A stretch of 64,000 nt of DNA from NCBI GenBank assembly GCA_000091205.1, contig AP006502.2; one strand, given 5' to 3'. Position 1 is the stretch's first letter; each line of letters opens with the position of its first letter. Source of the stretch: Cyanidioschyzon merolae. Its lineage: Eukaryota. Both the position numbers and the translations under genes were made by a program. The notes under the pieces are model-generated. The model was given only the letters and a program-made list of their open reading frames with translations, did no database searches and was not told where the DNA came from. Of the stretch, positions 1 through 64,000 are shown piece after piece.

Positions 1-1
1 T

Positions 2-1912
2 CCACAAGCACATGGACACGCGAACAAGTGGTCTTCTCTGGTGGCGCTGAGACATCTGACACTAAATGGTCAGCCAGGGAGCCCTCCGAATTCGATGACG
101 CTCCTCCAGGCGGACGCGATGCATCGTTCACTGCTCGACTCCGATGCATCTGAATCGGAGCCGGATTCAGCTGTTTGCTCTGGTCGAACGGGATCTACAC
201 AGTGTGCAGGGCTTTCTTCAGAGACGCCGCTCGCTTCGATACCGCTGAACGGTGCAGTGCGCTTTGGACCCGGTGAGGTCCTGATCCCCGTTCGCTGCGC
301 TTTTGCATCTGCGTCTGCTGCTGGTGAACCTGGAATGCAGCCTCTCCTTGCTGTTGCTCATGGCTATCCGCGTTTCCCGATGTTTCAGCATGCAGCTGGA
401 GCCTGTCCTGTGTCTTCGTCATCGTCGTCAGCGACGACGAGCATGTCACCGCGAGGCGCCATGAGTCCCCCGTCGGATCGGCGGGAGGCGTTCTGGCAAC
501 GTTCCGCACATCGCCGTGGCGCCTGGGCAGGTTCGTTGTCGTCCTTGTCGCCGGGTCCTGTCCTGAATCAGAGCTGGAGCTCCATCTATCGCAGCAACCA
601 GAGGTACGATGGAGGCCGTCTTGGCCTATCTTCGGCATCAAGCGCGACACCCCGGACGGCTTGTGCGACCGGCACGCAGCCGCTGCTGTCGCCGTCATCA
701 GCGCTACGGTCGCATCGCAGGCTGCATCGACGGCTTGACGAGCTGCTCGACGGCATCCTCAGGCACGATCGAGCGCTTGCAGAAGACGACTGGTGGCGTG
801 AGCTGTCGGGTCTGGTCGCCGATGGGCTCGTATCTGCTGCGAATATTTTCTATCGCCTGAGCGCACACCATGCGCTGCGTGAGCGAACGCAGCGCTCCGA
901 AACAGCGGCCTACGGAGCGCTGCATATCACCCTGCACCTGATCCTGAACGGTCCGCTGGAGGCACTCGCTGAGGCTGTTGCCAACGGTCAGGTGGATTTT
1001 TGGCAAGCGCTGCATGGGCACTGGCACGCGCAGTTGCCCGACCTCAAATCCCTGAGCGAAGCCGAAACCGCGCGACACTGGCGTATGATCTTCCTCGTTG
1101 AAGTCGTGGAGTATCTCACGCGCAAGTTGCGCTTTCACGAATCATACCCGCCATTCGAAGCCAACTACGCTCTCGGACGCTTTTTCCGACGCGTCGAACT
1201 GGAGTCTACGGATAGCTTCCGCGTCGTGGAGAACCAGGAGACCCAGCGACAGCTTTTTTCGCTCGACACTGTGACGGAAATGGTCTCGATTCTGCATTGT
1301 CTGCTGGATGCGGAACTCGGTCTCGCACGGAACGCTGGTCGATTCCTGGCATCGCGGTCCGAGACGGCATCATCCACGTCAGGCACCGTGACGGAAGCGG
1401 ATCCCGTGCTGCAGTTGTATCGGGAGCAGACGCATTTGGGTGGCCTTTTAGCGCTTCTAGCACAAGATGCTACAAATCTATATCAAATGGTCGTCTATAT
1501 GATGAGCCGCATGCATGCGCGCCTGGGCAAGCGCAGTGTGAGCACGCAGCGTTCGCACTGCGGCACGAGCGGGAACGCTACCACCGCGACACCAACAGCA
1601 ACCACAGCCTGCTCATCATTATCAGGTAGCGGATGCACTGCCTCCGAGGCTGCAGACCTGCGAGAACTGGCTGTGGTGCTGCAGGAAATGAGCGGGTACC
1701 TTCGCAAATTCTTTGAACGACTTTTGGAGGCGGATCTCATTGAGCAGGTCCCGTACATTCCACCACAGCTATTGATTCCCGCCCCCGATGCTTGTATGGT
1801 GCCATCTCGTTTCCCGTTTCTGGTGATTGCGCGCTTCACGAACTTTGCGGATTTGCATCGGGCGATTGCGTCTGGCGCGCGATCCGAGGCAGCCGCTCGA
1901 TCGAGGCCTTGA
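2..1912 (+). CDS. hypothetical low-complexity protein, 5' partial (frame open to window edge)
   Basis: 623-codon ORF. The track start at 41 is GTG and the frame stays open back to nt 2; the first in-frame ATG is near nt 95. The N-terminal third is S/A/R/P-rich. The central part looks globular (DELLDGILRHDRALAEDDWWRELSGLVADGL...RHWRMIFLVEVVEYLTRKLRF). No family recognised. Confidence 0.45.
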   Translation, partial: PQAHGHANKWSSLVALRHLTLNGQPGSPPNSMTLLQADAMHRSLLDSDASESEPDSAVCSGRTGSTQCAGLSSETPLASIPLNGAVRFGPGEVLIPVRCAFASASAAGEPGMQPLLAVAHGYPRFPMFQHAAGACPVSSSSSSATTSMSPRGAMSPPSDRREAFWQRSAHRRGAWAGSLSSLSPGPVLNQSWSSIYRSNQRYDGGRLGLSSASSATPRTACATGTQPLLSPSSALRSHRRLHRRLDELLDGILRHDRALAEDDWWRELSGLVADGLVSAANIFYRLSAHHALRERTQRSETAAYGALHITLHLILNGPLEALAEAVANGQVDFWQALHGHWHAQLPDLKSLSEAETARHWRMIFLVEVVEYLTRKLRFHESYPPFEANYALGRFFRRVELESTDSFRVVENQETQRQLFSLDTVTEMVSILHCLLDAELGLARNAGRFLASRSETASSTSGTVTEADPVLQLYREQTHLGGLLALLAQDATNLYQMVVYMMSRMHARLGKRSVSTQRSHCGTSGNATTATPTATTACSSLSGSGCTASEAADLRELAVVLQEMSGYLRKFFERLLEADLIEQVPYIPPQLLIPAPDACMVPSRFPFLVIARFTNFADLHRAIASGARSEAAARSRP

Positions 1913-3016
1913 CTCAAGATTGATGCGCGTTGCATCGATACTCGTCATCGATGACGTCCGCTGTTCGGACGCAGTACTGCGTAATCCCGGAGTGATGGTG
2001 TTCGCGCGAGCCGCTCGTATGTAATTGCGCGCATGGGATGCATCCGCGGGACGCACACCGTCATTCGGGGCACCCAGTCTGTGTCAAGCGCAGCCACAAA
2101 CCACGATCACTAAAGCTGTCGCTGGAGGCTCGCATGTCACCGAGTGTGATGCATCTCGTGTCCGTTCGTGTATCGTACTCTGCACGATGATCGCCGTGCC
2201 TCAGACCTGTGATCGGCGCGCAGCATCATCTCGATGCGAGCGGGGCGTCGACCTGTGCGCGCCCCCTGTGATCCGATTGCCCAGCTGTTCGGCGGAAGTG
2301 GAGGCGTCCTGCGCTGTGCGTTCAGCGACGCTCAGAGCGGCCGCACGCAGGAACTGACCGAGGATCTGATTCGGTGCTCAGTTGGATTCAGCGAGGCTCG
2401 ATCGACAGGCGATACAAAAGCGCTCATTTGGCTTCGCAGAATGTCTACGCATGTGTTTTGTCCTGGAGACATTGCACTGGTGTGGATATTCTGAGAAGCT
2501 TAGCCTGTCCAACGAGTCGCGCCACGACAGGTTCACTCGCTCTCTCTCTGTTTGCGTACTGCATGAAACGGTTCGATGATGCGGTGTGATGGGAACCTAA
2601 TTTGGATCGCGCACTGTGTGCGTGTATCACATGCAACGGTGCGATACGCCGCAGGGTTCTTGCGTGAAACTGTATAAAGCTCCTCTTCATATAAATATGT
2701 AACTGGTGGCGCTCGTTGTGCGTCGTTTTATTTCTCGGTAAAACGAGCGGACTCCGTGTCCATTGGAACATTGCTGCAGCATGTTCAGAGGCAGGTCCGC
2801 ATATCGACATTCTCCGAGGCCTGAGCTCCCAATCGCGTTCTTCAGCAAAGCCGCATGTAATCGAAGGAGCATCACCATGAGCGCCGTGCGATCACTGGTG
2901 CGCGCGGCCTTTTGTGCACGACGTTCAGGCGAGACGATGGTACGAGGCGCATATTTGGTGTCATCGTGCGGCGCAGCATGCGCTGTAGTCGGCGATGATG
3001 CAGTTTGCGTCAACAG

Positions 3017-3245
3017 GACGCAGTGCCGGATCTGCTGATGATTCTATACACCCACACGAAAATGTCTCATCCGTACATGGTGATGCAAGTTTTGCAAGAA
3101 GAGGCAGTGCCGGATCTGCTGGTGATTCGATACACCCCCACGAAAATGTCTCATCCGTACATGGTGAAGCAAGTTTTGCTAGAAGAGGCAGTGCCGGATC
3201 TGCTGGTGATTCTAGACACCCACACGAAAATGTCTCATTTGTCCA
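3017..3245. repeat. 84-bp tandem minisatellite, ~2.7 units
   Basis: The unit gcagtgccggatctgctgRtgattcNatacacccacacgaaaatgtctcatccgtacatggtgaWgcaagttttgcWagaagagg recurs at ~3020, 3104 and 3188 with a few substitutions. Two plus-strand frames read through (ORFs 2995..3291 and 3005..3283) and give repeating 28-aa peptides. Confidence 0.8.
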
Positions 3246-4707
3246 GAAGCGTCTTGTACGATGCCCGTCGCAGATTAGCGTAGGACACTAAAGTACTCGC
3301 TCTGGTCCTGCCTTGCGACTTTTCTCGAACATTTCTGTATACGCACCGCCTCGATATTCGTATTCTAAACATAGGGGCGTAGGGATTCATACATCGTTTT
3401 AGGATTCTCGGTCGTCTATTCGGGGTTACGCTTTCGACGTTCGGTCGCTGAAATGCGGTGCATTACCAGAATCAGCATAGTTCGCGAAGCGCTCCAGCAA
3501 GGTTTCCCAGAATCACCTCCATCATCAGCTATTGCATACGCGCAAGCTTCCACGCATCTCCTTTGCAAGCGTATCGCGTGCTCCAATCCTGCATTCTCCA
3601 ACGTTTCGATCTTTCTGCTTCAAGGTAATTCGTGGATGCAGCAGTTCACGTCAATAGATCGGCGAGGAAAACCACTGGACGTCGTCCCATGACGACTTGC
3701 TCGCTAGCTCATGCCAAACGTTCACTGGACTGCTCACGTCCATTCCTCGGCCCGTTCCAAAGACAAGTCCTGTTCTCATTGTGGAGAACGACGAGACGAG
3801 ATTCGACAATAGCAGCACACGGCTCATAGCGTACGCTCCCAGAAGCTCTCGTCTCTGCTGTTCACATCGCGAAGCGTCCTGGACTCGCACGTGAGTCGAG
3901 ACAGGGACCGCCTCTCACAGAGCAAGCGTCAACAATCTGCGTGAACGGAGCATAGGCGAAACGGAGTTTATCAACTTGGTCTCCAATCCGGAGTGTCTCT
4001 CCGACACCTGCTTCACCACGGACGTCGTGGCGTTCCACGTATCCCGCATCGAACGGAGCAACGTGCGCTTCCAAGCGCAGCGTACAGGGTACTCGCGCAT
4101 GGAATCGTTCAGAAGAACCCCGTCATCGCGTGGCACCGCACAGGGCGCAGGAACCGTGCAGACCGTTAGGCCAATGCTTCTATACCCGTCAAGGGCGTGT
4201 ACCGTGCTAAGAGGGCAGCGTGCACGCGCCACAGGGCCTGTCTCGAAGGCGCGTTGATTATCGACACCGAGAAATATCTGACTCTAGTGGCTGCATCACC
4301 GCTGCGAAGGACGCACCGAGGCCATATTCGCAAGCGTGACAATGGCACCCGCTGCGTAGATTGCAACTACGACCGCCTGCGCATGCCTTGCACGAACAAT
4401 AGCCGAAAGCAGCGAAATCCTGACTTTCATGCTGCCGCCGACACCCTTTGACTACGCACAACGCAGTGTGAGGAAAAGGAAAGATCGGCGTGTGTAAAAC
4501 CGGAGCTCGAAAGAGAGCAAAGAGAAGCGGGTGCTGGGGAAAGCGCGCAAAGACTGTTCTTGATGGCAGAGGCACGAGTTCCAGATTTCCACGTGAACTC
4601 CGAGTCAGCGATGAAGGACTCCTTTCCATTGTACGCTGAAATGGATCTGCTTCAATGACGACGCCGAGGCAGTCGCCACCGTCTCCAGTGAGACACGAGC
4701 ACGGAGC

Positions 4708-6195
4708 TCAGCGCGCATATAGGCGACAAAGGCCACTCCATAGGTACCATTCAGGCTCCTGGTCCAAAGAACGTAGAATTGGATGGTGCAAACTCAGTTG
4801 CAGCAAATGCCCGGTCCAACGATCGGCGATCATTTGCACGATCGCCGGCACTTGGTCGGTTATCTGAACGAGTCCCGAACCAGTCTCAGATAGCTCGAAT
4901 ATCACAAACACGATACACTGTTCACCGTAACAGGAGCGATTCGGGAAGCAGGACAGCCTGCGCGTTGGCGCCTTCAGGCTGAAGGGTGCATGCCGCACAT
5001 TCGAGCTCCGTTGTCGCTGCTCATACAGGCGATATGCAGCCAGAATCCACCAGTGCGATTCATCATCGATATGAACACTAACGAACCGGCGACTTGTCTG
5101 AAAGATTGCGGCCAAGGCGAAGGGTGGCGCTTTTGTGTGTCGTTCTGGGAGCCAGGCTGCTAGGGCGGCTGTCCCGATATCACGTTCCAGGTCCGCTGGC
5201 GTCAGTGAATCTATGAGATTGACCAGTAACCTGTCGTGGGCCTGCGCGTGCTGAACAGCAGCTGTCTGCAGTACCGATGCCTGCAGCGAGCGAATGGGCT
5301 CCTCGTCAAGCACCTGAGGTGCTACCGCGCGACACAACGCATAGATGAGTCGGTAGCGTCCGCTGCCGCCAGCCACGAGGTACAGGGGCTCGTAATCTGG
5401 GGTCTGCAGTCGTACACACGATTCCGCGTGTAGGACACGAACGAGCCCCAGCATGATCAAATACAGAGGTGCTCCGACGTTCATGGAAATGCGCGCCACC
5501 ATCATACCGTTTGCAACGACGTCCACCAGGAGACACGCGGAGACTCGTACTGGACGAGCTCGCTCTTCAACGAGCTTTATGAGACGTTGCATGGAATCCA
5601 TCAGACTGGAGCGCTGGCTCGGATACAACAAGGGACCACTGAGCGGAAGCAGGTCACGGATACAGACGAGCGGATGATGTAGCACCATTTCCAGTACACT
5701 GCCGATGCTATCGCTATCGATATAGGGATGCATGTCAAAGGCGGGCCGAACGTGCAGCGTCGCAAAGACGCTAGTGGGTAGCTGGCTCAGGAGGACTCGT
5801 CGTAACCAGGATTGTAAAGCAAGGCACAGACAACGATAGACAGAGGGTTCTCTCAACTGGCACTGGGGTGCTGAGGCTGGTCCCCCAGGGCTCCGGACCC
5901 CCGCGAGTAAAACGCAGTCGTCGATACTCAGATCCAAACACCAAACGCGTCGTTCACCTTCCACGAGATAGCGATTGCTCCTCTTTCCATAGCTCGGACG
6001 CAGCTTATGTTCGAGGCGAGCCACGAGAGCAGCGGCGCTCGCTCCCAGCGAAACGACAAGTCGACGTTGCTGCCAGTCCGGCCACTGGCGAGTGCTCCAG
6101 AAGAAGAACGGCTTCCCGGCTCGCGTACACGCCAGAACGAGGCACTCTACGGGTCTTTTGCCATAGCGCTTCGTTTCCAACGCTTCCGAGGTCAT
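4708..6195 (-). CDS. hypothetical protein (495 aa)
   Basis: Long ORF with an ATG start (cat at 6193-6195). The sequence is not obviously low-complexity and is too long to be a chance ORF at this GC content. No motif recognised. Confidence 0.45.
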   Translation of the reverse strand: MTSEALETKRYGKRPVECLVLACTRAGKPFFFWSTRQWPDWQQRRLVVSLGASAAALVARLEHKLRPSYGKRSNRYLVEGERRVWCLDLSIDDCVLLAGVRSPGGPASAPQCQLREPSVYRCLCLALQSWLRRVLLSQLPTSVFATLHVRPAFDMHPYIDSDSIGSVLEMVLHHPLVCIRDLLPLSGPLLYPSQRSSLMDSMQRLIKLVEERARPVRVSACLLVDVVANGMMVARISMNVGAPLYLIMLGLVRVLHAESCVRLQTPDYEPLYLVAGGSGRYRLIYALCRAVAPQVLDEEPIRSLQASVLQTAAVQHAQAHDRLLVNLIDSLTPADLERDIGTAALAAWLPERHTKAPPFALAAIFQTSRRFVSVHIDDESHWWILAAYRLYEQRQRSSNVRHAPFSLKAPTRRLSCFPNRSCYGEQCIVFVIFELSETGSGLVQITDQVPAIVQMIADRWTGHLLQLSLHHPILRSLDQEPEWYLWSGLCRLYAR

Positions 6196-6618
6196 AGTGG
6201 ACGGCAGACGTCAACGGAGGCTCTGCGCCAGCTGCGCAGAAGGCAACAGTAGTGTCGTTTAGGTACTGCGAAAGGTATCTCCAATGCAACGATCTGGTTC
6301 CACTGCGTCTGCGGATCATTCGTTTATTTGTATTGAACTCAACGCAATATGACTTGGACGTTCCGTTCCTTTATCGAGTCAACGATGCATCTAACCGCAT
6401 TCGTGAGCGACGTCTTGTCCAGCCTTGTCTGCAACGCAGTGCAGGGACCGGATAGCGCTCGCGCTCCGTTCACGTCACAGGCAACGTTAACAAAAGACAA
6501 GGACTCTTCAACGATTATACTTTTCGTCATCGCGCCGAGCTCATGATGAAAATGGTGAAACTGTCATCACTACGACGACGACGACCACGATAAGGATCAC
6601 AACTTGGTCCACCAGTCC

Positions 6619-8331
6619 TTAGACTGCAACGGGCTCCTCAGCTGGAGAGTCCGAGCCTGATTCCTTCTGGTCCACTTTCTGCGACTTTTGGTAGCTTCGG
6701 AGCGTTGCAAGATCCTCCTCAAGGCCAACATCATCCTCTGGATAAGCAGGGCCACCATGATGCGAGGTATCATTGCCCAGAATTTCCTCCTCCGGAGAGA
6801 CGCGCAGCAGGCCGAGGAACTTGAGGATCAGGAAGTATCCTCCGATGACAGTGCATACAAACGACCAAATGTAGAGAATCTCAGTCAGCTGAGCAGCGAG
6901 CTGCTTTCCGTAGCCATAGAATACACCACCTGAACCATTGGCTGGGGCATAAACCATAGCGACATAATCCGGTTTCGCGAAGAAGCCAGGAATGATGATT
7001 CCCCATGTGCCTCCAAATCCATGTACTGCAATCGCGCCCAGCGGGTCATCGATACGCAGCCTCTGTACGAGCTTATCTCCGAAAACCCAAATAAATCCGC
7101 CAATGATACCGCAGCACAGCGCGGAGTACGTCGGGATTGTCGAGCAGGGAGACGTTATGGCGACCGTGCCCAGGATAAAGCCATTCACCATAGATGCGCA
7201 GTCAAAACAGTGGTAAAAGAATCGCGTGATCATCAGCGTTGTGATACCAGCAGCTGCAGGTAACACGAGCGTGTTCACAGCAGCTAGGGCCACCTGACCT
7301 GCAGTCGAATACACGGTCGGTACGCCGTTCAGATTGAAGCCACCGCGCACTGCGCTACCAACCTTACCACCATCCGCGTATGATAACACACCCAGCTGCG
7401 AACCCGGATTGAAACCGAACCATCCGAACCACAGCAGGAGGCCACCGAGAACAATCAACGAGATATTATGCCCGGGAATGGGACGGATCTTCCCATTTTC
7501 ATCGAAACGGCCAATTCGGGGGCCGATGATCAAAGCGCCAACAAACGCTCCAGCACCGCCAGTGATATGCACTACGCCGCTGCCAGCAAAGTCAATGGAG
7601 CCCGCGGAACCGTAGATGCCAAAGCTGCCGGTGATATGACCGGTCGTTGGATCTGTGACTTTGTTGTAGAACACATTCAGCCATCCGTTGACGTCCCACA
7701 TGGCATGAGAGATCACTGGGTAGACAAAACCCATCATGAGTGAAACGAACCCGATGTAGGCGAACACGCGAACCCGCTCACAGATCGCTCCGGCAACAAT
7801 GGACGCGGCTGTCAGGCAGAAAGTGAACTGGAACCACCACAGGAAGAGAGTAGCTCCATTATTTGTACCAGATGGAACCGATAAGCCGGAGAGATACGTG
7901 AACGCATCTTTCGTCAGCGGCGACTGCATGTGTGCCAACGCAAAATGCTGAAAAGCAATAAAGCCATTCGACTTTGTCTTGTATATAGGACTGAGGGGTA
8001 ACTCCGTAACAAAATTGTCGTAGGTGAGCAGTGCCTGATTGATAGGGGCGAACGCAAAACCGAAACCAAGCACATAGTAGGCGACACCGCCGACGCACGC
8101 ATCACAGAGATTGAGAACGAGCGCATTCTTCGCGTTCTTGTTTCTTACGGAGCCCACTGTCAGCATAGCGAAACCAGCTTGCATACAAAACACAAGAGCT
8201 GCAGTCAGCAGGAGGAAAGCAGAGTTCACACCATCGACTATATTCGCCAACGCAAAGTACAAGCTCTGGTTTGCGGCGGATAGCTTAGGCGCGTCCGCGT
8301 TGAGCCCGAAGCGGTCAGCTAAGTAGTGCAT
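6619..8331 (-). CDS. ammonium transporter (Amt/MEP/Rh family)
   Basis: Contains Amt signatures: LLTAALVFCMQAGFAML, GGVAYYVLGFGFAFA, FQFTFCLTAASIVAGAICERV, DFAGSGVVHITGGAGAFVGALIIGPRIGRF and AIAVHGFGGTWGIIIPGFFA. Both pore histidines are present. The track ORF extends to 8784, but residues 1-151 look random and overlap the divergent gene at 8678, so the start was placed at the ATG at 8329-8331 (MHYLADRFG...). Confidence 0.9.
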   Translation of the reverse strand: MHYLADRFGLNADAPKLSAANQSLYFALANIVDGVNSAFLLLTAALVFCMQAGFAMLTVGSVRNKNAKNALVLNLCDACVGGVAYYVLGFGFAFAPINQALLTYDNFVTELPLSPIYKTKSNGFIAFQHFALAHMQSPLTKDAFTYLSGLSVPSGTNNGATLFLWWFQFTFCLTAASIVAGAICERVRVFAYIGFVSLMMGFVYPVISHAMWDVNGWLNVFYNKVTDPTTGHITGSFGIYGSAGSIDFAGSGVVHITGGAGAFVGALIIGPRIGRFDENGKIRPIPGHNISLIVLGGLLLWFGWFGFNPGSQLGVLSYADGGKVGSAVRGGFNLNGVPTVYSTAGQVALAAVNTLVLPAAAGITTLMITRFFYHCFDCASMVNGFILGTVAITSPCSTIPTYSALCCGIIGGFIWVFGDKLVQRLRIDDPLGAIAVHGFGGTWGIIIPGFFAKPDYVAMVYAPANGSGGVFYGYGKQLAAQLTEILYIWSFVCTVIGGYFLILKFLGLLRVSPEEEILGNDTSHHGGPAYPEDDVGLEEDLATLRSYQKSQKVDQKESGSDSPAEEPVAV

Positions 8332-8677
8332 GATGAGTACACACCTCTCGTTTCCGAACACAAGGTAAACGCCAGCGCAAGTTGAAACTGAGGTCCAGTT
8401 GCAGCCCGCAACTGGTTGTAAAACGATTGAGCCGAACAATGCTAAAGCGCAATACGTAACAGTGCTCCCGTCTACTTGCGATCGGATGCACGCGCATTGC
8501 TCGCGTACCCGCGACGCTGGAAAACGTTCAACGGCAACGCCCAGATCCAACGGGTGAAATGGGATGATACTGTATGAATATGCACTCAACGGACAAAATG
8601 TCCAAGACGACCGTCGGACCTCTTCTCCACCTTCCGATCCCGTTTTCGAGCCTGTGAAATTCTGAAGGTTATGCACC

Positions 8678-9493
8678 ATGGCAAATGAAAGAAAGCCTTT
8701 GCAACCGGTGCCCAGACCGAGCGTCAACGGAGCACCAGCGACGGCAACGTTCTTGGTGCTCGGGCTCATCGGAACGCTTTCCATCTATCTCCTGGGATTG
8801 CGCCACTGGGACACGGAAGTGTTCCTGCCGCCGGGTTTAAGTAGCGTCGTTCCAGCCGTGTTTCGGCTCTTCCTCTCTGTTTTTGCGTTTCGGTACCCGG
8901 GGGAGGCAATCTTTGCATGGCTCATGCTATACTATTTTCAGACGGTCGAGAAACAAATGGGTACACGCAAGTTTCTACCGTTCGCCGTGTTCGTAACGCT
9001 GGTCCAACAGGTGCTCCAGTACACCTATGGCCACTGGGTGCGCTCGTTGCCGTTGACCAAGTCGGGGCTGTATGGAGTGGCGTTTGCTGCGCTGGCTATA
9101 AAGGTACACTTGGAGCCGACGGTGAAACATCGATTGGTTGGTTGCACGTTGAGCCAGAAGCAAATGTCGTTGTTGATGGCTGCGTTTCTGGTGTTGAACG
9201 ACTTTCTATTTGATCTGCTCTTCAACCACAAACCCGATGTATATTTGTTCGGTCGAAGCAAGTTCAGTGTATCTGGCCTCATGGCGGCCGTTTTTGGGTA
9301 CACAGCAGGGTTGTTGTATTTGCTTCCGGCACTGGGCCCAGTAGAGCGCTGGCTGGTGCTTCCGTCGTCGCGGAATCCCTTGGTCGTCTGGCTGACGCTC
9401 ATAGCGCATCAGGAACTGGAGACTGTGCCTTATCATCTGCAGTCTGAACACATGCGGCTCCTTGAAGCGGCGTACAATCCAGTGAACTGGTGA
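8678..9493 (+). CDS. polytopic membrane protein, rhomboid-superfamily-like (Derlin/UBAC2/TMEM115-like), probably non-catalytic
   Basis: 271 aa with an ATG start and about 7 predicted TM helices. The stretch YPGEAIFAWLMLYYFQTVEKQMGTRKFLPFAVF resembles the Derlin loop region. The expected GxSG position reads GLYGVAFAAL, so there is no Ser, and no AHxxG histidine is seen. Family assignment is tentative. Confidence 0.4.
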   Translation: MANERKPLQPVPRPSVNGAPATATFLVLGLIGTLSIYLLGLRHWDTEVFLPPGLSSVVPAVFRLFLSVFAFRYPGEAIFAWLMLYYFQTVEKQMGTRKFLPFAVFVTLVQQVLQYTYGHWVRSLPLTKSGLYGVAFAALAIKVHLEPTVKHRLVGCTLSQKQMSLLMAAFLVLNDFLFDLLFNHKPDVYLFGRSKFSVSGLMAAVFGYTAGLLYLLPALGPVERWLVLPSSRNPLVVWLTLIAHQELETVPYHLQSEHMRLLEAAYNPVNW

Positions 9494-10057
9494 AAGGTTT
9501 GCAGCGGGATTCCCAGCTACCATCGGGGACGGCTCGCGCTGGAATCCGAGTCGGCGTTAGGCGTGCTCGCTGATCGAGACTTTTAGGCCCATTCTCGTGC
9601 TGTTTCATGATCATACAAGGCAACAGCGTCTGTGCGAGGAAGTTTTTCCGCAGTCTGGTGGGATGTGTCGCTACAGCGACGAAGAGTCAGTAGCCTGTCC
9701 AGTGCACATAAACGGATGCATTGTCTAATTCTGCGTACTTGGCCGGGTGTTTTTTTCATTTGTCTGGCACGGACTCCTGCAGCTACCATGATAAGAAGGC
9801 ATCCCCTGCGTCTGGGTAGAGCAGCGTACGTATAGAGGACTTTGACGGACCTGCACAATGACATCGCGGACGCACGCAGCACGTTAGCCGCGTGCATGGC
9901 GCGGCAGCGCAGCGTGAGCGCGTAGCGGATGCGTAGGTGCACCTGCGCGTAAACAATTATGGACATATTTGTTCTGAAAACTCTAAAGGCGCATCATCCC
10001 CTGGCAACGCCGGTGCACGCATTCATCCGTTCGATGCGAGATCGCATGGGCAGGGGA

Positions 10058-10104
<47 letters not shown>

Positions 10105-10125
10105 TTGCGTGCGTGCTTGCGTGCA
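10058..10125. repeat. (GCGT)n tetranucleotide microsatellite, ~17 units, alternating purine-pyrimidine
   Basis: gcgtgcgtgcgtgcgtgcgtgcgtgcgtgcgtgcgtgcttgcgtgcgtgcttgcgtgc read directly. It lies between two convergent 3' ends (9493 and 10346). Confidence 0.9.
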
Positions 10126-10345
10126 GCCTTGCATCTCCCCGTTTGTCATGAGGCCTTGCCAACGACGCTTCCGTGTGGTGCCGAGATCAAGCGTTGAGTG
10201 CTGATCAAACTACATGAATAGAGGGTGGAGAGCGCAGCATTGTGGTGCATGGCCTAATCGCAGGTCTGGGAAGCATAAAACCCTGGTTATGCGTTTCAGT
10301 GTTCTCGACTTGGCCTGAGCTGGCATAGCGGTGGTCGCTACCTAT

Positions 10346-12292
10346 TCAGGTCCACGAGACGCCGTGGGTTGCAAGTAGGCGCGCTCCGCGAAGAGACTTG
10401 CTTTCAAATACACGGCGCATCTGCCGCACGAAATGGCGCACTCGACTACTCAACATCACCGTGCCGAAGAATATCGCCTTGCGAATATTTGCCCGCCGCC
10501 GCGAAATCGCAAACGCTGAACCGAAACGCTCGAGCGGAATGCTGAACGCTGCAGCGTACACGACGCTACGAATCACCGTGCGCGTGCCTTGGACAAACGA
10601 AATATACCGAGGCCACTGCCGGATGCGAAAGAGATCGCTGAGAATCTCGGCCCGGAAAAAAGAGAGCACGAGCGCCAACAAGGTCGCGAGGCGATAGAGC
10701 GGCGTCCCGAACTTGAGAAAAAATCGATAAATAACCGCTAGACGGAGCATGCGATATGTGACAGTGAATGCGGCGGATCGCCACGTACGCAAGTGGGTCC
10801 AATGGAAGCGCGGTAGCTGATAGAGTGCCGGCTTGCCGGCGACAATGCGACGACGTTGCAAGTACCAAAGCACATAGCTGCCGCAACCACACGGAACAAG
10901 GTACTCGAGAACTTTGCGACGACAACTGAGCTTCCCCGGCGGCAGCAGTTCATCAAGGCATGTCTCGAGGGCGAGCTTCAGCGTGCGACCCAAATCGCGA
11001 TGACCCCAGAAACATAACGATTCATAGAGACAGTAGACCATGCTTCGAACGATGGTGCGAACGGTAACCGTCGGGCGCGATGCTTGGTCGTACCACAACA
11101 GTGCCCAGCGTTTCCGCCACGGCACCACGAGAGCCGCGGAAGACGAACCGGTTTTCGCGTGAGAAGCAGCGCTGGGTACATCTCTGGCAGATAACCCCAT
11201 GACATGCCGTTCCCGTCGAAGTGATGCAGCAGAACGATCCACACTCTGTGCAAGCGCTTCAGTAGCGCGTCCGGCACACTGAGGTCGCACGATCGCTGGC
11301 TCTGCTGGCGAAGCGCTCTCCACACGAAGAGACACTGCGGGACTCGGCTCCGCTCTATCGTCCGGTGCCACACTCAGGGCCGCTCCATGCCTAACGATCT
11401 CGTCGTCTTCGACAGCTGCATCAGGTATATTCTCGGTTGTCTCTCGTGGTGTGCTCAGCGGGGAATCCTCATGCTGTTCAAGTTTCTGTAACATAAGGAG
11501 ATGGCGGAAACGGCGTAGAGCCTCTCTACGGGCACTTTGCGCTTGCGACGCCTCGTGCTGGCAGCCACGAAGTGAATCAATGGAATTGCTTCTCTTCAGG
11601 TGACCATCTGGCACCATCTTCGGACGCTGCGGTGGAGCCCAGTGATGTGCTGGTAGTACTCGTGCAGGTCCTGGTAACGAACCGCGCCCGGTCATCGACG
11701 GCGCGCAAACGGCAGCAGTGGCAAGTGCATCAGAGCGCATCATGTGCGCTCCGGCCGTCCAGGCAGGTTGCAACACGGCCACTCTGCCGAACTCCTGTGC
11801 AACTTCGTCTAAAAGTACATGGGAGAATGTTTCGCTCACATGCACCGGCATATCAAGGAGGAAAGTCGCGTGCATGGTTGCCTCGCTTCGAGTCCGCTTG
11901 AACAGAAACTCATTCGAACCCGATCGTCGTTCTCGCAACTGTCCATTTATATCGGGAGCTGAGGACAGCAACACTGCGAGTTCTCGCCAGCAGAGCCGCC
12001 TTGGCAAGCCCTCGAGACAACTCAACGAGACACTTCTTCGGAGGTGAGACTTTTCATTCAAAGTTTCACCCGAACTTTGAAAGCTAGGAAACGCCTCCGG
12101 CTCTGATGAACGCAGAAGCACACCCCGAGTTTCGAGACTCTCAGGGTTACGCTCGCTCGAGGCGTCACCACCGAGGGTACCACACCGAGTGCGCCCGTCG
12201 TCGCCTGCGATGGGGCCGTTCAGCCCCCTAATATCAGCAGCATCCGTAACGCGACAAGACGCTGGGAGCACACGGGCAGCCTTAGCGTCCAT
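10346..12292 (-). CDS. hypothetical protein with basic/aromatic hydrophobic C-terminal domain
   Basis: The track ORF starts at a GTG (12385); the first ATG is at 12290-12292 (MDAKAARVL...). The N-terminal 400 aa are low-complexity (S/A/R/P). The C-terminal ~250 aa are W/Y/R/L-rich with putative TM segments (LYRLATLLALVLSFF, VVYAAAFSIPL). No family recognised. Confidence 0.45.
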   Translation of the reverse strand: MDAKAARVLPASCRVTDAADIRGLNGPIAGDDGRTRCGTLGGDASSERNPESLETRGVLLRSSEPEAFPSFQSSGETLNEKSHLRRSVSLSCLEGLPRRLCWRELAVLLSSAPDINGQLRERRSGSNEFLFKRTRSEATMHATFLLDMPVHVSETFSHVLLDEVAQEFGRVAVLQPAWTAGAHMMRSDALATAAVCAPSMTGRGSLPGPARVLPAHHWAPPQRPKMVPDGHLKRSNSIDSLRGCQHEASQAQSARREALRRFRHLLMLQKLEQHEDSPLSTPRETTENIPDAAVEDDEIVRHGAALSVAPDDRAEPSPAVSLRVESASPAEPAIVRPQCAGRATEALAQSVDRSAASLRRERHVMGLSARDVPSAASHAKTGSSSAALVVPWRKRWALLWYDQASRPTVTVRTIVRSMVYCLYESLCFWGHRDLGRTLKLALETCLDELLPPGKLSCRRKVLEYLVPCGCGSYVLWYLQRRRIVAGKPALYQLPRFHWTHLRTWRSAAFTVTYRMLRLAVIYRFFLKFGTPLYRLATLLALVLSFFRAEILSDLFRIRQWPRYISFVQGTRTVIRSVVYAAAFSIPLERFGSAFAISRRRANIRKAIFFGTVMLSSRVRHFVRQMRRVFESKSLRGARLLATHGVSWT

Positions 12293-13292
12293 GATGATGC
12301 AGCCCGTCTCGCACACCAAGGTGCGGAGTGCACGTACCTGACCAAAGCGTCCACGCACGACAACCCAGGCACACGATCCACGCACGCGCTTCGCTTCGCG
12401 CGACGCTTTGCTCGATCGCGGCGCCTTGCCGGTTGCGATCCCGAGGGCGCTGCTGCCGCTCGTCGCTTACAGGTAACACACAGCGATGATTTTTCCGACG
12501 ACAACGCGTTTGTATGGACCATAGATTCCAGATTGCGGGACAGATGGGTATTCATAATCGAAAATGCGTCGACGGTGATGCACTTTACCTCCAAGTTCGA
12601 TTAATTATACTTCCTATCGGATGAACTAGTCGTGTCGTACCTTGTATCGTGCGGCGATTGCCCGCCTTGCTGCACTCGTCGTAGCGCTTGAACCGTTGGG
12701 TAGATGCATCACAGAGACAGAACGGCTTTGGCATACCTCGGCGGGCGTCGGTTCGAGGAATGCTTGAACTGACACGGGGTCAGAGTTTATCACCATGCTG
12801 GGAGCCGGGAAGCCGCGTAGACAGCCCTACTGCTTGCGGCAGCGCAAAGCGATATTATGGGAGTCCACTGCGACCATATCGACGCCCAGACGCAACCCTG
12901 AGCGCCCCCGATCCGGGAATAAACTGTGTTTCGGACGAGCTGCTCGGATCTCAGTAAAGCACTCGGCGCTAGGTGGAGCATGAAGCAAGAGTCTGGCAGA
13001 CTCGTCCGACTCGCGGGACCTTCCGCCTCGAAGGTCAACTTTCGACAATACGGAAACCTTTTCCTCTTTTTAACCCTAACCGTAAAGGGGCAAAGATATT
13101 GTTATGTCGTTGCTAGTTAGTGCTTCGTTTCTCTGCTTTTTTCTGCAGCGCGCTTGGTACTTTGCACCGAATCGATGGCGTTTGCGCCGCCTGTGCCAAT
13201 CGCGGGAAGCGCCTCAGGCCAGACGTGGCTTGCGCTAGGACTTCAGCTCAGGAGCTCGAGCGACCCCGGAGCGGAATGCTCGTCTCATACGC

Positions 13293-15602
13293 ATGAACTG
13301 CAGACGTCAGCTTACAATTAGAGCGCTCCATGGTGATGTAAAAGCTGAAACCTCGGATAAAAGACGCTGGAAACGACGTCTGCGGAGAGACGAGTGTTCG
13401 ATGCCGCCGACAGCGTCCGGCTGGACCCGCGGCAGCCGCTTGGACGCTGCTGGTGTCGCAGGCGTTGGCGGTGCGCAGCCTTCGGACCAGGACGCTGCCT
13501 GCCTTCTCTGGTGCGAACGATTCCGGCCGACGTGCGTTGAGGAGTTGGCTGTGGCGCCAAAGAAACGAGTTGAGATCGAGACTTGGCTCTGTCACGCTTG
13601 GGAGACGTGTTCGAACAGCCAGTTCGAAGCTGCGCCCTGTGCGCCGCAAGTGGCACTCATTTGGGGCCCTAGCGGTGCCGGGGCGTCAGCGACTTTGGAC
13701 GTTCTGGCCACCCAGCGATTTCGAGCGACGGTTGTACGATGGACTTGTACCGATCGCTACTTTGACACCGAGCTGGGAAGCGCCTCAGTACTGGAGAGCT
13801 TTCTAGAGTTTCTGTTGATGGTAAGCAACACGCCCGCGGATGAGTGGCGTGGCAACGCTAGCTTCACTCAACGGAGTTCGGTGACGCATCTACGCCAGCA
13901 GAACCAGCCTGGTGCGGAGCGGCTTGGGGCTAATGCCTCCGCCGGACACCACCACGACCGATATCTCGCCGTCGTCGAGGACTTTCCTGTGGGCATCCAA
14001 GAGCGCGACCACGCAGTTTACAGTTCGTTCCAGAGTCGTTTGCTTGCGCTGCTTGCCGGACTGCGACTGCCTTTGGCCTGGATCTTGCCCAGCGACCCGC
14101 ACTGGCGTGCTCGCCAGATTCGCTTCTTGTTCGGAGGCCAGGCAAAGCTGCCGGATCAGTTGCCGCCGTGGGTGCGACACATTGAGTTTCTCCCGGTGAC
14201 TGAGAGGCGCATTCAAACAGTTTTGCTTCAAATTGCCGCGAGACTGGCTGATGCGCGCGATGCCGATAGGTTTGGACGTTCCTCGGCACTGGAGCAGATT
14301 ACGGCAGAGTTAGCTCGACGATGTGCTGGCGACATCCGTCGGGCCATTCAATGGATGCAGTTCTGTTTCGTGGGCCAGGCGATGGAGCCTATTGCTGCGC
14401 CTGGTACGAAACCAACCAAGAGGGGACGCTTTCTTGAAAATTGGAAATGCTTGTCTGAACTGATGCAGCATTTCGAGGGAAATGCGCGGATCGGTCTCAG
14501 CCATATGATCGCGAGAATTCTCTACGATAAGCACCAAGCAGAAGAATGGCAGATCGATGATGAATACTGCATCGATGACATTGGACGCTCGTGCAATGCT
14601 GATGGAGATATCGGCAACATCACCTTGCCGACAACGGCTACAGAGTGCTCTATGTTTCTCAGTGCTTTGCACGAGAATTTCGTCGAGCATTTCGTACGAA
14701 TAGAGGACGTCGCTTTAGCGCTAGCGGATTTTAGTTACGCTGATATGATGCAGCGCAATAAGCTCGATGTCGAAGCGGTGATCGCGCTCCAAGTTGCTGT
14801 TTGCGGTGTACGCTGCGCCAACCGGTGCCACGCTCCTGCAAGGTTTCGGCCAATTCGTCTGCAGCCACGTCGGTATGGAACGCACGCCATCCGACCGAGT
14901 TCGACGTTGTATGATGAAAACGTGAACGATTATCGTGATGCGACAGGGCTTGGGCGTCGTGCATGGGAGCCGGCTGCGTTTACCATGCGGAGCAAAGCGA
15001 CACAATTACCGTGTTGGACATCCCCGGCGAATGACACGCTGGAGTCGGCTGAGTCCACGGCTCTGTTCCTGGATCCTATCGAGGATGCGGATAGCCGCCC
15101 GAGCAGGGCATCAGAAAACACAGGTCAACCTCTCCGTAACGATTGCACAAGGTCGGCAACACTACTAGAGACCACTCACGTATCGACAATCTGTGCACCC
15201 TGGTCTTCCAATCGTAGGAGGCGCTACAGCGTGCGAGTGATCAACGACAATGCGCTGCCGATGCACAGCGTTTCTGCAAATGCATCACGCATCTCAGCGG
15301 AAGCGGGACGCGCTCCTGGACCCTGGAGCGACCACGAGCCGGCAGCAGCATTTGCGGTGGGTCTCGCGAGCGATGAGTTCGGTCTGAGCGGCGAAGCGCA
15401 CTTACCGAGCAGCCGGAGACAACGCACATCCACATCGGGGACGTCACCCTCGCCAGCATACGAATCTTCAGTCGGAGAGGACACTGTGAGACGAGCCCGT
15501 GTTTCAGAGGCCCTTTCGCCCGACATTGAGCCTCGGGATCAAGTCCTGCATTGTCTCTTGGATATGTATGAGAAACGCACTGACCATTTGTGTGCATCAT
15601 GA
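13293..15602 (+). CDS. Rad17/Rad24-like checkpoint clamp loader subunit (RFC1-like AAA+), Walker A degenerate
   Basis: LWCERFRPTCVEELAVAPKKRVEIETWL matches the Rad17 N-terminal motif (W..K..P....EL..HKKK..E...WL). The Walker B region YLAVVEDFPVGIQERDH and the sensor-2 region CAGDIRRAIQWMQF match Rad17. Walker A reads GPSGAGASATL where GPPGCGK[ST] is expected. A long S/T/P/R-rich C-terminal tail follows. Confidence 0.75.
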   Translation: MNCRRQLTIRALHGDVKAETSDKRRWKRRLRRDECSMPPTASGWTRGSRLDAAGVAGVGGAQPSDQDAACLLWCERFRPTCVEELAVAPKKRVEIETWLCHAWETCSNSQFEAAPCAPQVALIWGPSGAGASATLDVLATQRFRATVVRWTCTDRYFDTELGSASVLESFLEFLLMVSNTPADEWRGNASFTQRSSVTHLRQQNQPGAERLGANASAGHHHDRYLAVVEDFPVGIQERDHAVYSSFQSRLLALLAGLRLPLAWILPSDPHWRARQIRFLFGGQAKLPDQLPPWVRHIEFLPVTERRIQTVLLQIAARLADARDADRFGRSSALEQITAELARRCAGDIRRAIQWMQFCFVGQAMEPIAAPGTKPTKRGRFLENWKCLSELMQHFEGNARIGLSHMIARILYDKHQAEEWQIDDEYCIDDIGRSCNADGDIGNITLPTTATECSMFLSALHENFVEHFVRIEDVALALADFSYADMMQRNKLDVEAVIALQVAVCGVRCANRCHAPARFRPIRLQPRRYGTHAIRPSSTLYDENVNDYRDATGLGRRAWEPAAFTMRSKATQLPCWTSPANDTLESAESTALFLDPIEDADSRPSRASENTGQPLRNDCTRSATLLETTHVSTICAPWSSNRRRRYSVRVINDNALPMHSVSANASRISAEAGRAPGPWSDHEPAAAFAVGLASDEFGLSGEAHLPSSRRQRTSTSGTSPSPAYESSVGEDTVRRARVSEALSPDIEPRDQVLHCLLDMYEKRTDHLCAS

Positions 15603-16492
15603 GTCAGCGTTCGATCTGCGGATATTTGCGGATACCTGATCAACCGCTGACGAAAAAGTGCATGCGCAATGACGCGCAACTAGCAATAAGAGACGGTAAA
15701 GTCGTACCGTTAGCTGGCCCTTGCCATTGGGTATATCGAATACGACCCCGCTCTGCCCAGGGCGCGGATATATTCAGCAAAGGCCCGCGCTCGCTAAGCA
15801 GCATTGTATATCGGCAACCGTGAGGCCGCTGCTGCTGCTGCTGCTGTGAGCGTACGTCTGCCCCTGGTATGCTTCGAGTCCAAGCCCGAGCATATTCCAG
15901 CGCATACCAGGGCGCCTGATTACGGTAACGTATCGTTGATGATGCTAGCCGCAGCTCGCGGGTTACCAGGTTGTGTTGGTATGCGCTTCAGAAGAGCGCT
16001 TGTCCGTTTGCTTGCATACGTGCATGCACGACGCAGCTCTGAACCCATTTGCGCTGCGCAGGCATGCTGCTGCAGTGAACACGAGTTTGAGCGCGGCGCG
16101 TTCAGCCAGTTGCAGTCTCTAGAAGATAAACAGACTTTACGTTGAGCTTACGGGAACCAGTTTCCGTCATGGATGACAGGAGCGTTTGTTGCGCTGGATA
16201 CAGCCCCACTTCGCCACGCTTCTGGGACAGGATGCCCACATATCGATATCTCACGTCCGAGATGCTCTTGAAACGCTCCACCTACCAAAACGCTCAACTG
16301 GAAACTGCGGAAACCTTCTCCGTGAGCACCTGCATTCGCGCCTCCCGCACTCGCCTCGAAAACCAACCTGCATGCAGGTTGATGAACGAGCAGGGGCCGA
16401 TCCAGCACACCTCTCCGCAAACAAACGCAGCAGAACGTACGCGCTTCCACGACACATGGTCACAGTGCACATGCGCCAGAACACATCGGTGA

Positions 16493-17176
16493 CTATACCA
16501 GATGCTTGACGAAACCGAAGCCGATAACAACGACGGCGTACAGTGCCAGCATTGACCAAATCACGAGCATCTCGGTCCTGCCCGGTACCATGTCCGTTCG
16601 CCGGTGGCTCTTGCTTCGATCACATGCATCCAGCAGCACTCCGAACGACTCGATAAGCAAGATGAGCGGGATCACAATCCACAAAACGTTGGCAAAAAAG
16701 AGGTAGACCCACTTGTGGACCCAGCTATTCGCCGGGTTCAGCTCGCGACTGCCGGTGAGCCACTCCGGACCGAACGTCATCCAGTTGCCGTAAATTTCAC
16801 CTGTTGCACAAATCACTTGCCAAAAATGTCGCCAAGGCCGTCGTCGGTATGTCCCATAGGCGAGAACGAGCGCTAACGGACCCCAGAGAAGCGCCGTCGG
16901 CACCTCAAGTGCCGCGGTGCAGTCGTGAAGACGACCCCAACGCGGATCCGCCTTTGCGTACTCTTTCCACGGTAGAGCCATGAAGTGATTTGAGCGCTCA
17001 ACTGTCACGGTGAGGGTAAGGATGAGCCACGGCAGCTCGAGCCCCAAGTGCGTGATCGCGTCCAGCAGGTACCAGACGATCACCGCTTTCTCGCCGGGAG
17101 TCAGCGGGTCGTCTGCCTTGAGGACTCGCGGAGCACTGCCCGAGCTGCTACTTTTATTCATCGCCACGTTCGCCAT
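16493..17176 (-). CDS. EBP-family sterol delta8-delta7 isomerase (emopamil-binding protein / EXPERA domain)
   Basis: LPWKEYAKADPRW, ALLWGPLALV, GEIYGNWMTF and NVLWIVIP align to human EBP motifs LWKEYAKGDSRY, CLWGPLSLW, GQIYGDVLYF and NALWLVLP. Catalytic-residue equivalents are present: H and E in THLGLE, E and T in ALEVPT, N and W in NVLW. ATG start. Confidence 0.85.
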   Translation of the reverse strand: MANVAMNKSSSSGSAPRVLKADDPLTPGEKAVIVWYLLDAITHLGLELPWLILTLTVTVERSNHFMALPWKEYAKADPRWGRLHDCTAALEVPTALLWGPLALVLAYGTYRRRPWRHFWQVICATGEIYGNWMTFGPEWLTGSRELNPANSWVHKWVYLFFANVLWIVIPLILLIESFGVLLDACDRSKSHRRTDMVPGRTEMLVIWSMLALYAVVVIGFGFVKHLV

Positions 17177-20100
17177 ATTCTAGGTTTTCAAACGAAGCGA
17201 CAGCTCTCTGGACGTAAACGAACGAATTCAGCACCGAGAGACGCTGTACGTCGATTTGGACAAAGCAAGATCAGCTGTGCATCACTAGTCTGCCGAGCGC
17301 AGGGCGATGATTGGCAGGGCGCCACCTCCGTGCGCCGCGCATGGAAACGGTGGCGATCGCGCGCATTCACCCTGTGGCGATGCGCGGCACGACTGAGACT
17401 GCAGCATGCGCCACCATTGATTCGCGCACGTCTGGTCGTTTCGATCTGCGTTGTGCGAACGCCACGTGTTCGCGCGGCGTCGTCAAGCGCGAATGCCTAC
17501 GCGGGATGGAATCGCTTTGTACAAAATTAGCGGAGGTGCAGCACTTGCCCAGGGAAACGTTTCCTGTGCCAGATCGAAGACGTTGCTGGACGCTTGCACC
17601 GTTCCATATCCAGGCGTTGATCGAGGTGGCGTTCCCGTACCGCTCTTTCCTGGATACTGATTTGTCTCATCAACATTGCCCGCATTTCAGCACGTTGCTT
17701 GCACAGCGTACGAGACAATTTCTTCGATCGTTCATCCGCCGCACAGCCGCTGGGCGCTCCGGCCGCACGAGATGGTATACAGCGACCAGATCGGAATTTA
17801 AAACGGCGAGGGAATTGAACGCATGAGGGCAAGAACGAATTCATCCCACCAGTAACAAAGCGTGCATGCACCATCTACGCCCAGCGTTGGATGCCTCGAT
17901 CAACAACCCGATATGTCTGACGCTTCCGAAGCGCGCCAGCGGCGTTGTTCCGCGTGAACTTTCGAGATGATGTGTGTCGTACGCAATAGGGGCATTGTGT
18001 TGGAAAGCGGAACATTTTTCATGAGGAACATCGTTGTCCAGTAGAGAGAGGGCATCGGATCTCTGCAACGACGATGGCACTGGTGCGGTGCAGGTCAGTG
18101 AGCCAGCAACGCTGAAGCGCCGCACATATATAGACCCAGAACCTGTTTCCTGGACACCTGGTGAAGAGTGCGTGTTTTCCCTGATTCGAGGTGAATGGCC
18201 ATAGAATGGTGTCACGTCAGTTTACCCCGTGACGCCGCCATGTCTTCACTCTATGCGCACGCAGCCGGTAGCAAACGTAGCACAGCTTTTTAGGTGACGG
18301 TGCACGAGGTCCGATCCAGCGACAAGATGCCTGCCAGGCACCTGAGATCAATCATCAGCCTGCGGCCTGCGTGTTCCTTGTTCGTTCGGCGCGCGTGCAG
18401 CCCGACCCGAGACTCTCGCAGGTATGCAGGGCGGTGCCTGCCTGCTTGTCTGTATGTCTGTATGTCTTTCTGACCAGCTGCTGATATGCGTTCCACGCGC
18501 GTATCGTTGCGCCTGGAATGGCCTCGCACTCAGCAGCACGTGCAAAAATGGGAGTGACTGGTTCAGGCCCAAGGTCTGATACGGATCAATGGACGCTTTC
18601 CCGGATGCCGAGAGCACTCTAGCCACCGGGGATCGCCAGTTCACGTACACGAGACTACGCTCAGAAAACTTATGATCATTAATGCCGTGCGTTGGCGACT
18701 CCAAGGTTGCTTGCCGAACCTGGGGGTCGAACCAATTATGATAGGTACCTGGGGACCGTCGCATGCAATTTCAGCGATGTGCATGGTGAGACGAGGACGT
18801 TTCTTGCTTGCTTTTCGAGGCTTGGCATGGGTGGCTCCGTACCAGCAAGTTACATACAATTTTAGATGAAATAGAATCGGTCCACTCACATGATGCGGGC
18901 GTACGATCCAAAGCTTTGGGCTCTTCACATTATCATGCGCACTAGTCATTGCCGACTGTTTATGCGATTGCTTCTTCTGGTCTCTTTCACCTCCGGCTTG
19001 AAATACACCGGTGTTTCCTTCTCTCAATCTCGACTTTCAGTCGTCGAAGAATGCTGATGGTAGCGTTAACGTCCCGATTTCGCTGCTTGCGGCTGCTATC
19101 GACGCACATCATCGTATACAGACGGTCGTTAGGATCGTCGCTTCTCTTGCGAGTTTCACCTGCTTCGTATGCAGCCTCAGTGCACCCCTGGGCAGCGGTG
19201 AAATTCGACTGTGGTCTGATGCTCCGCCAATGTCCATCTAAGGAACACCACCACCTCCACCTCCTACTCCATGTACCCTGAAGGCTGGCCTGTGGCACGT
19301 AAACGCTTGCTTCAGCACACGGTTGATGCCCTTGGCGGATACAGAAGCTTGCTGTCGATGGGCTCCTCTATCTCGTTCTCAAATGCCGTACCCGACAATC
19401 GCCGGCTTCGTCTTAGCGATTCCCCCAGCGAGGACTCTATCCGCTGAACGCACTAGCGCACTGCGTCGTATACCATCCAGAATTTGTGGTGCTCGATTCT
19501 GTCCATAATGTAAAGAGAACCGGAACGAATACCCCAGGTTAGAGAACAAGTCGACAAATTTCGATCCACTTACGTTGACTTCATACCAAGCGATGAAACA
19601 CCCTGCACTGGAAGAGATCGCGACGGTGACTGCAGTCCAATTGCATACACGTTTGCCGTGGAAGGACAAGTGACGCTGAGCCTCTCGGATCGTATCTCGT
19701 GACAGGTACAATGCTGGTGGGGTCGTAGCCGGCTTCGTCGATGGCCACCAAGCAAATGCATTTGTTTTTCGGCCAGAATGGATCATTTGACGTGACAAGT
19801 TCAGTGACCGCTCGAGACGAGCGCGTGAGCAGCGCGTCAACAGTCGCCGTCGAGTTGTTTTCGTTGTCAATTCATTTGGGCGGCGAGCTGCGCCTACGAG
19901 TTGCCTTCAACCAGAGGAAAAGCCTTGGAGAATGCGTGCTCTGAGCGTGCAGCGCGGAACTAGAGGAGATGAAGGGATACCACCACGCATGCGTTTGATA
20001 GTAATACCGTTTATTTTACGAATTGTCGTTCGATGGCGTCGCCACTCATCGTGATGGCAGTGACGAATCGAAACCCAGTAGCAGAGCGTCAAACGAGCCA

Positions 20101-21503
20101 CTCGTCAAGGCCGATCAAGAATCCTAAAACTTTGCATGAACCGGTGAGCGCCTTTCTGCTGCACTTTTGAATGTCGATGATTTAGAACTAGGAAAAAGCT
20201 CGGAAAAATCAAAACCAGGAGCAGGGCGGGCACTGCATTTTTCCATTCAAATCTGACACAGGTATAGAGGGAATCGAAACCAAAAGCGTGCCACCACAGG
20301 CGCATTCATCTACCCGAGAACCTCCGCGAGGCAAGTAAATGCAACAGCATTGGCAGGCAAGCACTTTTAAATGAGCGCGACTCGCTTTCGGTTTGGCGTT
20401 GTATTTCAGACGCGAAGCACCCGGATGCTGGGCACTCGCGACACACCCGACCCGAGTCCCGGTTGACGGAGGCTCACACGGTCCTCGCAAACTTGCACGC
20501 TTTTCGCTGTATCGACCATCAGGTATAACAAAGCGCGATGCCAAGAAAGCATCGCGTCCGAGTCTCGACGACGAGAGCTCGACCGGCATTCGCCAGGCCC
20601 CTCTGTAATGCTTGCAAGGAAGGACGCTGAAGCTGTATCGAAAGCAATGGCGAATGAACCCGTGAGCTTCGGATCGCCCGTTGCAAGCACGACGTGCATT
20701 CAGCAGCACCGAAGGCATTGTTTCCGCGCAAACCAAAACTCAGTGACGCGGTTACCGCCGTTGCACATGGCGGACGATCAGGATCCGCTCTCGAGTTGAG
20801 GTCGTCGGCTGGTTCGTGAGAGCCCAGCGCGCCAACACGCCTGCGAGGTACAAGCGGGTACAGCACGATTCGCCTCGATGATCGTTGGCAGCTACCAGTC
20901 GTCCGCTTCTTCCAGGGAACGATACACTGTCGAGCGATCGTTATTGTGTCGGTCTGGTTTCCGAGATCGATGTTGGTAAACGTTCGGTGCGTTTCGCATG
21001 CACCGACCCTAGTTGGAACCCAAGACCAGTGATTTGTTCCACTGTAGCTGCATGTGCACTTGCAGCGCGCGAATGTGTACACGCTTGTCTCTACCCGACA
21101 CGGGAAGGCTTCGCGCGTTTCGGTGCGAGCAGCGTCCATCTTTGTGCTGCGTCCAATGGCATAAAGCCTTGTTCACGAGAGTGCCGAGGCGTGCTCGCCG
21201 GGCCGCCAGACGACAGCCACCAATAACTCGTACCACACTCGCCACTGGTCTGTAACATGCGTGGAACGGGGTTTCACTCGCGAAACGCGGGCTGAACCCA
21301 GACAGTGCCATTGAATGCACTTTCCGCGTCGTAGAGAACCACCATCCGGGGCCATACTCGCGGCACACGTGAGACATCTATGCGGCGGTTTCCGTTCTAC
21401 GCACAGCAAGCGTGCCAGACCGCTTCAGGACGCCGGGCGGAAAAGCGTTTCTGGGACACAGCCGCATTGCTGTCTTATGTCTGTCCTGGCACGTTGCTCC
21501 GCG

Positions 21504-22208
21504 TTATATCCGAGAAAGGGGTGCTCCGCCCAGCGTGTGCGGCAGTCTGCGGGAAGTATGTACAAAACGAGTACGTAACTTGCCCCCGGATACCTCGGTA
21601 CCATGCAGCAGCAGCAGCTTTTCCACCTGGGTATCCTTTCCAAGCGGTAGACAACGATGCAAAAAATGACGCTTCCAGTGTACCGCTGACGCCATCGTTA
21701 CAACGTCTGGAGGGACAAGAGCAAGCCTTGGAATTGTCTCCGGTGGCGTCAGGTGACGAACGTCGATTCGATAGAAATCCCAGAGTTTGTACTCGGTTTC
21801 CAAGAACGCTATCCGCTCATCAACAGCCGCATGCAGCGGCATATGATCCGCAAAGCGGTGCCCACAAACGCAGTTATCGGCGGGAAACCAGTGCGGCCCT
21901 GTGTCCGCAAACAGCGAATCGTGGGGCTGTCTCCAAGCCTGCATCGCAAGCGCCCTTGCCAGCCGGTAAACGCCTTGCCCCAGCGCAATCAGTACCCCCA
22001 AGATATTCAGATGGAAGACGGCACATCGGCACTGACGGAACTCGTAATCCGGATGAAAGAGTATCACACCGCCGCCGGTTCGCGGTTCAGTAGTGACAGC
22101 TTGTCTGCGGCGAGGTAACTTGGTGCGCAACCAGCGGCGGAAACGCGCTCGCGAGGTCCACGGCTCGCCACTCAGGGCTTCGAAGCTGGGAACCGAGCGA
22201 CAACCCAT
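21504..22208 (-). CDS. hypothetical protein (uncertain; overlaps an opposite-strand ORF)
   Basis: 234-aa ATG-initiated ORF that overlaps the 237-aa plus-strand ORF 21380..22093. The minus ORF has more protein-like composition (VCGHRFADHMPLHAAVDERIAFLETEYKLWDFYRIDV). The plus ORF is low-complexity. Neither is recognisable. Confidence 0.2.
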   Translation of the reverse strand: MGCRSVPSFEALSGEPWTSRARFRRWLRTKLPRRRQAVTTEPRTGGGVILFHPDYEFRQCRCAVFHLNILGVLIALGQGVYRLARALAMQAWRQPHDSLFADTGPHWFPADNCVCGHRFADHMPLHAAVDERIAFLETEYKLWDFYRIDVRHLTPPETIPRLALVPPDVVTMASAVHWKRHFLHRCLPLGKDTQVEKLLLLHGTEVSGGKLRTRFVHTSRRLPHTLGGAPLSRI

Positions 22209-22669
22209 AGCGTGCGTTCTGCAGCAACCACGAACGCTTCAGCACGTCATATCCGTACACGGGCGCACCTGGAACGGAGCACCGGTATCGGGAACGCCAC
22301 TGGAAGAGTTCCCAAAGCCAGAACAACCTCAATGCAGCGTGAAAATTATCAGTTACGCTGTGCTACGGTACGTAGCGCAGGGCACTTCCAGTGCCTACGA
22401 AATGTAGCGGTTGCCGCGTTGCTGCCTGCACGCAACCTCCCAAAGAATACCCAGAGCGTTGCACGAAGACCCTAAGGTGCTTTCGATGAAGTCCTACTGA
22501 ACACACGCAAGAGCTCCCGCGTCACTGGCCGTGCCTCGGAGTTCCGGCGACTTGTGAATCAACGATTGACGGAGGGCGCTCGGTTCTCGGCGGTATTGCA
22601 AAGTCGCCAGCCACACATATCCAAATATAGGTGCCTTTTAAAAATGATGATAGAAGCAATACGTTCGAT

Positions 22670-24280
22670 TTTCGAGTGAGTGAACGCATTCGCTGCTTGC
22701 AGGTGCAATTCATAGTCAGCAAACCGTAAAACGTTCTATGACCGTGGTGGGTATACATATACATACCCAGTCGCAGACGCCTCCCAGGCTTGTTTGCCCA
22801 GACGACTGCTATCGGCTTCAGTCTCTCCTCGCACACTTTGACCATGAGAGTCTGCACCACAGAGTCGGATCGTGTAAGCTCCTCGGGTATCGTCTTCAGC
22901 ACTGCACATCTTCTGATATTGACGGCGGCGTTAAGGTCTCGGTTCACGAATTGCTTGCGTTTCTTGCCTCAGGTGCAACTAACCGATGCAAGGATTCCTC
23001 GGACGCGTGCCCTCTGTGGTACCACAGTATTGCCACCGTCCTGTCGAGCAAACACCATTCTCGTCCATCGCCCTTCCTATGCTCCTTAGTGATTTGCTCT
23101 TCTTTGCTTGGTGGACGACGAGATGCGGATTTTTCGCTTATTTTTCCCCGCAGCCGGAGATGGTGGTCCTCCAGCATCCTTGACTCGCAAGTCTATACCT
23201 TGGCCCATGATTTTTTATTTCTTCAAATGGACGCACTTTAGTATACTCTCAGAAAAGAACCCTCCCAGAGGGAGAAGGACTTGTGCGAGAAAGACAGCAT
23301 ATGTCCCGGTATCAATTTGAGCTGAACGCTTCAGTGATTCGCTCTGTAGAGCGATCATTCCTTTTCAGGATAGAGAACATTCCTTTCATGGGCGTCAATC
23401 ACGGAGTATACGTAGGAATGAAAAGCACCGCTGCCAAGACAGAATCGGCAAAAGCTCGAAAGAAATCGAAATGGTGAAATATCACGTTGTCCAGTAGAAA
23501 GACGTCGCCAAACGTGAGGGAAAAGTCCGCTATGAATCGACAAAATGAGTGCTGTTGGATGAGCCCTCTGAATGAGCGAAACTGATGCCGCCAATTGTAT
23601 CCACTGCAGCTAGAACAGATGATGACGCCTTAGTTCTCTTCGCGTTCGATCGTGCGTACCATGGGCTCCCTGCTCCGCGAATACCCATATCCATCCCGAG
23701 CGTCTCGCCCAAAGGAACTCTCATCGACTGGAAAAACAAAGTCCTCGTGTTTCTCACCTATCGCGACGTTTCAGGAACGCTTTCGCTGCGATTTCGGTGC
23801 AAGATGGCCATGGTTGAACTCGGACTTTTGTTGGAGAGTGTATCTCAGTGTATTCAGGACCGCACGAACAAGCTGTTGTGAAACAGAGACTCCCCTGATG
23901 GCTACTATTATCGCTTTTTTCTTTCCGTAAGGTGATCAATGGGTCTTTTTATAGCACTGACCGCAAGCAGTCTTCGAGAACATCGGTTTTTGGCGCGGAG
24001 TGCATCTACGTGCCTCTTTCATTGTTCCTCAACCATCAGAGTCCAGTGTAGTGACTACCCTGAATGAGAAATGCAATCCTCCGATCACTCTTCAGTAAAG
24101 CATATATCCTGCATGCAATTCATCTACGATCTATCGGCCACATTGCAGCCTGACCTCGATCCCCGTTTATACGCCGCATCGAGCGCGGAACAGACTTGAA
24201 AAACGAAAAGCTTCACAAGATCAGGTCGGCACAGGTGGCGGCCGTGCAAACCCAGTGCTTCATCGTGTTCGAGATTTCCC
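22670..24280 (+). repeat. dispersed repeat family, copy A (~1.6 kb; possible degenerate mobile element or non-coding duplication)
   Basis: About 70% nucleotide identity, with indels not in multiples of 3, to 43727-44250 (same strand) and to the reverse complement of 44350-45900. Shared landmark strings include tacatacccaGtcgcagacgcctcc, gtctcggttcacgaa, gatgcaaggattcctcg, ttcttcaaatggacgcactt, agaacagatgatg and gcgcggagtgcatctac. Confidence 0.7.
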
Positions 24281-24749
24281 CAAATCAAACGGCTGCAATA
24301 GACTCGTTGTCTTCAGCACTTTTATAGGACCACACGAAAGCGTTGGAAACACTGCACAAAGGTTTCAATATTGCTCGAAAGCGCGTTTGACGCTGCAGTT
24401 GTCGCTGCGTCCGCGTTCGGTATAACTCCGTGAGAGGCGTTTTCCAGTGCTAGCTCGACCAAAACTATACAGTCGATAGAGAGTGACTATCAACTGGAAA
24501 CTTGAAAGGACAAGTTTACAGGTCAATTCTCGCAAGGATTCGTCAGGCCGCACCTGAGCAACCTGCGCAGCACTCGAGTTTCTGCTTGAGCGCACGTTTT
24601 GCGAGATCACGACCACAAGCACCCTTGCAAGCACAACCAAGTTCCTGGAGAAACTTAACGAGTCCGCAGCACTCTCTCAACTAGTTTCTACGTCTCCACA
24701 GAGCAGTGTGCGCGGCTTTCAGTAACGTGCGTCTGCAGCGGGTTTCCAT

Positions 24750-27122
24750 ATGCGCCGCTGTCAACCTGTGGGCGCTGCTTTCGCCAGCGCACCGTCTCGT
24801 AGCGAGGCGCTGTCGACTTCGAGTTTCGTGGCTTACTGGGCACGCTCGGGAGCCCCGGAGCCAGCAAACCGACGACGCCTGTTACGGATACGTTGCATGC
24901 CCGATGCAGCTCCGTTCGTGGTGCTGCGGACGAAACACTGGCGACTCCGCCACTGCTCAGGTCGCTCTCGTATCGAGGCTCTCAACGCCGATGTTACCGA
25001 ATTGCATCAACTCAAAACGCCTACGACATGCTCTCCTGAAATGCCTGAATATCCAGTCGACTGGTCTGCTGCGGATGAGGATGACGCTCACGGGCACCTA
25101 CATGGAAGCAGGACTGCTGCTCAGCGTGGAACGAAGCAGTGCGTAGGCGCCGGACTGGAGACGACTCATCCTGCATCTTGTCAGCAGCGCATCAGAGCGC
25201 AAGACGCTCCATGCGCAACCACAAGCCCCCGAGCAGCAGCGCTCGTGATGCGAATGATCAGGACACACTTGGCAGCTATGTTGGCTATACTGGGCATTGC
25301 GCAGCAGCGGAAGCAGCAGCATGAACGCCAGTCCATTCGGGACTGCGTATCTAGGATGAGTACCGCCTATGCGAAGTATCAAGCGGCGTCGATTCTTGGC
25401 TTTGCGCAGCGCCCACCAGTTCTTACAACATCCGGGGAGCACCGTCCCTGCTGCCTGGGATCGTGCAGCGATTCAATCCTCGGGTCAGACGCGGTGGCGG
25501 ACAGCACGAACGACTCACTGCCGCAGTGGCTACGCGCATGGCGCGGCGGGCGCTCGTGGAGGGCCAACCTACACGTTCCAACAACGGCAGCGAACCTGCA
25601 GGATACCGGAAAGCAATCCGGGCTATCTCGGGAACTTGTCGTTATCTCGGAACGGCTGCTAGAGCGAGGCCTAGCCACGGGACGCTCAACCGCACTCGAA
25701 ATCGAGTCGAAACGAAGGGCAATCTCTTCGCTGTTGCAGCGCTACACCGAGACTACAGACTCGCCGCAGGGCTCGGAAACCTCAACTGGGTGCGTACCGA
25801 GTTTTCGCATGGAGGCAGGTATCACCAGGAGCGAGCAAGACGCGTTCGACGAGCGCACCAGCCGCAGTGGTACCGCCAGACGCCGCGACGACTGGTATGT
25901 GCCGGCTTCAGCGCGTGCAACACGAACCCGGAACCCCATCCGCGAACTCGTCCAGGGATGGAAACGCTCACCAAACCCGTCACGCGAACTCATTGACCTT
26001 TCCATTGGCGATCCAACCGCTTACCGGAACCTTGAGCCTCCATCGCATCTCTTGGAATATTTCGAAGGTGTGTTGCGAAGTGGGCGCTACCACGGTTATA
26101 CGCACTCCACAGGCATGGAGGATGCCCGCTCAGCGGTGGCGGAACATTTTAACCGCCGACTCGGTCGAAAAGCTCTAAGCTCGCGTGATATCTTCCTGAC
26201 AAGTGGCGTCTCAGGGGCGTTGGAACTCGCTCTATCGGGCCTCCTGAACGAGGGCGATAATATCCTGGTGCCGTGTCCGGGATTCCCGCTCCTGCGCACC
26301 ATAGCCGAAAACCTGGGCGCTTTCGTCCGAGAGTATCCACTGCTTCCTGAACAAGGTTGGAAGATTCATCTGAGCCGTCTGGAAGCATTGGTCGATCATC
26401 GAACACGCGCCCTGGTGGTGAATAACCCAAGCAACCCGTGCGGCTCGGTCTGGGATGCCGCGCATATCACTGAGATCCTCGCTGTCGCTGCCCGGCTGCG
26501 TCTACCGATTCTAAGCGATGAAGTCTACGCGGACATGGTGTTCCCGTCAGTTTCCTTTCATTCATTCGCTGCGCTCAGTCGAGAGGTACCCATTGTGACC
26601 GTCGGGGGTCTCTCGAAACAATTCATTGTGCCTGGATGGCGACTGGGATGGGTTGTTCTCCATGATCCAGTGGGCGCTCTAGATCGCTGCGGCTACCGTG
26701 ATGGGTTACAGCGACTCACCACGCGGATGCTGCTCCCGAACGCACTCGCTCAGGCGGTGGTCCCGTATGCGTTGGGCGAAGAAGCCCTGCGGAAGGCTTT
26801 TCTCGACGATTTGATGCTGCACTTGGCAAGCAATGCTTCGCTGTTCACGGAAAAGCTGCGAGCGGTGCCTGGATTACGCTGTATCATGCCCCAAGGTGCG
26901 ATGTATATGATGATTCAAGTAGACTGTTCTCGATTTTCATCCATCGCGAATACTATGGAATTCTGTCAACAGCTCTACGATGCAGAGAGCGTACTAGCGT
27001 TGCCAGGCGAGTGCTTTGGTGCTGAGGGCTTTATCCGTGTGGTCACGTTCCCGCCACAGCGCATCATCATCGAGGCCTGTGAACGGATCAAGCGCTTCTG
27101 CACGAGTCGATGTGAAAAGTAG
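24750..27122 (+). CDS. TAT: tyrosine aminotransferase (class I PLP aminotransferase, TAT subfamily) with long low-complexity N-terminal extension
   Basis: The C-terminal ~435 aa align almost collinearly to vertebrate TAT. Matching motifs include NPIRELVQGWKRSPNPSRELIDLSIGDPT, ILVPCPGF, LVVNNPSNPCGSVWDAAHITEILAVAARLRLPILSDEVYADMVF, SKQFIVPGWRLGW (with the PLP lysine) and FIRVVTFPPQRIIIEACERIKRFC. The first ~350 aa are S/A/R-rich with no homology. An alternative ATG lies at ~25809 (MEAGITRSE), about 40 aa before the NPIR motif. Confidence 0.9.
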   Translation: MRRCQPVGAAFASAPSRSEALSTSSFVAYWARSGAPEPANRRRLLRIRCMPDAAPFVVLRTKHWRLRHCSGRSRIEALNADVTELHQLKTPTTCSPEMPEYPVDWSAADEDDAHGHLHGSRTAAQRGTKQCVGAGLETTHPASCQQRIRAQDAPCATTSPRAAALVMRMIRTHLAAMLAILGIAQQRKQQHERQSIRDCVSRMSTAYAKYQAASILGFAQRPPVLTTSGEHRPCCLGSCSDSILGSDAVADSTNDSLPQWLRAWRGGRSWRANLHVPTTAANLQDTGKQSGLSRELVVISERLLERGLATGRSTALEIESKRRAISSLLQRYTETTDSPQGSETSTGCVPSFRMEAGITRSEQDAFDERTSRSGTARRRDDWYVPASARATRTRNPIRELVQGWKRSPNPSRELIDLSIGDPTAYRNLEPPSHLLEYFEGVLRSGRYHGYTHSTGMEDARSAVAEHFNRRLGRKALSSRDIFLTSGVSGALELALSGLLNEGDNILVPCPGFPLLRTIAENLGAFVREYPLLPEQGWKIHLSRLEALVDHRTRALVVNNPSNPCGSVWDAAHITEILAVAARLRLPILSDEVYADMVFPSVSFHSFAALSREVPIVTVGGLSKQFIVPGWRLGWVVLHDPVGALDRCGYRDGLQRLTTRMLLPNALAQAVVPYALGEEALRKAFLDDLMLHLASNASLFTEKLRAVPGLRCIMPQGAMYMMIQVDCSRFSSIANTMEFCQQLYDAESVLALPGECFGAEGFIRVVTFPPQRIIIEACERIKRFCTSRCEK

Positions 27123-30100
27123 GGTTGCTGATGCGGCGAGAGCGGTTCCTGTCTGCCGTGAAAGACCAATGGAGCGAAACAGGGACCCTTTGAGATGCGC
27201 GTCGGTTATCGGCTGTCGCGGAAGCGGTTACATCCGGAACGCTCCAGTGCCGCCAAGCGGTTGCTGCCCCGGCTTGAGGCTCTTGGAAACAGCGGATACT
27301 CGTTTTCGTGCACCAAGGAGCGGTTGCGCGCCGCCATACCGCACAGCGACGACACCATAGTATCCTTGCAACCAGAAAGGAGAAGCGTGCTGCTCCCGGC
27401 TGGCCGAGGTGTTCTTACAAACACTACGGTACGAGTTCAAATTGGGTACGTTCAGCGTGAACGTTTCTAAAACCCAGAAGGGATCGTAACTGGCGTCTTT
27501 GCGTATACTCTTGCCGAGCGTATGCAGCGACTTGCAGTGTTTGTGCCTGGCGCGATGCACGGAAGCGGCGTATATTTTCTGTCGCAAAAGCGCTCTATAA
27601 AAATCATGCCTGCGACCGAGGACTTGCATTGAGAACACAAAAACTCGCCACAGGACGTTGTCTCTGGCGGTAGACAACGGCTTCGCAAGGATCCTGGAAC
27701 CATGATTCTCGGCTTGCTCCAGATGATGAACTGAAACGTCATCTATACACGTGTCAGGATGGAATGGAACGGGAAAGTTTTCGTTTTGTTCCTGCCTTTC
27801 GATTAGGCATGTTTTCGATAACCAACTGCGGTATTCGAAGTGCTGGAATAAGACACAGGAAGACATGGGTAGTTCTGGGGTTCTCGGTCGTCGTTTTTCT
27901 CTCTCTCTCTCGGAATGACGCCTTCGACGCTTTGCCGCTGGAGTTTTCCACTTCACTAAAATCAAGAGGACTCACGATGTCCACGAACAAGGCTTCGTAA
28001 AAGAACCGGTATCGTGATCCAATGCGCACCTACAACCCTCTACGCCTACCCGTTCGCTACATCTAGGGTACCCAAATCACGCATCCTTCAAAATTTCCAT
28101 GTTTCTAGTTCGAGGCACATCGTGAGCGGAGCAGTTTGCTCTTCTGGGGTGACGTGAAATAAAAACGCGATATCGTAATTTGACGACTTTCTCATAAGCT
28201 CTGGTCGTGGGTGCCATGATCTTCTTACTTTAAATGATTGAAATCCCCGAACGACAAAGCCTCCTCCTTTGTAATCATCGACGAAACTTTACTCGATAAC
28301 AACATGATACCTCGAATGGAAGATGCGCCCAGAGGCTCCCATTAATTCTCTTTGTATAGGGATGAGTCTTGGACTTGTGTCATTTCAGCGATCGCCTCCC
28401 GTGGTACATGCGTCATCGCTTGATACGTCGACGGATCGAAATGCCTCGACTTTTCTCCGTTAGGAAAAATGTTTCCTTCCAGTACTTGATGCACTATGGA
28501 CAGTACCGCGTTTCAAGAATGCTCAGTAGAACAGAGCATTGCGGACCTGCGCGTGCAGCGGACAGAGTACTCATCAAGAGTCTCGCCGCGGTGTATCCCA
28601 CGATCCTAGGGTACAACACTTGGCGCGGAAACCGAGCGCCGCATCTAGAGTAGCCCTCTGTACCCGTCAAATGCATCTACTGGGCGTTGAAGCAAGCCTG
28701 CACGCGCCGCACCGGAGCTCTCGGAGATGGAGGAGGATGCAAAGCAGACAGATGGGAACGCCCGATCAGCGTCAGGTTTCATCTCTGAGAGGGGTGCATC
28801 GACGCTGCATCGAAGGAAGCTGCAGACTGCCAGCAATGCGTAAATCGCAACTTGCGTCTGTGGAAGAAATGTGTCGACAAGAGCCGGCCACTATAAATTC
28901 AGGACTTGAATGCTGCCATTAACAACTGGAGGCTGTTGATAACACAGTAGGAGAGAAGGGAGAAACCGGTGTGTGGAAAGTCACAGAAAGCGTAGAGGAG
29001 CAGGAGGCAGTTACGGAAAAATCTCGCCAATGCTGGTGCTTTTGACATTTTGAAACAACCAAAAGATTAGACTGGAGGCTCGAGTGTGTCATTTGGACCC
29101 GTTCCATTTTACTCTAACGAGAATATAGAAGATGCCGGGTGTACGGAAGCTCTCGTGTCCGAGGTCTTCAACCGAGCGCCTCCTTTGCACGTTTACCGCG
29201 GAGGCAGGGTTCAGGGAGCGCCCGCCGCGTGCAGAGAACGCCGCTCTTTGGGCCGCCTGCCTCATGTGCTCGAAGCGTGCCGCCCTGCTCCTAGTGTGAG
29301 CAACCGAAATCAGAACCTGGCTACCCTACATGTAAACCAGAGGTCGAGCAGCCGCATTCCCGGGAAATGCGTAACATTGGCGTTATCTGCTATCAACGGC
29401 GAACTGGAAACAGTGTCCATGATAAAACCCTGGAATTTTTTACTCGCTACACAGAGTCTGAGCCTCGGTGACACTTGTAACCAAGCGAGAATAGATTTCA
29501 TGGATGGATACTTGCCAACGCATTGGAGCACGGTGGTATCTGCATGGTACTCACCAGGGAACTCATTCACATGTCCATGTACCACGCGACAGTTCCCGAA
29601 AAACCGTACAGTCGCCAATCTTCACAGCCGTGGCATCCTTGGAGTGCAACCATGAGCAGTGAGGCAAAACCCTTGCATCTTTTCGTTCCAAAGTTGCTGC
29701 CAAGCATCCTTCTGGTCGCATTACGATGCGTTCTGTTGCACGTTCTAGTGCGGACGCCCAAATCACGCTATGTAGCACAGTGCTCACTGATGTTTGCGAG
29801 CACAACCACGGGTCACGATGCCCTTATTCTACGTATTTTTCTAAAGCGCTTCTCCGAATTTCTGCCTACCAGGCTGGCAACCGGTGATGATCCCTATACA
29901 TGGTACGCGTTTGATGTATGCCGCTGCGGGTGCACGCGCTCTCTCATGCTGGGAAGCGCTCGACGAGGCGGGAAACAACTCTCCTGCCCTTGGCACCAGA
30001 TGCGCTTTTCACCAATATCCCATAGACGAGCGTACTCTGTGACGATGACTCATCCTGCAGTGCGGGCTGCTCTGAGCGTTTGTACGAAAACGAGAGAACT

Positions 30101-30364
30101 TGATGCAGCGTTCGCAATACTGCAAGCATGACAGGCGTAGGCGTATTCGGTAGGTTTCCGTCCGCCCGGGGGTAGCTATCGGATGGATGTCGAGACTCGA
30201 GAGAGCCGGCTCGTAGAGACTTACGCCCATCTGCTCATCAACTTGCAGCTGCAGATTCATCCCGAAAATACACCAAAACTGGCTCTCGAACTTGTCTATC
30301 ACCACGTATGGCCGCATATCCTTGCAGATGACACTGGGCGAACCCCTGAAAAGAGCTGTTCAGT

Positions 30365-31297
30365 TCACGCACCACCCCTTTCGCATGAACATTCACGCGG
30401 ATGGGTCTCCAGAAACTTTAGCAGAACTTCTCTTGCCCGCGACAGACGAATAAACGCCTCCGTGCGCTGCTCCTCCTCCCAGGTCTCGCCGGCCTTATCG
30501 CCAGCGGTTCGACGCCAGTCTGGGTGCAGCGGTGCACATTTGCTGCGGAAAGTTCGATTGACAACGTGCGAGCACCAGTCACCCTCAAGACCGAGTACTC
30601 GAGCCGCGTCGGTTACAGTCAGATCCAGATTACCTCGCTTGGCGTTGAAGGCCTGCAGCCGCTCTTCCTGTTCCCGGGTGTAGTCCTTCACCCACTCAAT
30701 CGCGCCGTCAATCGCGTAGCGTTTGCAGAAGCCGCAACGAACCCCATCTTTGTTATAGATGATCTCACTCTGAATATTACCGTTTTCGTAGTAAGTACGC
30801 CAGTGACCCACTTTGCGAGCGCGCATGGTCTCTTCGTCCTCGACAAAGAAGACTTTCTCCGACTTGAGACGATTATTCGGGTAGTAGTGTTTGCGGTAAA
30901 GGTACGGCTGGCCAAGTGCAAAGTGCATGTCAACCCTACATATCCCACTTGGATCGTAGTGCTTCTCTTCAACTACGCGGTCGTAGTAGGATGACTCAGC
31001 GGTGGGGTCTGTGGCGTCCCGACGAAGGCGTCGCACGAAGGTCCGCATCAGCTTCAGCATGCCGTTCTCGTGGTACTCACGAACTGTCTGCAGCCGTCCA
31101 TCCTCTTCGTCCGGTTCGGTGTCCTCGTCATCCGATCGGTAGCCGTGGTACAGGTCGAGGACACAACTTTGACGTGTGTAGACGCCAGCAAGACGCAGTG
31201 CCTCTGCCGAGGACTGGTGCAAGTCTAACTTGTGATTAACTTCGGTGCTCAGCGCGAAAACCGCATCATCGTCCTGTGCTTTGTTCGTTGGTTTCAT
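30365..31297 (-). CDS. MORN-variant (YwqK-like) repeat protein
   Basis: The track start (31501) is a GTG; the start was placed at the ATG at 31295-31297 (MKPTNKAQDDD). It carries repeated G.W..YY.NG......Y..G motifs: HYYPNNRLKSEKVFFVEDEE, GHWRTYYENGNIQSEIIYNKDGVRCGFCKRYAIDGAIEW. Confidence 0.5.
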   Translation of the reverse strand: MKPTNKAQDDDAVFALSTEVNHKLDLHQSSAEALRLAGVYTRQSCVLDLYHGYRSDDEDTEPDEEDGRLQTVREYHENGMLKLMRTFVRRLRRDATDPTAESSYYDRVVEEKHYDPSGICRVDMHFALGQPYLYRKHYYPNNRLKSEKVFFVEDEETMRARKVGHWRTYYENGNIQSEIIYNKDGVRCGFCKRYAIDGAIEWVKDYTREQEERLQAFNAKRGNLDLTVTDAARVLGLEGDWCSHVVNRTFRSKCAPLHPDWRRTAGDKAGETWEEEQRTEAFIRLSRAREVLLKFLETHPRECSCERGGA

Positions 31298-33836
31298 GTT
31301 CGAGACTAGCGGTGTCAAGTTCGGAGACAACGCCAGGAAACTGGTCCTGGACACGCTTTTTGAAGCACTCTTCAAGCGACAAGTCGTATGTACGAAGCGG
31401 CGGTGGCGGGTGTTGGGAGCGCCCTGCCCCCGCCAGGCCGCCACCGGGTGCATTCCTGTCCGCACGTTCCAGGCGAGGATCCTAGGGCACAAGCGCTGCA
31501 CCTCTGATGAAGCCTATTGGTTGGGGGTTTTCGCACCTGGACCTATGCAAGCTTTTGTAACTTTCGCTTTTATGGGCGTAGACGTGGAGCATAGGTAGTT
31601 CTATAAACGGTAAGATTGGTTACCTTTAGTGTTCTTGGCGAGTTTTCGCTCGTAGCGTTCGTTACCCGCTCAGAGGGGGAGCGCGTGGTGATGTATGGTA
31701 GGATGCGGGCTCTTCGTTCCTTGAGCGTTTCTCGTGGAGTTCGAATCGTGCAGTTACGACTGTAAACAAGCAGAGGAGAAGCCCGTAAGCTCAACTGTTC
31801 AATTGCTTGTGGGGCACTCTGTTCCATTGATGCGCGATGCGGCACGCTCATAGTCGAAGTACTTGATGCTTGCGCTGGTCAGCAGCAGCAGCAGCAGCAA
31901 TAGCACCAGTGTCCAGATTGAAGTAGCGGCATCCAACTTGCAGAGCAGATCCCGCGGGCTACTGCTGCCGCGAACAAGAAGGCTCCCAACGGGCGTCCCT
32001 CTCTAAACCCGAGAAGGCACTGCTTCGTGCCGGGCTCAGGGGCATTGTCGCCCGCCGCTGCTGCCCTGTCCTGCGACCGGTGCGCCGAGTGAACAACGCT
32101 ATTCGCAGTGACGCATGAGAAACACCGACCCGAGCGCTGCACGGCCTTTCTATGGGACAACGACAGATGACTCAACCGTGTTGGTTTCCGATCGTAAAGC
32201 GCAGCTCATATGACGGAACCACAGCACTGCTCAAAGTATCCGCTCGCACACATTCTATATACGCAGCGGAAGCAAGAAAACTCGATGGACGTGCGCGAGG
32301 TGCTCGGTACATGCATGTTAGAATAGAATGGAAAGAAACAACGTACTTAAGACGGGCGTATGCCCCAAGTATGGGATCTCTTCGCACGGTCATCGACAAC
32401 AGCCTCTGCGAGCTTGCTCTGACACTGATTCCTATTAAACTTTCTTGTATGCGGCTTGATATAAGCGGGTCTCTCCTTCCCCTGTAGCGCCGTTGTGAGC
32501 CGTCGAACGATGTGCATGGCAGTGCCCAAGTCCCGATTCCGCCGATTCCAGCTGTCGTCAACACAATCATGCAGAGACGCAAGATGCGATATACGCCTCG
32601 TTTGCGATGTCCATCTTCTTTGTAGACACCCTCGATGCGCCCTTCTCAGATCTGCGACTTGACTGAACTCAGGTGCGTTCATATGACCGTCATACAATAT
32701 CTTCCATCTCAGAGGGCAACCCTGTGGCACGTGAACACTTGCCTCATCGTTTCGGTACGTGCTCTTGACAGGTGCAGAAGGCTCTTTTTGATGCCGTCCA
32801 CTATTTCCGCATCCGGTGTCGTACTCTCTGATCACGGGCTTTTTCCGGGAGCTGCCCTTCGGCGATTACTTTGTCCGCAGCCAAAGCAAGCGTACGCTGT
32901 CTCATGCGATCGAGAATTTACTTTGCACGATACTGCCCGTAATGCAACAACTAACGGAACAAGAATCTAGGCTGGAAGTCAAGTCCAAAAATTTCCACCC
33001 ATCTACCTTCCCTTCCTGCCGAACAGTGGTCACACACGCTGCACTGGAAACGATCACTGCAATGACCCGAGTCCGCGTCCAAGACCATTTCCATGCAAAC
33101 AGAAGAAACGGGCGCCTCTGAGCACATATCCCATGACAGGTATCGGGTTGGTGTGGAATGCGGTTTCGTCAAAGGCCAGAGAGCGTGAGATTTGTCGTTC
33201 GAGGGAACTCAATCGTTCGATTTGACAAGTTCAGTGAACGCTCGATGTCAGCGTGTGGGCAAGTCAGCAGACGACATCGAGTACCTCTTCGGTCAATGCA
33301 GGTACGCGACTGCGCGGAAACGAGAAGAACCCCAGAATGGAACGCGCTGCGCGCAAGGAGAAACGCAGAGGCTTGTACATATGAACTCGATGATGATATC
33401 GATTATTTTACGAACCCCAGGTTCAGGGCAACGCGAAACGTCTTCATTCCAGTAACGTTACGTATTCCAGTGGCAACGAGTCGAAACAGATACTCCGAAA
33501 GCACCACCACCAAGCATCCTAAAATGACGCATACAACAGTGCGCCCTTCGTGCTGCACACTGAATCTCCAGGCTGCACATCAAAGCAACTTCGGAAAAAG
33601 TCGAAACCCAGGAACCGACCAAGCTGTTCAGGATTCCTGTTGAATATGATGCGGGTCTAAGAGACGCACGTCTCCGCGGCAAAGACACCGTGGGTACGCA
33701 TGGATCGCCGACCTCGCTTCACCGACACGAGTCTTTGCCGACAAGCGTCGCTTGTAGACACAGCGTCAACGCTTTGAACTGCCTGGAGAGATCCATGGCG
33801 CGTAAACGTCGGTACCTAGCCAGTTCAACACAGGGA

Positions 33837-36320
33837 TTAAGGCGCCACTGCGAGAATGCCGCGGACTTGGCTGGTACGATCACCAGCCTGCGAGCGATGC
33901 ATCCACCGACCGCAGTCCGGTCTCTGAATCTCCACGAATACTTCGGTTCGTGGACCAACTCGCTCAAGTACGACGTGTTGACACCAGCTTCGTATTGTCT
34001 CGGGACGACAACACGCATCCGTCTCGAGACGCAGTGTTACCAAAGCCCTATCCCAGGTCACAAAACAGATACGCAGGGAACGCATTACCGTGTGCCCATC
34101 GCTCAGGAGTGGATGCTGGAACAGCTCTGCAGTGAGCTTCCTCTGCTGGCGCTCCGCGTAGACACCCGCCAGCAATTCGTAGCACTGACGGACGCACGGC
34201 ATGGTCGTCACGAGGATGAGGCTGGCAATTAGCATCGAACAGACCGGATCACTCCAGGCGAGTCCCTGGTAGCGCACTAGAATACTGGTGATGATCACCC
34301 CGATGCTACCGAGGGTGTCGGCAAGCAGATGAAGGTACGCTGCCCCCATGTTTTGGGCACCGGCAGAACAAGATTCTCTCAGGTGATGATGATGATGATC
34401 ATGATGATCATGGAGCAACCACAGTCCCAGGATGTTCACTGCCAAACCTATACAAGCTACCGGCAAAAGCGGCTCCACCTGGAGCGGCAATGGTTCCACG
34501 AGCCTCCACAGCGCCTCTAACCCAATGTTGAGCGCAACCAGGCTGAGCACCAGAGCGTTGGTATAGCCGGCAAGCACTTGCATCCGCTGAAGACCGAACG
34601 GAAAGCGGCGACTTGGCGGAAGTGCCGCTCCGTAGGAAGCCAGCAACGCCAGGAGCAGCGCGGAAGCATCCAGCAGCATATGTGCCGCGTCCGACACCAG
34701 GCTCAACGAGTGCGACCAGCTCCCACAGACAAACTCTATCGATGCATATGATAGGTTCAAAAGCAAGGCGAAGAGCATTTTCCGTGCCTCTCGATGGTGT
34801 CGCACATGAGCCAAAAAGCGATACCAGTGGTGCCGCCAACGTGATCCAGGAGCGTCAAACGACGTCTCGACGTCGTATTCGCGGAAAAACTCGGAATCGA
34901 ATACGTCGCGTCCTTTATCGAGGCACTGGTTAGGCATCCACGGATCCAGAGCACATCGGTGCGCGGCAATCGTTCGCATACCCGAAAGTTGTGAAGCGTT
35001 TTCACCAGGTTCCGGGAGTTGATGGTTCCGCTCTTCACCCGCAATGCTCGTCAGTCGCTGCGGAGTGGCATCGGATTTTTGGCGGAGGCGCTGCACCAGC
35101 CACGATAGGATGCTTGCACTCGGCACCGTCAACCAGTACAGATGAAGTTCATAGCAACAGGCGGAAGCCTCGGTTTCTGGCAAACCCAAGTTAAACAAGA
35201 ACAATAACATAAACACGAGCGCTGCAAACAAAACCGGCGTCATGGTCTGAAGCTGCTCCAGGGGCTCACCGGGCGCGCTTCTCGTGAACCACGCCAGACA
35301 CCAATCCGCGGTGATGAGCACGCCCAAACGAAAAAAGAATACACTAAATTGAGCGATGCTTCGAGATTGTAAATGATCAACGAGGTAATCTTTGGGTACG
35401 CGTCTGGTCGGCAGCATCGCAAACAGGAAATGGAAGAGTCCATAGAGAACTAGCGCTGCGGTGGTAGCGATGAGGCGTCGGTGTGCTCGTTCCCGTCGCC
35501 GCAACAGCAGCGCGTATTCACCGGGCTCTCCTGCCATGTCCTGTTCGTGGCGCTGCTCTAGAAAGTGAGCGAGGGCAATATACAGAAGACCGATACCCAG
35601 GAGCGCTTTGTCGGTGACATCTCCCCAGAGCGTACTGTTGCCCGTGGCCTTGCTGGCAATGTAATCGCACGGCTCCCGGAAGCATTCCCAGAGCATCAGC
35701 GCCATCAGCACCACAGCTGACACCAAAGCAGCAATTGCGTCATGAAGGAGGATGGAGCGTTGTCTGTATCGCCAGCAGAGCGTCAGCGCCCGGAGCAAGG
35801 CGAGACCAGTTTGATCACAGAGGAGCACCAGCTGGGTGCCCTCTACTGCAGATCCGCAAAGTGCTAGTTTTGAAGCCGCCAACGTTACGCCTATGATATA
35901 TAAAAGCCGAAACCGAAGCACGTTGCTCAAGTCCAAAAGCCGGGTAAACCGTCTGGGTGCCGCCCGCTGAGCTCCTTCGCGGCGTTGCAGCAGCAGCAGC
36001 AGCCGTCTGTGCTGCTGCTGCTGCTGCTGCTGCAAGTCATGAACCCCAAAATCGGCATCTTCGCCAAGATCCATGACAACAGCAGCACCGTTTTCTATTC
36101 CCGTTCGGTTTACCCAGAGGCTTTGTGGCCGTATCCTTTTCACCAACACCAACAGGGGAGCGAGTCCGCAGGCTCCGACGAGACCCACCAGCCCGAGCGC
36201 TGCAAAGAGCAGGCCCACTGCGCCCGAGTCTGCTGGGTGCACCAGCGCGCTTAGGCCACAGGCTTCGGCGATCCGACCAACTTGAAACAGCAGACCGAGT
36301 TTGAAAAGCTGAACATCCAT
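33837..36320 (-). CDS. cation diffusion facilitator zinc transporter, ZnT5/Msc2-like (long multi-TM N-terminal region plus CDF core)
   Basis: CDF core with two HxxxD motifs (SLVSDAAHMLLD and HLLADTLGSIGVI). A His-rich loop HDHHDHHHHH lies between TM helices. The C-terminal metallochaperone-like domain reads TVMRSLRICFVTWDRALVTLRLE. About 450 aa of additional hydrophobic helices sit N-terminal, as in SLC30A5. The track start is a TTG at 36323; the ATG is at 36318-36320. Confidence 0.85.
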   Translation of the reverse strand: MDVQLFKLGLLFQVGRIAEACGLSALVHPADSGAVGLLFAALGLVGLVGACGLAPLLVLVKRIRPQSLWVNRTGIENGAAVVMDLGEDADFGVHDLQQQQQQQHRRLLLLLQRREGAQRAAPRRFTRLLDLSNVLRFRLLYIIGVTLAASKLALCGSAVEGTQLVLLCDQTGLALLRALTLCWRYRQRSILLHDAIAALVSAVVLMALMLWECFREPCDYIASKATGNSTLWGDVTDKALLGIGLLYIALAHFLEQRHEQDMAGEPGEYALLLRRRERAHRRLIATTAALVLYGLFHFLFAMLPTRRVPKDYLVDHLQSRSIAQFSVFFFRLGVLITADWCLAWFTRSAPGEPLEQLQTMTPVLFAALVFMLLFLFNLGLPETEASACCYELHLYWLTVPSASILSWLVQRLRQKSDATPQRLTSIAGEERNHQLPEPGENASQLSGMRTIAAHRCALDPWMPNQCLDKGRDVFDSEFFREYDVETSFDAPGSRWRHHWYRFLAHVRHHREARKMLFALLLNLSYASIEFVCGSWSHSLSLVSDAAHMLLDASALLLALLASYGAALPPSRRFPFGLQRMQVLAGYTNALVLSLVALNIGLEALWRLVEPLPLQVEPLLPVACIGLAVNILGLWLLHDHHDHHHHHLRESCSAGAQNMGAAYLHLLADTLGSIGVIITSILVRYQGLAWSDPVCSMLIASLILVTTMPCVRQCYELLAGVYAERQQRKLTAELFQHPLLSDGHTVMRSLRICFVTWDRALVTLRLETDACCRPETIRSWCQHVVLERVGPRTEVFVEIQRPDCGRWMHRSQAGDRTSQVRGILAVAP
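35988..36033. repeat. (CAG)5-7 nt-(CTG)7 perfect inverted repeat (hairpin-capable) inside the ZnT CDS
   Basis: gcagcagcagcagcagc cgtctgt gctgctgctgctgctgctgctgc. The arms are exact reverse complements over 17 bp. The protein reads ...LQQQQQQQHRRLLLLLQ... Confidence 0.9.
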
Positions 36321-36873
36321 CAAAGGCGGTCAGACTGTTGCCATAGCCAGCTGCAAGCGGAGGCTCGAGGAGAGCGGCGCCAGCACCTCCTGGGGTAAAC
36401 CTAATGGAGGCGCGCCAGGCACCAGGTCAAATTCCTGGTACTGTGGTTGCGGTAACGAGCGCGGGGTACACAACGATGCTGCATAGATATTTTGTTTCCT
36501 TTACTGCTTCTTCGGAGGCTGGTTCCTAAATGGAGTGCAGCCAACAACGCTCATGACGCGTTGCGACTGGAATAGCGCTCTCCTTGGGCCTCTGAGCAGG
36601 TCTCCGGGTGGAACGGTGGCATGTGCGCTTGTGCAAGTATATACATAATTGCTCATGTATGTACAGATTGGTGCACACGGTGGTTCCTCGGCTGCAGAAC
36701 AGTACCCTATTGTATTGTTGCGCTTGCGCTTCCCTGGAACGCACCCAGCAGTATCGTCTGGTCCAGAAGCAGCTGTAGAAGCGCTCAAGAGCTCTATAGG
36801 CGCTCAGTGCCTGCTAGGCAACGAATCAGAGTAGGCGCTGACGCCTAGCGCTGAGCGCGGGGCCGAACACGCC

Positions 36874-38610
36874 ATGCGGCAGCAGCAGCAGCGGGCTCCG
36901 GTGTCCGCGCCTCCGCGTGGTACCTGGGCTGGCGCTCGGGCCCGCAAAGCGTGGAACGACCGAACGCTCGTATCCGCCGCCTTCGTCACGAGTAGTTTTT
37001 CTAGTCGTCGTCGTCGTCGTCGTTGTCAGTACTATGGTCAAACTGAACCCTTGTGCTTATCGCTGCTGCGACGCATCGACTGCCCGCACTGGGAAGCGTG
37101 CGCCGGCTGCACGCTACAAGACGCGACAGCGCAAGCAAGACCACCTATTTTCGAGCAAGTTGCAACGTTCTTCGCTGAAACCTTCGGATACCAGTTACCT
37201 GAGCCAGTGGTTGCGTCGAGTTCTCATCACTGGCGAACACTGGCCAAGCTCGCGGTTCGATGTGCACCAAAAACGCCCCACCAGAACAGGGTGGACAAAG
37301 TGCGCAGCTGGGCGCCACAATTGGGCCTGTTTCGAGCAGGTACTCATGAGGTCGTCGCGATACCCGAGTGCCAAGTACATCACGCTGCCCTGAACAAGGC
37401 GTTCAAGTGCTTGGAATGCGTTCTTGCCCGTTCCGCTGTAGCAATCTACGATGAGCGTCGACCCCGGCTGGAGTCGCTGCGCTACGTTCAGCTGGCCGTT
37501 GAACGCCGAACCGGCCGGGTGCAGCTGGTACTTGTCGGGTATCGGGAGCCGACCAGCCAGCCGGTTGCACCATCCCGACGGCGCACTGATGCCAGCTTGC
37601 TGACACCCACCTGGCGAATGCTCTGCGACCAGCTCTGGGAAGAGGGCAAGCGCTTCGGATCCAAGCAGCAGTTGTGGCATTCGATATGGGTGCATATGCA
37701 CGCTGGGCGAGGCAATGCCATTTTTGCATCGGCACATGAAGCGAGCCAAACGGAGACCGCCCAGTGGCAACAGGTGTACGGTGACGCGCCGTTTATCATC
37801 GACGAACCTCTGGCTGGTGAACCAGGCCCGGTGATGGTGCTCCCACCGTTCGCTTTCCAGCAGGCGAATCTGACTGCTTACCGGGCGATGTTACCGCTGA
37901 TCGGATTCTGGTGTATGCAGCCGCTGCCTAGCAGTGTCCAGCGACGCTGCAACGTTGCCGCGATGACCAGTCAGCCACAAGTCGGTACCGTGGCATCCAG
38001 GTCGATGCCAGTGCTCCGAATCGCCGAGTTCTGTGCGGGAGTCGGCTCGATTGGGCTCAGCGTTGTACGGCAAATGCAACAATTGCCGAATGCTCCTGCA
38101 CACATCTACCTCTGGGCGAGCGATATTCATCCGGGTGGCCAGGTTGCGTTCTGGGAAACAGCACGCCGTAATGGCCTTCTTGACGAACGGGTGAGGTCCG
38201 CACTCGAGCTGCGCTACCAAGTCGGGTCGCTGACGGCACTCGCACAGCGCGTCCATGACCCGAAGGTTGCGGCTTCGATCGTGATTGCGGACCCACCGCG
38301 TGCAGGTCTCGGACCAGTGTTCATCAGTGAGGTGCTGGGCAAAGCGTTGACTCCGTCCGCCACTGATGATGCTGCATCGAGTCGTCTGGAGCGCTTTATC
38401 TACGTGAGCTGTTCGATGTCATCGTTCATGCGGGATGTGCGACAACTGGTTTCTTTCGCACCGAATGATCGCAACAGAGACGCTTCTGAGCCGACGGTGT
38501 GCTGGACGTTACGTCACGCCCAACCGTATTTGTTTTTTCCTGGTGCAGATCACTTGGAAATGGTAGCTGTGTTTGACCGACAGGTTCGAGGACGTTGTCG
38601 GATGTCGTAA
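36874..38610 (+). CDS. RNA (uracil-5)-methyltransferase, RumA/RlmD/TRM2 family, with [4Fe-4S]-type Cys motif
   Basis: CPHWEACAGC is a Cx5Cx2C motif as in RumA. The SAM/RNA MTase motifs are present: IVIADPPRAGL (DPPR.G), FAFQQANL (F.Q.N), and YVSCSMSSFMRDV with the nucleophile Cys as in YVSCNP.TLARD. ATG start at 36874, preceded by a short polyQ. Confidence 0.85.
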   Translation: MRQQQQRAPVSAPPRGTWAGARARKAWNDRTLVSAAFVTSSFSSRRRRRRCQYYGQTEPLCLSLLRRIDCPHWEACAGCTLQDATAQARPPIFEQVATFFAETFGYQLPEPVVASSSHHWRTLAKLAVRCAPKTPHQNRVDKVRSWAPQLGLFRAGTHEVVAIPECQVHHAALNKAFKCLECVLARSAVAIYDERRPRLESLRYVQLAVERRTGRVQLVLVGYREPTSQPVAPSRRRTDASLLTPTWRMLCDQLWEEGKRFGSKQQLWHSIWVHMHAGRGNAIFASAHEASQTETAQWQQVYGDAPFIIDEPLAGEPGPVMVLPPFAFQQANLTAYRAMLPLIGFWCMQPLPSSVQRRCNVAAMTSQPQVGTVASRSMPVLRIAEFCAGVGSIGLSVVRQMQQLPNAPAHIYLWASDIHPGGQVAFWETARRNGLLDERVRSALELRYQVGSLTALAQRVHDPKVAASIVIADPPRAGLGPVFISEVLGKALTPSATDDAASSRLERFIYVSCSMSSFMRDVRQLVSFAPNDRNRDASEPTVCWTLRHAQPYLFFPGADHLEMVAVFDRQVRGRCRMS

Positions 38611-38654
38611 ACGCTGCGCCTGTATCGCGAATGCAATTTCCAGCGGTTGCTAGT

Positions 38655-38686
<32 letters not shown>
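38655..38686. repeat. (CAG)10 microsatellite in the convergent 3' intergenic region
   Basis: cagcagcagcagcagcagcagcagcagcag read directly, 45 bp after the stop of the m5U MTase gene. Confidence 0.9.
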
Positions 38687-38687
<1 letters not shown>

Positions 38688-38901
38688 GCAAGCTGCTCTC
38701 GAGTACGACACCGGTGAGCACTTTCCAAAGCGTCTTTGGCGATACCCGAGCGTGTCGCGCAAATCCAACACTCAGTCACTGCAAAAGTAGCCGGCCTGCA
38801 GCAGGAGCTTTGCCCAGTTTCAGGTGCAGTGCCGCGGATGCTGGAATCATGCTCCTCGTTGCTCGTGCTCACTCGGCGCATCGACAGGTCAATGGCGAGC
38901 C

Positions 38902-41900
38902 TCAGAGACTCACGGTGGCACTGGTTCGAACCAGGATACTGCTGCTGCTGCTGCTGCTGCTGCTCATCTCGTCGAACATCGAGTCATCGGTGTGAACACC
39001 AGCTGACACCGCCTTGCGATGCGCTCGTGTCGGAGACGATAACGCCGCCTGTCCCGATGTATACGCCGCTGCCGCTGCTCCTCGTGTTCTTTGCGGATGC
39101 ATGAGGTCACTGGAACGCCTACCCTCGCGTCCTGGACGCAGCAACTCGTGTTCAGCGGCAAAGTGGCCACGACGGTAGCGGCCGCCACGGCAACCAATAC
39201 GATGAATATCCCGGCGATCGACGTGCCGCCTCGACAACACCGCTGCTGCCTTTCCTTGTGCATCTTCTTCATCCTCCTTTGCCTCTATCTCTATCTGAAT
39301 CGCTGCCTCTGCCTCTGTCGTTGACGTGTGCATCGAACGTCCACCACTCTTGTCGCCAAGGCGGCGGGGCGATCGACGGCGCCTGCCCTGTGCGTTGAAA
39401 CAAGGATCGGCACACAAGATGCCGTCTTCACCCGTATCGACGTCTTCTTCGTCTTCGTCTTCACGATGGTGACGATCACGACCATCATCGGTGTCGCCGA
39501 ATGTAATCATCCAGGGGATATCGCCCAAGATACCGTTTCCAAAAGGCCCGAGGTCGTGTTCCAGTGGATCACCGGTCCACTGCCACCACTTGGGATCGAT
39601 CACGATATCGCCGTCACCGAGATCATCCGACTCCGGCCTGAACGGTGACCACAGACCACTCGACTCGTCCGAAGACGATAGTCGTAGTAGTTCTCGTTCA
39701 TAGGCATCGATCTGTCGCATACGCTGGAGATGACGATAAGCAAATGCCAACTGGCCCAGGTTACGCGAACGCTTTCGACGCTGCTGCCTGCGACAGGATG
39801 TGCGTCGCCCGCTACGCACTCGTTCCGTTGCTTCGGTGAGCGCTGTGGCGGAAAGCATCGGAGGCTCGGAGCGTACGCTCTCGCGACGATGTCGCTTAGG
39901 ATGCCTGCGTCGAGCCTCGCGATACACTGGTGACGCATTCTCGATATGGTCAGCACCACAATTACGATCATCGTCATCGTCATCAGTCAAGCTTTTCGGG
40001 GTTGCAGCTCCAGCACCGTGTCGTACCTGCGCTGCACGCCATGTTGCTGCTGCTCTTGGCGGTGGCGAGGGCAGGGCATGCTCACACGTCGCTACTGCCG
40101 TTGCCACTGCCACTGCTGCATGATCGAGGTGTTCACGCACGCTACCAGCATCCGGTGGTTGTGCTGTATCACCGCCAGCTTGCACTGGTATTGGCGTTCG
40201 TTCAAGCGCTCCAGTCGGTTCCGTTCGTGCGGAAACGGTACCAGATGCAGGCATCGTGCCAATGGGCGCACTCAACGCATCTTGTACCGTTGACGGTGCA
40301 ACGTGCGGCACGTGCTCATCAGAAACACCGGTTACCGATACGTCGCGAGTGTCATCATCGGATATCTTTGTCGAATCTCTTCCGGGCGCTGATCTCTCCT
40401 CAGCGGATTGCAGCGGTGTTGCCGCGGGATCCCTCACCGTCGCTGCGAGATGTCGGCCTACTGCTTCGATAATGGTGTCGACGCTGACCATGTTGGCAGC
40501 AGGGTCGGTAACAGCCTCGGAAGATGCGGCACGCTGATCAGCGACCTGCGCAGTGCTCAGTACGGGATCCGTTCCGGGATGCTCACCAGGTGTTGGGGCA
40601 GCTGCAGCTAGCGCCGCTCCAATATGTCTCCCCGGAACAACCAGGTATCGTCGATGAGCGGCCGAGGACGCACTTGCACCTAACGAAGGCGCCTGTGGCG
40701 TGACGTCCACGCGTAAATCCGCTGTTGAAACTGCCTCCACGAATGCCTCTGGCGTTGCTTCCGTTTCCTGACGCAGTGCCTGGTGTGGTATAAGCAACAC
40801 GAGGCCGTGTGTCGTTTTGATCGAGGTAATCGTAATGCGCTGATCACCGGCGTACGCTGGCAGCGTCGCAGTCGGTCCAATCGTTTCCGCTGATACCGGT
40901 CGATACTCTTCGATGCTGCCAAAGAGCACGCCTTCTGCCTCACTGGAGCTGGATACATCACTCTCCGCGGAGGATACGTCCGCTGCCGCATCGCTGCGCG
41001 ACAGCGCATGCTCAACATCCGTCACAGAGGCACAGTCACTGCACGAACAAGTGATGTCGAGGTGCTTGTACAGCTCGACCTCTGCTTCCAGACACTGGCC
41101 ACAGCTGCACGACACGCCATGCGCGGCGATGCACCGGTACTCGACGCCGTTCGAGAACATCGCTGTATCGCCAGTGATGCCTGCAACCAGACCGTCTGCA
41201 ACCTGGGGAATTGCTGCCAGGTCTGGCAGCAAGAGTCGAGATGCTTCATCGTCAAGGAGCAGGGCCCGTGCGTCCGTGTTCTCATTCTGGATCACTGTCC
41301 CGGAGGATGGAGCCCCGCGCTCGGGAGCACTCGCTGCATTGGGACCGGATGCACCAGCTGCGGGGCCGAGTTTGTCACCCAGCTGCTGAATCGTAGCCAT
41401 TCCAGCAAGCGCAGCACGATTCGGGACTGCAGTGGACCCGGTTCCATGCCCCAGGTTCAGATCCTGGCCAGTGTAGACTTCGCAATCCGGATGCCTCAGG
41501 AGATAGGCTTTCAGATTTTTGGCCAACGGCGACGCATTTCCCGAAATTTTCAGCTTCTTCACTCGATTCCATATGGGTACGTGCTCGCCGAGGCCTCCGC
41601 TCCCACTGCGCGCATCAAAAGAGCGTAGACGGCCCTGTTCATCGAGATCTTGGCCACAATATACTTCACAATTGGTGTACTTTGCTAAGTATTTGCGCAG
41701 GTTTTTCGCCAAGGGTGCAGCGTTGCCGCTGATTTTGCGCAACTCTTCGCGGTTCCAAATAGCGACCCGATCCTTCGCCCGATACTTGATGGTTTCTTGA
41801 TTCTGGGGAATGGACACTACGAGAATGACGGGATCCGCGAGATCACCATTCGAACCGGGTTTCTCTACAAAGCGCACATTCTGCTGGACGAGCGATGACG

Positions 41901-43005
41901 GCGTCGTGTCGAGCGCGGGGCGCCATGCAGACTGCTCTGGGGCAGCGTTCATGTTCGTTACAGTAGTGCTGTTCGTTTCCGTATGTGCGGATTCGGTGCT
42001 CCCCGGAGCACCACATGTATTGGAGGATGGTTCCGAATCCGCGGCTGGAGGTGTGGACGGTAGCTCGCAGGCTGCGCTTGCCCCGGTAGCCGCAGATTCT
42101 CCCGTTTGTGCAGGCGTCAGTGCCGAAGCGCTCGACATTTCAGGGATTCCAGCGGCACCAGTGCCTGCAGTGCGCCCTAGTGCACACGCTGGAGGCACTG
42201 CATGGCTCGGCGATAGCTGCGAATACTCGTTTGCCGTGTTTCCTGCTGGATCGGTGACGTCAGACTCCAGCATCGGTGCTTTGCGTTCATGAGCTGCAGT
42301 TTTCGAGCTGCCTTGTATTTCGCTTGCGCTTCGTAATCGATTGTTCTCTACGTTGCCCACAGAAGCGTTCGACAATTCGGTGAGCTCTGGGGTATTTACC
42401 GCGAGGGGCGTATCCGCATACTGGACGCCCTCGTCGGATCGAACTGCTGCCGTTTCTTGCTGGTCCTTCTCAACGTCCGGAGAACCGTCTCGAACAACAA
42501 CCTCCCCTGCTTCGTCTCCAGTTGGAGCTTGTGCAGCCTCTACAGATTCCAGCACCCTTTCAAGCGCACTCTCCCGTGCAAATGTTGATGGAGGTCGCTG
42601 TGGATTGCCTCGCACGGCATCCGATACGATTCGGTTCGCATCTGTGTCTGCGCAAGCATCCACCGTTACACATTCAGCCGGCACTTGAACTTGGCGAGCA
42701 CCGCGCTTCTTTTCGATGCTGATACGTTCTGCAATTGTTTCAGTTGTTGGCTCCAAAGTGCCCCTAGCGTCATGCTGCTGACAGTTGATATTGCTCCATG
42801 GTGCACGAGCAACCGAAGGTAGCGTTCTCCTAGCGGATACGCTCACTCGGGTGGCTGCTTTTCGGGTTAGGCCACTTGTCTGGGTGCAGGCCTCGTCCGG
42901 CGGTGCGTGCACCAGGGACTCCAGCTCGACACCCGGGCATCCACTGCTTGGCGGACTCATCGGAACCCCATCCGAAAACTCAGTGGCTTGTTCAAGCTCG
43001 GTCAT
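38902..43005 (-). CDS. large (1367 aa) low-complexity protein with tandem ~45-aa helix-extension-helix (LEM/HeH-like?) modules and a Cys-rich segment
   Basis: ATG start at 43003-43005 ([10 protein letters not shown]). The body is S/A/T/P/E-rich. Two adjacent repeats read [40 protein letters not shown] and [40 protein letters not shown]. A Cys cluster reads [36 protein letters not shown]. The C-terminus is acidic and then basic, ending in polySer encoded by (CTG)n at 38940-38964. Confidence 0.6.
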   Translation of the reverse strand: [1367 protein letters not shown]

Positions 43006-43726
43006 TCCAGTACACTTCTCGTTCGTACAGAGCGCAGTTTACACGCAGCGTGCAGTAAAAACTCTCCGTAGCGCTCGTGCTCGTGTCAGCAGCTATGGTG
43101 GTGTGCGATCGCCCTTGCAGCAGTTTCGAACCGAACACAGGTAGCAGGCTGCGCGGGTGACCAGAGCCAACTCGTCCAAGAATGCCTCGCTTTCAGCTTC
43201 GTCAGTACCTTCAACTCTATGTACTTGTCAATGAACCGCAGGAAAAAACGGCGTAGGCCCGAGATCGTTCACAGCTCGGCCCCGATCTGCGGCCGCAGCT
43301 CGAGCAAGCCGTCACCAGGCCGCGTCGCTGCGTCTATGCACCACCTATGGAGCGTGTGTCCCGAACGGCCAACTGCTGGTCGCCTTCCAACAGGATGACC
43401 CTCTATATCCAAAACCCAAGCTGATTACTCAAGAAGCGAATAGGAACACACAGCAGCTTGGATGCACCTGTTACACACAACCACCCGTTACCAATAGACC
43501 TCCAGCGAGAGAAAGCGCCGCCCATCCATAGATTGGGACACCGGCGTCGGCGTCGATGTCGCCGTCGTCGATGTCGGCGTCGACGGCCTCATCGCGATGA
43601 ATCCACCGAACACCCGACATTCGTATGGCATTGCGGTAACGTGCAGTCATCGATCGACCATAAACTGGATGGCTACTTGCGATATGTCGTCAATGACTGG
43701 TCGACTGTGGGCTTGTGATCGTTGTT

Positions 43727-44250
43727 CAAATGAATGAGCGCGTTCCGTAATCATGTGAGGTACATGAATACCGACGGGCAGACGCCTCCTTGCCTTGTTC
43801 GACGCGCCCTCTGCTATCGGTGTCAGCCTCTCCTTGTACACGTCGGGTCTGAGAGGGGGTGCCCCTCAAGGCTGGTATACCGCAGCTGCACAGGTCTCTG
43901 CTTCAGTAACGCACACCTCCTGATATGTATAGCAGCGTGTAAGTTTCGATTCACAAACACAGTGTGTTGCTTGCTTCTGATTGTGTTCACCAGTGCAAGG
44001 AGTCCTCGAACTCGTGCCCTCAGTGCCACGGCAGTCTCGTCATCGTGCCATCGGGTGAACACCTCTTTATTTCCCTTCTTCTTCTTATTTTTGGTCACTT
44101 GTGCTTCTTCGATGGCTTGTTGACAAGAAGAGGATTTATTCGTTTTTTTCCTGCAGGCGGAGATGGCGGCCTTCCAGGATCCTCCACTTGCCTGTCCATT
44201 GCTTCCCGTTGGATTTTTGTTTCTTCAAATGAACGCACTTCAGACGCATG
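43727..44250 (+). repeat. dispersed repeat family, copy B (5' ~0.5 kb fragment)
   Basis: Aligns to the first ~520 bp of copy A, from gaatgagcgcgttccg...cagacgcctcc through ttcttcaaatgaacgcacttcag. Homology to A stops there. Confidence 0.65.
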
Positions 44251-44349
44251 AGCTGTAACCGCGAAAAAGTATATGATTTCGCACACCTAGGAGAGTTACC
44301 AATTGAAGGGAACGTCTAGCAACGGCAGACGGTGCCATTTCCGCACGTC

Positions 44350-45900
44350 CGGTAAAGGCGTCACGATTTCGCTGGACGCCACGAAGCACTGCTTCATATG
44401 ATCTTTCTACTCAGTTTTATGGAACGACTGCTGTGGTGTGTAGCAAGCCACGGAAATTACCATGCCATGTATCATGCAGGTCTTAGAAGAATTGCCTGTA
44501 GTTTCTATATTCTTAACTGAACATTGCAAGGAGGACTACATTCCTCTTCAGGTCAGTCATATCACAATACCCAGATGATTGGGGAACACTGGATGAAACA
44601 AGTAGATGCGCTCCGCGCGAAACACCGATATTCTCGAAGAGTCCTTGCGGTCAATGGTAGGACAGGATAAACACCATGTGGTAAGCGAAAGCGACGATCG
44701 CAGTCACCACGGGCGGCTGTGTTTCTCAACAACGTTTGAATATTGTCCTGAAAACTCTAGGATGCTGGCACAATACAGTGCTCGTACAATTACGGTCATC
44801 TTTCACCGAAATCGCTACGACAACGTTTCTGGAACATCGCGATCGGCATGAAGTACAGGGACGTCGGGTTGTTTTCTCAATCGATGAGACTGACTTGGGA
44901 CGAGCCAGTCGGAGTGTAAATGGGAATTCGCGGAGCATGGTGCCCGTTGTATTTACGATCGGACGCGAGGAGAAGGGTGGCATCATCTGTTCTAGGTGGA
45001 GCGGATTCATTATGCGACCTCGGATTCGCTCGCAGACATGGCTCATACAACAGCTTCGACCACTTTATCAAATCATTGAAGGCTTTTTTCCTGACGTCTC
45101 GCGCCATGCTTCCATGAAGCAACATGGCATTTGACCGGTCCCGTTGCGTTCGAGCTTTTGCCGATTCTGTCGGAATGTAGAGCCGCTTTTCATTGCTCGG
45201 TACCCGCGGTGGTTCAACTCCATCGAACACATGTTTTCTATCTTGAACCGTAATGATCGCTCCACTGGGCGAATCGCGGATGCTTCCAGAACACAGGGAC
45301 ACAACGGGGCACAGGTCGTGTTTGTTCCGCAAGCCCTTCTCGCTAGGGGCAGGTCCTCGTCGATGGTCATAACAAAGTGCGTCCATTCGAAGACAAAAAG
45401 ATCCAAGGGAAACTTTTGGTGATGCACGTCGGGGATCGTGGAAGCCTGGTGGCTCCAGGATCTACAAAGAAACGAACATATCCTCTTCTCTCCGAACAAG
45501 GAGCGAAGAGGAAGAGCACGGAAGATGGCGGAGGAGTCTGCCTGACGGGACGCCAACGGGACTGTCGAGACACAGAGGGAACGAGTTCGAGCAATCCTTG
45601 CATTGGAGCGTTCAATCATCGGCAAAAATCGCATGGAGTTCGTGAACCGAGACTTATATGCCTCCGCCTCTATCGGGCGACGTGCGGTGCCGAGGACGAG
45701 ACCCAGGTAGCTGACACGATCCGACTTTATGGGACAACCTCCCAGGATCGAACTGTACAATGAGAAACTGAAGCCGACGGCAGTCGGCCGGTCGACAATG
45801 GCGGGAAGGCGTCTGCGCGTGGGTATGTGTATTTACTCTCCATATTCGGAAATTGCTGTTCGCTTCACTGACGTGTATTGCGTTCATGCCAGCCATGTGC
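44350..45900 (-). repeat. dispersed repeat family, copy C (~1.55 kb, inverted relative to copy B)
   Basis: The reverse complement aligns to copy A over its whole length. The matching strings are acatacccacgcgcagacgcc, gtctcggttcacgaa, caatgcaaggattgctcg, cgaatggacgcactttg, agaacagatgatg and gcgcggagcgcatctac. The 3' end of C lies ~100 bp from the 3' end of B. Confidence 0.7.
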
Positions 45901-47380
45901 TGTTCTAGACTGAGTTAATGATCAAAACTATGTGGATGTATCGAAGCAGTGCCTGAAGCGTACTCGAATTCTAAGGTTCGGACAAGGCGCTCCGACGCAC
46001 ACACAGCGCGCTAATAGATTCATGTCCATCGGGAGAAGCACTGCATCAGACCGATGGCGTGCTCGTCTTTTGAAACCATACTTTGGGATGCAGGTTGCGG
46101 CGCATCTAGATATCTTGAAGCTCGTAACTGCCGGACAGACAGAAAAACGCATCATTCCAAGGGATTGCTCAAGCATGTCTTGCATCGCTGGATCAGGTTC
46201 GGATGCCTGGCAGTGCTTCAACATCTGGGCTCGATCGAAACCGAAAGTCTTCGTACAAGGAGCCAAAATCCCTTTTCTGCTGACTTGCAGCATTTCCGTA
46301 TTCGAAATACTCGAACTGGATGTACTGATTCTTCACGTAAATGATTACTGACGGGGTCCATGCAGATTTTCGGCTTTTCTCACGTCCATTCTACAAGAAT
46401 ATCTTTGCGTTTCCATGGACTGCAAAAAGGCGAGCCTGCGTCTTCGCATTCTATCGATAGTGAGGAAATTGGCGACAGAAAACAAACCCCTACGAAACGT
46501 TGCTGCTGTCACGAGACACTTTGAGCCTGCACGCCGCATATTCCAGGAACGGAATAGGTGCCTGTTGCTCCGAGCACATACCAGGCTGCGGCGGTGGCGT
46601 TGTACTGACACCATGCACCAGTTGACAGTCGCATGTGGTAATTTTCCGGCTCCGGCGAGAGATCGGTTGCAACCCAGAGGCCAATGGAATTGTTGCCAGA
46701 GGATCATGTCGAGATTGGGTAGACCCGTGGTATTCGGATTTGTTCATCGATCATCATCGTTCGTGACACGATCGACAGAGTGCATCCACGGACAACAAGG
46801 CAGGCAATTCGGATGACATGCGCTCGACCACTGGCTATGAAATCATTTGGTGCTTAGCTGTGAACGAGCATGGCGGTGAGTCTTCAAATCGAGGGTTGTT
46901 TAGGTGTGCAATACGGGTCAATGTGCCGGGCGCGTTCCGGGCAAGAGAGATCCGCGTCCACCATCAAGTCACTGGACGTATCCAGTTGCCCGATCAATAA
47001 CGTTCTGCTTATCGATGATGACGTCGTCATTGAAGACCAGACACAGGCGCGGAAGAACCGAGGATACTCACCTGGTCCCGATCGACAGTGTATCGCGTCC
47101 ACGTCACTGAGACGACAACAAGTTCCAGCCGCTACTGCCCAGGAAATGGCGCATGCTCTGGTCCTCCTCATTTCAGGATGGACGGGTTTCACGCCAGATG
47201 CGCTGGGCGCAGAAAAGCACGGGCCGTGATCTTCGCGTGCGCTTCTGGTAAACCGAGCAGGCCTCGTTGACATTAGTAGCGGCTGCACAGCCGTCTGCGT
47301 TTCATTTGGAGTGCCATCCAATCGGAGCATCGTCAAGGACGCCGGCCCCGAGTGTGCCGCGTACTCGCCAGTGATTGATT

Positions 47381-48451
47381 TCATTCATCATCACACGAGG
47401 AGATGGCATGCTGCGGTGGTGCCTGCTCGTGACTGCGCAGCTCACGCAGTACGGCATCAAGCTGCTCTCGAAAGTGTCGCAGGCGCTGGCGTAGGCGCGT
47501 GTTCGCCTGAGCATTGGCGACGCAAGCGCGTCGCCAAGCGTCCGATTCAGAACGTAATCGAGTGATTTCCGCTCGCAAGCGCTGCAACTCCTCGCTAGCC
47601 TCCGTACTGCGACGGGCTGCTTGTGATTTAGGGTATGCGGTGTCGACACGAGACGGGCTGGCGCATCGAGTGGCGATTTTCGTATCTAGGGCGATGTTCG
47701 AGAATCTTGTTCCTCGTCTCCGATGTTGGTCGTCTCCCAACGACTGTGACTGTATCAAAGCACCGGACGATGTTCCATTGCGTATCTTAGGCACCGAACC
47801 GCGCGGAAGCCGAACCTGCGGCTGCCGTATCCGACTCGTCACCGGCGATAGGTCATCGGACTGCGCTCGGTTTACGAAACTCGACTCGGACCTGGAAGAC
47901 GAATTCGCTCGGCTTCCGTTGCGGCCATTCTGGAATCCGATGCCTGCTTCAGACGGATCACAAGGCTGCTTCCATTCAAAATACGACGGCGTCTCATCGA
48001 CGAGGCTCATATGAAGACCGCTTTGGATGCCTTCGAGCATGCGCTCCAATGGCGGGGTCCATGCTTCCGGATCCGTAGCTGACACTCGAGACATGTCCGC
48101 AGCAGCTTTGGTGTTTCCTTCGGTCGATAAGCACAGCACGTCTCGACTGGTAGACGAGGCGGCGCGGGTCCGGGCTCCGCCTCCTCGCGCAAGCCACGGA
48201 GTCCCATATGCTTGTTTCGAAGCAGCAGCAGCAGCAGCAGCAGCTGGTGTTGCGACAGACCGACTTTGTCTCAGCGCAAAGCTCCCCGGCACAACGACCT
48301 GTTCGTCGGAACGCGACCCCTCCGCCTCTTTCGGGCTGCTCGCTTCACCTGCCCGGCTGTCGAACAAGCCCGGCGTTCTGGACGTGCCATCTACCTGACG
48401 ACAGCGCCCGCGTTCTTTCGAAAATGTGAGCCTCCGAGCGACGTCCTCCAT
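47381..48451 (-). CDS. hypothetical S/A/R-rich protein with C-terminal coiled coil
   Basis: The track start is a GTG; the first ATG is at ~48449-48451 (MEDVARRL). The C-terminus reads SEELQRLRAEITRLRSESDAWRRACVANAQANTRLRQRLRHFREQLDAVLRELRS with a heptad-like pattern. It carries polyA from a (CAG)8 run at ~48221-48245. Overlapping plus-strand ORFs make the coding strand uncertain. Confidence 0.3.
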   Translation of the reverse strand: MEDVARRLTFSKERGRCRQVDGTSRTPGLFDSRAGEASSPKEAEGSRSDEQVVVPGSFALRQSRSVATPAAAAAAAASKQAYGTPWLARGGGARTRAASSTSRDVLCLSTEGNTKAAADMSRVSATDPEAWTPPLERMLEGIQSGLHMSLVDETPSYFEWKQPCDPSEAGIGFQNGRNGSRANSSSRSESSFVNRAQSDDLSPVTSRIRQPQVRLPRGSVPKIRNGTSSGALIQSQSLGDDQHRRRGTRFSNIALDTKIATRCASPSRVDTAYPKSQAARRSTEASEELQRLRAEITRLRSESDAWRRACVANAQANTRLRQRLRHFREQLDAVLRELRSHEQAPPQHAISSCDDE

Positions 48452-50198
48452 GAGGATCACGATATCTCGAGTACGTCCGCTTGGTTTAAGCGTGACGCCC
48501 ACACGCTACCCAGAGGATACAAACAGCGTTGGCAGCGGAAGGGCCTCAGATTCCAGCGCAGTTGCGCGCCGTGCTCGGATTCGGAACCTCCACCGTCGCT
48601 GTCGCTCCACTGGGCGAATCGCTGCGTGCGTTCGCGCCAACGCGGACACGTGTCCTACACGCGATCGATTGCGCACGCATAGAGGGAATGCTGCTGTTGC
48701 ATCGCGTGTTGATGGCTGATGATCGACTCCAGACTGCGCGATGCATACTGGGAAAGCACCTGTGATGCCGCAGCCGACCTCCATGATCGATGAGCAATAC
48801 GTCCTGCCCGATGCACTGGTTGTTTCGTGCGTTCCATTGGGTGCCGAGTGTCTGCGGGGCGTTCCCGCGATAACGCCCTACAGCACCGGTGAGGAACGCG
48901 ATCCAGTGGCAAACGCAGCGCGCAGCAACGACGTTCGCAAGCATATGGCCGGGCATCGTTTCGTTTGCACGTGGCGCGCACAGCGTTACTGCATGGGGCC
49001 TGCGCGCCATCCCGTAATGGAGGCGCTCGTCTCAGGAGGTACCCAGTGTCAATAAGCACACATGGGGCGAGGTGTCCGCAGGCGGCATCTGTGCATCTGT
49101 GAGCGTGTTGTGGCAGGGGATTTGGGTTAGACGAACGCGTTCTGGAATAGATGGCGAGGGTTCCTTTATCCGGTATCTTGTCCCGACATATTCCCTGATC
49201 TGCTGGTTGCACATTCGATGCATTCATGCTGCATAGCGATCAGCTCAACGGTACTAGCATGCGTTCGAGGCGGCTAATCAACGCTCCATGTCGACAGAGG
49301 TTCGCTGAAAATGTGCGTTGATCTCCATCGGGACGCACCCGAGGTGATCTCCTCACCATATCACATCGATGATCCTGTCCATAAAAACCATCAGTGTGCG
49401 CGAGTGGATCTCTAAATGAGCGCTGATTCTGCACGAGAAGGTGTTCGTCCACGGTCTGCAGTGAAGTGCCTGCAACGGCTTGGCGCACTCACGGCGTGCA
49501 AGCTGACCAGCACGCTGCGCGCTTCCGCCGCTTTCTCCAAAACGAGCTGCGTCCGGGCGACTGTGAGCCCCGTAACGGAAAGTGCCCTCTGTGCGCAGCT
49601 GGTCGACCATCGCCCGCATGACAACGCTTTGGATAACCCTGGACACTGCACGTGAACGAAACATCGCCACCAGGGTCTATGCTGCACTACCGAAAATACT
49701 CGATCATACAAGCAGATGCACTGCTTAGGATAGGATCCGTCTGCTCGTGAAGGTAACGGTGCCCGCACAGAGCTGTTGCGGCTTGTATCCCACGACAGAC
49801 TGGCGCGATTGCCTCATCGTCCGATGAATTTTCGGTGAATACCTGAACACGAAACTCATCGCCGCATACTCCCTGCAATTTCTATGCAGAGCGTACACGT
49901 ATGCATCTCAGTAGGCTGTCGCATCGGCCTTGGTCTCTATCTCGCCCAGCAAAACATGAGCTCCGCTTCCCTACCGAGCCTTTCGGGGGTAACGGTGCGC
50001 GCGCGCTAAGCCACACATTGTGGCGCCGCGAATCGTGGCGCTGCGGCCTCCGCCCGCATCACCCGCGCAACGGGCACACGCTGCGCACCATTCGCGTACC
50101 CGAGCTGAACACCTATCGGGTATGTCTGGCGTAAGCGGGTGTGGTACCTCAGCCTGATGCAACGGAACCTCAGCACCAACAGAACATGATTTGGAGTA

Positions 50199-51596
50199 AT
50201 GTTGATATTTTTGACTCCGGTAGAATGCATTTACGAGCGTCCAGCACCAACGTACCGAAACAAGGCCTTTACAACACCCGAAGTGCGCGTACCGCATCGC
50301 GAGCGACTGCATCGCGTTCGGCGTCGAGCACTGACCCCAGTGCGGGTGCCTGGGGTTGTCGCAATTGCCTCGGACGCCAACGAAGGATCTACTCCTTCCG
50401 ATGAACCCTGGTGGCGAGAACGCGCGAGGTTAGTGGTATCGAGACAGTCTCAGGCGACCGGAGACGCACCGACAAGTCGCCGGAGGTTTCTCCAAGCGCT
50501 CGTGCTGGCCTTGGTTGGTTTCGTTGCGGGTAGCCTTGGCAAAAGCGCTTCTTCAGGAAAAGCAGGGACGCAAGCGCAAGCAGTTACTTTGGCTCCGACA
50601 CCTATAAATCCGTATGCCCGCCGTCGTCAGAAGAAGCAGTACGAGAAATACCTCGAGATACAGAAAGCGCTCATTGAGCGCAATCGACTACGTCGCAAGT
50701 ATTCACGAAAGCCGCCTATAGATACGGATGCGCTTCCGTATTCCCTGTCAGCATTGAGTGCCTTTGTGGCTTCAGCAATCAGTACATTCATTGTACATCC
50801 TATTGACACGATCAAGACGCGGCTGCAGATGCGCGGAGCCTCGTGCCCGCTCCCGCCGAATCAGCTGTACCGAGGCGTTGTGTCCAATGTCTGGAAGGAG
50901 GCACCGAACGCAGCGATCTACCTAGGCGTCTATGAAGCCTTCAAGGATATATTCTTGCGAACACCAGTTCTGGGATCTTATCCAATGCTTTGCTTTCTGC
51001 TGGCCGGCGGGCTCGGGGATGCCATCGGTAGCGTCGTGCGGGTTCCGGCGGAGATTCTGAACAAGCGTTTGCAACTCGGTCTGAGCGCGACGCTAAGTGA
51101 TGCATGGCGCGAAGTGTTTTGCGATCCAAACAACCGGGAGGTTGTGAAAGTCACCTGGATGGCTGTGCTGGCGCGCGACGTTCCCTACGGTGCCTTGCAG
51201 ATCGCTTTCTATGAGCAACTGAAAATCCTGGTGTTGGTTCATCATGCAATGGGAGCGCAGAGCGCGAAGGGGCTCTTTCTTGATGCGTTACTGGGAGCGA
51301 TTGCGGGTTGTGCAGCCGCCTTCCTTACGACGCCAGCGGATGTTATCGTGACGAGGCTGGCGTCACAGTACCCCCAGTCGTACATAGATACACGGCGTTT
51401 TATGGGCGTTTTGGGTACCGCACGGCGCATCGTCGAGATGGATGGCTGGCGGGGCTTCTTCTCCGGATCCCTTCAGCGAGCCGCCTACTATGCGCCGCTG
51501 ATCGGCCTCTTCTTCTTCCTCTATGAGACGTGTCGCTATGTTGCGCTCCATCCAGAGACGGTGTCGCAGCTTGTCACCTCATACTTACCGTTATAA
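50199..51596 (+). CDS. mitochondrial carrier family protein, S-adenosylmethionine carrier (SAMC/Pet8)-like
   Basis: Three carrier repeats are present: VHPIDTIKTRLQ, RVPAEILNKRLQ and TTPADVIVTRLAS. The context matches SLC25A26 (APNAAIYLGVYEAF, VLARDVPYGALQIAFYEQLK). A ~185-aa N-terminal extension precedes the carrier core. ATG start. Confidence 0.8.
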   Translation: MLIFLTPVECIYERPAPTYRNKAFTTPEVRVPHRERLHRVRRRALTPVRVPGVVAIASDANEGSTPSDEPWWRERARLVVSRQSQATGDAPTSRRRFLQALVLALVGFVAGSLGKSASSGKAGTQAQAVTLAPTPINPYARRRQKKQYEKYLEIQKALIERNRLRRKYSRKPPIDTDALPYSLSALSAFVASAISTFIVHPIDTIKTRLQMRGASCPLPPNQLYRGVVSNVWKEAPNAAIYLGVYEAFKDIFLRTPVLGSYPMLCFLLAGGLGDAIGSVVRVPAEILNKRLQLGLSATLSDAWREVFCDPNNREVVKVTWMAVLARDVPYGALQIAFYEQLKILVLVHHAMGAQSAKGLFLDALLGAIAGCAAAFLTTPADVIVTRLASQYPQSYIDTRRFMGVLGTARRIVEMDGWRGFFSGSLQRAAYYAPLIGLFFFLYETCRYVALHPETVSQLVTSYLPL

Positions 51597-52005
51597 GCAG
51601 CGAGCGTGTGCGAACGACGGTGTGATGGATGAGGAGGATTTCGCGAGTGCCGTGTTACACTGTGCTGTTCGACGATTCGGGGCATGGCAGGTCGCTTCAG
51701 ACCGTTCAGGCGAGCTGCTGCCGTCCGACGCCCTGCAGCACACACTGTGTAGGGTGACTCTACGGTCCAGCGTGTTTTTTCGATACGAACACGCTCGAGG
51801 ACAGCAGCAGACTCGCCGTAGTGGATTCGCTCGGGAAATAGCGTGACTCTCGTCAGGTGTATGCCTGTAAAAAGATTGTTAGCTGCAGGATACGAGTTTC
51901 CATTGCCGTTCTGGAAACGCGCAGCTTCCTCAACAGCAGACACCGGGCACGAAGTTTCTCGTCGATATCGCTTTCGAGCGAGCAGGAGCATTGCGGACGA
52001 AGCAA

Positions 52006-52656
52006 ATGGTCGTTTTCGATCTGTCGTGGACACTGGTCCAGGCGGATAGCTTCGAGCTCCTCTGCCAGGCGGCTGCAGTGGATGCGGATGCAGTCGCGGA
52101 AGTGCGTCGTTGTCACTCGCTCGGATCCGACGACGACTTGCGAGCGTGTGCTGCGCTCCTTCGCGGTCGATCGAGCACTGGCTTAGCAGAAAGACTACAC
52201 GCGCTTATCGAATATACCGATGGAGCCGCTTCGGTCTGTCGCGTACTGAAGAAACTCGGCTACCGAACGACGGTGTTGTCGCCGGGGCGCTCGTTCTTGC
52301 GAGAGCTTGTGAAAGCAGACCTCGGTATTGATTTCGTTGCGGCCAATCGTCATGAAATGGACAGCAATGAGCATTTCACCGGAGCGATCTTGGAGCTTCT
52401 CGTCAACGGAGAGCGGAAAGCAGAGCTGCTGACCATGCTGGCGATGCGCGAGCAGCTCAGCCCGCAGCAGATCATTGCGGTAGGTGACGGGCCAGTGTCC
52501 GCCAAAATGCTTGACTCGGCGGGTCCATCCATCGCCTTTGGAGCACCAGCGGCTCGGGACGGCACCAATATCGGCGGCAAGATTCAGAGCAAGAGTCTCA
52601 CCTGCATCTGGTTCCTGATGGGTATCCACGAGCGCGATCTACGGTCATTTTCATGA
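52006..52656 (+). CDS. phosphoserine phosphatase (SerB)-like HAD-superfamily protein with degenerate catalytic motifs
   Basis: Collinear with SerB: MVVFDLSWTL (motif I), ...LSPGRSFLRELVKADLGIDFVAANRHEMDSNEHFTGAI..., and IAVGDGPVSAKMLDSAGPSIAFGA (motif IV). Motif I is D-L-S-W-T where DxDST is expected. Motif IV is GDGPVS where GDGAND is expected. The track start is a TTG at 51991; the ATG is at 52006. Confidence 0.7.
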   Translation: MVVFDLSWTLVQADSFELLCQAAAVDADAVAEVRRCHSLGSDDDLRACAALLRGRSSTGLAERLHALIEYTDGAASVCRVLKKLGYRTTVLSPGRSFLRELVKADLGIDFVAANRHEMDSNEHFTGAILELLVNGERKAELLTMLAMREQLSPQQIIAVGDGPVSAKMLDSAGPSIAFGAPAARDGTNIGGKIQSKSLTCIWFLMGIHERDLRSFS

Positions 52657-53007
52657 ATAGAGTCACGTTTGCACTTGTTGACGACCGAGCGCGCTTTGCG
52701 TCACCATTGTCGATGATGCCGCTTTCTGAGACCAAATGGTGGCTCATTCTACGAATTCGCCGAAACAATACCGTGATGCGTTGCAAGCAGGCGCTCTTCA
52801 TCGCGTTTGCCATGGCATGCCGCTTCCTCGCTGCGCAGTCGATGCGTCGCCTGCGGAGCAAAATCGCCGACAAGCGCGCTCCAGTACTGGTCGTGCAAAG
52901 CAGTCTGAGTGTTGGACCTTTGATACCTTCCAATCTGTTCGGAACGTTGGCAGGTCTTTCGAAGGCTAGACTATGAAGGAGTAAACGTCGTAGCGTCGTC
53001 GGATCGC

Positions 53008-54372
53008 ATGCGGTGCCTGTGCTGGACGAATGCGCTTGATCCACTGTACCGGCTGGCTGGACGGCAGGCGTTGCGGCTGCGCGGGCACCAGTCCTGGTGG
53101 CGTTACCAACACTGTATGCTTCACCAACGAGCACAAGCATGTACTGGTGCGGAGCGCTCTGCCCAGTGGTCGCTGATACGGTCTGCTCAGAACGCGAAAC
53201 TCAAGTTGTTGCGACAAATCCTGCGCAAGGGTAGCTTGGTGCTCGACTCGCCGAGCGCCTCGTCATCGCTGGGGAGCAGCGCGCCAGACCGCCGGTTTCT
53301 ACAGCTTGTGAAAGAGCGCGAGTCAGAAAACAGCTATACGGCAGCCTTAGCGGAGCGCTGCTTGCGACCACAGCTGTTTGTTGTAGAAGGGGCGCGATTA
53401 TTGCAGGACGCACTGGATGTGCACTGGGCTCCTGAGTTCATTATTTGCTCAGCTGATGCTGTGCAGGGGCTGTGGCGTCGTCACCCGCAGCTCATGGGAA
53501 AAATTTCGACCGACGGGCTTTTGCAGCAACGCACCTTTGTGTGCGAGACGGAACTGCCTACTGAAACAGTCCACTCGCAGGGTATTGTGGGGGTGTTTCA
53601 ACGGAAATGGCTGCCATGGGATCAGCAGCGAACGCTAGTGCTCTTTCTTGATGGCGTCCAGGACCCGGGTAATCTTGGGACGATCCTTCGCTCGGCATGT
53701 GCAGCTGGGTGCCGCACGCTCCTGCTCAGTGATCAATGCGTTGATGCCTGGAGTTCGAAGGTCGTGCGGGCAGGTATGGGTGCTCATTTCCGCCAGTGTA
53801 TCGTTGATAAGGTTTCGCTGGAGCATCTGGAGTGCCTGCTCGACTTGTTGGTCATGGTGCCGGGAACCGATGCACCCTGTTGTGCATCCCGCGAAGCACA
53901 CAGCGCAGCGGAGGTCAAAGAGGCCGGTCTGAAGCCGCCCGCATCGGATCGGGGACACAATTTGAGCCGCATTCACCACCACGGGCAACGATATCGATTC
54001 GTCATTGCTCATCCAAAAAAAGTACCGGGGCTTGCTCATTTCTCCTACGATGATGATGCAATCTGGTTGAGAGCATCCAATTTAGATGCGAAGAAAACTA
54101 GAGCAACGGGTACAGCAGGGAAAATACCGCCTCATCGAGACATCAGGACACCCACGCTAGATATCCTGGTGATTGGAAACGAAGCACATGGCCCGAGTGC
54201 TGCAATTTTCGATTTCGCCCAGAGCGTAACCGGTTCATGTACAGTGGCTATTCCTCTCGACTCGGGCGTTGAGTCCTTGAACGCTGCTGCTGCTGCATCA
54301 ATTCTTCTTTTCGAAGCCCGCAGGCAGCGTCAAAAGTTCGAGGAATCCACGGGCGCTGCAGAGACCCTCTAA
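53008..54372 (+). CDS. SpoU/TrmH-family RNA 2'-O-ribose methyltransferase (MRM1/RlmB-like)
   Basis: An N-terminal substrate-binding domain (RFLQLVKERESENSYTAALAERCLRPQLFVVEGARLLQDAL) is present. The SPOUT motifs are present: LVLFLDGVQDPGNLGTILRSACAAGC, and LVIGNEAHGPS...ESLNAAAAASILLFE. There is a large internal low-complexity insertion. ATG start. Confidence 0.85.
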   Translation: MRCLCWTNALDPLYRLAGRQALRLRGHQSWWRYQHCMLHQRAQACTGAERSAQWSLIRSAQNAKLKLLRQILRKGSLVLDSPSASSSLGSSAPDRRFLQLVKERESENSYTAALAERCLRPQLFVVEGARLLQDALDVHWAPEFIICSADAVQGLWRRHPQLMGKISTDGLLQQRTFVCETELPTETVHSQGIVGVFQRKWLPWDQQRTLVLFLDGVQDPGNLGTILRSACAAGCRTLLLSDQCVDAWSSKVVRAGMGAHFRQCIVDKVSLEHLECLLDLLVMVPGTDAPCCASREAHSAAEVKEAGLKPPASDRGHNLSRIHHHGQRYRFVIAHPKKVPGLAHFSYDDDAIWLRASNLDAKKTRATGTAGKIPPHRDIRTPTLDILVIGNEAHGPSAAIFDFAQSVTGSCTVAIPLDSGVESLNAAAAASILLFEARRQRQKFEESTGAAETL

Positions 54373-55123
54373 AGATGCTGTTTCATGATGAATTTTGCGT
54401 ACTGAAGCATCGCATCGCTCATTGCTCGTGCGTCCAGGGTCGATAAAAGTGGCCGCCGCCGATGCCGCTTGCATCATGTTCCCAGCGTAACCACAACTGA
54501 GAAGGGCATGCTGCAGTACCTTCACCTTTTGGTCCATGGCTCGCAAGGCCTCGAACTCGTCTGCCTAGACTGTCCGAACCTGAAATGTGGGCACGAAACA
54601 GGCAAAGGTCATGGCTGGCCTCCGACACGGCATTCCACCCGTTGCATGCAGGGCGGCCATGCAGGATTCTACACCAGGCTGCACTGTTCATTGCCGCTGC
54701 ATGAATAAGTGTCGGTTGCTATTCCCTGCTGGTGCTGTTCGCATTCGCGTTTGCACCAGGAGTACCTGGCACTCGCGAAGTAGCGCAAAAATCACGGATT
54801 TCCGAGAGCGTGACCCCAAAATACACAGCGGCTCGTTGAAGTGCAACTGCAGGGGACACGTTGATCCGTGGAAGTTGCACGAATCTACTGTTCAGGAGCA
54901 TCGTGACAAGTTTCGGCAATGGTCGAGCGGAACGTGTCACCTTGGCACTGTGTCCCTCTTGTACATTTAGGTATAGAAATGTAGGGAATACGGGGCAGAA
55001 CATAGCACGCGCGCCCTCGAAGCATCTTGGATGCGTATCGCCCGAGTCAGCCGCAGCTTCAGAGCAGCCGTGCTATAGACGCTCCTACGTAGCTTATTGC
55101 CAGAACTGAACGCTGTGGAGCGC

Positions 55124-55483
55124 ATGAGTCCAGTCCGCATACGTCTTGCGAGGCATGGGCGTCGACACGCGGCGGTGTTCCGTATCGTGGTGGCGGACTC
55201 GCGAGCACCACGCGACGGCCGCTTCCTCGAGCACGTCGGAACCTACAACCCGCGGGTAATTCGAGGGGCGAAGCTCGTTCAGTTCGACGTGAAAAGAACT
55301 CAGTACTGGCTGTCCGTGGGCGCCCAGCCGTCTGAGCGCGTCGCTAAGCTGCTGGGTTTGGCGGGCGTGCTGCCTCCGGCCCCAGTGCGAGGTCGCACGG
55401 CAGCACCGTCTGCAGCGGCACCGCAAAACTTGGGCGCTGTTCGAGGACTCGAATCTCTGGTTCCGACTTTCGCAGTGTCATGA
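55124..55483 (+). CDS. mitochondrial ribosomal protein S16 (bS16m)
   Basis: MSPVRIRLARHGRRHAAVFRIVVADSRAPRDGRFLEHVGTYNP matches the bS16 N-terminal consensus (VRIRLaRhG.kk.P.YrIVvaDsR..RDGrfiE.lG.ynP). The track start at 55097 is a TTG; the ATG is at 55124. Confidence 0.85.
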   Translation: MSPVRIRLARHGRRHAAVFRIVVADSRAPRDGRFLEHVGTYNPRVIRGAKLVQFDVKRTQYWLSVGAQPSERVAKLLGLAGVLPPAPVRGRTAAPSAAAPQNLGAVRGLESLVPTFAVS

Positions 55484-56038
55484 GAATTTTAGTCGCGTAC
55501 GCAGCCCATCAGAGCGGGAGGAAAATGACGCGGTTGTGAGAAGCGCACCGGAGCTGTACAGTTCGGAATGTTGCTGGTGCGACAGCTCGCAAATGGCAGA
55601 GTACCTTGCAATATTCCTCAATAGGCGCTATGGAATGCATCGAACAAAGCACATGGCATGTCGAGATAGAAGTTTGGGTTCTGCATTTGCAACTGTTGTT
55701 TTGCAGCGGCATGCTTCGAGCGCCAAATAGCATGTGGTTTGTGAACTGCACTTGAAGGGCCGCTGCAGGCGATATCTCCTGGTCATGTCGTGGCTACGCA
55801 CATGAACGAGAGAATGTACATAGGAAATGGGGAACCTGGTGAATGAACTTCACGATCGCGAAGCTGGGGCGCAGATAGCCGATACCCTAAAAGCGCTCTA
55901 CTCGCTTCTCGAGTCAGCGCGTCTTCGTTCGGATATTTGGAGCACTGGCTGGCAAGCATATTGCAATCTCCTTCAGAGGAGGTCAGAGATACACGCACCT
56001 CATTCCTGTGGAACGCGAAAACTGCACGTAGAGAAGTT

Positions 56039-56068
<30 letters not shown>
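56039..56068. repeat. (GGCA)7 microsatellite
   Basis: ggcaggcaggcaggcaggcaggcaggcagg read directly. Confidence 0.9.
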
Positions 56069-56069
<1 letters not shown>

Positions 56070-56468
56070 AGCATAGATGGATCTGCCTCTAGGGCCCCCG
56101 TGGTATGGAAGAAGCGCGCATACATTACTTGTTGCCTCTGAAATTTAAATGGAGTCGAATGAGCGTCTTCGTATTCCCAGGCAATGTCGTGGCACAATTC
56201 CAGACCTCGCGTCGGTGTACCACATACATATGCGCAAGGCTTGCGCTGTACCCCATAAAAATGCTACCTGTAGATATGACGGTAGGCTATTCCACCTAAA
56301 ACATCTCAAGTCGTAGCAACCTTCGCTTCTGTAGACACCACAGCTACCACACCGTGTTCTTGTACGGTTTGGAGCAGCTTCTCCTCGAACCTAAACCGTA
56401 TCAAATTCGCTCCCAGAGGTACACTACGAATGTTAGCAAACGGCTTTGACGGGGACGCTCTCGAGCGG

Positions 56469-56762
56469 CTACTCGCGGAGCTGCCGTGGCTTGCGCTCAT
56501 CCTGTGCATACTCCCAGCTTTTGCTCGGAAGTTGCACGAGCTTGATCATTGTTCCACGGATATGGAGCGCAGCATAGGAAGCCGCTTGCTCGACCGAGTC
56601 CGTTGTCGCGGCCCGTGAAGCCCCAGTTACTCGTGCGCTCTCCAAGTTCAAGTTCATCCACGGATCAACACCAGTTAAAACGCCAGTGCAGTGCTTTCCA
56701 TTTTTCAGCTCCACAGTGACTTGTTGACCAACGGCACCGCGGACGAGTCCGACCGGCAGCAT
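56469..56762 (-). CDS. LSM2: Sm-like protein LSm2
   Basis: MLPVGLVRGAVGQQVTVELKNGKHCTGVLTGVDPWMNLNLESARVTG...IRGTMIKLVQLP aligns to human LSm2 (MLFYSFFKSLVGKDVVVELKNDLSICGTLHSVDQYLNIKLTDISVTD...IRGSVVRYVQLP). Sm1 and Sm2 motifs are intact. ATG start. Confidence 0.8.
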   Translation of the reverse strand: MLPVGLVRGAVGQQVTVELKNGKHCTGVLTGVDPWMNLNLESARVTGASRAATTDSVEQAASYAALHIRGTMIKLVQLPSKSWEYAQDERKPRQLRE

Positions 56763-57267
56763 CAGCGTTTGTTCTTGTGCAGTCGCTGCGACGCTCTGGA
56801 CTACCGAGCGCTCTACCCGCTACAAAATGCTCGCAAAGAGCGTATAGTCACCCGCCAAGGTGACTCGACAAGCCCTCGACGAGTGCAGAGGTAAACATGG
56901 GCGATTTCTAGCGTAAGAGGCACCTCAGAGACATCTATGTGAATGGTTGGGGCGAGTAGAAATGTTCGGATTCTTCGTTCTGTCTGGCTGTTGCAACGGG
57001 GCGATACGTTGTCACGGGGCTGAAACAAGCAACTGCTGTCGCGTTAGCGCGAGACACTTGACATTTTGAACAAGAGTCGTTTCGATTTACCTGAACTTGG
57101 CGTTACGTGAGTGCAAACTATCGGGCGACTGTGAAAAAGACTCCGTTGGGTGCTTTGGCTGCTGCCACTCCACCGAATCAACCTTAGAAGCGCCTCGCTG
57201 ACACGCGAAGCTGTGGCTCTTTCTAGGCCGCTCGACGAACGAGGCGACTTTTGACGTGTCCGAGCAG

Positions 57268-58917
57268 ATGCAACTTGACAATGGTTCGATTGCGACGTCG
57301 CTGGTGCACGTTGCGACACCAGCAGCAGAGCACGTGTACTGCGTAGCCTGCCAGTGGTCTCCGGCGGACGGGGTCGCTGCTTCAGACGCCAACAACGGCC
57401 ACTCTGCTCCCAGTAAAGCGCTTTCGCCCGAGGCACTGCTCGAAAAGAGACGGCAGCACTACCGCTCTGACTGGCACCGCGTCAACCTGAAGCGTCGCAC
57501 CGCTCAACTACCACCTCTATCGGAGGCTGAGTTCACGGAACGGTGCAGGAACTGGGAAAGCGGCGGTGAAACCGTTCAGATGGATTTCGGCGGACTCGAG
57601 GACGAGAACACCTCAAGCAGCGAGGAACCCTGGAGCAGCTACAGCGTGAAAGTACCTGTGGGATCTGCGCTACCTGAGGACGCCCTGTTCTCCGCCGCTC
57701 GATTTGCGAGGTCGTCAGCCGTGAACGGCGAGCGTCAACCCAGCAGCCGCCGTGTGGCATGCATCTGGTGTCTGAAAGAGTTTTCCAGTGAGAAAGCCCT
57801 GCAACAACACGAGCGTACCGCGAGGCATCGAGAGAAGCTGCGAGAACTTGGCATCCCAGAATCTGATGAGCAGCACCAGCACCAGAAGCAGCAGCAGCAG
57901 CAGCAGCAGCTCATCTCCGGTGCATCAAAGGAAACGAGTCTCGAAACTGCAGACCTGGACGCTTGGCTCGCTGAGCGCATGCAAGAAGCGCGTCCCCTTG
58001 ATATCCACGAATGTCTTTTCTGTAACCACAAGGTTGCCGTTGACGAGAATGTTTCAGAACAGGAGCGCAGCGGCGCTCTCCTTGCAAATCTCCGCCACAT
58101 GGCCAAAGAGCACTCATTCTTTGTGCCCTATATAGAGTACTGCTATGATCTTGCCGGACTCGTACGATACCTGGGAGTCAAGGTCGGTCTTGGCTACTGT
58201 TGCGTGTTCGGGGGAAGGGTCGTGCCGCTCTCGCAAGACACTACGGACTCCGCGGAGCAGCTGTTCGAGCGTCGTGCGGAGGTATTCAGCAGCTTACAGG
58301 CCTGTCGAAATCATATGCGAGATGCTGGGCACTGCCGGTTGCCCGATTTTGATCAGGAGGAGGTTTGGGATGAGTATCAGGAATTCTACAGTTTTACCCC
58401 AGTACGAGCAGACGCGCTGCTGTCGTCTGCCGCGGATGCGAGCGAAGCGCTTTCTCCAGGCACGCCACATGAGGCTGCGGGTGAGGCTGAGTCTGTCGCT
58501 CTTGCGCCATGGGAAAAGTGGGTCTCGGTCGCCGAGGCACCGAGATCTACGCACCCACCAGATGAAGAAGTTGTTGGCCTTCAACTAGGTGCGAGTGGAC
58601 GAACTATTGCACACCGGTCTCTCTGGCGATACTATCGCCAGCGTGTGCATGATCATCACCGCACGCAGCTACCTGTCTGCATTGCTCGACAAGAGCGCCA
58701 GCAGATGGTGCTGGCTTATCAGGAGCTCGCCCACACGGCTGCAATCGGCTTCACTGGACCCGCAGCGTCGCAGCCGTATCCCAGTATTCCACCACGTCGA
58801 GTGCTTGAGCGCTGGCGACGCGACCAGCTCGCACTGGCTGAACGGAACGCAGCGACGCGCCGCGGCCGGGCAGCACGTTCATCCATAGCGGTGCTGAACT
58901 CTGGCTATCGTGGCTAG
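57268..58917 (+). CDS. REI1/ZNF622-like C2H2 zinc-finger protein (cytoplasmic pre-60S maturation factor family)
   Basis: HYRSDWHRVNLKRRTAQLPPLSEAEF matches the REI1 first-finger tail (H.KSDWHRYNLKRRVAQLPP). CLFCNHKV...NLRHMAKEHSFFVPYIEYCYDLAGLVRYLGVKVGLGYCCV matches the REI1 middle region. IAHRSLWRYYRQR matches VGHRSLQRYYKQ. An internal polyQ (HQKQQQQQQQ) is present. The track start is a GTG; the ATG is ~57268. Confidence 0.8.
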   Translation: MQLDNGSIATSLVHVATPAAEHVYCVACQWSPADGVAASDANNGHSAPSKALSPEALLEKRRQHYRSDWHRVNLKRRTAQLPPLSEAEFTERCRNWESGGETVQMDFGGLEDENTSSSEEPWSSYSVKVPVGSALPEDALFSAARFARSSAVNGERQPSSRRVACIWCLKEFSSEKALQQHERTARHREKLRELGIPESDEQHQHQKQQQQQQQLISGASKETSLETADLDAWLAERMQEARPLDIHECLFCNHKVAVDENVSEQERSGALLANLRHMAKEHSFFVPYIEYCYDLAGLVRYLGVKVGLGYCCVFGGRVVPLSQDTTDSAEQLFERRAEVFSSLQACRNHMRDAGHCRLPDFDQEEVWDEYQEFYSFTPVRADALLSSAADASEALSPGTPHEAAGEAESVALAPWEKWVSVAEAPRSTHPPDEEVVGLQLGASGRTIAHRSLWRYYRQRVHDHHRTQLPVCIARQERQQMVLAYQELAHTAAIGFTGPAASQPYPSIPPRRVLERWRRDQLALAERNAATRRGRAARSSIAVLNSGYRG

Positions 58918-60171
58918 TAGCGCATGTTGAACAGGATCCTCGGTTGCAGGCGGAATTGCGGCCGATCAGGCGAATAGATGCCGGTGTCTGAACGGAAGGT
59001 GCGCTGTTTGTTGGCGGCTCGCGGCCAGTATCGCAAGTTCGTATGCGGGACGCTGAAGTGGAACCAGTTCCTCAGCTAGCTTCCTGTTTGCACCTGGATG
59101 CTAAGCCTCGATGCTAGCTCTCTATGTGCAGTGTGCAGGACAGCATGCAGGCAAACAATGAAACAGAGCATGATCCTTATTCGTAAACAGGGCCAGTTAT
59201 CGTGCCGACAGACCCAGGATCCGAGTAAAGGAACTTACGCCCTGCACGTCTAGCTCCAGATTCGCAAAGATATGCATGTGAGCACGGGTGCAAGTCCATT
59301 TAAAATCAAGCGTACAGCGCTTGCTCGATAGATAGAGAATCGAGCAGCACGAAAACTGCATGTGGATGTCACGCTGCAGCGACATTTACCTCCATTTTCT
59401 TCGGGCTTGGACGAGCGACAACGGCTGCCAGGTGAGCCAACATCAACAGCCGAGCGCGATGCCGTTCTCCTGCACGCCCAGCAATGATATGCAGAGTGAC
59501 GGATTCCCATTCATTCCATCTGGTCAGCGCTCTTTCGCGACAACTGATATTAATGTAAGCAATCTGTTTGGAGAATTTACATACGCATGCATAAAACGGG
59601 ACCTTGTTTTCGTGCTGTTCTGCCTGGTCGTGAAGCGTAGCGCGATGCGTCGAGTCCTCGGTCGTTTCCGCGGACTGGAGCTATACTGGCGAATCTCGTC
59701 AGTGCACACACGTCAAGTCGACGGATATCTGCCTCTGGAATCGCTGGAATCGTTCACCAGGGATATGGGGAGCACTCGACGCTTCAAGTATGCCCTCTTG
59801 GTGCACGCTGAAGAATCGAATCATGGAACACCAGCATCATCTATCAATCGCCCAGGAAAATCGTTATAGGTATCAAGAAACGGTGCTCCAGCCCCTCGAT
59901 TCAGCGGAACTACACTGCACTAGTGCCGCGCTCTAGACGAAAGTCTGATCCCCGTTCCCCTCGCCACTGCTCTTTGTCCATCAGAATTCTTTAATAATTG
60001 TGCACCATGCCCACACGGCATGCAACACGATTCCCTCGAATATTCATTTGACAAAACGCTGCGGGACGCTTCGGAAGCACGAAGCATTTCCTCACTTTGA
60101 CCGAGGCGTTCAAGTCTCCGCGCAGAAAGTACGTGCACACATGATTGCTGTTGGAATTATACCATAACAAA

Positions 60172-61803
60172 CTACCTGCATTCGACTGCCTCGCCATCTG
60201 GCTGGACGTCAGCATACCGGGAATCATCCCGTACGTTCTGCTCTTTTGTGAGACGCTTCTTCTCTTCCAGTTCCAACGCGTATTTGTGCTTGTGATGCGC
60301 GTATGCTGTCCTAGACGCATCGATGAACATCGGATACATTGGATTGCTGCATTCGTTGTACGTTCTCTTCCGGGGAGCAGCGGTGCAGCCCTTGCGAGCT
60401 AGAATACGTCCAGGGCCACCGGCGACCTTCAAACGAAGCGACGTATCGGAAATTTGCTTTTCTAAATCATAGAGTATACTCGGGAATGCTCGCTGCTTGC
60501 GTTCGTAGAACTGCAACCTTTTGCGAACCTCTACTTTGTCTCACTGACTCCTGAAAAGTACACTCCGAGTGAGCCTTTCGGACGTTCGCGACTTCAATAA
60601 TAACGAAGCACACAGAGCATGCTTCTCTGCTCGATTAGGTACCGAGCGCGTTGATGTGGCCCTGCTGTCATCATTCCACCTGTTGTTAAACGTACTTGCG
60701 TCCATTACGCTGGATTTCCAACGATATCTAGCTATGGGAAGGTCAGCTCGCATAGCATCTTCTGTCTGGTGTACCAATCCTCGCGGGAATGTTTGATAGA
60801 AGAATTCCAGAGGGATATAGGCAGCTGGCAGCTCTGCGTCTGGAACTGTCACGAACAGTTGCATGACGAGATATGTCACGCCGAGGAAGGCTAAGCGAGA
60901 CTTTCTCGAATAAGAACCTATGCGATCGTCAATGAAGGCGAGCATGAATCGACGCCAAGGATACGTAAGATTCGTCTGCTGATCTGGGAGCGTAGAATTG
61001 GTGTTTGATGTAAGAGAAGACACCTTGAATGGGAACGAACCATGGAGAACGGGCTCGTACGACGATAAGCTCAACGCCAAGCTCAGTTGCGTACTTTTTG
61101 ACCGCTTTTGATTGATGAAAAGCGACATTTTCAGAGAGAGCAGCCACGAAGCGTACATCGCTGAAGAATGAGGTGTCGAATGATCCGGTCTGTTTGGCGA
61201 TTTCTAGGCGACCAAACGATTGATTCGCCGCTGCCACTGGTAGTGTCGCCGTGCTCGCTCGTCGCTGCTTTACGAACAGCGGCTTGTTTACACGTTTGAG
61301 GGCCCAAATACACAGGTCTGCCATTTCTCCGAAATAAAATCTCCCCGAGAAAGACGTACACACGTCAGTCCTGTAATACGTGTTGCAGTTTTACTATGAA
61401 ATAGACGGCGCTGCTCAACGCGCAACCGCCTTCCATGGAAGCGTCTTTTCTTCTCCATCCATGTCTTTTTCTTTCCTTTTGTATCAACGGCACGGCAACT
61501 GTGCATCTTGAGGCTTCTTCTACAGTATTTCTTCGTGAGCATGCAGATTAGAATGGCTTGCTCCGGAGCCAATTGTGTTGATCGAGCTGGAGAAACTCTG
61601 TTTTGTGCGAAAGGCGTTCTGGATACGGACTGCAAGAAGGATGGATCTTCCCGCACCTGTTGATTGCCGAGTACCTGGCTTGGACAGGAGAGGTCTTTTT
61701 CGCACGCTAGTAGAGACACCATCAAGCTAGTCCGCGAACGTTCTCCAATGTGCAGGATAGAATCCGTTTCTTGATTACCTGCCAGAAAAACAAACGCAAA
61801 CAA
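60172..61803 (-). other. run of four consecutive minus-strand ORFs in different frames (possible intron-containing, frameshifted or decayed gene)
   Basis: ORFs 61288..61803, 60929..61363, 60541..61158 and 60172..60516 overlap or abut on the same strand in shifting frames. The sequences are hydrophobic and protein-like (KSRLAFLGVTYLVMQLFVTVPDAELPAAYIPLEFFYQTFPRGLV). No family recognised. Confidence 0.15.
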
Positions 61804-62769
61804 TTAAGGTGTATTGCGACGGGAATTCCAGAATTCACTGCTCTGCATGTAACGATAGGGGGTCGCTGTTGTGCCAACGGACGTACTGCCAACGCCTGTT
61901 GGGCCACGAAGCACACCTACGACCTAGGGGCTACGCAACGCTTCTAGCAAGGGACGTTCGGGTCCCTCGCATTCGCCCCAGGCACCGAGCGGCTCGTCAG
62001 AATGTCAAAGGGCTGCTTCTTGCAAACTCCGCCCTCATCGCGCATAGGTGTAGTGTGCGCTCATGAAGAGTTGGAACAACACAGAATCGCGTCTGTGACA
62101 CTGTTAATTCTGACGCACTTAGTATTGCCCTGCCGACTAACGGAGCTGGAGTGCAACTGTCTCCTTGGTGCCTAGCAACTTCTGGGCGTCACTATGGACG
62201 CCAACTGGTTACCGCTCACGCCCAGTGCAGCGCTGGCATCCGAAGTAGCCCCGCCCGAGCCGCTCCAATATCATGGCCAGTAGACAGACCCGCGAGGTCC
62301 AGGTACAAGTCTCGCGTATTGGACGAGCCCAATGGGCCAGTGCTCGGAGCGCCTCCGCAGTTGCAGGTGCCGAGCAAAGGCCTGTGTCCAGAGACGGCTA
62401 CGCGTTCTCCAAGCGACCGCGAAGATAGCGCCGGACACTGAAACTGTGTCCTGGTCGCCACGGACCTCCAGTGTGACTGCACTTGCCGATTGACAGACAG
62501 CTCGAGCCGATGTAGCAAACAGGCAGAGAATGGCCTTTTGGTCTCTCTTTATGCGTTCGATCACCGGTGCGTCACCGAATCCATCAGGCCCCTATTCCTG
62601 CGAAGCATACCTGTCTGGAACAGTTGGAACGGTTAGTCGTCTGCATGGAAAGTAAACCCGGTTTCCTAATCACGACTACGACTCATACAGCCCGTGTTAC
62701 CTGGCTCTATATAACCGCCTCATCGAAGTCAATGCACGACTCGTTGGCTAAGTACGGTTGGCAGCGGAC

Positions 62770-63665
62770 CCGTTGCACTGCACCAGGCACAGCGCTACAT
62801 GCTACCGTCCAGGCACATGCGCATTCGTGCAATGGACACACCGCGCTCTACACACTGCTCCATCACCGCTGGCGAGTAAGGAGTGGCTGTGGGGAGCGCC
62901 GCCGGGGAGATTCATGCTAGATCGCGACATGGCGTGCAGTGGACACACCGCGCTCTACACACTGCTCCATCACCGCTGGCGAATAAGGAGAGCTGTGGCG
63001 AGCGCCGCCCCCGCCGCCGCCACCGGGGAGATTCATGCTAGATCGCGACTGGCGTGCAATGGACACACCGCGCTCTACACACTGCTCCATCACCGCTGGC
63101 GAATAAGGAGTGGCTGTGGGGAGCGCCGCCCCCGCCGCCGCCACCGGGGAGATTCATGCTAGATCGCGACGGGCGTGCAATGGACACACCGCGCTCTACA
63201 CACTGCTCCATCACCGCTGGCGAATAAGGAGTGGCTGTGGGGAGCGCCGCCCCCGCCGCCGCCACCGGGGAGATTCATGCTAGATCGCGACGGGCGTGCA
63301 ATGGACACACCGCGCTCTACACACTGCTCCATCACCGCTGGCGAGTAAGGAGTGGCTGTGGCGAGCGCCGCCCCCCGCCGCCGCCACCGGGGAGATTCAT
63401 GCTAGATCGCGACATGGCGTGCAATGGACACACCGCGCTCTACACACTGCTCCATCACCGCTGGCGAGTAAGGAGTGGCTGTGGCGAGCGCCGCCCCCGC
63501 CGCCGCCACCGGGGAGATTCATGCTAGATCGCGACATGGCGTGCAATGGACACACCGCGCTCTACACACTGCTCCATCACCGCTGGCGAGTAAGGAGTGG
63601 CTGTGGCGAGCGCCGCCCCCCGCCGCCGCCACCGGGGAGATTCATGCTAGATCGCGACATGGCGT
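62770..63665. repeat. ~121-bp tandem satellite array, ~7 units
   Basis: The unit gtgcaatggacacaccgcgctctacacactgctccatcaccgctggcgaRtaaggagtggctgtggSgagcgccgcc(cccgccgccgccacc)ggggagattcatgctagatcgcgacRtggc starts at ~62827, 62934, 63054, 63175, 63296, 63418 and 63539. The first unit lacks the (CCG)n segment, and a degenerate copy lies upstream. The unit length is not a multiple of 3, so the ORFs across it on both strands change frame each unit. Confidence 0.9.
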
Positions 63666-63764
63666 CGTGTCGCATCGATCTGCGCCAACAGATCACGTGC
63701 GGTTCGCACGCTACCGTCAAGCGTTTTCCCTCGCCGCACAGCGCATTCCACAGAGCCAACGAGT

Positions 63765-64000
63765 ATGAGCGATCAACCAAGCGTATCCGTTAAAGTGCCT
63801 CTTTATGAGAAGATCTACCAGTTAGATGGGTTCATTGGCGACGAGGAGCGAAACGCTTTACAACTTCCTGAAGGCGTCGACGAAGCTGGACTCTTCGTCA
63901 CTGTCTACGTTTCCCGAGAGAGCACGTACCCCGGTGATGCACCAGCTGGTGGTGCGACTCCTCACGAGAACACAGGAGATCCGAGCGTTGCTCGCGAGGA
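63765..64000 (+). CDS. 3'-truncated ORF of unknown function running off the window end
   Basis: ATG near 63765, then MSDQPSVSVKVPLYEKIYQLDGFIGDEERNALQLPEGVDEAGLFVTVYVSRESTYPGDAPAGG..., open to nt 64000. Its composition is globular and unlike the adjacent satellite. Not in the ORF track because no stop codon lies within the window. Confidence 0.25.
   Translation, partial: MSDQPSVSVKVPLYEKIYQLDGFIGDEERNALQLPEGVDEAGLFVTVYVSRESTYPGDAPAGGATPHENTGDPSVARE

Follow-up and report, generated by a model that had tools for sequence, protein, structure and literature searches.

E. coli delta (HolA) and phage T4 gp62 are clamp-loader subunits that occupy the A position free of ATP, with the motor residing in the B to D subunits. 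The clamp-loader architecture is shared (PMC9010301). The A-subunit of the 9-1-1 loader is known from human RAD17, S. cerevisiae Rad24 and S. pombe Rad17 (PDB 7z6h, 7st9, 7sgz and 8fs3). In yeast, hydrolysis has been assigned to Rfc4, Rfc3 and Rfc2, in which it drives release, and the ATP bound by Rad24 is regarded as a ligand with a structural role where Rad24 meets Rfc4; the Rad24 site retains ATP even in the ADP state, and the arginine finger of Rfc4 lies out of catalytic position (bioRxiv 10.1101/2021.09.13.460164). Mutants of the Rad24 P-loop lysine are defective in yeast (PMC3865047, PMC9010301), as the first-pass annotation of the locus described here had correctly stated, and the lysine is needed also according to the bioRxiv study (10.1101/2021.09.13.460164). 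In the characterised Rad24/Rad17 systems checkpoint function requires this lysine, the reason apparently being that bound ATP holds Rad24 and Rfc4 together, and not that this ATP is hydrolysed. Yeast Rfc1 and Elg1 hold the same A position in Rfc2-5-based pentamers, and their Walker A lysines are dispensable (PMC3865047); this dispensability is a mutant phenotype of proteins which still encode the lysine and which handle PCNA, not 9-1-1.

We analysed a window of 64,000 nucleotides from the red alga Cyanidioschyzon merolae (contig AP006502.2), which carries a Rad17-like ORF with the extent given in the first-pass annotation (Table 1). Its product is identical to the C. merolae 10D protein BAM83448.1 / XP_005539484.1, annotated as "similar to DNA repair protein Rad17-like protein". 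M37 (nt 13401) offers an alternative start, giving a 733-aa form which has been called in some metagenomes. The Pfam Rad17 P-loop domain (PF03215) matched residues 72-142 at 31.7 bits, above its gathering score of 23.8 bits, and also matched five of six close relatives, with a best E-value of 5e-19. In phmmer searches of the PDB the top match was human RAD17 (7z6h_B). Word-indexed homologue searches, started from the single protein and then from two alignments, returned three proteins each and no distant Rad17s, and an exhaustive profile search, with 438 hits, was used instead. For a profile of four orthologues lacking the P-loop lysine, the match to human RAD17 spanned profile positions 65-504 with an E-value of 5.4e-31, while those to Rad24 and RFC4 had E-values of 5e-8 and 4e-6, and in the search with this profile none of the Rfc1, Ctf18 and Elg1 chains appeared at 1e-3 or below.

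The AlphaFold model, built on an alignment of 116 family sequences, reached a pLDDT of 80.7 and a pTM of 0.77 (a 4-sequence alignment gave a pLDDT of 32 only). Its fold, which resembled RAD17/Rad24 most closely, combined an AAA+ Rossmann domain with a lid and a helical collar. Foldseek against the PDB ranked RAD17 (7z6h) at the top, followed by ten Rad24 chains and then by Rfc1, Ctf18 and Elg1; the TM-scores were only about 0.42, likely because the arrangement of the domains is flexible. As sequence, profile and fold searches all ranked RAD17/Rad24 higher, identity with one of the paralogues Rfc1, Ctf18 or Elg1 was rejected. Thus sequence signature and fold together established that the protein is a Rad17/Rad24 orthologue, as had been proposed from the DNA letters. 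It shares with RAD17/Rad24 the box II, the Walker B ED pair, the GDIR of sensor 2, the lid and the helical collar, and in part also the K-K basic patch and the 5'-junction helix of the form H..[AG][KR]IL[YH].K. On the other hand, it differs from them by an insertion before Walker B of about 40 residues (184-222), modelled with low confidence, and by a tail of about 240 residues which is predicted to be disordered.

Table 1. Features of the Rad17-like gene of C. merolae and of its syntenic neighbour (positions in the 64,000-nucleotide window).
Feature	Position	Strand	Remarks
Rad17/Rad24 orthologue ORF	13293..15602	+	769 aa; sequence, profile and fold matches
RFC box II WCERFRP (W73...P79)	13509..13529	+	W in 108/116, P in 112/116 family members
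dsDNA-binding basic patch APKKR	13554..13568	+	corresponds to Rad24 81-HKRK-84, human HKKK
Walker A / P-loop GPSGAGAS	13665..13688	+	G125, P126, G128, G130, S132 conserved
Ala131, codon GCG, at invariant P-loop lysine position	13683..13685	+	from alignment
Degenerate clamp-interaction motif NTPAD	13827..13841	+	family [KR]-[YF]-x-x-L
Walker B VVEDFP (E229, D230)	13971..13988	+	conserved
Sensor-1 position, Pro266, end of strand beta-4	14088..14090	+	S/T in 103/116 of family
Sensor 2 GDIRR	14328..14342	+	G346, D347 in 116/116; R349 in 115/116
5'-junction recognition helix SHMIARILYDKH	14499..14534	+	corresponds to human 397-FRALGKILYCKR, Rad24 340-FHAIGKVIHGSH
Acidic motif DPIEDAD	15072..15092	+	aligns with Rad24 DPIVDSD
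Predicted C-terminal helix LLHGLLDVYEKQ	15534..15596	+	conserved with metagenome orthologue
EBP/EXPERA sterol-isomerase-like gene	16493..17176	-	syntenic marker

The central observation concerns Walker A. The phmmer alignment paired 'liwGPSGAGASATL' of C. merolae with 'litGPPGCGKTTTL' of human RAD17, which placed the motif and put Ala131 at the lysine position, as the first-pass annotation had noticed. The lysine-containing form GxxGxGK[ST], expected of a competent AAA+/P-loop ATPase, is absent from C. merolae Rad17, while the family alignment carries K in 112 of the 115 sequences at this column. That annotation had also allowed that the motif might be misplaced by a few residues, and this did not hold: the pairwise, HMM and secondary-structure registers all gave Ala131, and a register slip was rejected on these grounds. 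In the model Ala131 is the first helix residue after the strand 120-125, the canonical position of the P-loop lysine, with a local pLDDT of about 96. The PF03215 match and the alignment fixed the Walker A register, and no neighbouring lysine or arginine moves into the site, the nearest basic residue in sequence being R142.

We therefore hold it almost certain that no artefact, whether faulty sequencing or assembly, a motif read in the wrong register or a Rfc1/Ctf18/Elg1 paralogue, accounts for the missing lysine. The GCG codon was the same in three independent 99%-identical assemblies: besides the reference genome, one assembly from Logan and two contigs of JGI metagenomes carry it; a metagenome scan gave only two further contigs, both near-identical and C. 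merolae-like. A change from lysine to alanine needs two base changes, and orthologues at 25-43% identity likewise lack the lysine, so that an error in sequencing or assembly was rejected, just as the ranking of RAD17/Rad24 above Rfc1, Ctf18 and Elg1 speaks against a paralogue. The sole weak point is the gene model of Cyanidium caldarium (P0051), which is unreliable just past its P-loop.

Canonical GK[ST] was looked for in close relatives, as the first-pass annotation had advised, and the syntenic orthologues read Ala in Cyanidiococcus, Leu (TTA) in a hot-spring metagenome and Met (ATG) in a cyanidiophyte-like relative, whereas the lysine was kept in all 143 other cluster representatives of the Rad17 family that cover the site. 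The lysine-less sequences formed one clade in 83 of 100 NJ bootstraps. The same EBP/EXPERA neighbour was present at L001 and L004, which established the orthology of the lysine-less genes; the Rad17 proteins of these two loci are 36% and 25% identical to that of C. merolae, against about 85% and 68% for the adjacent EBP. The loss of the lysine, as judged from these sequences, is real, old and common to a monophyletic, syntenic cyanidiophyte group, and the question whether the change is lineage-wide is thereby answered affirmatively.

The remaining ATP-site motifs were only partly retained. The acidic pair of Walker B and the GDxR of sensor 2, both assigned earlier from the letters, were present and aligned with human RAD17 ('vvEDFP' with 'lvEDLP' and 'caGDIRRAIQ' with 'csGDIRSAIN'). 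At the sensor-1 position (S in 72, T in 31 and N in 3 of the 116 sequences), where a competent AAA+ ATPase is expected to have a polar residue (S/T/N), proline was found only in the C. merolae protein, Cyanidiococcus and the metagenome orthologue. The clamp-interaction motif, KYxxL in human RAD17, in which it is essential for 9-1-1 binding, and RYLVM in Rad24, does not have its conserved form in C. merolae, as compared with [KR] in 78, [YF] in 88 and L/V/I in 109 of the 116 family members. In the junction helix H404, R408, Y411 and K413 are kept, while the base-stacking Phe (F403) is changed to Ser, G407 to Ala and R414 to His; in the basic patch K90 and K91 are kept and the position of Rad24 His81 is Ala. 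The proline at sensor 1 and the losses of KYxxL and of the base-stacking Phe, which the first-pass annotation had missed, are additional losses of the Cyanidioschyzon sub-clade. The lysine-less relative P0004 retains a canonical clamp motif (RYPSL), the sensor-1 Ser and the base-stacking Phe, which argues that the loss of the lysine preceded these changes and was not part of a general decay. Further downstream, many Rad17 homologues end in D-x-I-E-D-[FW]-[DS] motifs similar to the acidic motif of C. merolae.

Constraint on the lysine-less proteins was evident in several ways. Five of eight P-loop positions, the Walker B [ED]D and the GDxR are invariant among them, K91, H404, K/R408 and K413 are also kept, and more than 80 positions, among them those of the basic patch, of the junction helix and of collar motifs, are invariant across the four proteins. 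Of the columns which are at least 80% conserved in the other family members, all four proteins deviate at just two, the lysine and R414. All lineages and strains examined had an intact, full-length ORF. Within the species, pN/pS was about 0.5-0.95, a value derived from just 3 synonymous and 5-9 non-synonymous differences, too few for significance. We also looked for compensation for the missing lysine among the basic residues gained in the four lysine-less proteins, and none was identified. Three such residues, R92, R272 and R507, are common to all four: R92 belongs to the DNA-binding basic patch, R272 to the post-beta-4 helix, which faces away from the site of the subunit itself, and R507 to the collar, and from these secondary-structure positions none would be an obvious phosphate ligand.

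How may such a protein work? The first-pass annotation had suggested that loading would be driven solely by the small RFC subunits. Its premise stands, the loss of the lysine being real and lineage-wide, while the idea in itself is not new, because hydrolysis in yeast has already been assigned to Rfc4, Rfc3 and Rfc2; the unusual part is the loss of the lysine which holds the structural ATP. From the sequence, and by analogy with other loaders, we think it fairly probable that the lysine-less Rad17 functions as an A-subunit without being catalytic and leaves the ATP-driven steps to Rfc2-5. With the normally invariant P-loop lysine lost, the protein would probably be a scaffold and DNA-end sensor and not an ATPase. 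As the large A-position subunit it would join Rfc2-5 to form the 9-1-1 checkpoint clamp loader, recognise the 5' ss/dsDNA junction and dock onto the neighbouring Rfc4-like subunit, and clamp opening and release would be brought about by ATP binding and hydrolysis in Rfc2-5, as proposed for yeast. The structural nucleotide of cyanidiophytes may be held weakly without the lysine, or may be replaced by protein-protein contacts. Against this favoured view stands the yeast protein, in which the lysine is required, together with the fact that no compensation was identified here; as Rad24 needs its lysine, a lysine-less loader would not be expected to work without compensation.

The retained glycines and serine of the P-loop, Walker B and sensor 2 also speak against the favoured view, as the site, judged from sequence, could still bind and use ATP. 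A pocket which remains a working ATP site would rely on the P-loop backbone amides, Mg2+ held by Ser132, Walker B, the sensor-2 Arg and arginines of the neighbour, and a recruited basic residue might replace the lysine. All lysine-less lineages, deeply diverged as they are, have kept G125, P126, G128, G130, S132, E229/D230 and G346/D347/R349, which would fit this, as would the three arginines gained in all four proteins and the finding that R128 of yeast Rfc4 also coordinates the Rad24 ATP (bioRxiv 10.1101/2021.09.13.460164). The lysine, however, has been replaced by variable non-polar residues (A, A, L and M), among which a conservative K-to-R change is not seen, the Cyanidioschyzon sub-clade has proline at sensor 1, and the gained arginines appear, from secondary structure, to be unsuited to phosphate contact, so that we regard a working site as rather unlikely. 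More doubtful, to our mind, is a relaxed or repurposed gene, whose 9-1-1 loading would have been weakened or lost in reduced genomes and which might have taken another role, for example as a clamp-independent sensor of 5' junctions or of RPA-bound DNA. In C. merolae annotated positions beyond the lysine (sensor 1, KYxxL, F403 and G407) have changed, Rad17 has diverged far more than the adjacent EBP, and the lost KYxxL and Phe and the pN/pS would be equally compatible with relaxed or with altered function. Yet the polymorphism counts are small, the ORF has stayed full-length with its many invariant positions, and the order of events in P0004, in which the lysine went first, does not point to decay.

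The favoured non-ATPase role at the A position would liken the cyanidiophyte protein to delta and gp62. The likeness is proposed by analogy, as these show no close homology to C. merolae Rad17 (chains of the T4 loader appeared at Foldseek rank 35) and have lost all of the nucleotide-site motifs, whereas in C. merolae Rad17 the P-loop backbone, Walker B and sensor 2 persist. The dispensable lysine of yeast Rfc1 offers a further parallel, and Rfc1 and Elg1 together give a precedent for an A site in which this residue is not essential. It seems unlikely, though worth stating, that cyanidiophyte red algae have a loader with a nucleotide-free Rad17 and so have gone back, as eukaryotes, to the ATP-less A-subunit of bacteria and phages; protein contacts, and not the structural ATP needed by yeast Rad24, would then hold Rad17 to Rfc4, and the subunit in C. 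merolae, with KYxxL gone, would perhaps be a clamp-independent 5'-junction sensor. Our literature search returned nothing relevant on C. merolae Rad17, Hus1, Rad9 or ATR, or on a naturally degenerate Rad17 Walker A.

What was found here is a variant, at the level of sequence, of a protein already well known, and no new system. It calls for caution in annotation, as a protein labelled 'Rad17 P-loop domain' need not be an active ATPase. An algal lineage that lives without this lysine is a natural experiment on the role which RFC-like loaders assign to the A-site nucleotide. Through it one may also find what compensates for the absence of the lysine, and C. merolae is genetically tractable by homologous recombination.

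The Rad17 gene of the window, which is nuclear DNA of the unicellular red alga C. merolae, forms a single ORF. An identical protein from C. merolae strain 10D is on public record (BAM83448.1 / XP_005539484.1, "similar to DNA repair protein Rad17-like protein"), and the Rad17-like annotation of the gene is already known. Three further ORFs of the window also match 10D proteins exactly, all encoded on one contig. Several metagenome gene calls of 733 aa begin at Met37 (MPPTASG..., nt 13401) instead of Met1 (nt 13293); as an N-terminal 'R..IR' is common to the window protein and its orthologues, the Met1 start is plausible. The gene lies among unrelated housekeeping genes, namely an ammonium transporter, an EBP/EXPERA sterol-isomerase-like gene (EBP), an aminotransferase and a cation-efflux protein. 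Residues 72-142 matched the Rad17 P-loop domain PF03215 with 31.7 bits against a Pfam gathering score of 23.8, and the top PDB match in phmmer was human RAD17 (7z6h). A profile of four lysine-less proteins (the window protein and the three orthologues described below) matched human RAD17 over nearly all the core (E=5.4e-31), followed by Rad24 (E=5e-8) and RFC4 (E=4e-6). When the AlphaFold model was compared with the PDB using Foldseek, RAD17 ranked first, ten Rad24 chains next, and Rfc1, Ctf18 and Elg1 after them. By homology the window protein is a Rad17/Rad24 orthologue, and by its motifs it does not qualify as an active P-loop AAA+ ATPase.

The first-pass annotation had proposed that this orthologue carries a Walker A motif without the lysine, and Pfam, phmmer against the PDB and the register of the AlphaFold model all confirmed it. 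The phmmer alignment paired 'liwGPSGAGASATL' with 'litGPPGCGKTTTL' of human RAD17 at Walker A, 'vvEDFP' with 'lvEDLP' at Walker B and 'caGDIRRAIQ' with 'csGDIRSAIN' at sensor 2, exactly as these motifs had been assigned. In the AlphaFold model, built on a 116-sequence alignment (pLDDT 80.7, pTM 0.77), a strand spans residues 120-125 and a helix begins at residue 131 (local pLDDT about 96), which places residue 131 at the canonical lysine position. The annotation had also allowed that the register might be off or that close relatives might show a canonical GK[ST]; no shift brings a lysine or arginine into the loop, and the orthologues lack the lysine too. Sequencing error was ruled out: one assembly from a Logan run and two contigs from JGI metagenomes, all independent and from 99%-identical strains, have the same codons at the site, and the orthologues are likewise lysine-less. 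The change from lysine to alanine (GCG) amounts to two base changes.

Features of the C. merolae Rad17 gene, its orthologues and other loci (nt positions are those of the window unless a locus is named)
Feature	Position (nt)	Strand	State	Family alignment or remark
Rad17 gene	13293-15602	+	769 aa	
Walker A	13665-13688	+	GPSGAGAS	
P-loop lysine position	13683-13685	+	Ala131, GCG	
Box II			W73...P79	retained
dsDNA-binding basic patch (Rad24 HKRK)			K90/K91	retained
Other P-loop residues			G125, P126, G128, G130, S132	retained
Walker B			E229-D230	retained
Sensor 2			G346, D347, R349	retained; G and D in 116/116, R in 115/116
5'-junction helix			H404, R408, Y411, K413	retained; human R398, K402, Y405, K407; Rad24 H341, K345
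Clamp-interaction motif [KR]Yxx[L]	13827-13841		NTPAD, residues 179-183	degenerate in sub-clade
Insertion	13842-13958		residues 184-222	about 40 residues, pLDDT <50
Sensor 1, end of beta-4	14088-14090		Pro266, only in sub-clade	S/T in 103/116
Base-stacking Phe (Rad24 F340, human F397)	14499-14501		Ser403; Ser or Cys in sub-clade	F in 97/116
Near-invariant Gly, 5'-junction helix	14511-14513		Ala407 in sub-clade	G in 107/116
Acidic motif	15072-15092		DPIEDAD	
Predicted C-terminal helix	15534-15596			conserved
EBP	16493-17176	-		tail-to-tail with Rad17
CMT538C, hypothetical protein	38902-43005	-	1367 aa	only BRK domain matched (E=5.5e-9); unrelated to the Rad17 finding
Rad17, Cyanidiococcus yangmingshanensis (P0002)			GPSGAGAS	43% identity to window protein
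Rad17, hot-spring metagenome	L001:3620-5887		GPSGAGLS (TTA)	36% identity, full ORF
Rad17, 70%-GC genome (P0004)	L004		GPPGTGMS (ATG)	25% identity
EBP, L001	6644-7285			tail-to-tail with Rad17
EBP, L004	2875-3522			tail-to-tail with Rad17

The deposited gene model of the metagenome orthologue lacks part of the N-terminus of the full ORF. In the window, L001 and L004 alike, EBP lies directly downstream of the lysine-less Rad17 on the opposite strand, and this common neighbour marks the proteins as true orthologues. The tail-to-tail pair is kept across cyanidiophyte genomes, and Rad17 evolves much faster than EBP. A Cyanidium caldarium gene model (EukProt ctg_512.g231, P0051) reads GPPGCSAGVSA, apparently likewise without lysine. 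Its Rad17 similarity vanishes directly after this loop and resumes near 'FHLMGKILHDKH', so that a frameshift or missed intron is likely and we left it out of the lysine-less count. A profile search over 1.84 billion cluster representatives gave 438 matches at E <= 1e-3; among the best 150 of these, the lysine was present, by HMM registration, in all 143 site-covering representatives outside the cyanidiophyte group. The corresponding column of the 116-sequence alignment is lysine in 112 sequences, alanine in two and methionine in one. On a neighbour-joining tree of 431 well-occupied columns the four lysine-less proteins formed one clade (83/100 bootstraps), with two lysine-containing proteins (P0092 and P0099) as next relatives (78/100); one ancient loss is the simplest reading. 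The S/T that follows the P-loop lysine is the usual Mg2+ ligand. It is absent, with the lysine kept, from P0035 and P0079 (GKK), P0005 (GKL, Laodelphax striatellus), P0055 (GKM) and P0123 (GKF), which suggests from the sequences that the Rad17 ATP site may be evolutionarily labile in other lineages too.

We surveyed the other functional elements on the 116-sequence family alignment, taking residue roles from published work (see table). Of the alignment columns with 80% or more conservation in the rest of the family, just two differ in all four lysine-less proteins: the lysine and R414 (H or N instead). The remaining changes fall in the sub-clade of Cyanidioschyzon, Cyanidiococcus and the metagenome orthologue, where Pro266 alters the ATP site a second time; at the clamp-interaction motif the two relatives of the window protein in this sub-clade have SYAPSL (Cyanidiococcus) and SYMPSS (metagenome). 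P0004 retains the sensor-1 Ser, the base-stacking Phe and a canonical RYPSL, indicating that the lysine was lost first and the other changes came later in one sub-lineage. The insertion, which separates the clamp-interacting helix from the Walker B strand, occurs in the same sub-clade and is far shorter in P0004, P0092 and P0099. The acidic motif aligns with Rad24 DPIVDSD, and akin D-x-I-E-D-[FW]-[DS] motifs terminate many Rad17 homologues; together with the C-terminal helix it could be a partner-binding (for example RPA-binding) element in a tail of about 240 residues that is otherwise predicted to be disordered.

In yeast Rad24 the pocket was found with ATP-gamma-S bound and the P-loop lysine hydrogen-bonded to phosphate (PMC9010301). 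At this site the Rfc4 arginine finger lies outside catalytic position and ATP stays on Rad24 even in the complex's ADP state; the nucleotide was proposed to be structural, stabilising the Rad24-Rfc4 interface, and clamp release to be driven by hydrolysis in Rfc4, Rfc3 and Rfc2 (bioRxiv 10.1101/2021.09.13.460164). The Walker A lysine has been reported critical in Rad24, Ctf18 and human RFC1 and dispensable in yeast Rfc1 and Elg1 (PMC3865047). We infer that cyanidiophyte Rad17 is most likely a functional, non-catalytic A-subunit, which would supply the scaffold and junction recognition and keep its pocket as an interface element, the motor being located in Rfc2-5. A nucleotide may still be bound there, and the glycine-rich loop, Ser132, Walker B and GDxR are all conserved, which favours some continued use of the pocket; normal ATP binding is disfavoured by the sensor-1 Pro and by the lysine replacements, which are non-polar and variable (A/A/L/M). 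All lysine-less proteins have gained R92 in the DNA-binding patch, R272 in the helix after beta-4 and R507 in the collar; judged by these positions, they are unlikely lysine substitutes.

It is also possible that the clamp-loading role has been weakened or changed in C. merolae, as the KYxxL motif, reported essential for 9-1-1 binding of human RAD17, is lost there and Rad17 has diverged far beyond its neighbour (36% and 25% identity to L001 and L004, against about 85% and 68% for EBP). However, the gene upstream of Rad17 is strongly diverged too and EBP may just be unusually conserved, while simple decay is disfavoured by the ORFs being intact and by over 80 positions that do not vary among the four lysine-less proteins. 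Within the species, three C. merolae-like strains (L003, L007 and L008) differ from the window Rad17 by 5-9 non-synonymous versus 3 synonymous changes (pN/pS about 0.5-0.95, counts too small for inference), the non-synonymous ones mostly in the tails outside residues 72-530; for the gene upstream of Rad17 in L007 the corresponding counts are 2 and 3.

In the literature library that we searched, no paper dealt with C. merolae Rad17 or 9-1-1, nor with a naturally lysine-less Rad17. Clamp-loader subunits without catalytic activity are already well known; C. merolae Rad17, as read from its sequence, would provide a natural counter-example to the P-loop lysine requirement of Rad24/Rad17 in a genetically tractable organism.

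Follow-up and report, generated by a model that had tools for sequence, protein, structure and literature searches.

Three Diverged Repeats on Chromosome 20 of Cyanidioschyzon merolae Are Very Probably Relics of a Nuclease-Deleted Subfamily of the Fanzor1-Carrying Transposon CMe-1

Three repeats found in a stretch of 64,000 nucleotides of C. merolae 10D chromosome 20 (hereafter the window; of seven long ORFs looked up, six are exact matches to 10D proteins between BAM83444 and BAM83460) are very probably neutrally decaying copies of a single subfamily of CMe-1, a family of DNA transposons that carry a Fanzor1 gene. All three, designated A, B, and C, are dead, with both genes broken, and no present function is indicated. 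The repeat family is already known in C. merolae, and A, B, and C are ordinary decayed copies of it. An earlier note made from the sequence had described the family as unclassified; this description can no longer be kept, as the copies match the published CMe-1A Fanzor1 consensus and their 5' part is a pseudogene of a DDE_3 transposase.

The ancestor of these copies would have carried, on one strand, an upstream IS630/Tc1-mariner-type DDE transposase of ~295 aa and a downstream Fanzor1 nuclease of ~734 aa. One deletion of ~1.76 kb, visible in the copies themselves, removed Fanzor codons ~56–642, including the catalytic residues of RuvC-I and RuvC-II, and left the 5'UTR, ~55 N-terminal codons, ~90 C-terminal codons with RuvC-III, and the 3' end. 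The truncated element, to judge from its presence at several loci, then multiplied, most likely by means of its own transposase, acting in cis or in trans. Copy B may be 5'-truncated or may have descended from a relative without the transposase.

Extent and Similarity of the Three Copies

Self-BLASTN of the window aligned copy A (22754-24132) with copy C (45835-44478) at 68.1% identity over 1401 nt (E ~1e-127), copy A (22773-23241) with copy B (43778-44243) at 67% over 479 nt (E ~1e-32), and B with C at 64.6% (E 5e-17), thus confirming the three diverged copies that had been reported at about 70% identity. The same pairs were recovered again in a separate repeat search of the window. Copy B corresponds to the last third of A and C, in the sense of the genes, and lies head-to-head with C, ~100 nt apart. 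A nesting of C inside B found no support, as no rest of B was found beyond C.

The identity between A and C, taken per 50 nt, was even from end to end (~60–80%). Most of the gaps between them, with lengths of 2, 5, 3, 1, 2, 2, 4, and 1 on one side and 1, 5, 1, 2, 3, 1, 2, 21, 2, and 1 on the other, were not multiples of 3, as had been claimed. When compared to a consensus of nine copies of the subfamily, A was 75.8% and C 73.5% identical. The boundaries first proposed for the copies were right to within ~30–80 nt per end, but the ends were shifted by comparison with further paralogs to the positions listed in Table 1.

Table 1. Features of the three copies (positions of the window).
Copy A, whole unit: ~22716-24205 (~1.49 kb), minus strand; transposase pseudogene, internally deleted Fanzor1 pseudogene, and tail; BLASTN against C and B, ends from multi-copy alignments.
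Copy A, DDE transposase pseudogene: 23255-24143, minus strand; ~0.9 kb with frameshifts and stops; tblastn, and Pfam DDE_3 match of the consensus peptide.
Copy A, Fanzor 5'UTR and approximately the first 55 codons: 23021-23241, minus strand; BLASTN to CMe-1A 868-969.
Copy A, Fanzor C-terminal remnant (CMe-1 aa 643-728): 22768-23022, minus strand; tblastn, 53% identity, E 7.7e-19.
Copy A, 3' tail, subfamily-specific, ~50–55 nt: 22716-22767, minus strand; alignment of the 3' ends of 13 copies.
Copy B: ~43724-44297, minus strand; deleted Fanzor remnant and tail, without the transposase module.
Copy B, parts: 5'UTR from CMe-1A ~813, codons 1-20 at 44199-44140, C-terminus at 44038-43773, and tail; minus strand.
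Copy C, whole unit: ~44404-45872, plus strand; BLASTN and multi-copy end alignments.
Copy C, DDE transposase pseudogene: 44661-45357, plus strand; tblastn.
Copy C, Fanzor 5'UTR and N-terminal part (45373-45476) fused to the C-terminal remnant (45576-45827): 45373-45827, plus strand.

The strings that had been noticed as shared between the copies are all real and, when reverse-complemented, correspond to what is left of the coding sequences. For gtctcggttcacgaa, the opposite strand reads TTCGTGAACCGAGAC, coding for FVNRD of the Fanzor RuvC-III motif; in the transposase remnant, gcgcggagYgcatctac is close to the N-terminus (MRSAP, around residue 40 of full-length relatives). The short ORFs listed earlier (22738-23241 and 43734-44123 on the plus strand, 45068-45760 on the minus strand) do belong to a frame-broken unit, as was stated, but they run in the antisense direction of the real genes, which are broken. 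The unit had also been described as non-coding or long dead. Its stops and frameshifts bear out the second term, whereas a non-coding origin does not fit a unit composed of a transposase and a Fanzor pseudogene.

The Fanzor Part and Its Internal Deletion

On the strand opposite to these short ORFs, copy A encodes VRGILASVSCT*GKKRKQFVNRDLNAAVNIRRCAVL, a RuvC-III motif of the TnpB/Fanzor type. Copies A, B, and C match CMe-1A in two segments only, at 813/868-969 (5'UTR and start of the ORF; MEKEVEDPGGPVSPAAGKKR) and at 2833/2850-3092 (end of the ORF), with BLASTN identities of 67–75% over the matched segments. Residues 640-730 of the CMe-1 protein detected the three copies in the window by tblastn, with E-values of 7.7e-19 (A), 5.6e-14 (B), and 1.6e-16 (C). 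The 9-copy subfamily consensus aligned to CMe-1A 806-1070 and, next to it, to 2833-3088 (79% identity there), and this jump from ~1070 to ~2833 indicates that a single deletion took the missing codons. About 145 of the 734 Fanzor codons are left, the C-terminal ones with the RuvC-III motif FVNRDxNAAxNI. A chance match of RDxNAAxNI to the N-terminal part of CMe-1 was considered and rejected, as the CMe-1A DNA consensus places the motif at the true C-terminus.

In copy A, the N-terminal peptide VKDAGGPPSPAAGKNKRK matches VEDPGGPVSPAAGKKRKT, the equivalent of the start codon (23196-23194) is ATA, and the deletion junction lies at ~23020 ± 15. Its C-terminal remnant, 71% identical to CMe-1A 2850-3084 by BLASTN, is interrupted by one in-frame stop and has FVNRDLNAAVNIRR as its RuvC-III motif. 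Copy B aligned by BLASTN to CMe-1A 813/840-969 and 2833/2840-3092 (tblastn E 5.6e-14 and 1e-3); its 20 N-terminal residues are 70% identical to the CMe-1 protein, and its RuvC-III motif has decayed to FVNRNLHAAIHIRR, in which NRD became NRN. Copy C, with matches to CMe-1A at 867-966 and 2840-3088 (tblastn E 1.6e-16), has the motif FVNRDLYASASIGRR in its C-terminal remnant. None of the copies has the complete RuvC triad and zinc-finger region that a working Fanzor nuclease needs: the D of RuvC-I and the E of RuvC-II are deleted, NRD is kept in A and C, and stops or frameshifts are present. Pfam gave no match for the raw ORF pieces of the three copies, and a sequence search of the PDB with a profile of the C-terminal peptide gave nothing significant. 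The tail of the subfamily, whose consensus has two small palindromes, is unlike that of CMe-1A.

The protein from which these remnants derive was analyzed through its relatives. The CMe-1 consensus protein has 45 metagenomic homologs, and relatives that have decayed less encode Fanzor proteins of 734–752 aa. In Pfam, the parent protein gave PF07282 (Cas12f1-like TNB domain) on the NRDFNAAINI stretch at a non-significant E-value of 0.2–0.5, and PDB sequence searches with CMe-1 and with a profile of nine homologs returned nothing significant. The best homolog (P0086, 752 aa) was modeled with AlphaFold2 from a 9-sequence alignment (pLDDT 58.6). Seven Foldseek matches of this model in the PDB had E-values ≤ 0.001, and all of them were Fanzor structures (9cez, 8gkh, 9cer, 9cf1, and others); the matches to SpuFz, GtFz, and PpFz, from S. 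punctatus, G. theta, and P. parasitica, respectively, had E-values of 6e-11 to 1e-7 and a probability of 1.0, with a TM-score of ~0.3. By its predicted fold, in a model of mediocre quality, the parent protein of the CMe-1 copies is a Fanzor. D484, E656, and D725 (P0086 numbering) are invariant across the homolog alignment and, from the context of their motifs (GADPG, VDEFRTS, and NRD), probably form the RuvC catalytic triad. The window copies retain only the third residue of this triad, which is N in B.

A Transposase Pseudogene in the 5' Module

In A and C, the ~0.95 kb that precedes the Fanzor start did not match CMe-1A, and its concatenated six-frame ORFs had no match in a set of 5.8 billion proteins. 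Searches with nhmmer, blastn, and tblastn for a variant form of TE-N2 or of the CMe-1A leader in this module were all negative. It became recognizable after a consensus of eight copies was built. On the Fanzor strand, this consensus has a frame of 181 aa, interrupted by a single stop and containing VDET...LLLDNVVFHHS...PPYAPWFNPIEGVF, and the peptide matched Pfam DDE_3 with an E-value of 3.1e-17 (63 bits, for a cutoff of 28.6). A piece of the consensus further upstream matched HTH_33 (E 6e-4) and HTH_Tnp_Tc3_2 (E 1.3e-3), both below their cutoffs. The transposase consensus has 230 significant database homologs, most of which are DDE_3 transposases of ~295 aa, with or without HTH_Tnp_Tc3_2.

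Two metagenomic transposases that were outside the consensus build, P0140 and P0132, were used as independent tblastn queries. On copy A, residues 1-158 of P0140 aligned at 24143-23667 (E 7.5e-12) and residues 67-274 at 23935-23318 (E 2e-18), and P0132 matched with an E-value of 2.5e-27. On copy C, the consensus transposase matched at 44661-45296 (E 3.9e-52), P0132 at 44944-45357 (E 2.6e-8), and P0140 at 44694-45284 (E 2.9e-6). The module is absent from B. The DDE_3 match of the consensus, together with these direct matches on A and C, shows that the unit consists of an IS630/Tc1-mariner-type transposase gene followed, on the same strand, by a Fanzor1 gene, both of which are now pseudogenes. 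Given the transposase remnant in A and C, the ancestor of the subfamily may have been able to transpose autonomously.

Element Ends

Homology among the copies begins at ~TCTTTCAACTCAATTTTGTTTCACC, ~60 nt ahead of the transposase start, and stops ~55 nt past GGAGGCGTCTGC. Our searches of the ends agree with the earlier observation that no LTRs, TIRs, or poly-A tail are evident. In end-to-end local alignments, the scores observed for TIRs were reached by shuffles in 29 of 300 cases for A, 79 of 300 for C, and 185 of 300 for the consensus; a PWM scan remained below background, and the repeat search of the window reported no terminal pair, in copies whose ~25% decay could mask short TIRs. Short inverted matches between the ends of A (24150-24270 versus 22650-22790) and of C (44340-44460 versus 45800-45940) did not exceed shuffles and were not seen in other copies. 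In five of eight copies, a TA dinucleotide precedes the first conserved base by 0–5 nt; a matching 3' boundary was not found, and the termini are approximate. Since neither TIRs nor TA duplications were found, it is the transposase remnant that points to a cut-and-paste mechanism of the mariner type.

Paralogs, Spread, and Decay

A search of metagenomes with the C-terminal peptide as the seed yielded 80 loci of 376 relatives, and the paralogs described here are hot-spring metagenome contigs of close relatives, not the 10D assembly itself. The 5' module recurs in paralogous loci at ~70% identity and is also present in L035. The layout and deletion of A and C were found in L014, L041, and L079b, while L078 and L083/L084 have the transposase module ahead of a full-length Fanzor ORF. 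L014, the best paralog, was tried as a source of an intact transposase, but it is still broken. The deletion is common to the copies and both ends are retained; A and C have the transposase remnant, and only B and three paralogous loci (L028, L051, and L052) have a deleted Fanzor without it. The identical deletion was present in at least five further paralogous loci with unrelated flanks, and such common breakpoints at several unrelated loci imply that the truncated element multiplied after the loss of the nuclease.

Pairwise identities of 65–70%, and of 73–81% to the consensus, fit one deletion, a burst of spread, and independent decay rather than local duplication. By tblastx, all six frames were equally conserved between the copies, which thus diverged without reading-frame constraint. 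In agreement with this, the A unit could be compared with that of a related strain, in an orthologous stretch of 22 kb (L006) that is 98.9% identical overall. The two differed by 1.21% in the A unit, by 0.9–1.34% in other non-ORF DNA, and by 0.6–0.8% in two conserved ORFs. This intergenic-like divergence between strains, with no sign of constraint, marks the copies as neutral relics.

These results bear on several proposals of the earlier note. Its view of a dispersed, old, and decayed family of transposable elements, derived from a larger transposon, is supported by the match to CMe-1A, and the high genomic copy number that it expected agrees with published counts of ~150 (PMC3627910) to 253 copies (PMC1955436). 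It had also considered that an intact ORF in other copies would point to a gene family. Relatives do encode the 734–752 aa Fanzor, which makes the family a gene-carrying transposon, but the copies of the window are all broken.

Alternative Explanations

If A, B, and C had arisen from one another locally, through segmental or inverted duplication inside the 64-kb region, this would account for three copies lying within 23 kb and for the head-to-head arrangement of B and C. However, the copies share 65–68% identity with each other versus 68–70% with paralogs on unrelated contigs, their flanks are without similarity, and the published family comprises 150–253 copies (PMC3627910, PMC1955436). Local duplication, which the earlier note had named as a challenge to a dispersed family, is excluded in its segmental form by these equally diverged paralogs at unrelated loci, and we give this origin practically no credence. 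It is equally hard to believe that the copies are small functional genes, in which the Fanzor N-terminus, with its NLS-like GKKRK, is fused to the ~90 C-terminal residues. The N- and C-terminal remnants of copy A are in one frame, and L014 has an ORF of 121 aa across the fused region; yet there are three in-frame stops in A and stops or frameshifts in B and C, the start codon of copy A is ATA, the catalytic D and E were lost with the deletion, the remaining D is N in B, and all frames are equally conserved.

The copies could also be satellites of a guide RNA (omega/fRNA), which would keep the 3' ~310 nt and the element end while Fanzor is provided in trans by full-length copies. Precisely the tail and the 3' end of the ORF escaped the deletion, the deleted form occurs at no fewer than five further loci, the guide RNA of characterized Fanzor loci sits at the element's 3' end, in overlap with the end of the ORF, and stand-alone fRNA copies have been reported in Chlamydomonas (PMC10530073). 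The RNA analyses, however, make this explanation improbable. Folding z-scores were just -2.15 for the 3' 330 nt of CMe-1A and -1.17 for the subfamily consensus, RNAalifold on 40 paralogs gave a weak consensus of -6 kcal/mol, and the covariation in two hand-specified 3' structures was reached by 54–253 of 500 shuffles. Moreover, the 3' part decays like the remainder of the element (~70% identity). The whole window contained no Rfam match at the gathering score and no tRNA; with no significant folding or covariation either, the suggestion that the repeats form a family of non-coding RNA genes was not supported. Neutral decay of CMe-1 copies that had lost the nuclease core is the explanation that we retain.

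Relationship to Known Elements

CMe-1A is the Fanzor1 element of C. merolae described by Bao and Jurka (2013, Mob DNA 4:12, PMC3627910), with a 3169-bp consensus and an ORF of 734 aa. It was reported with ~150 copies, each ~80% identical to the consensus, without TIRs, with TSDs undetermined, and with its classification unknown, and its first 635 bp constitute a separate repeat, TE-N2_CMe (PMC3627910). Nozaki (2007) had described a novel interspersed element of 253 copies with an average size of 3.2 kb, covering ~5% of the genome and transcribed, which contains a truncated ORF weakly similar to WSV486 of WSSV (PMC1955436); one Fanzor1 of WSSV is listed in the table of Bao and Jurka (PMC3627910). 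From their size, their abundance, and the link to WSSV, CMe-1 and the repeat of Nozaki are probably one family.

The window copies resemble CMe-1A in being from the same genome, in retaining parts of the same Fanzor protein, in their nucleotide identity of 71–79% to its consensus over the 5'UTR with the ORF start and over the ORF end, in their age class (copies ~75–80% identical to the consensus), and in having no recognizable TIRs or TSDs. In contrast, they are without CMe-1A 1071-2832, the TE-N2_CMe and unrelated leader of CMe-1A (1 to ~800) are replaced in A and C by a DDE transposase pseudogene, and their last ~55 nt are unlike CMe-1A 3093-3169. In the published descriptions of CMe-1 and Fanzor that we examined, neither the transposase-bearing subfamily, nor the Fanzor-deleted derivative, nor the alternative 5' and 3' modules are mentioned, although Repbase may have entries for them.

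Mariner/Tc1 transposons that carry Fanzor1 were already described (PMC3627910, PMC10530073, PMC10711439). PUl-1 of Pythium ultimum, PGv-1 (PMC3627910), and the Mariner/Tc1 associations of Jiang et al. (2023) likewise have an upstream DDE transposase, of the DDE_3/HTH_Tnp_Tc3 type, and a downstream Fanzor1 on one strand. Those elements have clear TIRs of 24–33 bp and TA duplications, which were not found in the window copies, and the latter consist of two pseudogenes with an internally deleted Fanzor. The subfamily may also be compared to derivatives formed by internal deletion, such as MITE precursors and the bacterial PATE or guide-only IS200/IS605 elements, in which one common deletion is likewise followed by amplification with the ends kept. 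The subfamily differs from them in that it lost the accessory nuclease and not the transposase, and in the size of its unit, which at 1.5 kb is not miniature.

A transposase partner and a superfamily for one subfamily of the C. merolae Fanzor repeat, in both full-length and deleted members, suggest how the family moved, and the spread of a Fanzor-deleted subfamily bears weakly on the need for Fanzor in cis. A broader scenario, which we put forward as speculative, is that the dominant repeat of C. merolae (~5% of the genome) stems from an autonomous Fanzor1-carrying IS630/Tc1-mariner transposon, one lineage of which lost the nuclease core, retained the 3' end and the would-be guide-RNA region, and continued to spread. 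If this were true, Fanzor would be dispensable in cis for transposition, and trans-complementation by full-length copies would be suggested, as a eukaryotic parallel to guide-only TnpB satellites. Whether the Fanzor-less lineage is informative on the maintenance of trans-acting Fanzor and guides is similarly doubtful. For annotation, the loci of A, B, and C should be masked and labeled as CMe-1/Fanzor1 remnants and not as a new class of repeat or a family of non-coding RNAs.

No trace of a transposase was found in the published CMe-1A consensus or in most of the full-length CMe-1 copies. The association with the transposase holds for one subfamily and for a divergent element of the window, which falls short of proof for the family as a whole. 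This second element, at 60003-61700, has the same layout, with the transposase followed by Fanzor.

A second transposase-Fanzor element

A second two-gene element, more divergent than the decayed CMe-1-type copies A and C, was found on the minus strand with the same layout, the transposase coming first and the Fanzor gene next.

60003-61700, minus strand: whole element
61700-60938, minus strand: DDE_3 transposase pseudogene (tblastn with two metagenomic transposases: P0132, E 4e-27; P0140, E 8e-23)
60945-60003, minus strand: Fanzor pseudogene, matching P0124-like aa 65-133 and aa 433-673

The Fanzor pseudogene is P0124-like and belongs to a family other than CMe-1, with which it shares about 43% identity. 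Since its aa 65-133 (60945-60733) directly abut aa 433-673 (60732-60003), it has undergone an internal deletion of its own. A very weak Fanzor C-terminal-like match to P0124 (17848-17934, plus strand; aa 624-652, tblastn E 0.085) may be due to chance or represent a tiny additional Fanzor remnant.

Arrangement and internal repeats of Fanzor copies

Copies B and C (43724-45872) lie 5' end to 5' end. Similar head-to-head CMe-1-type pairs were observed at several unrelated hot-spring metagenome loci (L052/L058, L086, L072, and L015). Such recurrence may reflect either a preference during insertion or the formation of inverted dimers.

In many full-length Fanzor copies, a segment of about 78 bp (2117-2196 of the CMe-1A consensus) is present as 2-5 tandem copies (loci L021-L024, L027, L039, L047-L049, and L087, and the Fanzor homolog P0086). 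The P0086 repeats preserve the reading frame and appear in the protein as successive KHEEKKEADPxxQEVQDND units immediately before the RuvC-I motif.

Other repeats in the window

At the metagenome loci, copies of the TE-N2 repeat adjoin many of the Fanzor copies. The window also contains TE-N2_CMe sequences, another old dispersed family (three stretches, about 64-69% identity), and two tandem arrays.

12496-13144, plus strand: TE-N2_CMe copy, 80% identical to CMe-1A 1-641
48729-48855, plus strand: 130-nt fragment, matching CMe-1A 33-165
19289-19855, 28233-28887, and 32548-33282: dispersed family
62765-63665: tandem array, period 121-123 bp, about 7 units, some 97-100% identical
3011-3262: tandem array, three 84-bp units

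The dispersed family is unrelated to CMe-1A, and its relatives were found at metagenome loci L029, L036, L047, and L074.

What the first reader, a model, noticed from the sequence alone, without database searches (positions are those of the whole stretch)
43727..45900. Tail-to-tail inverted pair of the repeat family (copies B and C) forming a ~2.2-kb quasi-palindrome
Copy B runs forward and ends at ~44250. Copy C runs in reverse from 45900 down to ~44350. Their 3' ends face each other across ~100 bp, and the first ~520 bp of each are mutual reverse complements at ~70% identity. Such a configuration can arise from nested or adjacent insertions in opposite orientation, or from a partial inverted duplication. 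Inverted repeats of this size are recombinogenic and can give hairpin or cruciform structures or dsRNA if transcribed through. The pair sits in a 4.3-kb gene-free interval between the large low-complexity gene and the next gene.
Basis: seen in the sequence. Interest (0 to 1): 0.6.

Follow-up and report, generated by a model that had tools for sequence, protein, structure and literature searches.

The report
Dead transposon pair with Fanzor-derived arms
The 2.2-kb "quasi-palindrome" is two decayed mobile-element relics of a hot-spring red alga lying head-to-head: a transposase pseudogene and a small gutted Fanzor1 (TnpB-like) element, which share a Fanzor1-derived segment and are inert today.

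Summary
The inverted repeat is real. Window 43768-44240 pairs with the reverse complement of 45375-45826 at 64.6% identity (score 123, against 11.8±1.4 for shuffles).

It is not low complexity, and it is not a local duplication.

- **Copy C (about 44399-45874, + strand)** is a roughly 1.5-kb IS630/Tc1-mariner-type transposase pseudogene. Its last ~500 nt are an internally deleted Fanzor1 element.
- **Copy B (about 43719-44312, - strand)** is the same gutted Fanzor1 module without a transposase. It reaches 73 nt further into the Fanzor 5'UTR than C's arm does.
- **The module is the published one.** It matches the Cyanidioschyzon merolae CMe-1A consensus (nt 794/867-969 joined to 2833/2840-3092) and its Fanzor1 protein (tblastn E 1e-14 to 1e-22).
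- **The pair is old.** The same arm-junction-transposase arrangement, with a homologous junction, occurs at an unrelated locus in metagenomes of the same species. So the pair was copied as one unit of about 2.16 kb.
- **All copies are dead.** The 14 transposase-bearing copies are equally diverged (66-73%) and carry stops and frameshifts.
- **The arms are too diverged to recombine.** Their longest perfect inverted match is 11 nt.

This is ordinary transposon debris. The one notable point is that it ties the unclassified CMe-1A Fanzor1 family to an IS630-like transposase.

The parts
43719..43769 (-). Outer terminus of the B unit, the 'arm-type' 3' end read on the minus strand. It is also the left end of the 2.16-kb composite.
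   Evidence: nhmmer envelope 43713/43727-44263. Stacked alignment of 14 arm ends gives the consensus ...GTGAAACGTTTTTCGTTTCACTGACGA|TA. The exact end is uncertain by about +/-8 nt.
43770..44028 (-). B, arm part 2: the last ~86 codons of a Fanzor1 gene. The RuvC-III motif relic 'NRNLHAAIHI' lies at 43922-43951.
   Evidence: BLASTN to published CMe-1A consensus nt 2833-3092, 66.9% over 263 nt, E 5e-28. tblastn with CMe-1 Fanzor1 aa 640-728, 51%/39% identity, E 2.5e-14. ORF reading.
44029..44135 (-). B, the stretch around the internal-deletion junction of the Fanzor1 remnant. It is homologous to the same stretch in copies A and C.
   Evidence: Continuous alignment of A, B and C through this stretch. 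It lies between the two CMe-1A-matching blocks.
44136..44312 (-). B, arm part 1 plus extra 5'UTR: Fanzor1 5'UTR and the first ~21 codons ('MDRQVEDPGRPPSPPAGKKR'). 44243-44312 is absent from the arms of A and C.
   Evidence: BLASTN to CMe-1A nt 794-969, 70.6% over 180 nt, E 1.4e-21; the A and C arms start only at CMe-1A 867/868. tblastn aa 1-20, 70% identity, E 1.7e-5. Alignment with Fanzor-type loci L042/L043 and the solo unit L052.
44313..44398 (.). Junction of about 85 nt between the two units, shared with copy E and otherwise unique. It ends in TA (44397-44398). It contains a terminus-like motif CGATTTCGCTGGACG (44364-44378), which is suggestive only.
   Evidence: upC vs upE 68.4% over 694 nt. 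Single HSP L021 4135-5744 = window 43759-45358. No significant similarity to the element consensus, to R2 or to L042, nor to the flank of solo unit L052.
44399..44466 (+). 5' terminus and ~65-nt leader of copy C (family consensus TA|TCGTCTTTCAACTCAATTTTGTTTCAC...).
   Evidence: Stack of 12 copies; column support falls to background about 12 nt upstream of CAACTC. 19/30 inverted match to the 3' terminus, z 2.6, 10 of 500 shuffles.
44467..45300 (+). IS630/Tc1-mariner-type DDE (DD34E) transposase pseudogene of copy C, with several stops and frameshifts.
   Evidence: Pfam DDE_3 on copy A, E 2.4e-9, and on the consensus, E 5.9e-13. NCBIfam IS630 family NF033545, E 2.4e-37, 129 bits against a cut-off of 100, on the 16-copy consensus. 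Frame switches in C from tblastn and X positions in the projected translation.
45373..45874 (+). Right arm of copy C: the same internally deleted Fanzor1 module (45373-45476 and 45575-45820) plus the arm-type terminus. The RuvC-III relic 'NRDLYASASI' lies at 45645-45674.
   Evidence: BLASTN to CMe-1A 867-966 and 2840-3088 (65.4% and 70.5%). tblastn aa 646-730, 50.6% identity, E 5e-20. Termini.
22705..24205 (-). Copy A: a second transposase + deleted-Fanzor1 copy in the window, with no inverted arm beside it. It retains an exact 'NRDLNAAVNI' motif at about 22915-22944.
   Evidence: (no left arm).

Best explanation
Window 43719-45874 is a decayed composite of two related DNA-transposon relics lying head-to-head. 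C (+ strand) is a ~1.5-kb IS630/Tc1-mariner-type element. It consists of a short leader, a DD34E transposase gene that is now a pseudogene, and a ~500-nt tail. The tail is a Fanzor1 (eukaryotic TnpB-like) gene with about 1.86 kb deleted, so that the 5'UTR and first ~21 codons are joined to the last ~90 codons and the 3' end. B (- strand) is that same gutted Fanzor1 module without the transposase, and it has 73 nt more of the Fanzor 5'UTR. It is a small non-autonomous derivative of the CMe-1A-type Fanzor1 element. The 'inverted repeat' is simply the Fanzor1-derived module present in both units. Inferred: because both outer ends of the pair are the same kind of terminus in inverted orientation, the pair could be cut and pasted as one ~2.16-kb unit by the family's transposase. 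Shown: it was copied as a unit at least once, giving copy E at another locus. Shown: all copies then decayed equally, to 66-73% pairwise identity, and none of the copies recovered is intact. Inferred: today the structure does nothing. It encodes no working transposase or nuclease, and its arms are too diverged for homologous recombination or cruciform extrusion.
For: 1. The repeat is real. 2. Evidence is Pfam DDE_3, NCBIfam IS630 at 129 bits against a cut-off of 100, the motifs LLLDNVAFHH...PPYSPWFNPIE with 34-residue spacing in the consensus, and 29% identity (E 6e-13) to the transposase of the Fanzor1-carrying Mariner PUl-1. 3. The arm is a deleted CMe-1A element. This was tested directly against the published consensus and protein (PMC3627910 supplements). 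BLASTN hits fall on CMe-1A 794/867-969 and 2833/2840-3092, and tblastn gives E 1e-14 to 1e-22. A search with the arm peptide found 110 ORF clusters. The long ones read ...VVAYGAGRW...VDEFRTSYTHHELGC...NRDFNAAINI, matching CMe-1. 4. B differs from C's arm: it extends to CMe-1A 794 whereas A and C start at 867. A solo unit of the B kind lies at L052 3797-4353. 5. The architecture recurs. Copy E (L016-19, L021) has an inverted arm 125 nt upstream of the body, and it aligns contiguously to window 43759-45358 with non-homologous flanks. 6. Divergence is star-like, 66-73% for all pairs, and C and E (68.9%) are no closer to each other than to other copies. 7. No intact close relative was found among 1.84 billion representative proteins. 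Near hits are fragments, and intact ~300-aa proteins are at most 40% identical. 8. The longest perfect inverted match is 11 nt.
Against: Only 2 of the 13 transposase-bearing copies whose 5' end can be read (C and E) have the inverted arm, so the composite is a minority form. Termini and target-site duplications cannot be read with confidence at this level of decay. The 30-bp terminal inverted match of the 1.5-kb form is only suggestive (z 2.6), and flanking TA appears in the consensus but not in every copy. Whether the 85-nt junction is filler DNA or the 5' part of the B-type unit is unresolved. Transposition of the pair as a unit is inferred from two copies, and no mechanism was observed. The Fanzor1/TnpB nature of CMe-1 itself rests on the literature and on motifs. 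Pfam TNB is sub-threshold (E 0.07-0.5), and PDB sequence searches found nothing.
Confidence: 0.72

Rival explanations
1. One autonomous transposon with ~555-bp long terminal inverted repeats (as in Tc3 or Minos). B is its left TIR, and the one-armed 1.5-kb copies are derivatives that lost the left arm.
For: Two independent copies (C, E) share left arm, junction and body. DDE transposons normally need inverted ends. Another inverted pair of the arm's distal 250-310 nt exists at L060.
Against: The left arm is not a mirror of the right arm, because it carries 73 nt of extra Fanzor 5'UTR. Eleven of the 13 transposase-bearing copies with a readable 5' end lack it and start within about +/-30 nt of one point. 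Random loss would not give that pattern. That common 5' end has its own terminus-like sequence and flanking TA. A solo B-type unit exists.
Confidence: 0.15
2. Two independent insertions at this locus (adjacent or nested), or the same event recurring by site-specific insertion of a B-type mini-element into the TA beside a transposase copy.
For: Tc1/IS630 elements target TA, and a TA separates the junction from C's terminus (44397-44398). In copies G and P a TE-N2-like element abuts the 3' end of the transposase element directly, which shows that elements of this group can sit end to end.
Against: The 85-nt junction is homologous between C and E. It is not found beside the solo unit L052. Independent insertions would not share filler sequence.
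Confidence: 0.1
3. Local partial inverted duplication of the end of C.
For: Arm identity (65%) is similar to between-copy identity, so timing alone does not exclude it.
Against: B contains sequence (CMe-1A 794-866) that C's arm does not have. The same pairing exists at another locus.
Confidence: 0.02
4. A selected structure, such as a hairpin RNA or regulatory palindrome, rather than debris.
For: Predicted RNA pairing between the arms is far better than for shuffled arms (-138 vs -20 +/- 7 kcal/mol).
Against: That gain is what residual 65% complementarity gives. The arms have diverged as much as unlinked copies of the family, there is no run of complementarity longer than 11 nt, and most family members carry no partner arm.
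Confidence: 0.02

Closest known systems
CMe-1A Fanzor1 element and TE-N2_CMe of Cyanidioschyzon merolae (Bao & Jurka 2013, PMC3627910; 3169-bp consensus, ~150 copies ~80% identical to the consensus, classification unknown)
   Same: The arms of A, B and C align to CMe-1A nt 794/867-969 and 2833/2840-3092 and to the CMe-1 protein. The window also holds a TE-N2-like copy at 12496-13160 (79.7% to CMe-1A 1-659), and the R2 family consensus is 91.6% identical to CMe-1A 4-643. The degree of decay is the same.
   Different: Here about 1.86 kb of the Fanzor1 ORF is deleted and the TE-N2 5' region is absent. In A and C the module is fused behind an IS630-like transposase gene that the paper does not describe. 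The last ~60 nt (arm-type terminus) differ from the published CMe-1A 3' end.
Mariner-type elements carrying both a transposase and Fanzor1, e.g. PUl-1 / PUl-2 of Pythium ultimum (same paper: 24-33-bp TIRs, TA duplication)
   Same: Gene order is the same: transposase followed by Fanzor1 on the same strand. The transposase superfamily is the same (consensus vs PUl-1 transposase 29% over 133 aa, E 6e-13).
   Different: The Fanzor1 gene is gutted, all copies are pseudogenes, and TIRs and TA duplications could only be glimpsed.
IS630 family / Tc1-mariner (ITm) superfamily DDE transposases
   Same: The NCBIfam IS630 model is matched above its cut-off over positions 14-275 of 299. Pfam DDE_3 is hit, the signature is DD34E, and the implied ORF is about 290-300 aa.
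   Different: There is a ~540-nt 3' tail of foreign (Fanzor1) origin. No intact member was found. The nearest intact proteins are at most 40% identical, are unnamed and come from metagenomes.
Composite or long-TIR transposons (two element ends in inverted orientation mobilised as one unit; long-TIR Tc1-like elements such as Tc3) - named from my own knowledge
   Same: Two copies of one terminal module in inverted orientation bracket a transposase gene, and the whole is found at two loci.
   Different: The two arms are unequal, the composite is the minority form, and movement as a unit is inferred rather than observed.

Membership tests
IS630 / Tc1-mariner superfamily DNA transposon (copy C body, copy A) | DDE (DD34E/D) transposase catalytic domain | tested here: met
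   Pfam DDE_3 E 2.4e-9 (copy A) and 5.9e-13 (consensus). NCBIfam NF033545 at 129 bits against a cut-off of 100. D...D(34)E readable in the 16-copy consensus.
IS630 / Tc1-mariner superfamily DNA transposon (copy C body, copy A) | N-terminal helix-turn-helix DNA-binding domain | tested here: inconclusive
   Only weak Pfam hits: HTH_33 E 0.0057 and HTH_Tnp_Tc3_2 E 0.028. The IS630 model does align from its position 14.
IS630 / Tc1-mariner superfamily DNA transposon (copy C body, copy A) | Terminal inverted repeats | tested here: inconclusive
   The consensus termini match 19/30 in inverted orientation, z 2.6, reached by 10 of 500 shuffles. Individual copies are too decayed to judge.
IS630 / Tc1-mariner superfamily DNA transposon (copy C body, copy A) | TA target-site duplication | tested here: inconclusive
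   TA is the majority dinucleotide just outside both consensus termini, but it is not present in every copy. In C there is a TA at 44397-44398 on the left, and on the right the nearest TA is at 45876-45877.
IS630 / Tc1-mariner superfamily DNA transposon (copy C body, copy A) | Intact transposase ORF (autonomy) | tested here: not met
   Stops and frameshifts in A, C and D. The exhaustive search finds only ORF fragments among close relatives.
CMe-1A Fanzor1 element family (arms of A, B, C) | Nucleotide homology to the published consensus | tested here: met
   65-71% over 100-263 nt blocks, E 4e-6 to 5e-34; family consensus 78.5% over 260 nt.
CMe-1A Fanzor1 element family (arms of A, B, C) | Homology to the CMe-1 Fanzor1 protein | tested here: met
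   tblastn: A E 1.8e-22, C E 5e-20, B E 2.5e-14 (C-terminal ~85 aa). N-terminal 20-49 aa E 1.7e-5 to 4e-4.
CMe-1A Fanzor1 element family (arms of A, B, C) | Complete Fanzor1 ORF with RuvC-I, -II and -III | tested here: not met
   CMe-1A nt ~970-2830 is missing. Only the RuvC-III motif region survives: exact in A (NRDLNAAVNI), degenerate in B and C.
CMe-1A Fanzor1 element family (arms of A, B, C) | TE-N2-like 5' 635 bp | tested here: not met
   Absent from A, B and C. Present separately in the window at 12496-13160 and as a fragment at 48717-48884.
TnpB / Fanzor superfamily (RuvC nuclease with TNB domain), for the CMe-1-type protein itself | Significant match to the TnpB/Cas12f TNB-RuvC profile or to a solved Fanzor/TnpB | tested here: inconclusive
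   Pfam PF07282 is only sub-threshold (E 0.067-0.51) and restricted to the NRDFNAAINI motif. There were no PDB sequence hits. The AF2 model was too poor to search with (pLDDT 51). Assignment to Fanzor1 rests on Bao & Jurka 2013 and on the motifs GADPGN / VDEFRTS / NRDFNAAINI.
Single long-TIR transposon | Both arms are equivalent copies of one terminal sequence and occur together in the family's copies | tested here: not met
   B has 73 nt that the right arm lacks. Only 2 of the 13 transposase-bearing copies with a readable 5' end have a left arm.
Composite unit mobilised as a whole | Same arrangement with homologous junction at an unrelated locus | tested here: met
   Copy E: L021 4135-5744 aligns in one HSP to window 43759-45358, and the flanks are unrelated.

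The most novel reading that the evidence does not exclude
The IS630-like transposase family found here is the missing autonomous partner of the CMe-1A / TE-N2 Fanzor1 elements of Cyanidiales. Bao & Jurka (2013) reported those elements as having no TIRs and no assignable class. Three observations support this reading. The transposase copies carry a CMe-1A-derived tail. The published CMe-1A 5' end is an inverted copy of the arm-type 3' end (23 nt, z 5.6, 0 of 1000 shuffles). The transposase element's 5' terminus matches the reverse complement of the very 3' terminus of CMe-1A (9/10). So the two element types would use the same two kinds of end in swapped arrangement, and the Fanzor1 family would belong to the IS630/Tc1-mariner superfamily. 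The B+C composite would then show that two ends of one kind are enough for movement.
Probability: 0.4. Interest if true: 0.5.

Novelty: new member of a known kind. Interest (0 to 1): 0.32.

Why it matters
For the genome itself the finding matters little. It explains a 2.2-kb stretch of an intergenic gap as inert transposon debris, and it removes any need to invoke hairpins, dsRNA or ongoing recombination.

Its wider value is for people who study Fanzor/TnpB elements. The arms are a gutted Fanzor1 gene of the CMe-1A family, and in copies A and C that module is fused to an IS630/mariner-type transposase gene. This physically links a Fanzor1 family whose mode of transposition was left unclassified to a plausible transposase.

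The gene order (transposase, then Fanzor1) is the one already known from oomycete Mariner-Fanzor elements. It also gives a set of 14 equally aged transposase copies, plus more than 100 arm ORF clusters, from which ancestral termini could be rebuilt.

Tried and rejected
1. **Early TnpB/Fanzor idea for the whole repeat,** prompted by 'NRDLNAAVNIRR'. Pfam instead gave DDE_3 for the body and nothing for the arm peptide. I set the idea aside. It turned out to be right for the arm only, once the published CMe-1A consensus could be compared.
2. **Single element with 555-bp TIRs,** with the other copies as truncations. Weakened by the common 5' boundary of 11 one-armed copies, by B's extra 73 nt and by a solo B-type unit.
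3. **Junction/spacer tests.** I looked for similarity to the element consensus, R2, L042 or the flank of L052. None was significant. A terminus-like motif in the junction (CGATTTCGCTGGACG) needs two indels and is only suggestive.
4. **Coding potential of R2 (TE-N2-like).** No Pfam hit in six frames.
5. **Structure route to confirm TnpB fold.** AlphaFold2 on 30 aligned C-terminal ORFs gave pLDDT 51, so no fold search was run.
6. **PDB sequence or profile searches** with the arm peptide, P0216, alignment A3 and full CMe-1. No hits.
7. **Taxonomic origin of the nearest intact IS630-like proteins.** The clusters carry no organism names.
8. **Left arm next to copy A.** None found.
9. **Similarity of the short form's 5' end to the TE-N2 5' end.** Not significant.
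Full report
**Organism and setting**

The window is eukaryotic, intron-poor and about 55% G+C. Genes lie on both strands and include an ammonium transporter, Rad17, a mitochondrial carrier and a tyrosine aminotransferase. The aminotransferase is 72% identical to a Cyanidiococcus yangmingshanensis protein. Metagenome contigs from JGI hot-spring samples are about 99.0% identical to the window over 10.7 kb: L035 = window 39606-50290, and L004 = window 18318-29002. The source is therefore a Cyanidioschyzon-like red alga that is abundant in those samples.

- The repeat finder reports three collinear inverted blocks between 43768-44149 and 45466-45826.
- A gapped local alignment joins them: 43768-44240 against the reverse complement of 45375-45826, 475 columns, 64.6% identity, score 123. 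Shuffles gave 11.8 ± 1.4.
- A third copy, A (22705-24205), aligns to C over about 1.45 kb at 67%, and to B over about 480 nt.

**What copy C and copy A are**

A metagenome scan with stitched translations returned 38 loci. These collapse to 14 distinct copies.

A 16-sequence majority consensus restores most of an ORF:
- It reads MYPIDRRR...VFSVDETFFGR...LLLDNVAFHH...FIPPYSPWFNPIEGVFSIVKRNDRSTGRI, a DD34E signature.
- It scores 129 bits on NCBIfam 'IS630 family transposase' against a cut-off of 100 (E 2.4e-37), and hits DDE_3 at E 5.9e-13.

All individual copies have stops and frameshifts. An exhaustive HMMER search of 1.84 billion representatives finds only ORF fragments among close relatives. 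The nearest intact ~300-aa proteins are at most 40% identical. In those intact proteins the query's end maps about 20 residues before the C-terminus, so the transposase ORF ends before the arm begins.

Pairwise identities among the copies are all 66-73%. This is a star-like pattern, meaning one old burst followed by equal decay.

**What the arm is**

The arm's sense frame carries 'NRDLNAAVNI'. I recognised this as the RuvC-III motif of TnpB/Fanzor, but Pfam and PDB searches did not confirm it.

A protein search with the arm consensus found 110 ORF clusters in metagenomes. The longer ones read ...VVAYGAGRW..TPAPTTRTYKECARRFVTIPVDEFRTSYTHHELGCTLQRVEMEKCQ...RRAKVRGLLALVST..GKKRMEFVNRDFNAAINIRRCAVLE....

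The literature search led to Bao & Jurka 2013 (PMC3627910). That paper describes an old Fanzor1 family, CMe-1A, in C. merolae:
- about 3 kb long and about 150 copies, each about 80% identical to the consensus;
- no TIRs and class unknown;
- its 5' 635 bp equal another element, TE-N2_CMe.

The paper's supplements hold the consensus DNA and the protein. Direct comparison settles the matter:

| Unit | Window coordinates | CMe-1A nt matched | tblastn vs CMe-1 Fanzor1 |
|---|---|---|---|
| A arm | 23239→23130 and 23014→22773 | 868-969 and 2840-3084 | E 1.8e-22 |
| C arm | 45373-45476 and 45575-45820 | 867-966 and 2840-3088 | E 5e-20 |
| B | 44312→44136 and 44028→43770 | 794-969 and 2833-3092 | E 2.5e-14 |

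The N-terminal peptide MEKEVEDPGGPVSPAAGKKR is also recognisable in B and A.

The arm is thus a Fanzor1 element with about 1.86 kb of ORF deleted. The 5'UTR and first ~21 codons are joined to the last ~90 codons, followed by a ~60-nt terminus that differs from the published CMe-1A 3' end.

CMe-1 itself gets only sub-threshold Pfam TNB hits and no PDB hits. Its Fanzor1 status therefore rests on the paper and on its RuvC motifs.

**B is not a truncated C**

B extends 73 nt further into the Fanzor 5'UTR (CMe-1A 794-866) than the arms of A and C. In that stretch it aligns with Fanzor-type loci (L042, L043), with the left arm of copy E, and with a solo unit at L052 3797-4353 that has no transposase beside it.

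B is therefore a small, transposase-less, ORF-less derivative of the Fanzor1 element. This excludes a local inverted duplication of C's end.

**The pairing is old and was copied as a unit**

- Copy E (L016-L019, L021) is no closer to C than any other copy (68.9%).
- It nevertheless has an inverted arm 125 nt upstream of its body.
- It aligns to window 43759-45358 in one HSP (68.6% over 1625 nt). That HSP runs through the arm, the ~85-nt junction and the transposase, while the flanks are unrelated.
- The junction has no significant similarity to anything else tested.

The simplest reading has three steps. A B-type unit and a transposase element came to lie head-to-head once. The pair was bounded by two arm-type termini in inverted orientation. 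It was then moved as a ~2.16-kb unit during the family's active period. The last step is inferred.

Eleven other transposase-bearing copies, including L044, have no left arm. They begin within about ±30 nt of one point, roughly 65 nt upstream of the ATG.

**Termini**

Stacked alignments give the following consensus ends for the 1.5-kb form:
- 5' end: TA|TCGTCTTTCAACTCAATTTTGTTTCAC...
- 3' end: ...GTGAAACGTTTTTCGTTTCACTGACGA|TA

The two ends match 19/30 in inverted orientation (z 2.6). This suggests short imperfect TIRs and a TA duplication but does not prove either.

Two further matches tie the element types together:
- The published CMe-1A 5' end (nt 8-30) is an inverted copy of the arm-type 3' end (z 5.6, 0 of 1000 shuffles).
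- The 1.5-kb form's 5' terminus matches the reverse complement of the very 3' terminus of CMe-1A, 9 of 10. This second match is not significant on its own (z 1.9, reached by 76 of 1000 shuffles); it is notable only because it lies terminus-to-terminus.

The same paper's PUl-1 and PUl-2 Mariner elements carry a transposase followed by Fanzor1. The consensus transposase here is 29% identical to PUl-1's (E 6e-13). The inferred ancestor therefore has a known architecture.

**Present-day consequences**

The longest perfect inverted match between the arms is 11 nt. Homologous recombination or cruciform extrusion is therefore not expected; this follows from general knowledge of minimal homology requirements.

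A read-through RNA could still form an imperfect duplex: cofold gain -138 kcal/mol against -20 ± 7 for shuffles. Nothing suggests selection for it.

**Verdict**

It is wrong on orientation sense, on B's identity, on a local origin and on present-day reactivity.

The feature is ordinary transposon debris. Its one interesting aspect is that it links the unclassified CMe-1A Fanzor1 family to an IS630/mariner-type transposase.

Noticed in passing
window 12496-13160 (+): A near full-length copy of the TE-N2_CMe-like element (= 5' 659 nt of the published CMe-1A consensus, 79.7% identity). It lies between the genes at 10346-12385 and 13293-15602. The family consensus built here ('R2') is 91.6% identical to CMe-1A nt 4-643.
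   Followed up: yes
window 48602-48622 and 48717-48884: A 21-nt stretch (TCGCTCCACTGGGCGAATCGC) is identical to copy C's transposase motif region (45257-45277). About 100 nt further on lies a TE-N2-like fragment (CMe-1A nt 21-193, 69.7%). This looks like a scrap of the 'transposase truncated at ~nt 879 + inverted TE-N2' variant seen in copies F and O. It sits just upstream of the ORF 47381-48502 (-).
   Followed up: partly
window 60033-60525 (-), possibly extending into ORF 60541-61158 (-): Another, more diverged Fanzor1 pseudogene fragment. tblastn with CMe-1 aa 534-612 and 636-699 gives 43% and 34% identity, E 5.5e-19.
   Followed up: partly
window 62765-63665: A tandem array of 6-7 units of 121-123 bp, G+C-rich, with some units 97-100% identical. 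It lies at the right edge of the window.
   Followed up: no
window 3011-3262: Three tandem copies of an 84-bp unit (92% and 70% to the first copy).
   Followed up: no
window ~19285-19851 and ~28600-28885 versus 32548-33523: A further dispersed repeat family at about 64-74% identity. It is unrelated to CMe-1A or to the transposase family: direct pairs 19589-19831 / 33025-33261, and extra HSPs of L004 and L021 against 32548-33523.
   Followed up: no
published CMe-1A consensus nt 8-30 versus the arm 3' end (e.g. window ~45835-45860, ~22720-22745): The 5' end of CMe-1A/TE-N2 (AAAACGTTTACATTGACCATGGA) is an inverted copy of the arm-type 3' end (z 5.6, 0/1000 shuffles). The ancestral arm terminus also contains an 8-bp hairpin, GTGAAACG-TTTTT-CGTTTCAC. 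The paper reported no TIRs for CMe-1A.
   Followed up: partly
L060 885-1133 (-) and 1710-2023 (+): Another inverted pair, made only of the distal ~250-310 nt of the arm and separated by ~580 nt with no transposase. It lies between a cytochrome-b5 gene and a short-chain dehydrogenase gene.
   Followed up: no
L010 and L029 (copies F, O); L010 and L033 (copies G, P): Structural variants of the family, as old as the rest. In F and O the transposase element is cut at about nt 879 and continues into an inverted TE-N2-like element. In G and P a TE-N2-like element abuts the arm's 3' terminus directly.
   Followed up: partly

Follow-up and report, generated by a model that had tools for sequence, protein, structure and literature searches.

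A polymorphic non-coding minisatellite, probably specific to its locus, in the proximal upstream region of the starch gene CmGWD of Cyanidioschyzon merolae

The tandem array that lies just before the gene for alpha-glucan water dikinase, CmGWD, on chromosome 20 of Cyanidioschyzon merolae 10D is a genuine, ordinary non-coding tandem repeat. We analysed it within a stretch of 64,000 nucleotides, which we call the window, and we consider it highly probable that it is a non-coding minisatellite (VNTR) specific to this one place, the proximal CmGWD upstream region, and that it arose by tandem duplication and was then altered by slippage or exchange. An initial annotation of this DNA, made from the sequence alone, had granted that a unit occurring only here in the genome would make the array a locus-specific minisatellite, and of all the descriptions considered this one fits the evidence best: the array is restricted to this locus, both within the window and among the metagenome contigs that were scanned. 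Its structure is that of a minisatellite, a class defined by head-to-tail units of about 10 to 100 or more bp at one locus, for there are seven such units of 107-123 bp. The features are listed here in window positions, with no strand assigned unless one is given.

62827-63665: minisatellite array of seven head-to-tail units, 839 bp, 66% G+C (from Tandem Repeats Finder, k-mers and alignment)
62827-62933: unit u1, 107 bp
62934-63053: unit u2, 120 bp
63054-63174: unit u3, 121 bp
63175-63295: unit u4, 121 bp, identical to u3
63296-63418: unit u5, 123 bp
63419-63540: unit u6, 122 bp, one C different in the C-run from u5 and u7
63541-63663: unit u7, 123 bp, identical to u5
62934-63295: subtype of units 2-4, 'GAATAAGG ... 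GAC(T/GG)GGC' (alignment)
63296-63665: subtype of units 5-7, 'GAGTAAGG ... GGCGAG ... GACATGGC' (alignment)
63489-63511: length-variable tract of C-run + (GCC)n + ACC, the example of u6 (period-3 rows of Tandem Repeats Finder)
63003-63025, 63124-63146 and 63245-63267: equivalents of the u6 tract (period-3 rows of Tandem Repeats Finder)
63666-63764, + strand: unique spacer of 99 nt between the array and the CmGWD start codon, with CACGTG at 63694-63699
63765-64000, + strand: first 78 codons of CMT547C (CmGWD, alpha-glucan water dikinase, 'starch associated protein R1'), an ORF that leaves the window

A regular array of about seven units of ~121 bp had been read off the sequence in the initial annotation, and the Tandem Repeats Finder run that it proposed confirms this: positions 62897-63665 are recovered with period 121, 6.3 copies, 97% matches, 0 indels at that period and a score of 1422, by far the strongest repeat in the 64-kb window. 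A 25-mer from the unit (GGGGAGATTCATGCTAGATCGCGAC) and a 42-mer unit core each occur in seven copies, all on the + strand and all within the array, where 100 dinucleotide-preserving shuffles lead us to expect 0. Unit boundaries were set by anchoring and aligning on the invariant core, which gave seven complete units. The array had been taken to begin at 62770, but this is 57 nt too early; it begins at about 62827, where the 5' edge of u1 joins unique flank as TTC/GTGCAATGG (the slash marks the junction). At the 3' edge the unit meets the flank as ATGGC/GTCGTG, and a C-G-T microhomology of 3 nt is all that blurs the array boundary at 63665. The degenerate unit that had been reported upstream of the array did not survive comparison with shuffled sequence, since the 122 nt before u1 score 15 against 15.1 +/- 2.3 for the shuffles, 254 of 500 of which equal it.

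The shorter first unit, in contrast, was seen correctly. Aligned with the others, u1 is without 15 columns (15 nt) of the C/G-rich CCCGCCGCCGCCACC tract, a C-run/(GCC)n sequence, and its 107 bp remain the one exception to a unit size that had been given as 120-122 bp and that for the remaining units is 120-123 bp. The element GCTAGATCGCGAC, which had been called palindromic-looking, does contain a palindrome, limited however to the 6-bp core TCGCGA, and a search of the unit for inverted repeats and palindromes found no inverted repeat of at least 20 nt. On the minus strand the C-run/(GCC)n tract reads GGTGGCGGCGG, a two-tetrad G4-type pattern; no G3+ quadruplex motif was found in the array.

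The gene that follows is unrelated to the repeat, as had been proposed, and its ATG lies at 63765, so that the array covers -938 to -100 relative to this ATG and sits in the 5' regulatory region of CmGWD. The full CmGWD ORF has 1572 aa in contig L006, with Pfam domains Ig_N_CWD1, GWD1_pHisD and PPDK_N; the 10D protein BAM83464.1 belongs to the same 90% cluster, and its first 78 residues are those of the window translation. CmGWD (CMT547C) is the route by which TOR signalling controls starch degradation (PMC11986951). The core promoter and a short 5' leader are probably to be found in the 99-nt spacer; CAACGAGT stands immediately before the GWD ATG. Published primers for a 'CMT547C upstream' knockout arm (PMC11986951; cores CGGACCCGTTGCACTGCACC and ACTCGTTGGCTCTGTGGAAT) map to 62765-62784 and 63745-63764, which makes the arm 1,000 bp long, with 839 bp (84%) of it array. 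The text of that paper places the arm at -2,500 to -1,000, in disagreement with its own primer sequences.

As to the wider surroundings, six of six long ORFs compared are residue-for-residue identical to 10D proteins of a 1,621,617-bp record, in the series BAM83444-BAM83458, CMT524C and CMT538C among them; for four of the six this record is the only known source. The gene content includes a mitochondrial carrier, a Rad17-like protein, a BRK-domain protein and an ammonium transporter, together with many trinucleotide microsatellites. The annotated proteins that precede CmGWD in accession order are an LSm protein at 56469-56762 (BAM83462) and then a C2H2 zinc-finger gene ending at 58917. Positions 58918-63764 form a single long intergenic region; BAM83462, 83463 and 83464 are consecutive, and the annotation places no protein gene from the zinc-finger gene to GWD. 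The part before the array, 58918-62826, makes up ~3.9 of the 4.85 kb of intergenic sequence and is unusually long, with a G+C content of 0.48-0.51 at 59.1-61.8 kb. An ORF on the minus strand at 60929-61363 has a sub-threshold match to the DDE_3 transposase (E = 0.0056, 17 bits), and a search of the long stretch for terminal inverted repeats gave none that convince, only two short ones at chance level; the stretch may be a decayed DNA transposon. The LSm protein (97 aa, U6 snRNA-associated Sm-like, 56469-56762, minus strand) is worth a remark of its own: BAM83462.1 is identical to BAM79586.1 elsewhere in the 10D proteome, and the two genes are exact duplicates in a genome known for few duplications. 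The window also holds a second intergenic minisatellite at 3020-3238 (84-bp unit, 2.6 copies, 94% matches), between an ORF ending at 1912 and a gene at 4708-6195 on the minus strand; two tetranucleotide microsatellites, (TGCG)16.8 at 10058-10124 and (GGCA)7.5 at 56039-56068; and many perfect trinucleotide runs (CAG, CTG, AGC, TGC, GCT). Several of these runs overlap long ORFs, as at 15828, 38939 and 48221.

How does the array differ between strains? An exact scan with the 42-mer through a metagenome collection returned two contigs, both from the CmGWD-upstream locus; the scan covered part of the available assemblies, and contig L013 has the 42-mer yet was not returned. In contig L005 a single 117-bp unit stands between flanks shared with 10D, while two diverged units of 116 + 116 bp are found in L006 and likewise in L007, an independent ENA contig. 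The flanks of these three contigs match the window at 98-98.7% identity over 2.7-5 kb, in line with divergence within a species; between 10D and MS1 the genome-wide divergence is 0.71% (PMC13353863). The internal segment, described initially as an expandable (CCG)n, does vary between units as well as between alleles: it is absent in u1 of 10D and takes the form (GCC)2 in L005, L006 and L016, (GCC)3ACC in 10D, L013, L014 and L023, and (GCC)4 in L018, and we therefore regard the tract as truly length-variable. The GCCACC insertion that is typical of 10D units 2-7 is absent from L005, L006 and L007 and present in L013, L014 and L023. Since tandem units that are identical may be merged by De Bruijn assemblers, the counts of one unit (L005) and two units (L006, L007) in contigs from short reads are lower bounds. 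The alleles certainly differ in sequence and in tract length, and a comparison of the contigs suggests that copy number, at one, two and seven units, is likely to differ among strains too.

A further 17 short-read contigs of CmGWD (L013-L029; window 63496-63764) all break off at most 270 nt before the ATG. Thirteen of them stop at -58 to -269, seven of these inside the array or at its edge; eight short-read contigs end between -58 and -129, and none of the 17 reaches the unique flank upstream of the array. Four carry artificial junctions at -10 to -17, where the sequence passes into the 5'UTR and coding sequence of eEF1A (L028; Pfam GTP_EFTU), into what was read as ribosomal-protein coding sequence, with no Pfam match in the one frame scanned (L015), into an Illumina adapter (L021) or into the contig itself (L017, a self-join). 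Such junctions resemble template switching by reverse transcriptase, and we infer from them an mRNA 5' end near -15. The short contigs that stop near the array showed no poly(A) tails, and the signals for a metagenomic as against a cDNA origin are mixed; other contigs in this sample series are clearly genomic.

The one-unit allele offers a simple view of how the array may have come about. In L005 the future unit is native sequence from about -217 to -101, and we propose that a tandem duplication of this promoter-proximal piece of ~117 bp, single-copy in that allele, founded the array. The 3-nt C-G-T microhomology at the endpoints fits a microhomology-mediated tandem duplication. Growth and shrinkage would then have followed by replication slippage, by unequal sister-chromatid or meiotic exchange, or by both, and recent slippage or unequal exchange within the array would explain why neighbouring units are identical (u3 and u4; u5 and u7, with u6 nearly so). 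We expect the C-run/(GCC)n tract to slip independently, in the manner of a microsatellite, which would account for unit lengths from 107 to 123 bp, and the two-tetrad G4-type pattern of GGTGGCGGCGG could promote such slippage. Since 10D is a haploid clone able to mate (PMC13353863), mitotic and meiotic unequal exchange are both possible in nature. This mutational mechanism is the one that the pattern of units and alleles suggests to us. As for its effect, selection probably does not act on the array, which at most would modify CmGWD transcription; such an effect could come from multiplied factor sites and from upstream elements being pushed ~720 bp away.

The restriction of the unit to this place rests on several comparisons. 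Exact k-mers and unit comparison found it nowhere else in the 64-kb window, and 185,579 prokaryote species genomes contain no exact match. Two other Cyanidiales, one lineage represented by L008-L011 and Cyanidiococcus yangmingshanensis by L012, have GWD orthologues at 74% and 76% protein identity; nothing resembling the unit lies upstream of these genes. The GWD upstream sequence is unrelated in both, and the repeat is young and species-specific. Exact look-up of a 205-aa ORF, of the ammonium transporter ORF and of the 10D GWD protein brought no further contigs. The C. yangmingshanensis contig has a repeat of its own at L012:2055-2396 (VWRR01000013.1; 116 bp, 2.9 copies, 83% matches), which resembles the C. 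merolae array in being non-coding, in its similar period and in lying in the syntenic interval between the zf-C2H2 gene and GWD. However, it is placed just downstream of the zinc-finger gene, whereas the C. merolae array adjoins GWD. The two unit sequences are unrelated, with a best local score of 16 where shuffles reach 15.3 +/- 2.3, and so the Cyanidiococcus repeat arose independently. Our literature search found no paper on this array, nor on minisatellites in C. merolae, although the sequence has been public since the genome was completed; the array belongs to a well-known kind of repeat.

A regular array with a unit of more than 100 bp bears a general resemblance to the satellites that mark chromosomes, and the initial annotation had suggested a centromere- or subtelomere-associated repeat, that is, a member of a genome-wide family of landmarks. 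We find this very improbable. A centromeric satellite would be a long array free of genes that coincides with the CENH3-bound region. This one measures 839 bp (0.84 kb), has 66% G+C and stops 100 nt short of a housekeeping gene that is expressed; the window is dense in genes, and in L006 they run on for at least 11 kb beyond the array. The subtelomeres of C. merolae are blocks of up to 20 kb, homologous between chromosome ends, that adjoin the telomeres, whose repeat is AATGGGGGG; the end 20R has none (PMC1955436). Across the Cyanidiales subtelomeres average 6.7-11.8 kb. The window contains no AATGGGGGG, and the window and the metagenome scan showed the unit at the CmGWD locus only; moreover, the paper on the 100%-complete genome (PMC1955436) makes no mention of satellite arrays. 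An error of assembly, in the form of a wrong unit number in the reference or of a repeat absent in vivo, is about equally improbable. Tandem repeats are prone to such errors, and the 2004 draft did have misassemblies, since fixed (PMC1955436), but the 10D sequence is now finished, gap-free and verified by BAC and PCR (PMC1955436), the region has been amplified by PCR as a knockout arm (PMC11986951), in the independent assemblies L006 and L007 the unit is likewise duplicated in tandem at this position, and the pattern of variants across units is consistent.

Coding sequence would explain repeated units in another way, as an N-terminal extension of GWD or as a separate repeat protein. Indeed + strand ORFs of up to 165 aa cross the array, and in one gene call from a metagenome, P0019 (1612 aa), GWD is 40 residues longer and reaches into the last unit. 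Yet a coding tandem repeat would have a unit in multiples of 3 and one open frame, and here, with units of 107, 116, 117 and 120-123 bp, almost every step changes the frame, as the initial annotation had already argued from the unit length (107, 120, 121, 121, 123, 122 and 123 bp in 10D); each of the six frames has 4-10 stops; the 165-aa ORF at 63296-63793, the longest, is in a different frame from the GWD ATG at 63765; and the 10D reference protein starts at that ATG, as do seven of the eight full-length cluster members. Pfam had no match for the ORFs of the array, and the 165-aa ORF has no homologue at E<=0.001 among 5.8 billion proteins, so we regard a coding role as next to impossible. An equally poor prospect is a tandem set of genes for small structured RNAs, snoRNA-like or other ncRNA, which the size of the unit alone might bring to mind. 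The length variation falls in mid-unit, Rfam has no match on the array at the gathering threshold nor at E<=1, and a tRNA scan had none either. Nor is there an extra-stable fold, since the unit, in two phases and on both strands, folds no better than dinucleotide shuffles (z from -0.69 to +0.95).

Of the other meanings that the initial annotation suggested, a nucleosome-length minisatellite has no support, the unit measuring 121 bp. Of greater interest is the reading, also suggested there, in which the array is a functional cis-regulatory one, with units that carry binding sites or a copy of a promoter or start site and with a length that sets CmGWD transcription or adds leaders rich in upstream ATGs. 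Strains would in that case gain heritable, quickly mutable differences in starch turnover. The array does occupy -938 to -100 relative to the ATG, a stretch in which one would look for promoter elements, its single-copy form is native proximal upstream sequence, alleles vary among populations, and some short-read contigs, possibly derived from cDNA, begin within the last one or two units. Moreover, the 9-mer CAACGAGTC, conserved in three species, and the ATG are separated by 307 nt where the allele has one unit and by 1027 nt in 10D. The window has four copies of this 9-mer where 0.75 would be expected, none of them in a long ORF (62738-62746 and 24301-24309 on the minus strand, 2510-2518 and 33474-33482 on the plus strand), and the 9-mer recurs within 400 nt upstream of GWD in both other Cyanidiales species (at about -233 in L009 and -283 in L012); shuffling gives p ~ 0.0035 for such a three-way shared 9-mer, which may be a conserved cis element. 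Against a regulatory function of the array, conservation of the unit sequence does not extend to the two related species, and most promoter minisatellites are neutral. In addition each unit has 2-3 sense ATGs, 17 in total, so that transcription through the array should hamper translation rather than tune it. The same 17 ATGs would make poor leaders for transcripts from upstream of the array or from inside it, which points to a main start site in the 99-nt spacer. A scan for promoters and terminators of bacterial type was uninformative, the host being eukaryotic. On balance we think a regulatory function unlikely, though far better placed than the satellite or the artefact. One could go a step further and imagine a copy-number-tunable CmGWD promoter module, in which repeat length brings heritable and reversible differences between strains in starch degradation; each added unit would bring factor sites and possibly a cryptic start site with leaders laden with upstream ATGs, and extra units would shift conserved upstream elements away from the gene. 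This more specific proposal seems to us somewhat less likely again.

The array can be compared with repeats known elsewhere. Unstable tandem repeats occur in yeast promoters. With promoter VNTRs such as human MNS16A at TERT (PMC5438627) the array has in common that its units are non-coding, run head to tail and lie 5' of one gene. The likeness extends to a G+C-rich sequence, blocks of identical neighbours and allelic differences in sequence and probably in unit number, and in both cases the number and spacing of factor sites could be altered. The C. merolae unit of 116-123 bp, however, is at the long end for minisatellites, and the host is a haploid clone of a red alga with an unusually repeat-poor genome, in which transposable elements make up 0.7%. 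Human CEB1 and CEB25 (PMC3486850) are likewise G+C-rich tandem repeats with a strand-biased G-run/(GGC)n tract, but the array differs from them in not being subtelomeric and in having no G3+ quadruplex motif. Within C. merolae itself the subtelomeric elements and the centromeres are the other repeated DNA to compare. The former are of kb scale and shared between chromosome ends next to AATGGGGGG, whereas the array occupies one internal locus; the latter are single CENH3-enriched regions, one per chromosome, and in the literature covered they are not satellite arrays.

C. merolae is prized for an almost repeat-free and fully finished genome, and a polymorphic minisatellite of 0.84 kb beside a well-studied, TOR-regulated starch gene is a handy marker of strains and haplotypes, the more so now that crosses of 10D with other strains are possible (PMC13353863). 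Whoever takes a promoter or homology arm from upstream of CmGWD is working with a recombination-prone repeat, as the published arm illustrates. Finally, if repeat length does affect CmGWD expression, the array would provide a simple natural handle on starch turnover.
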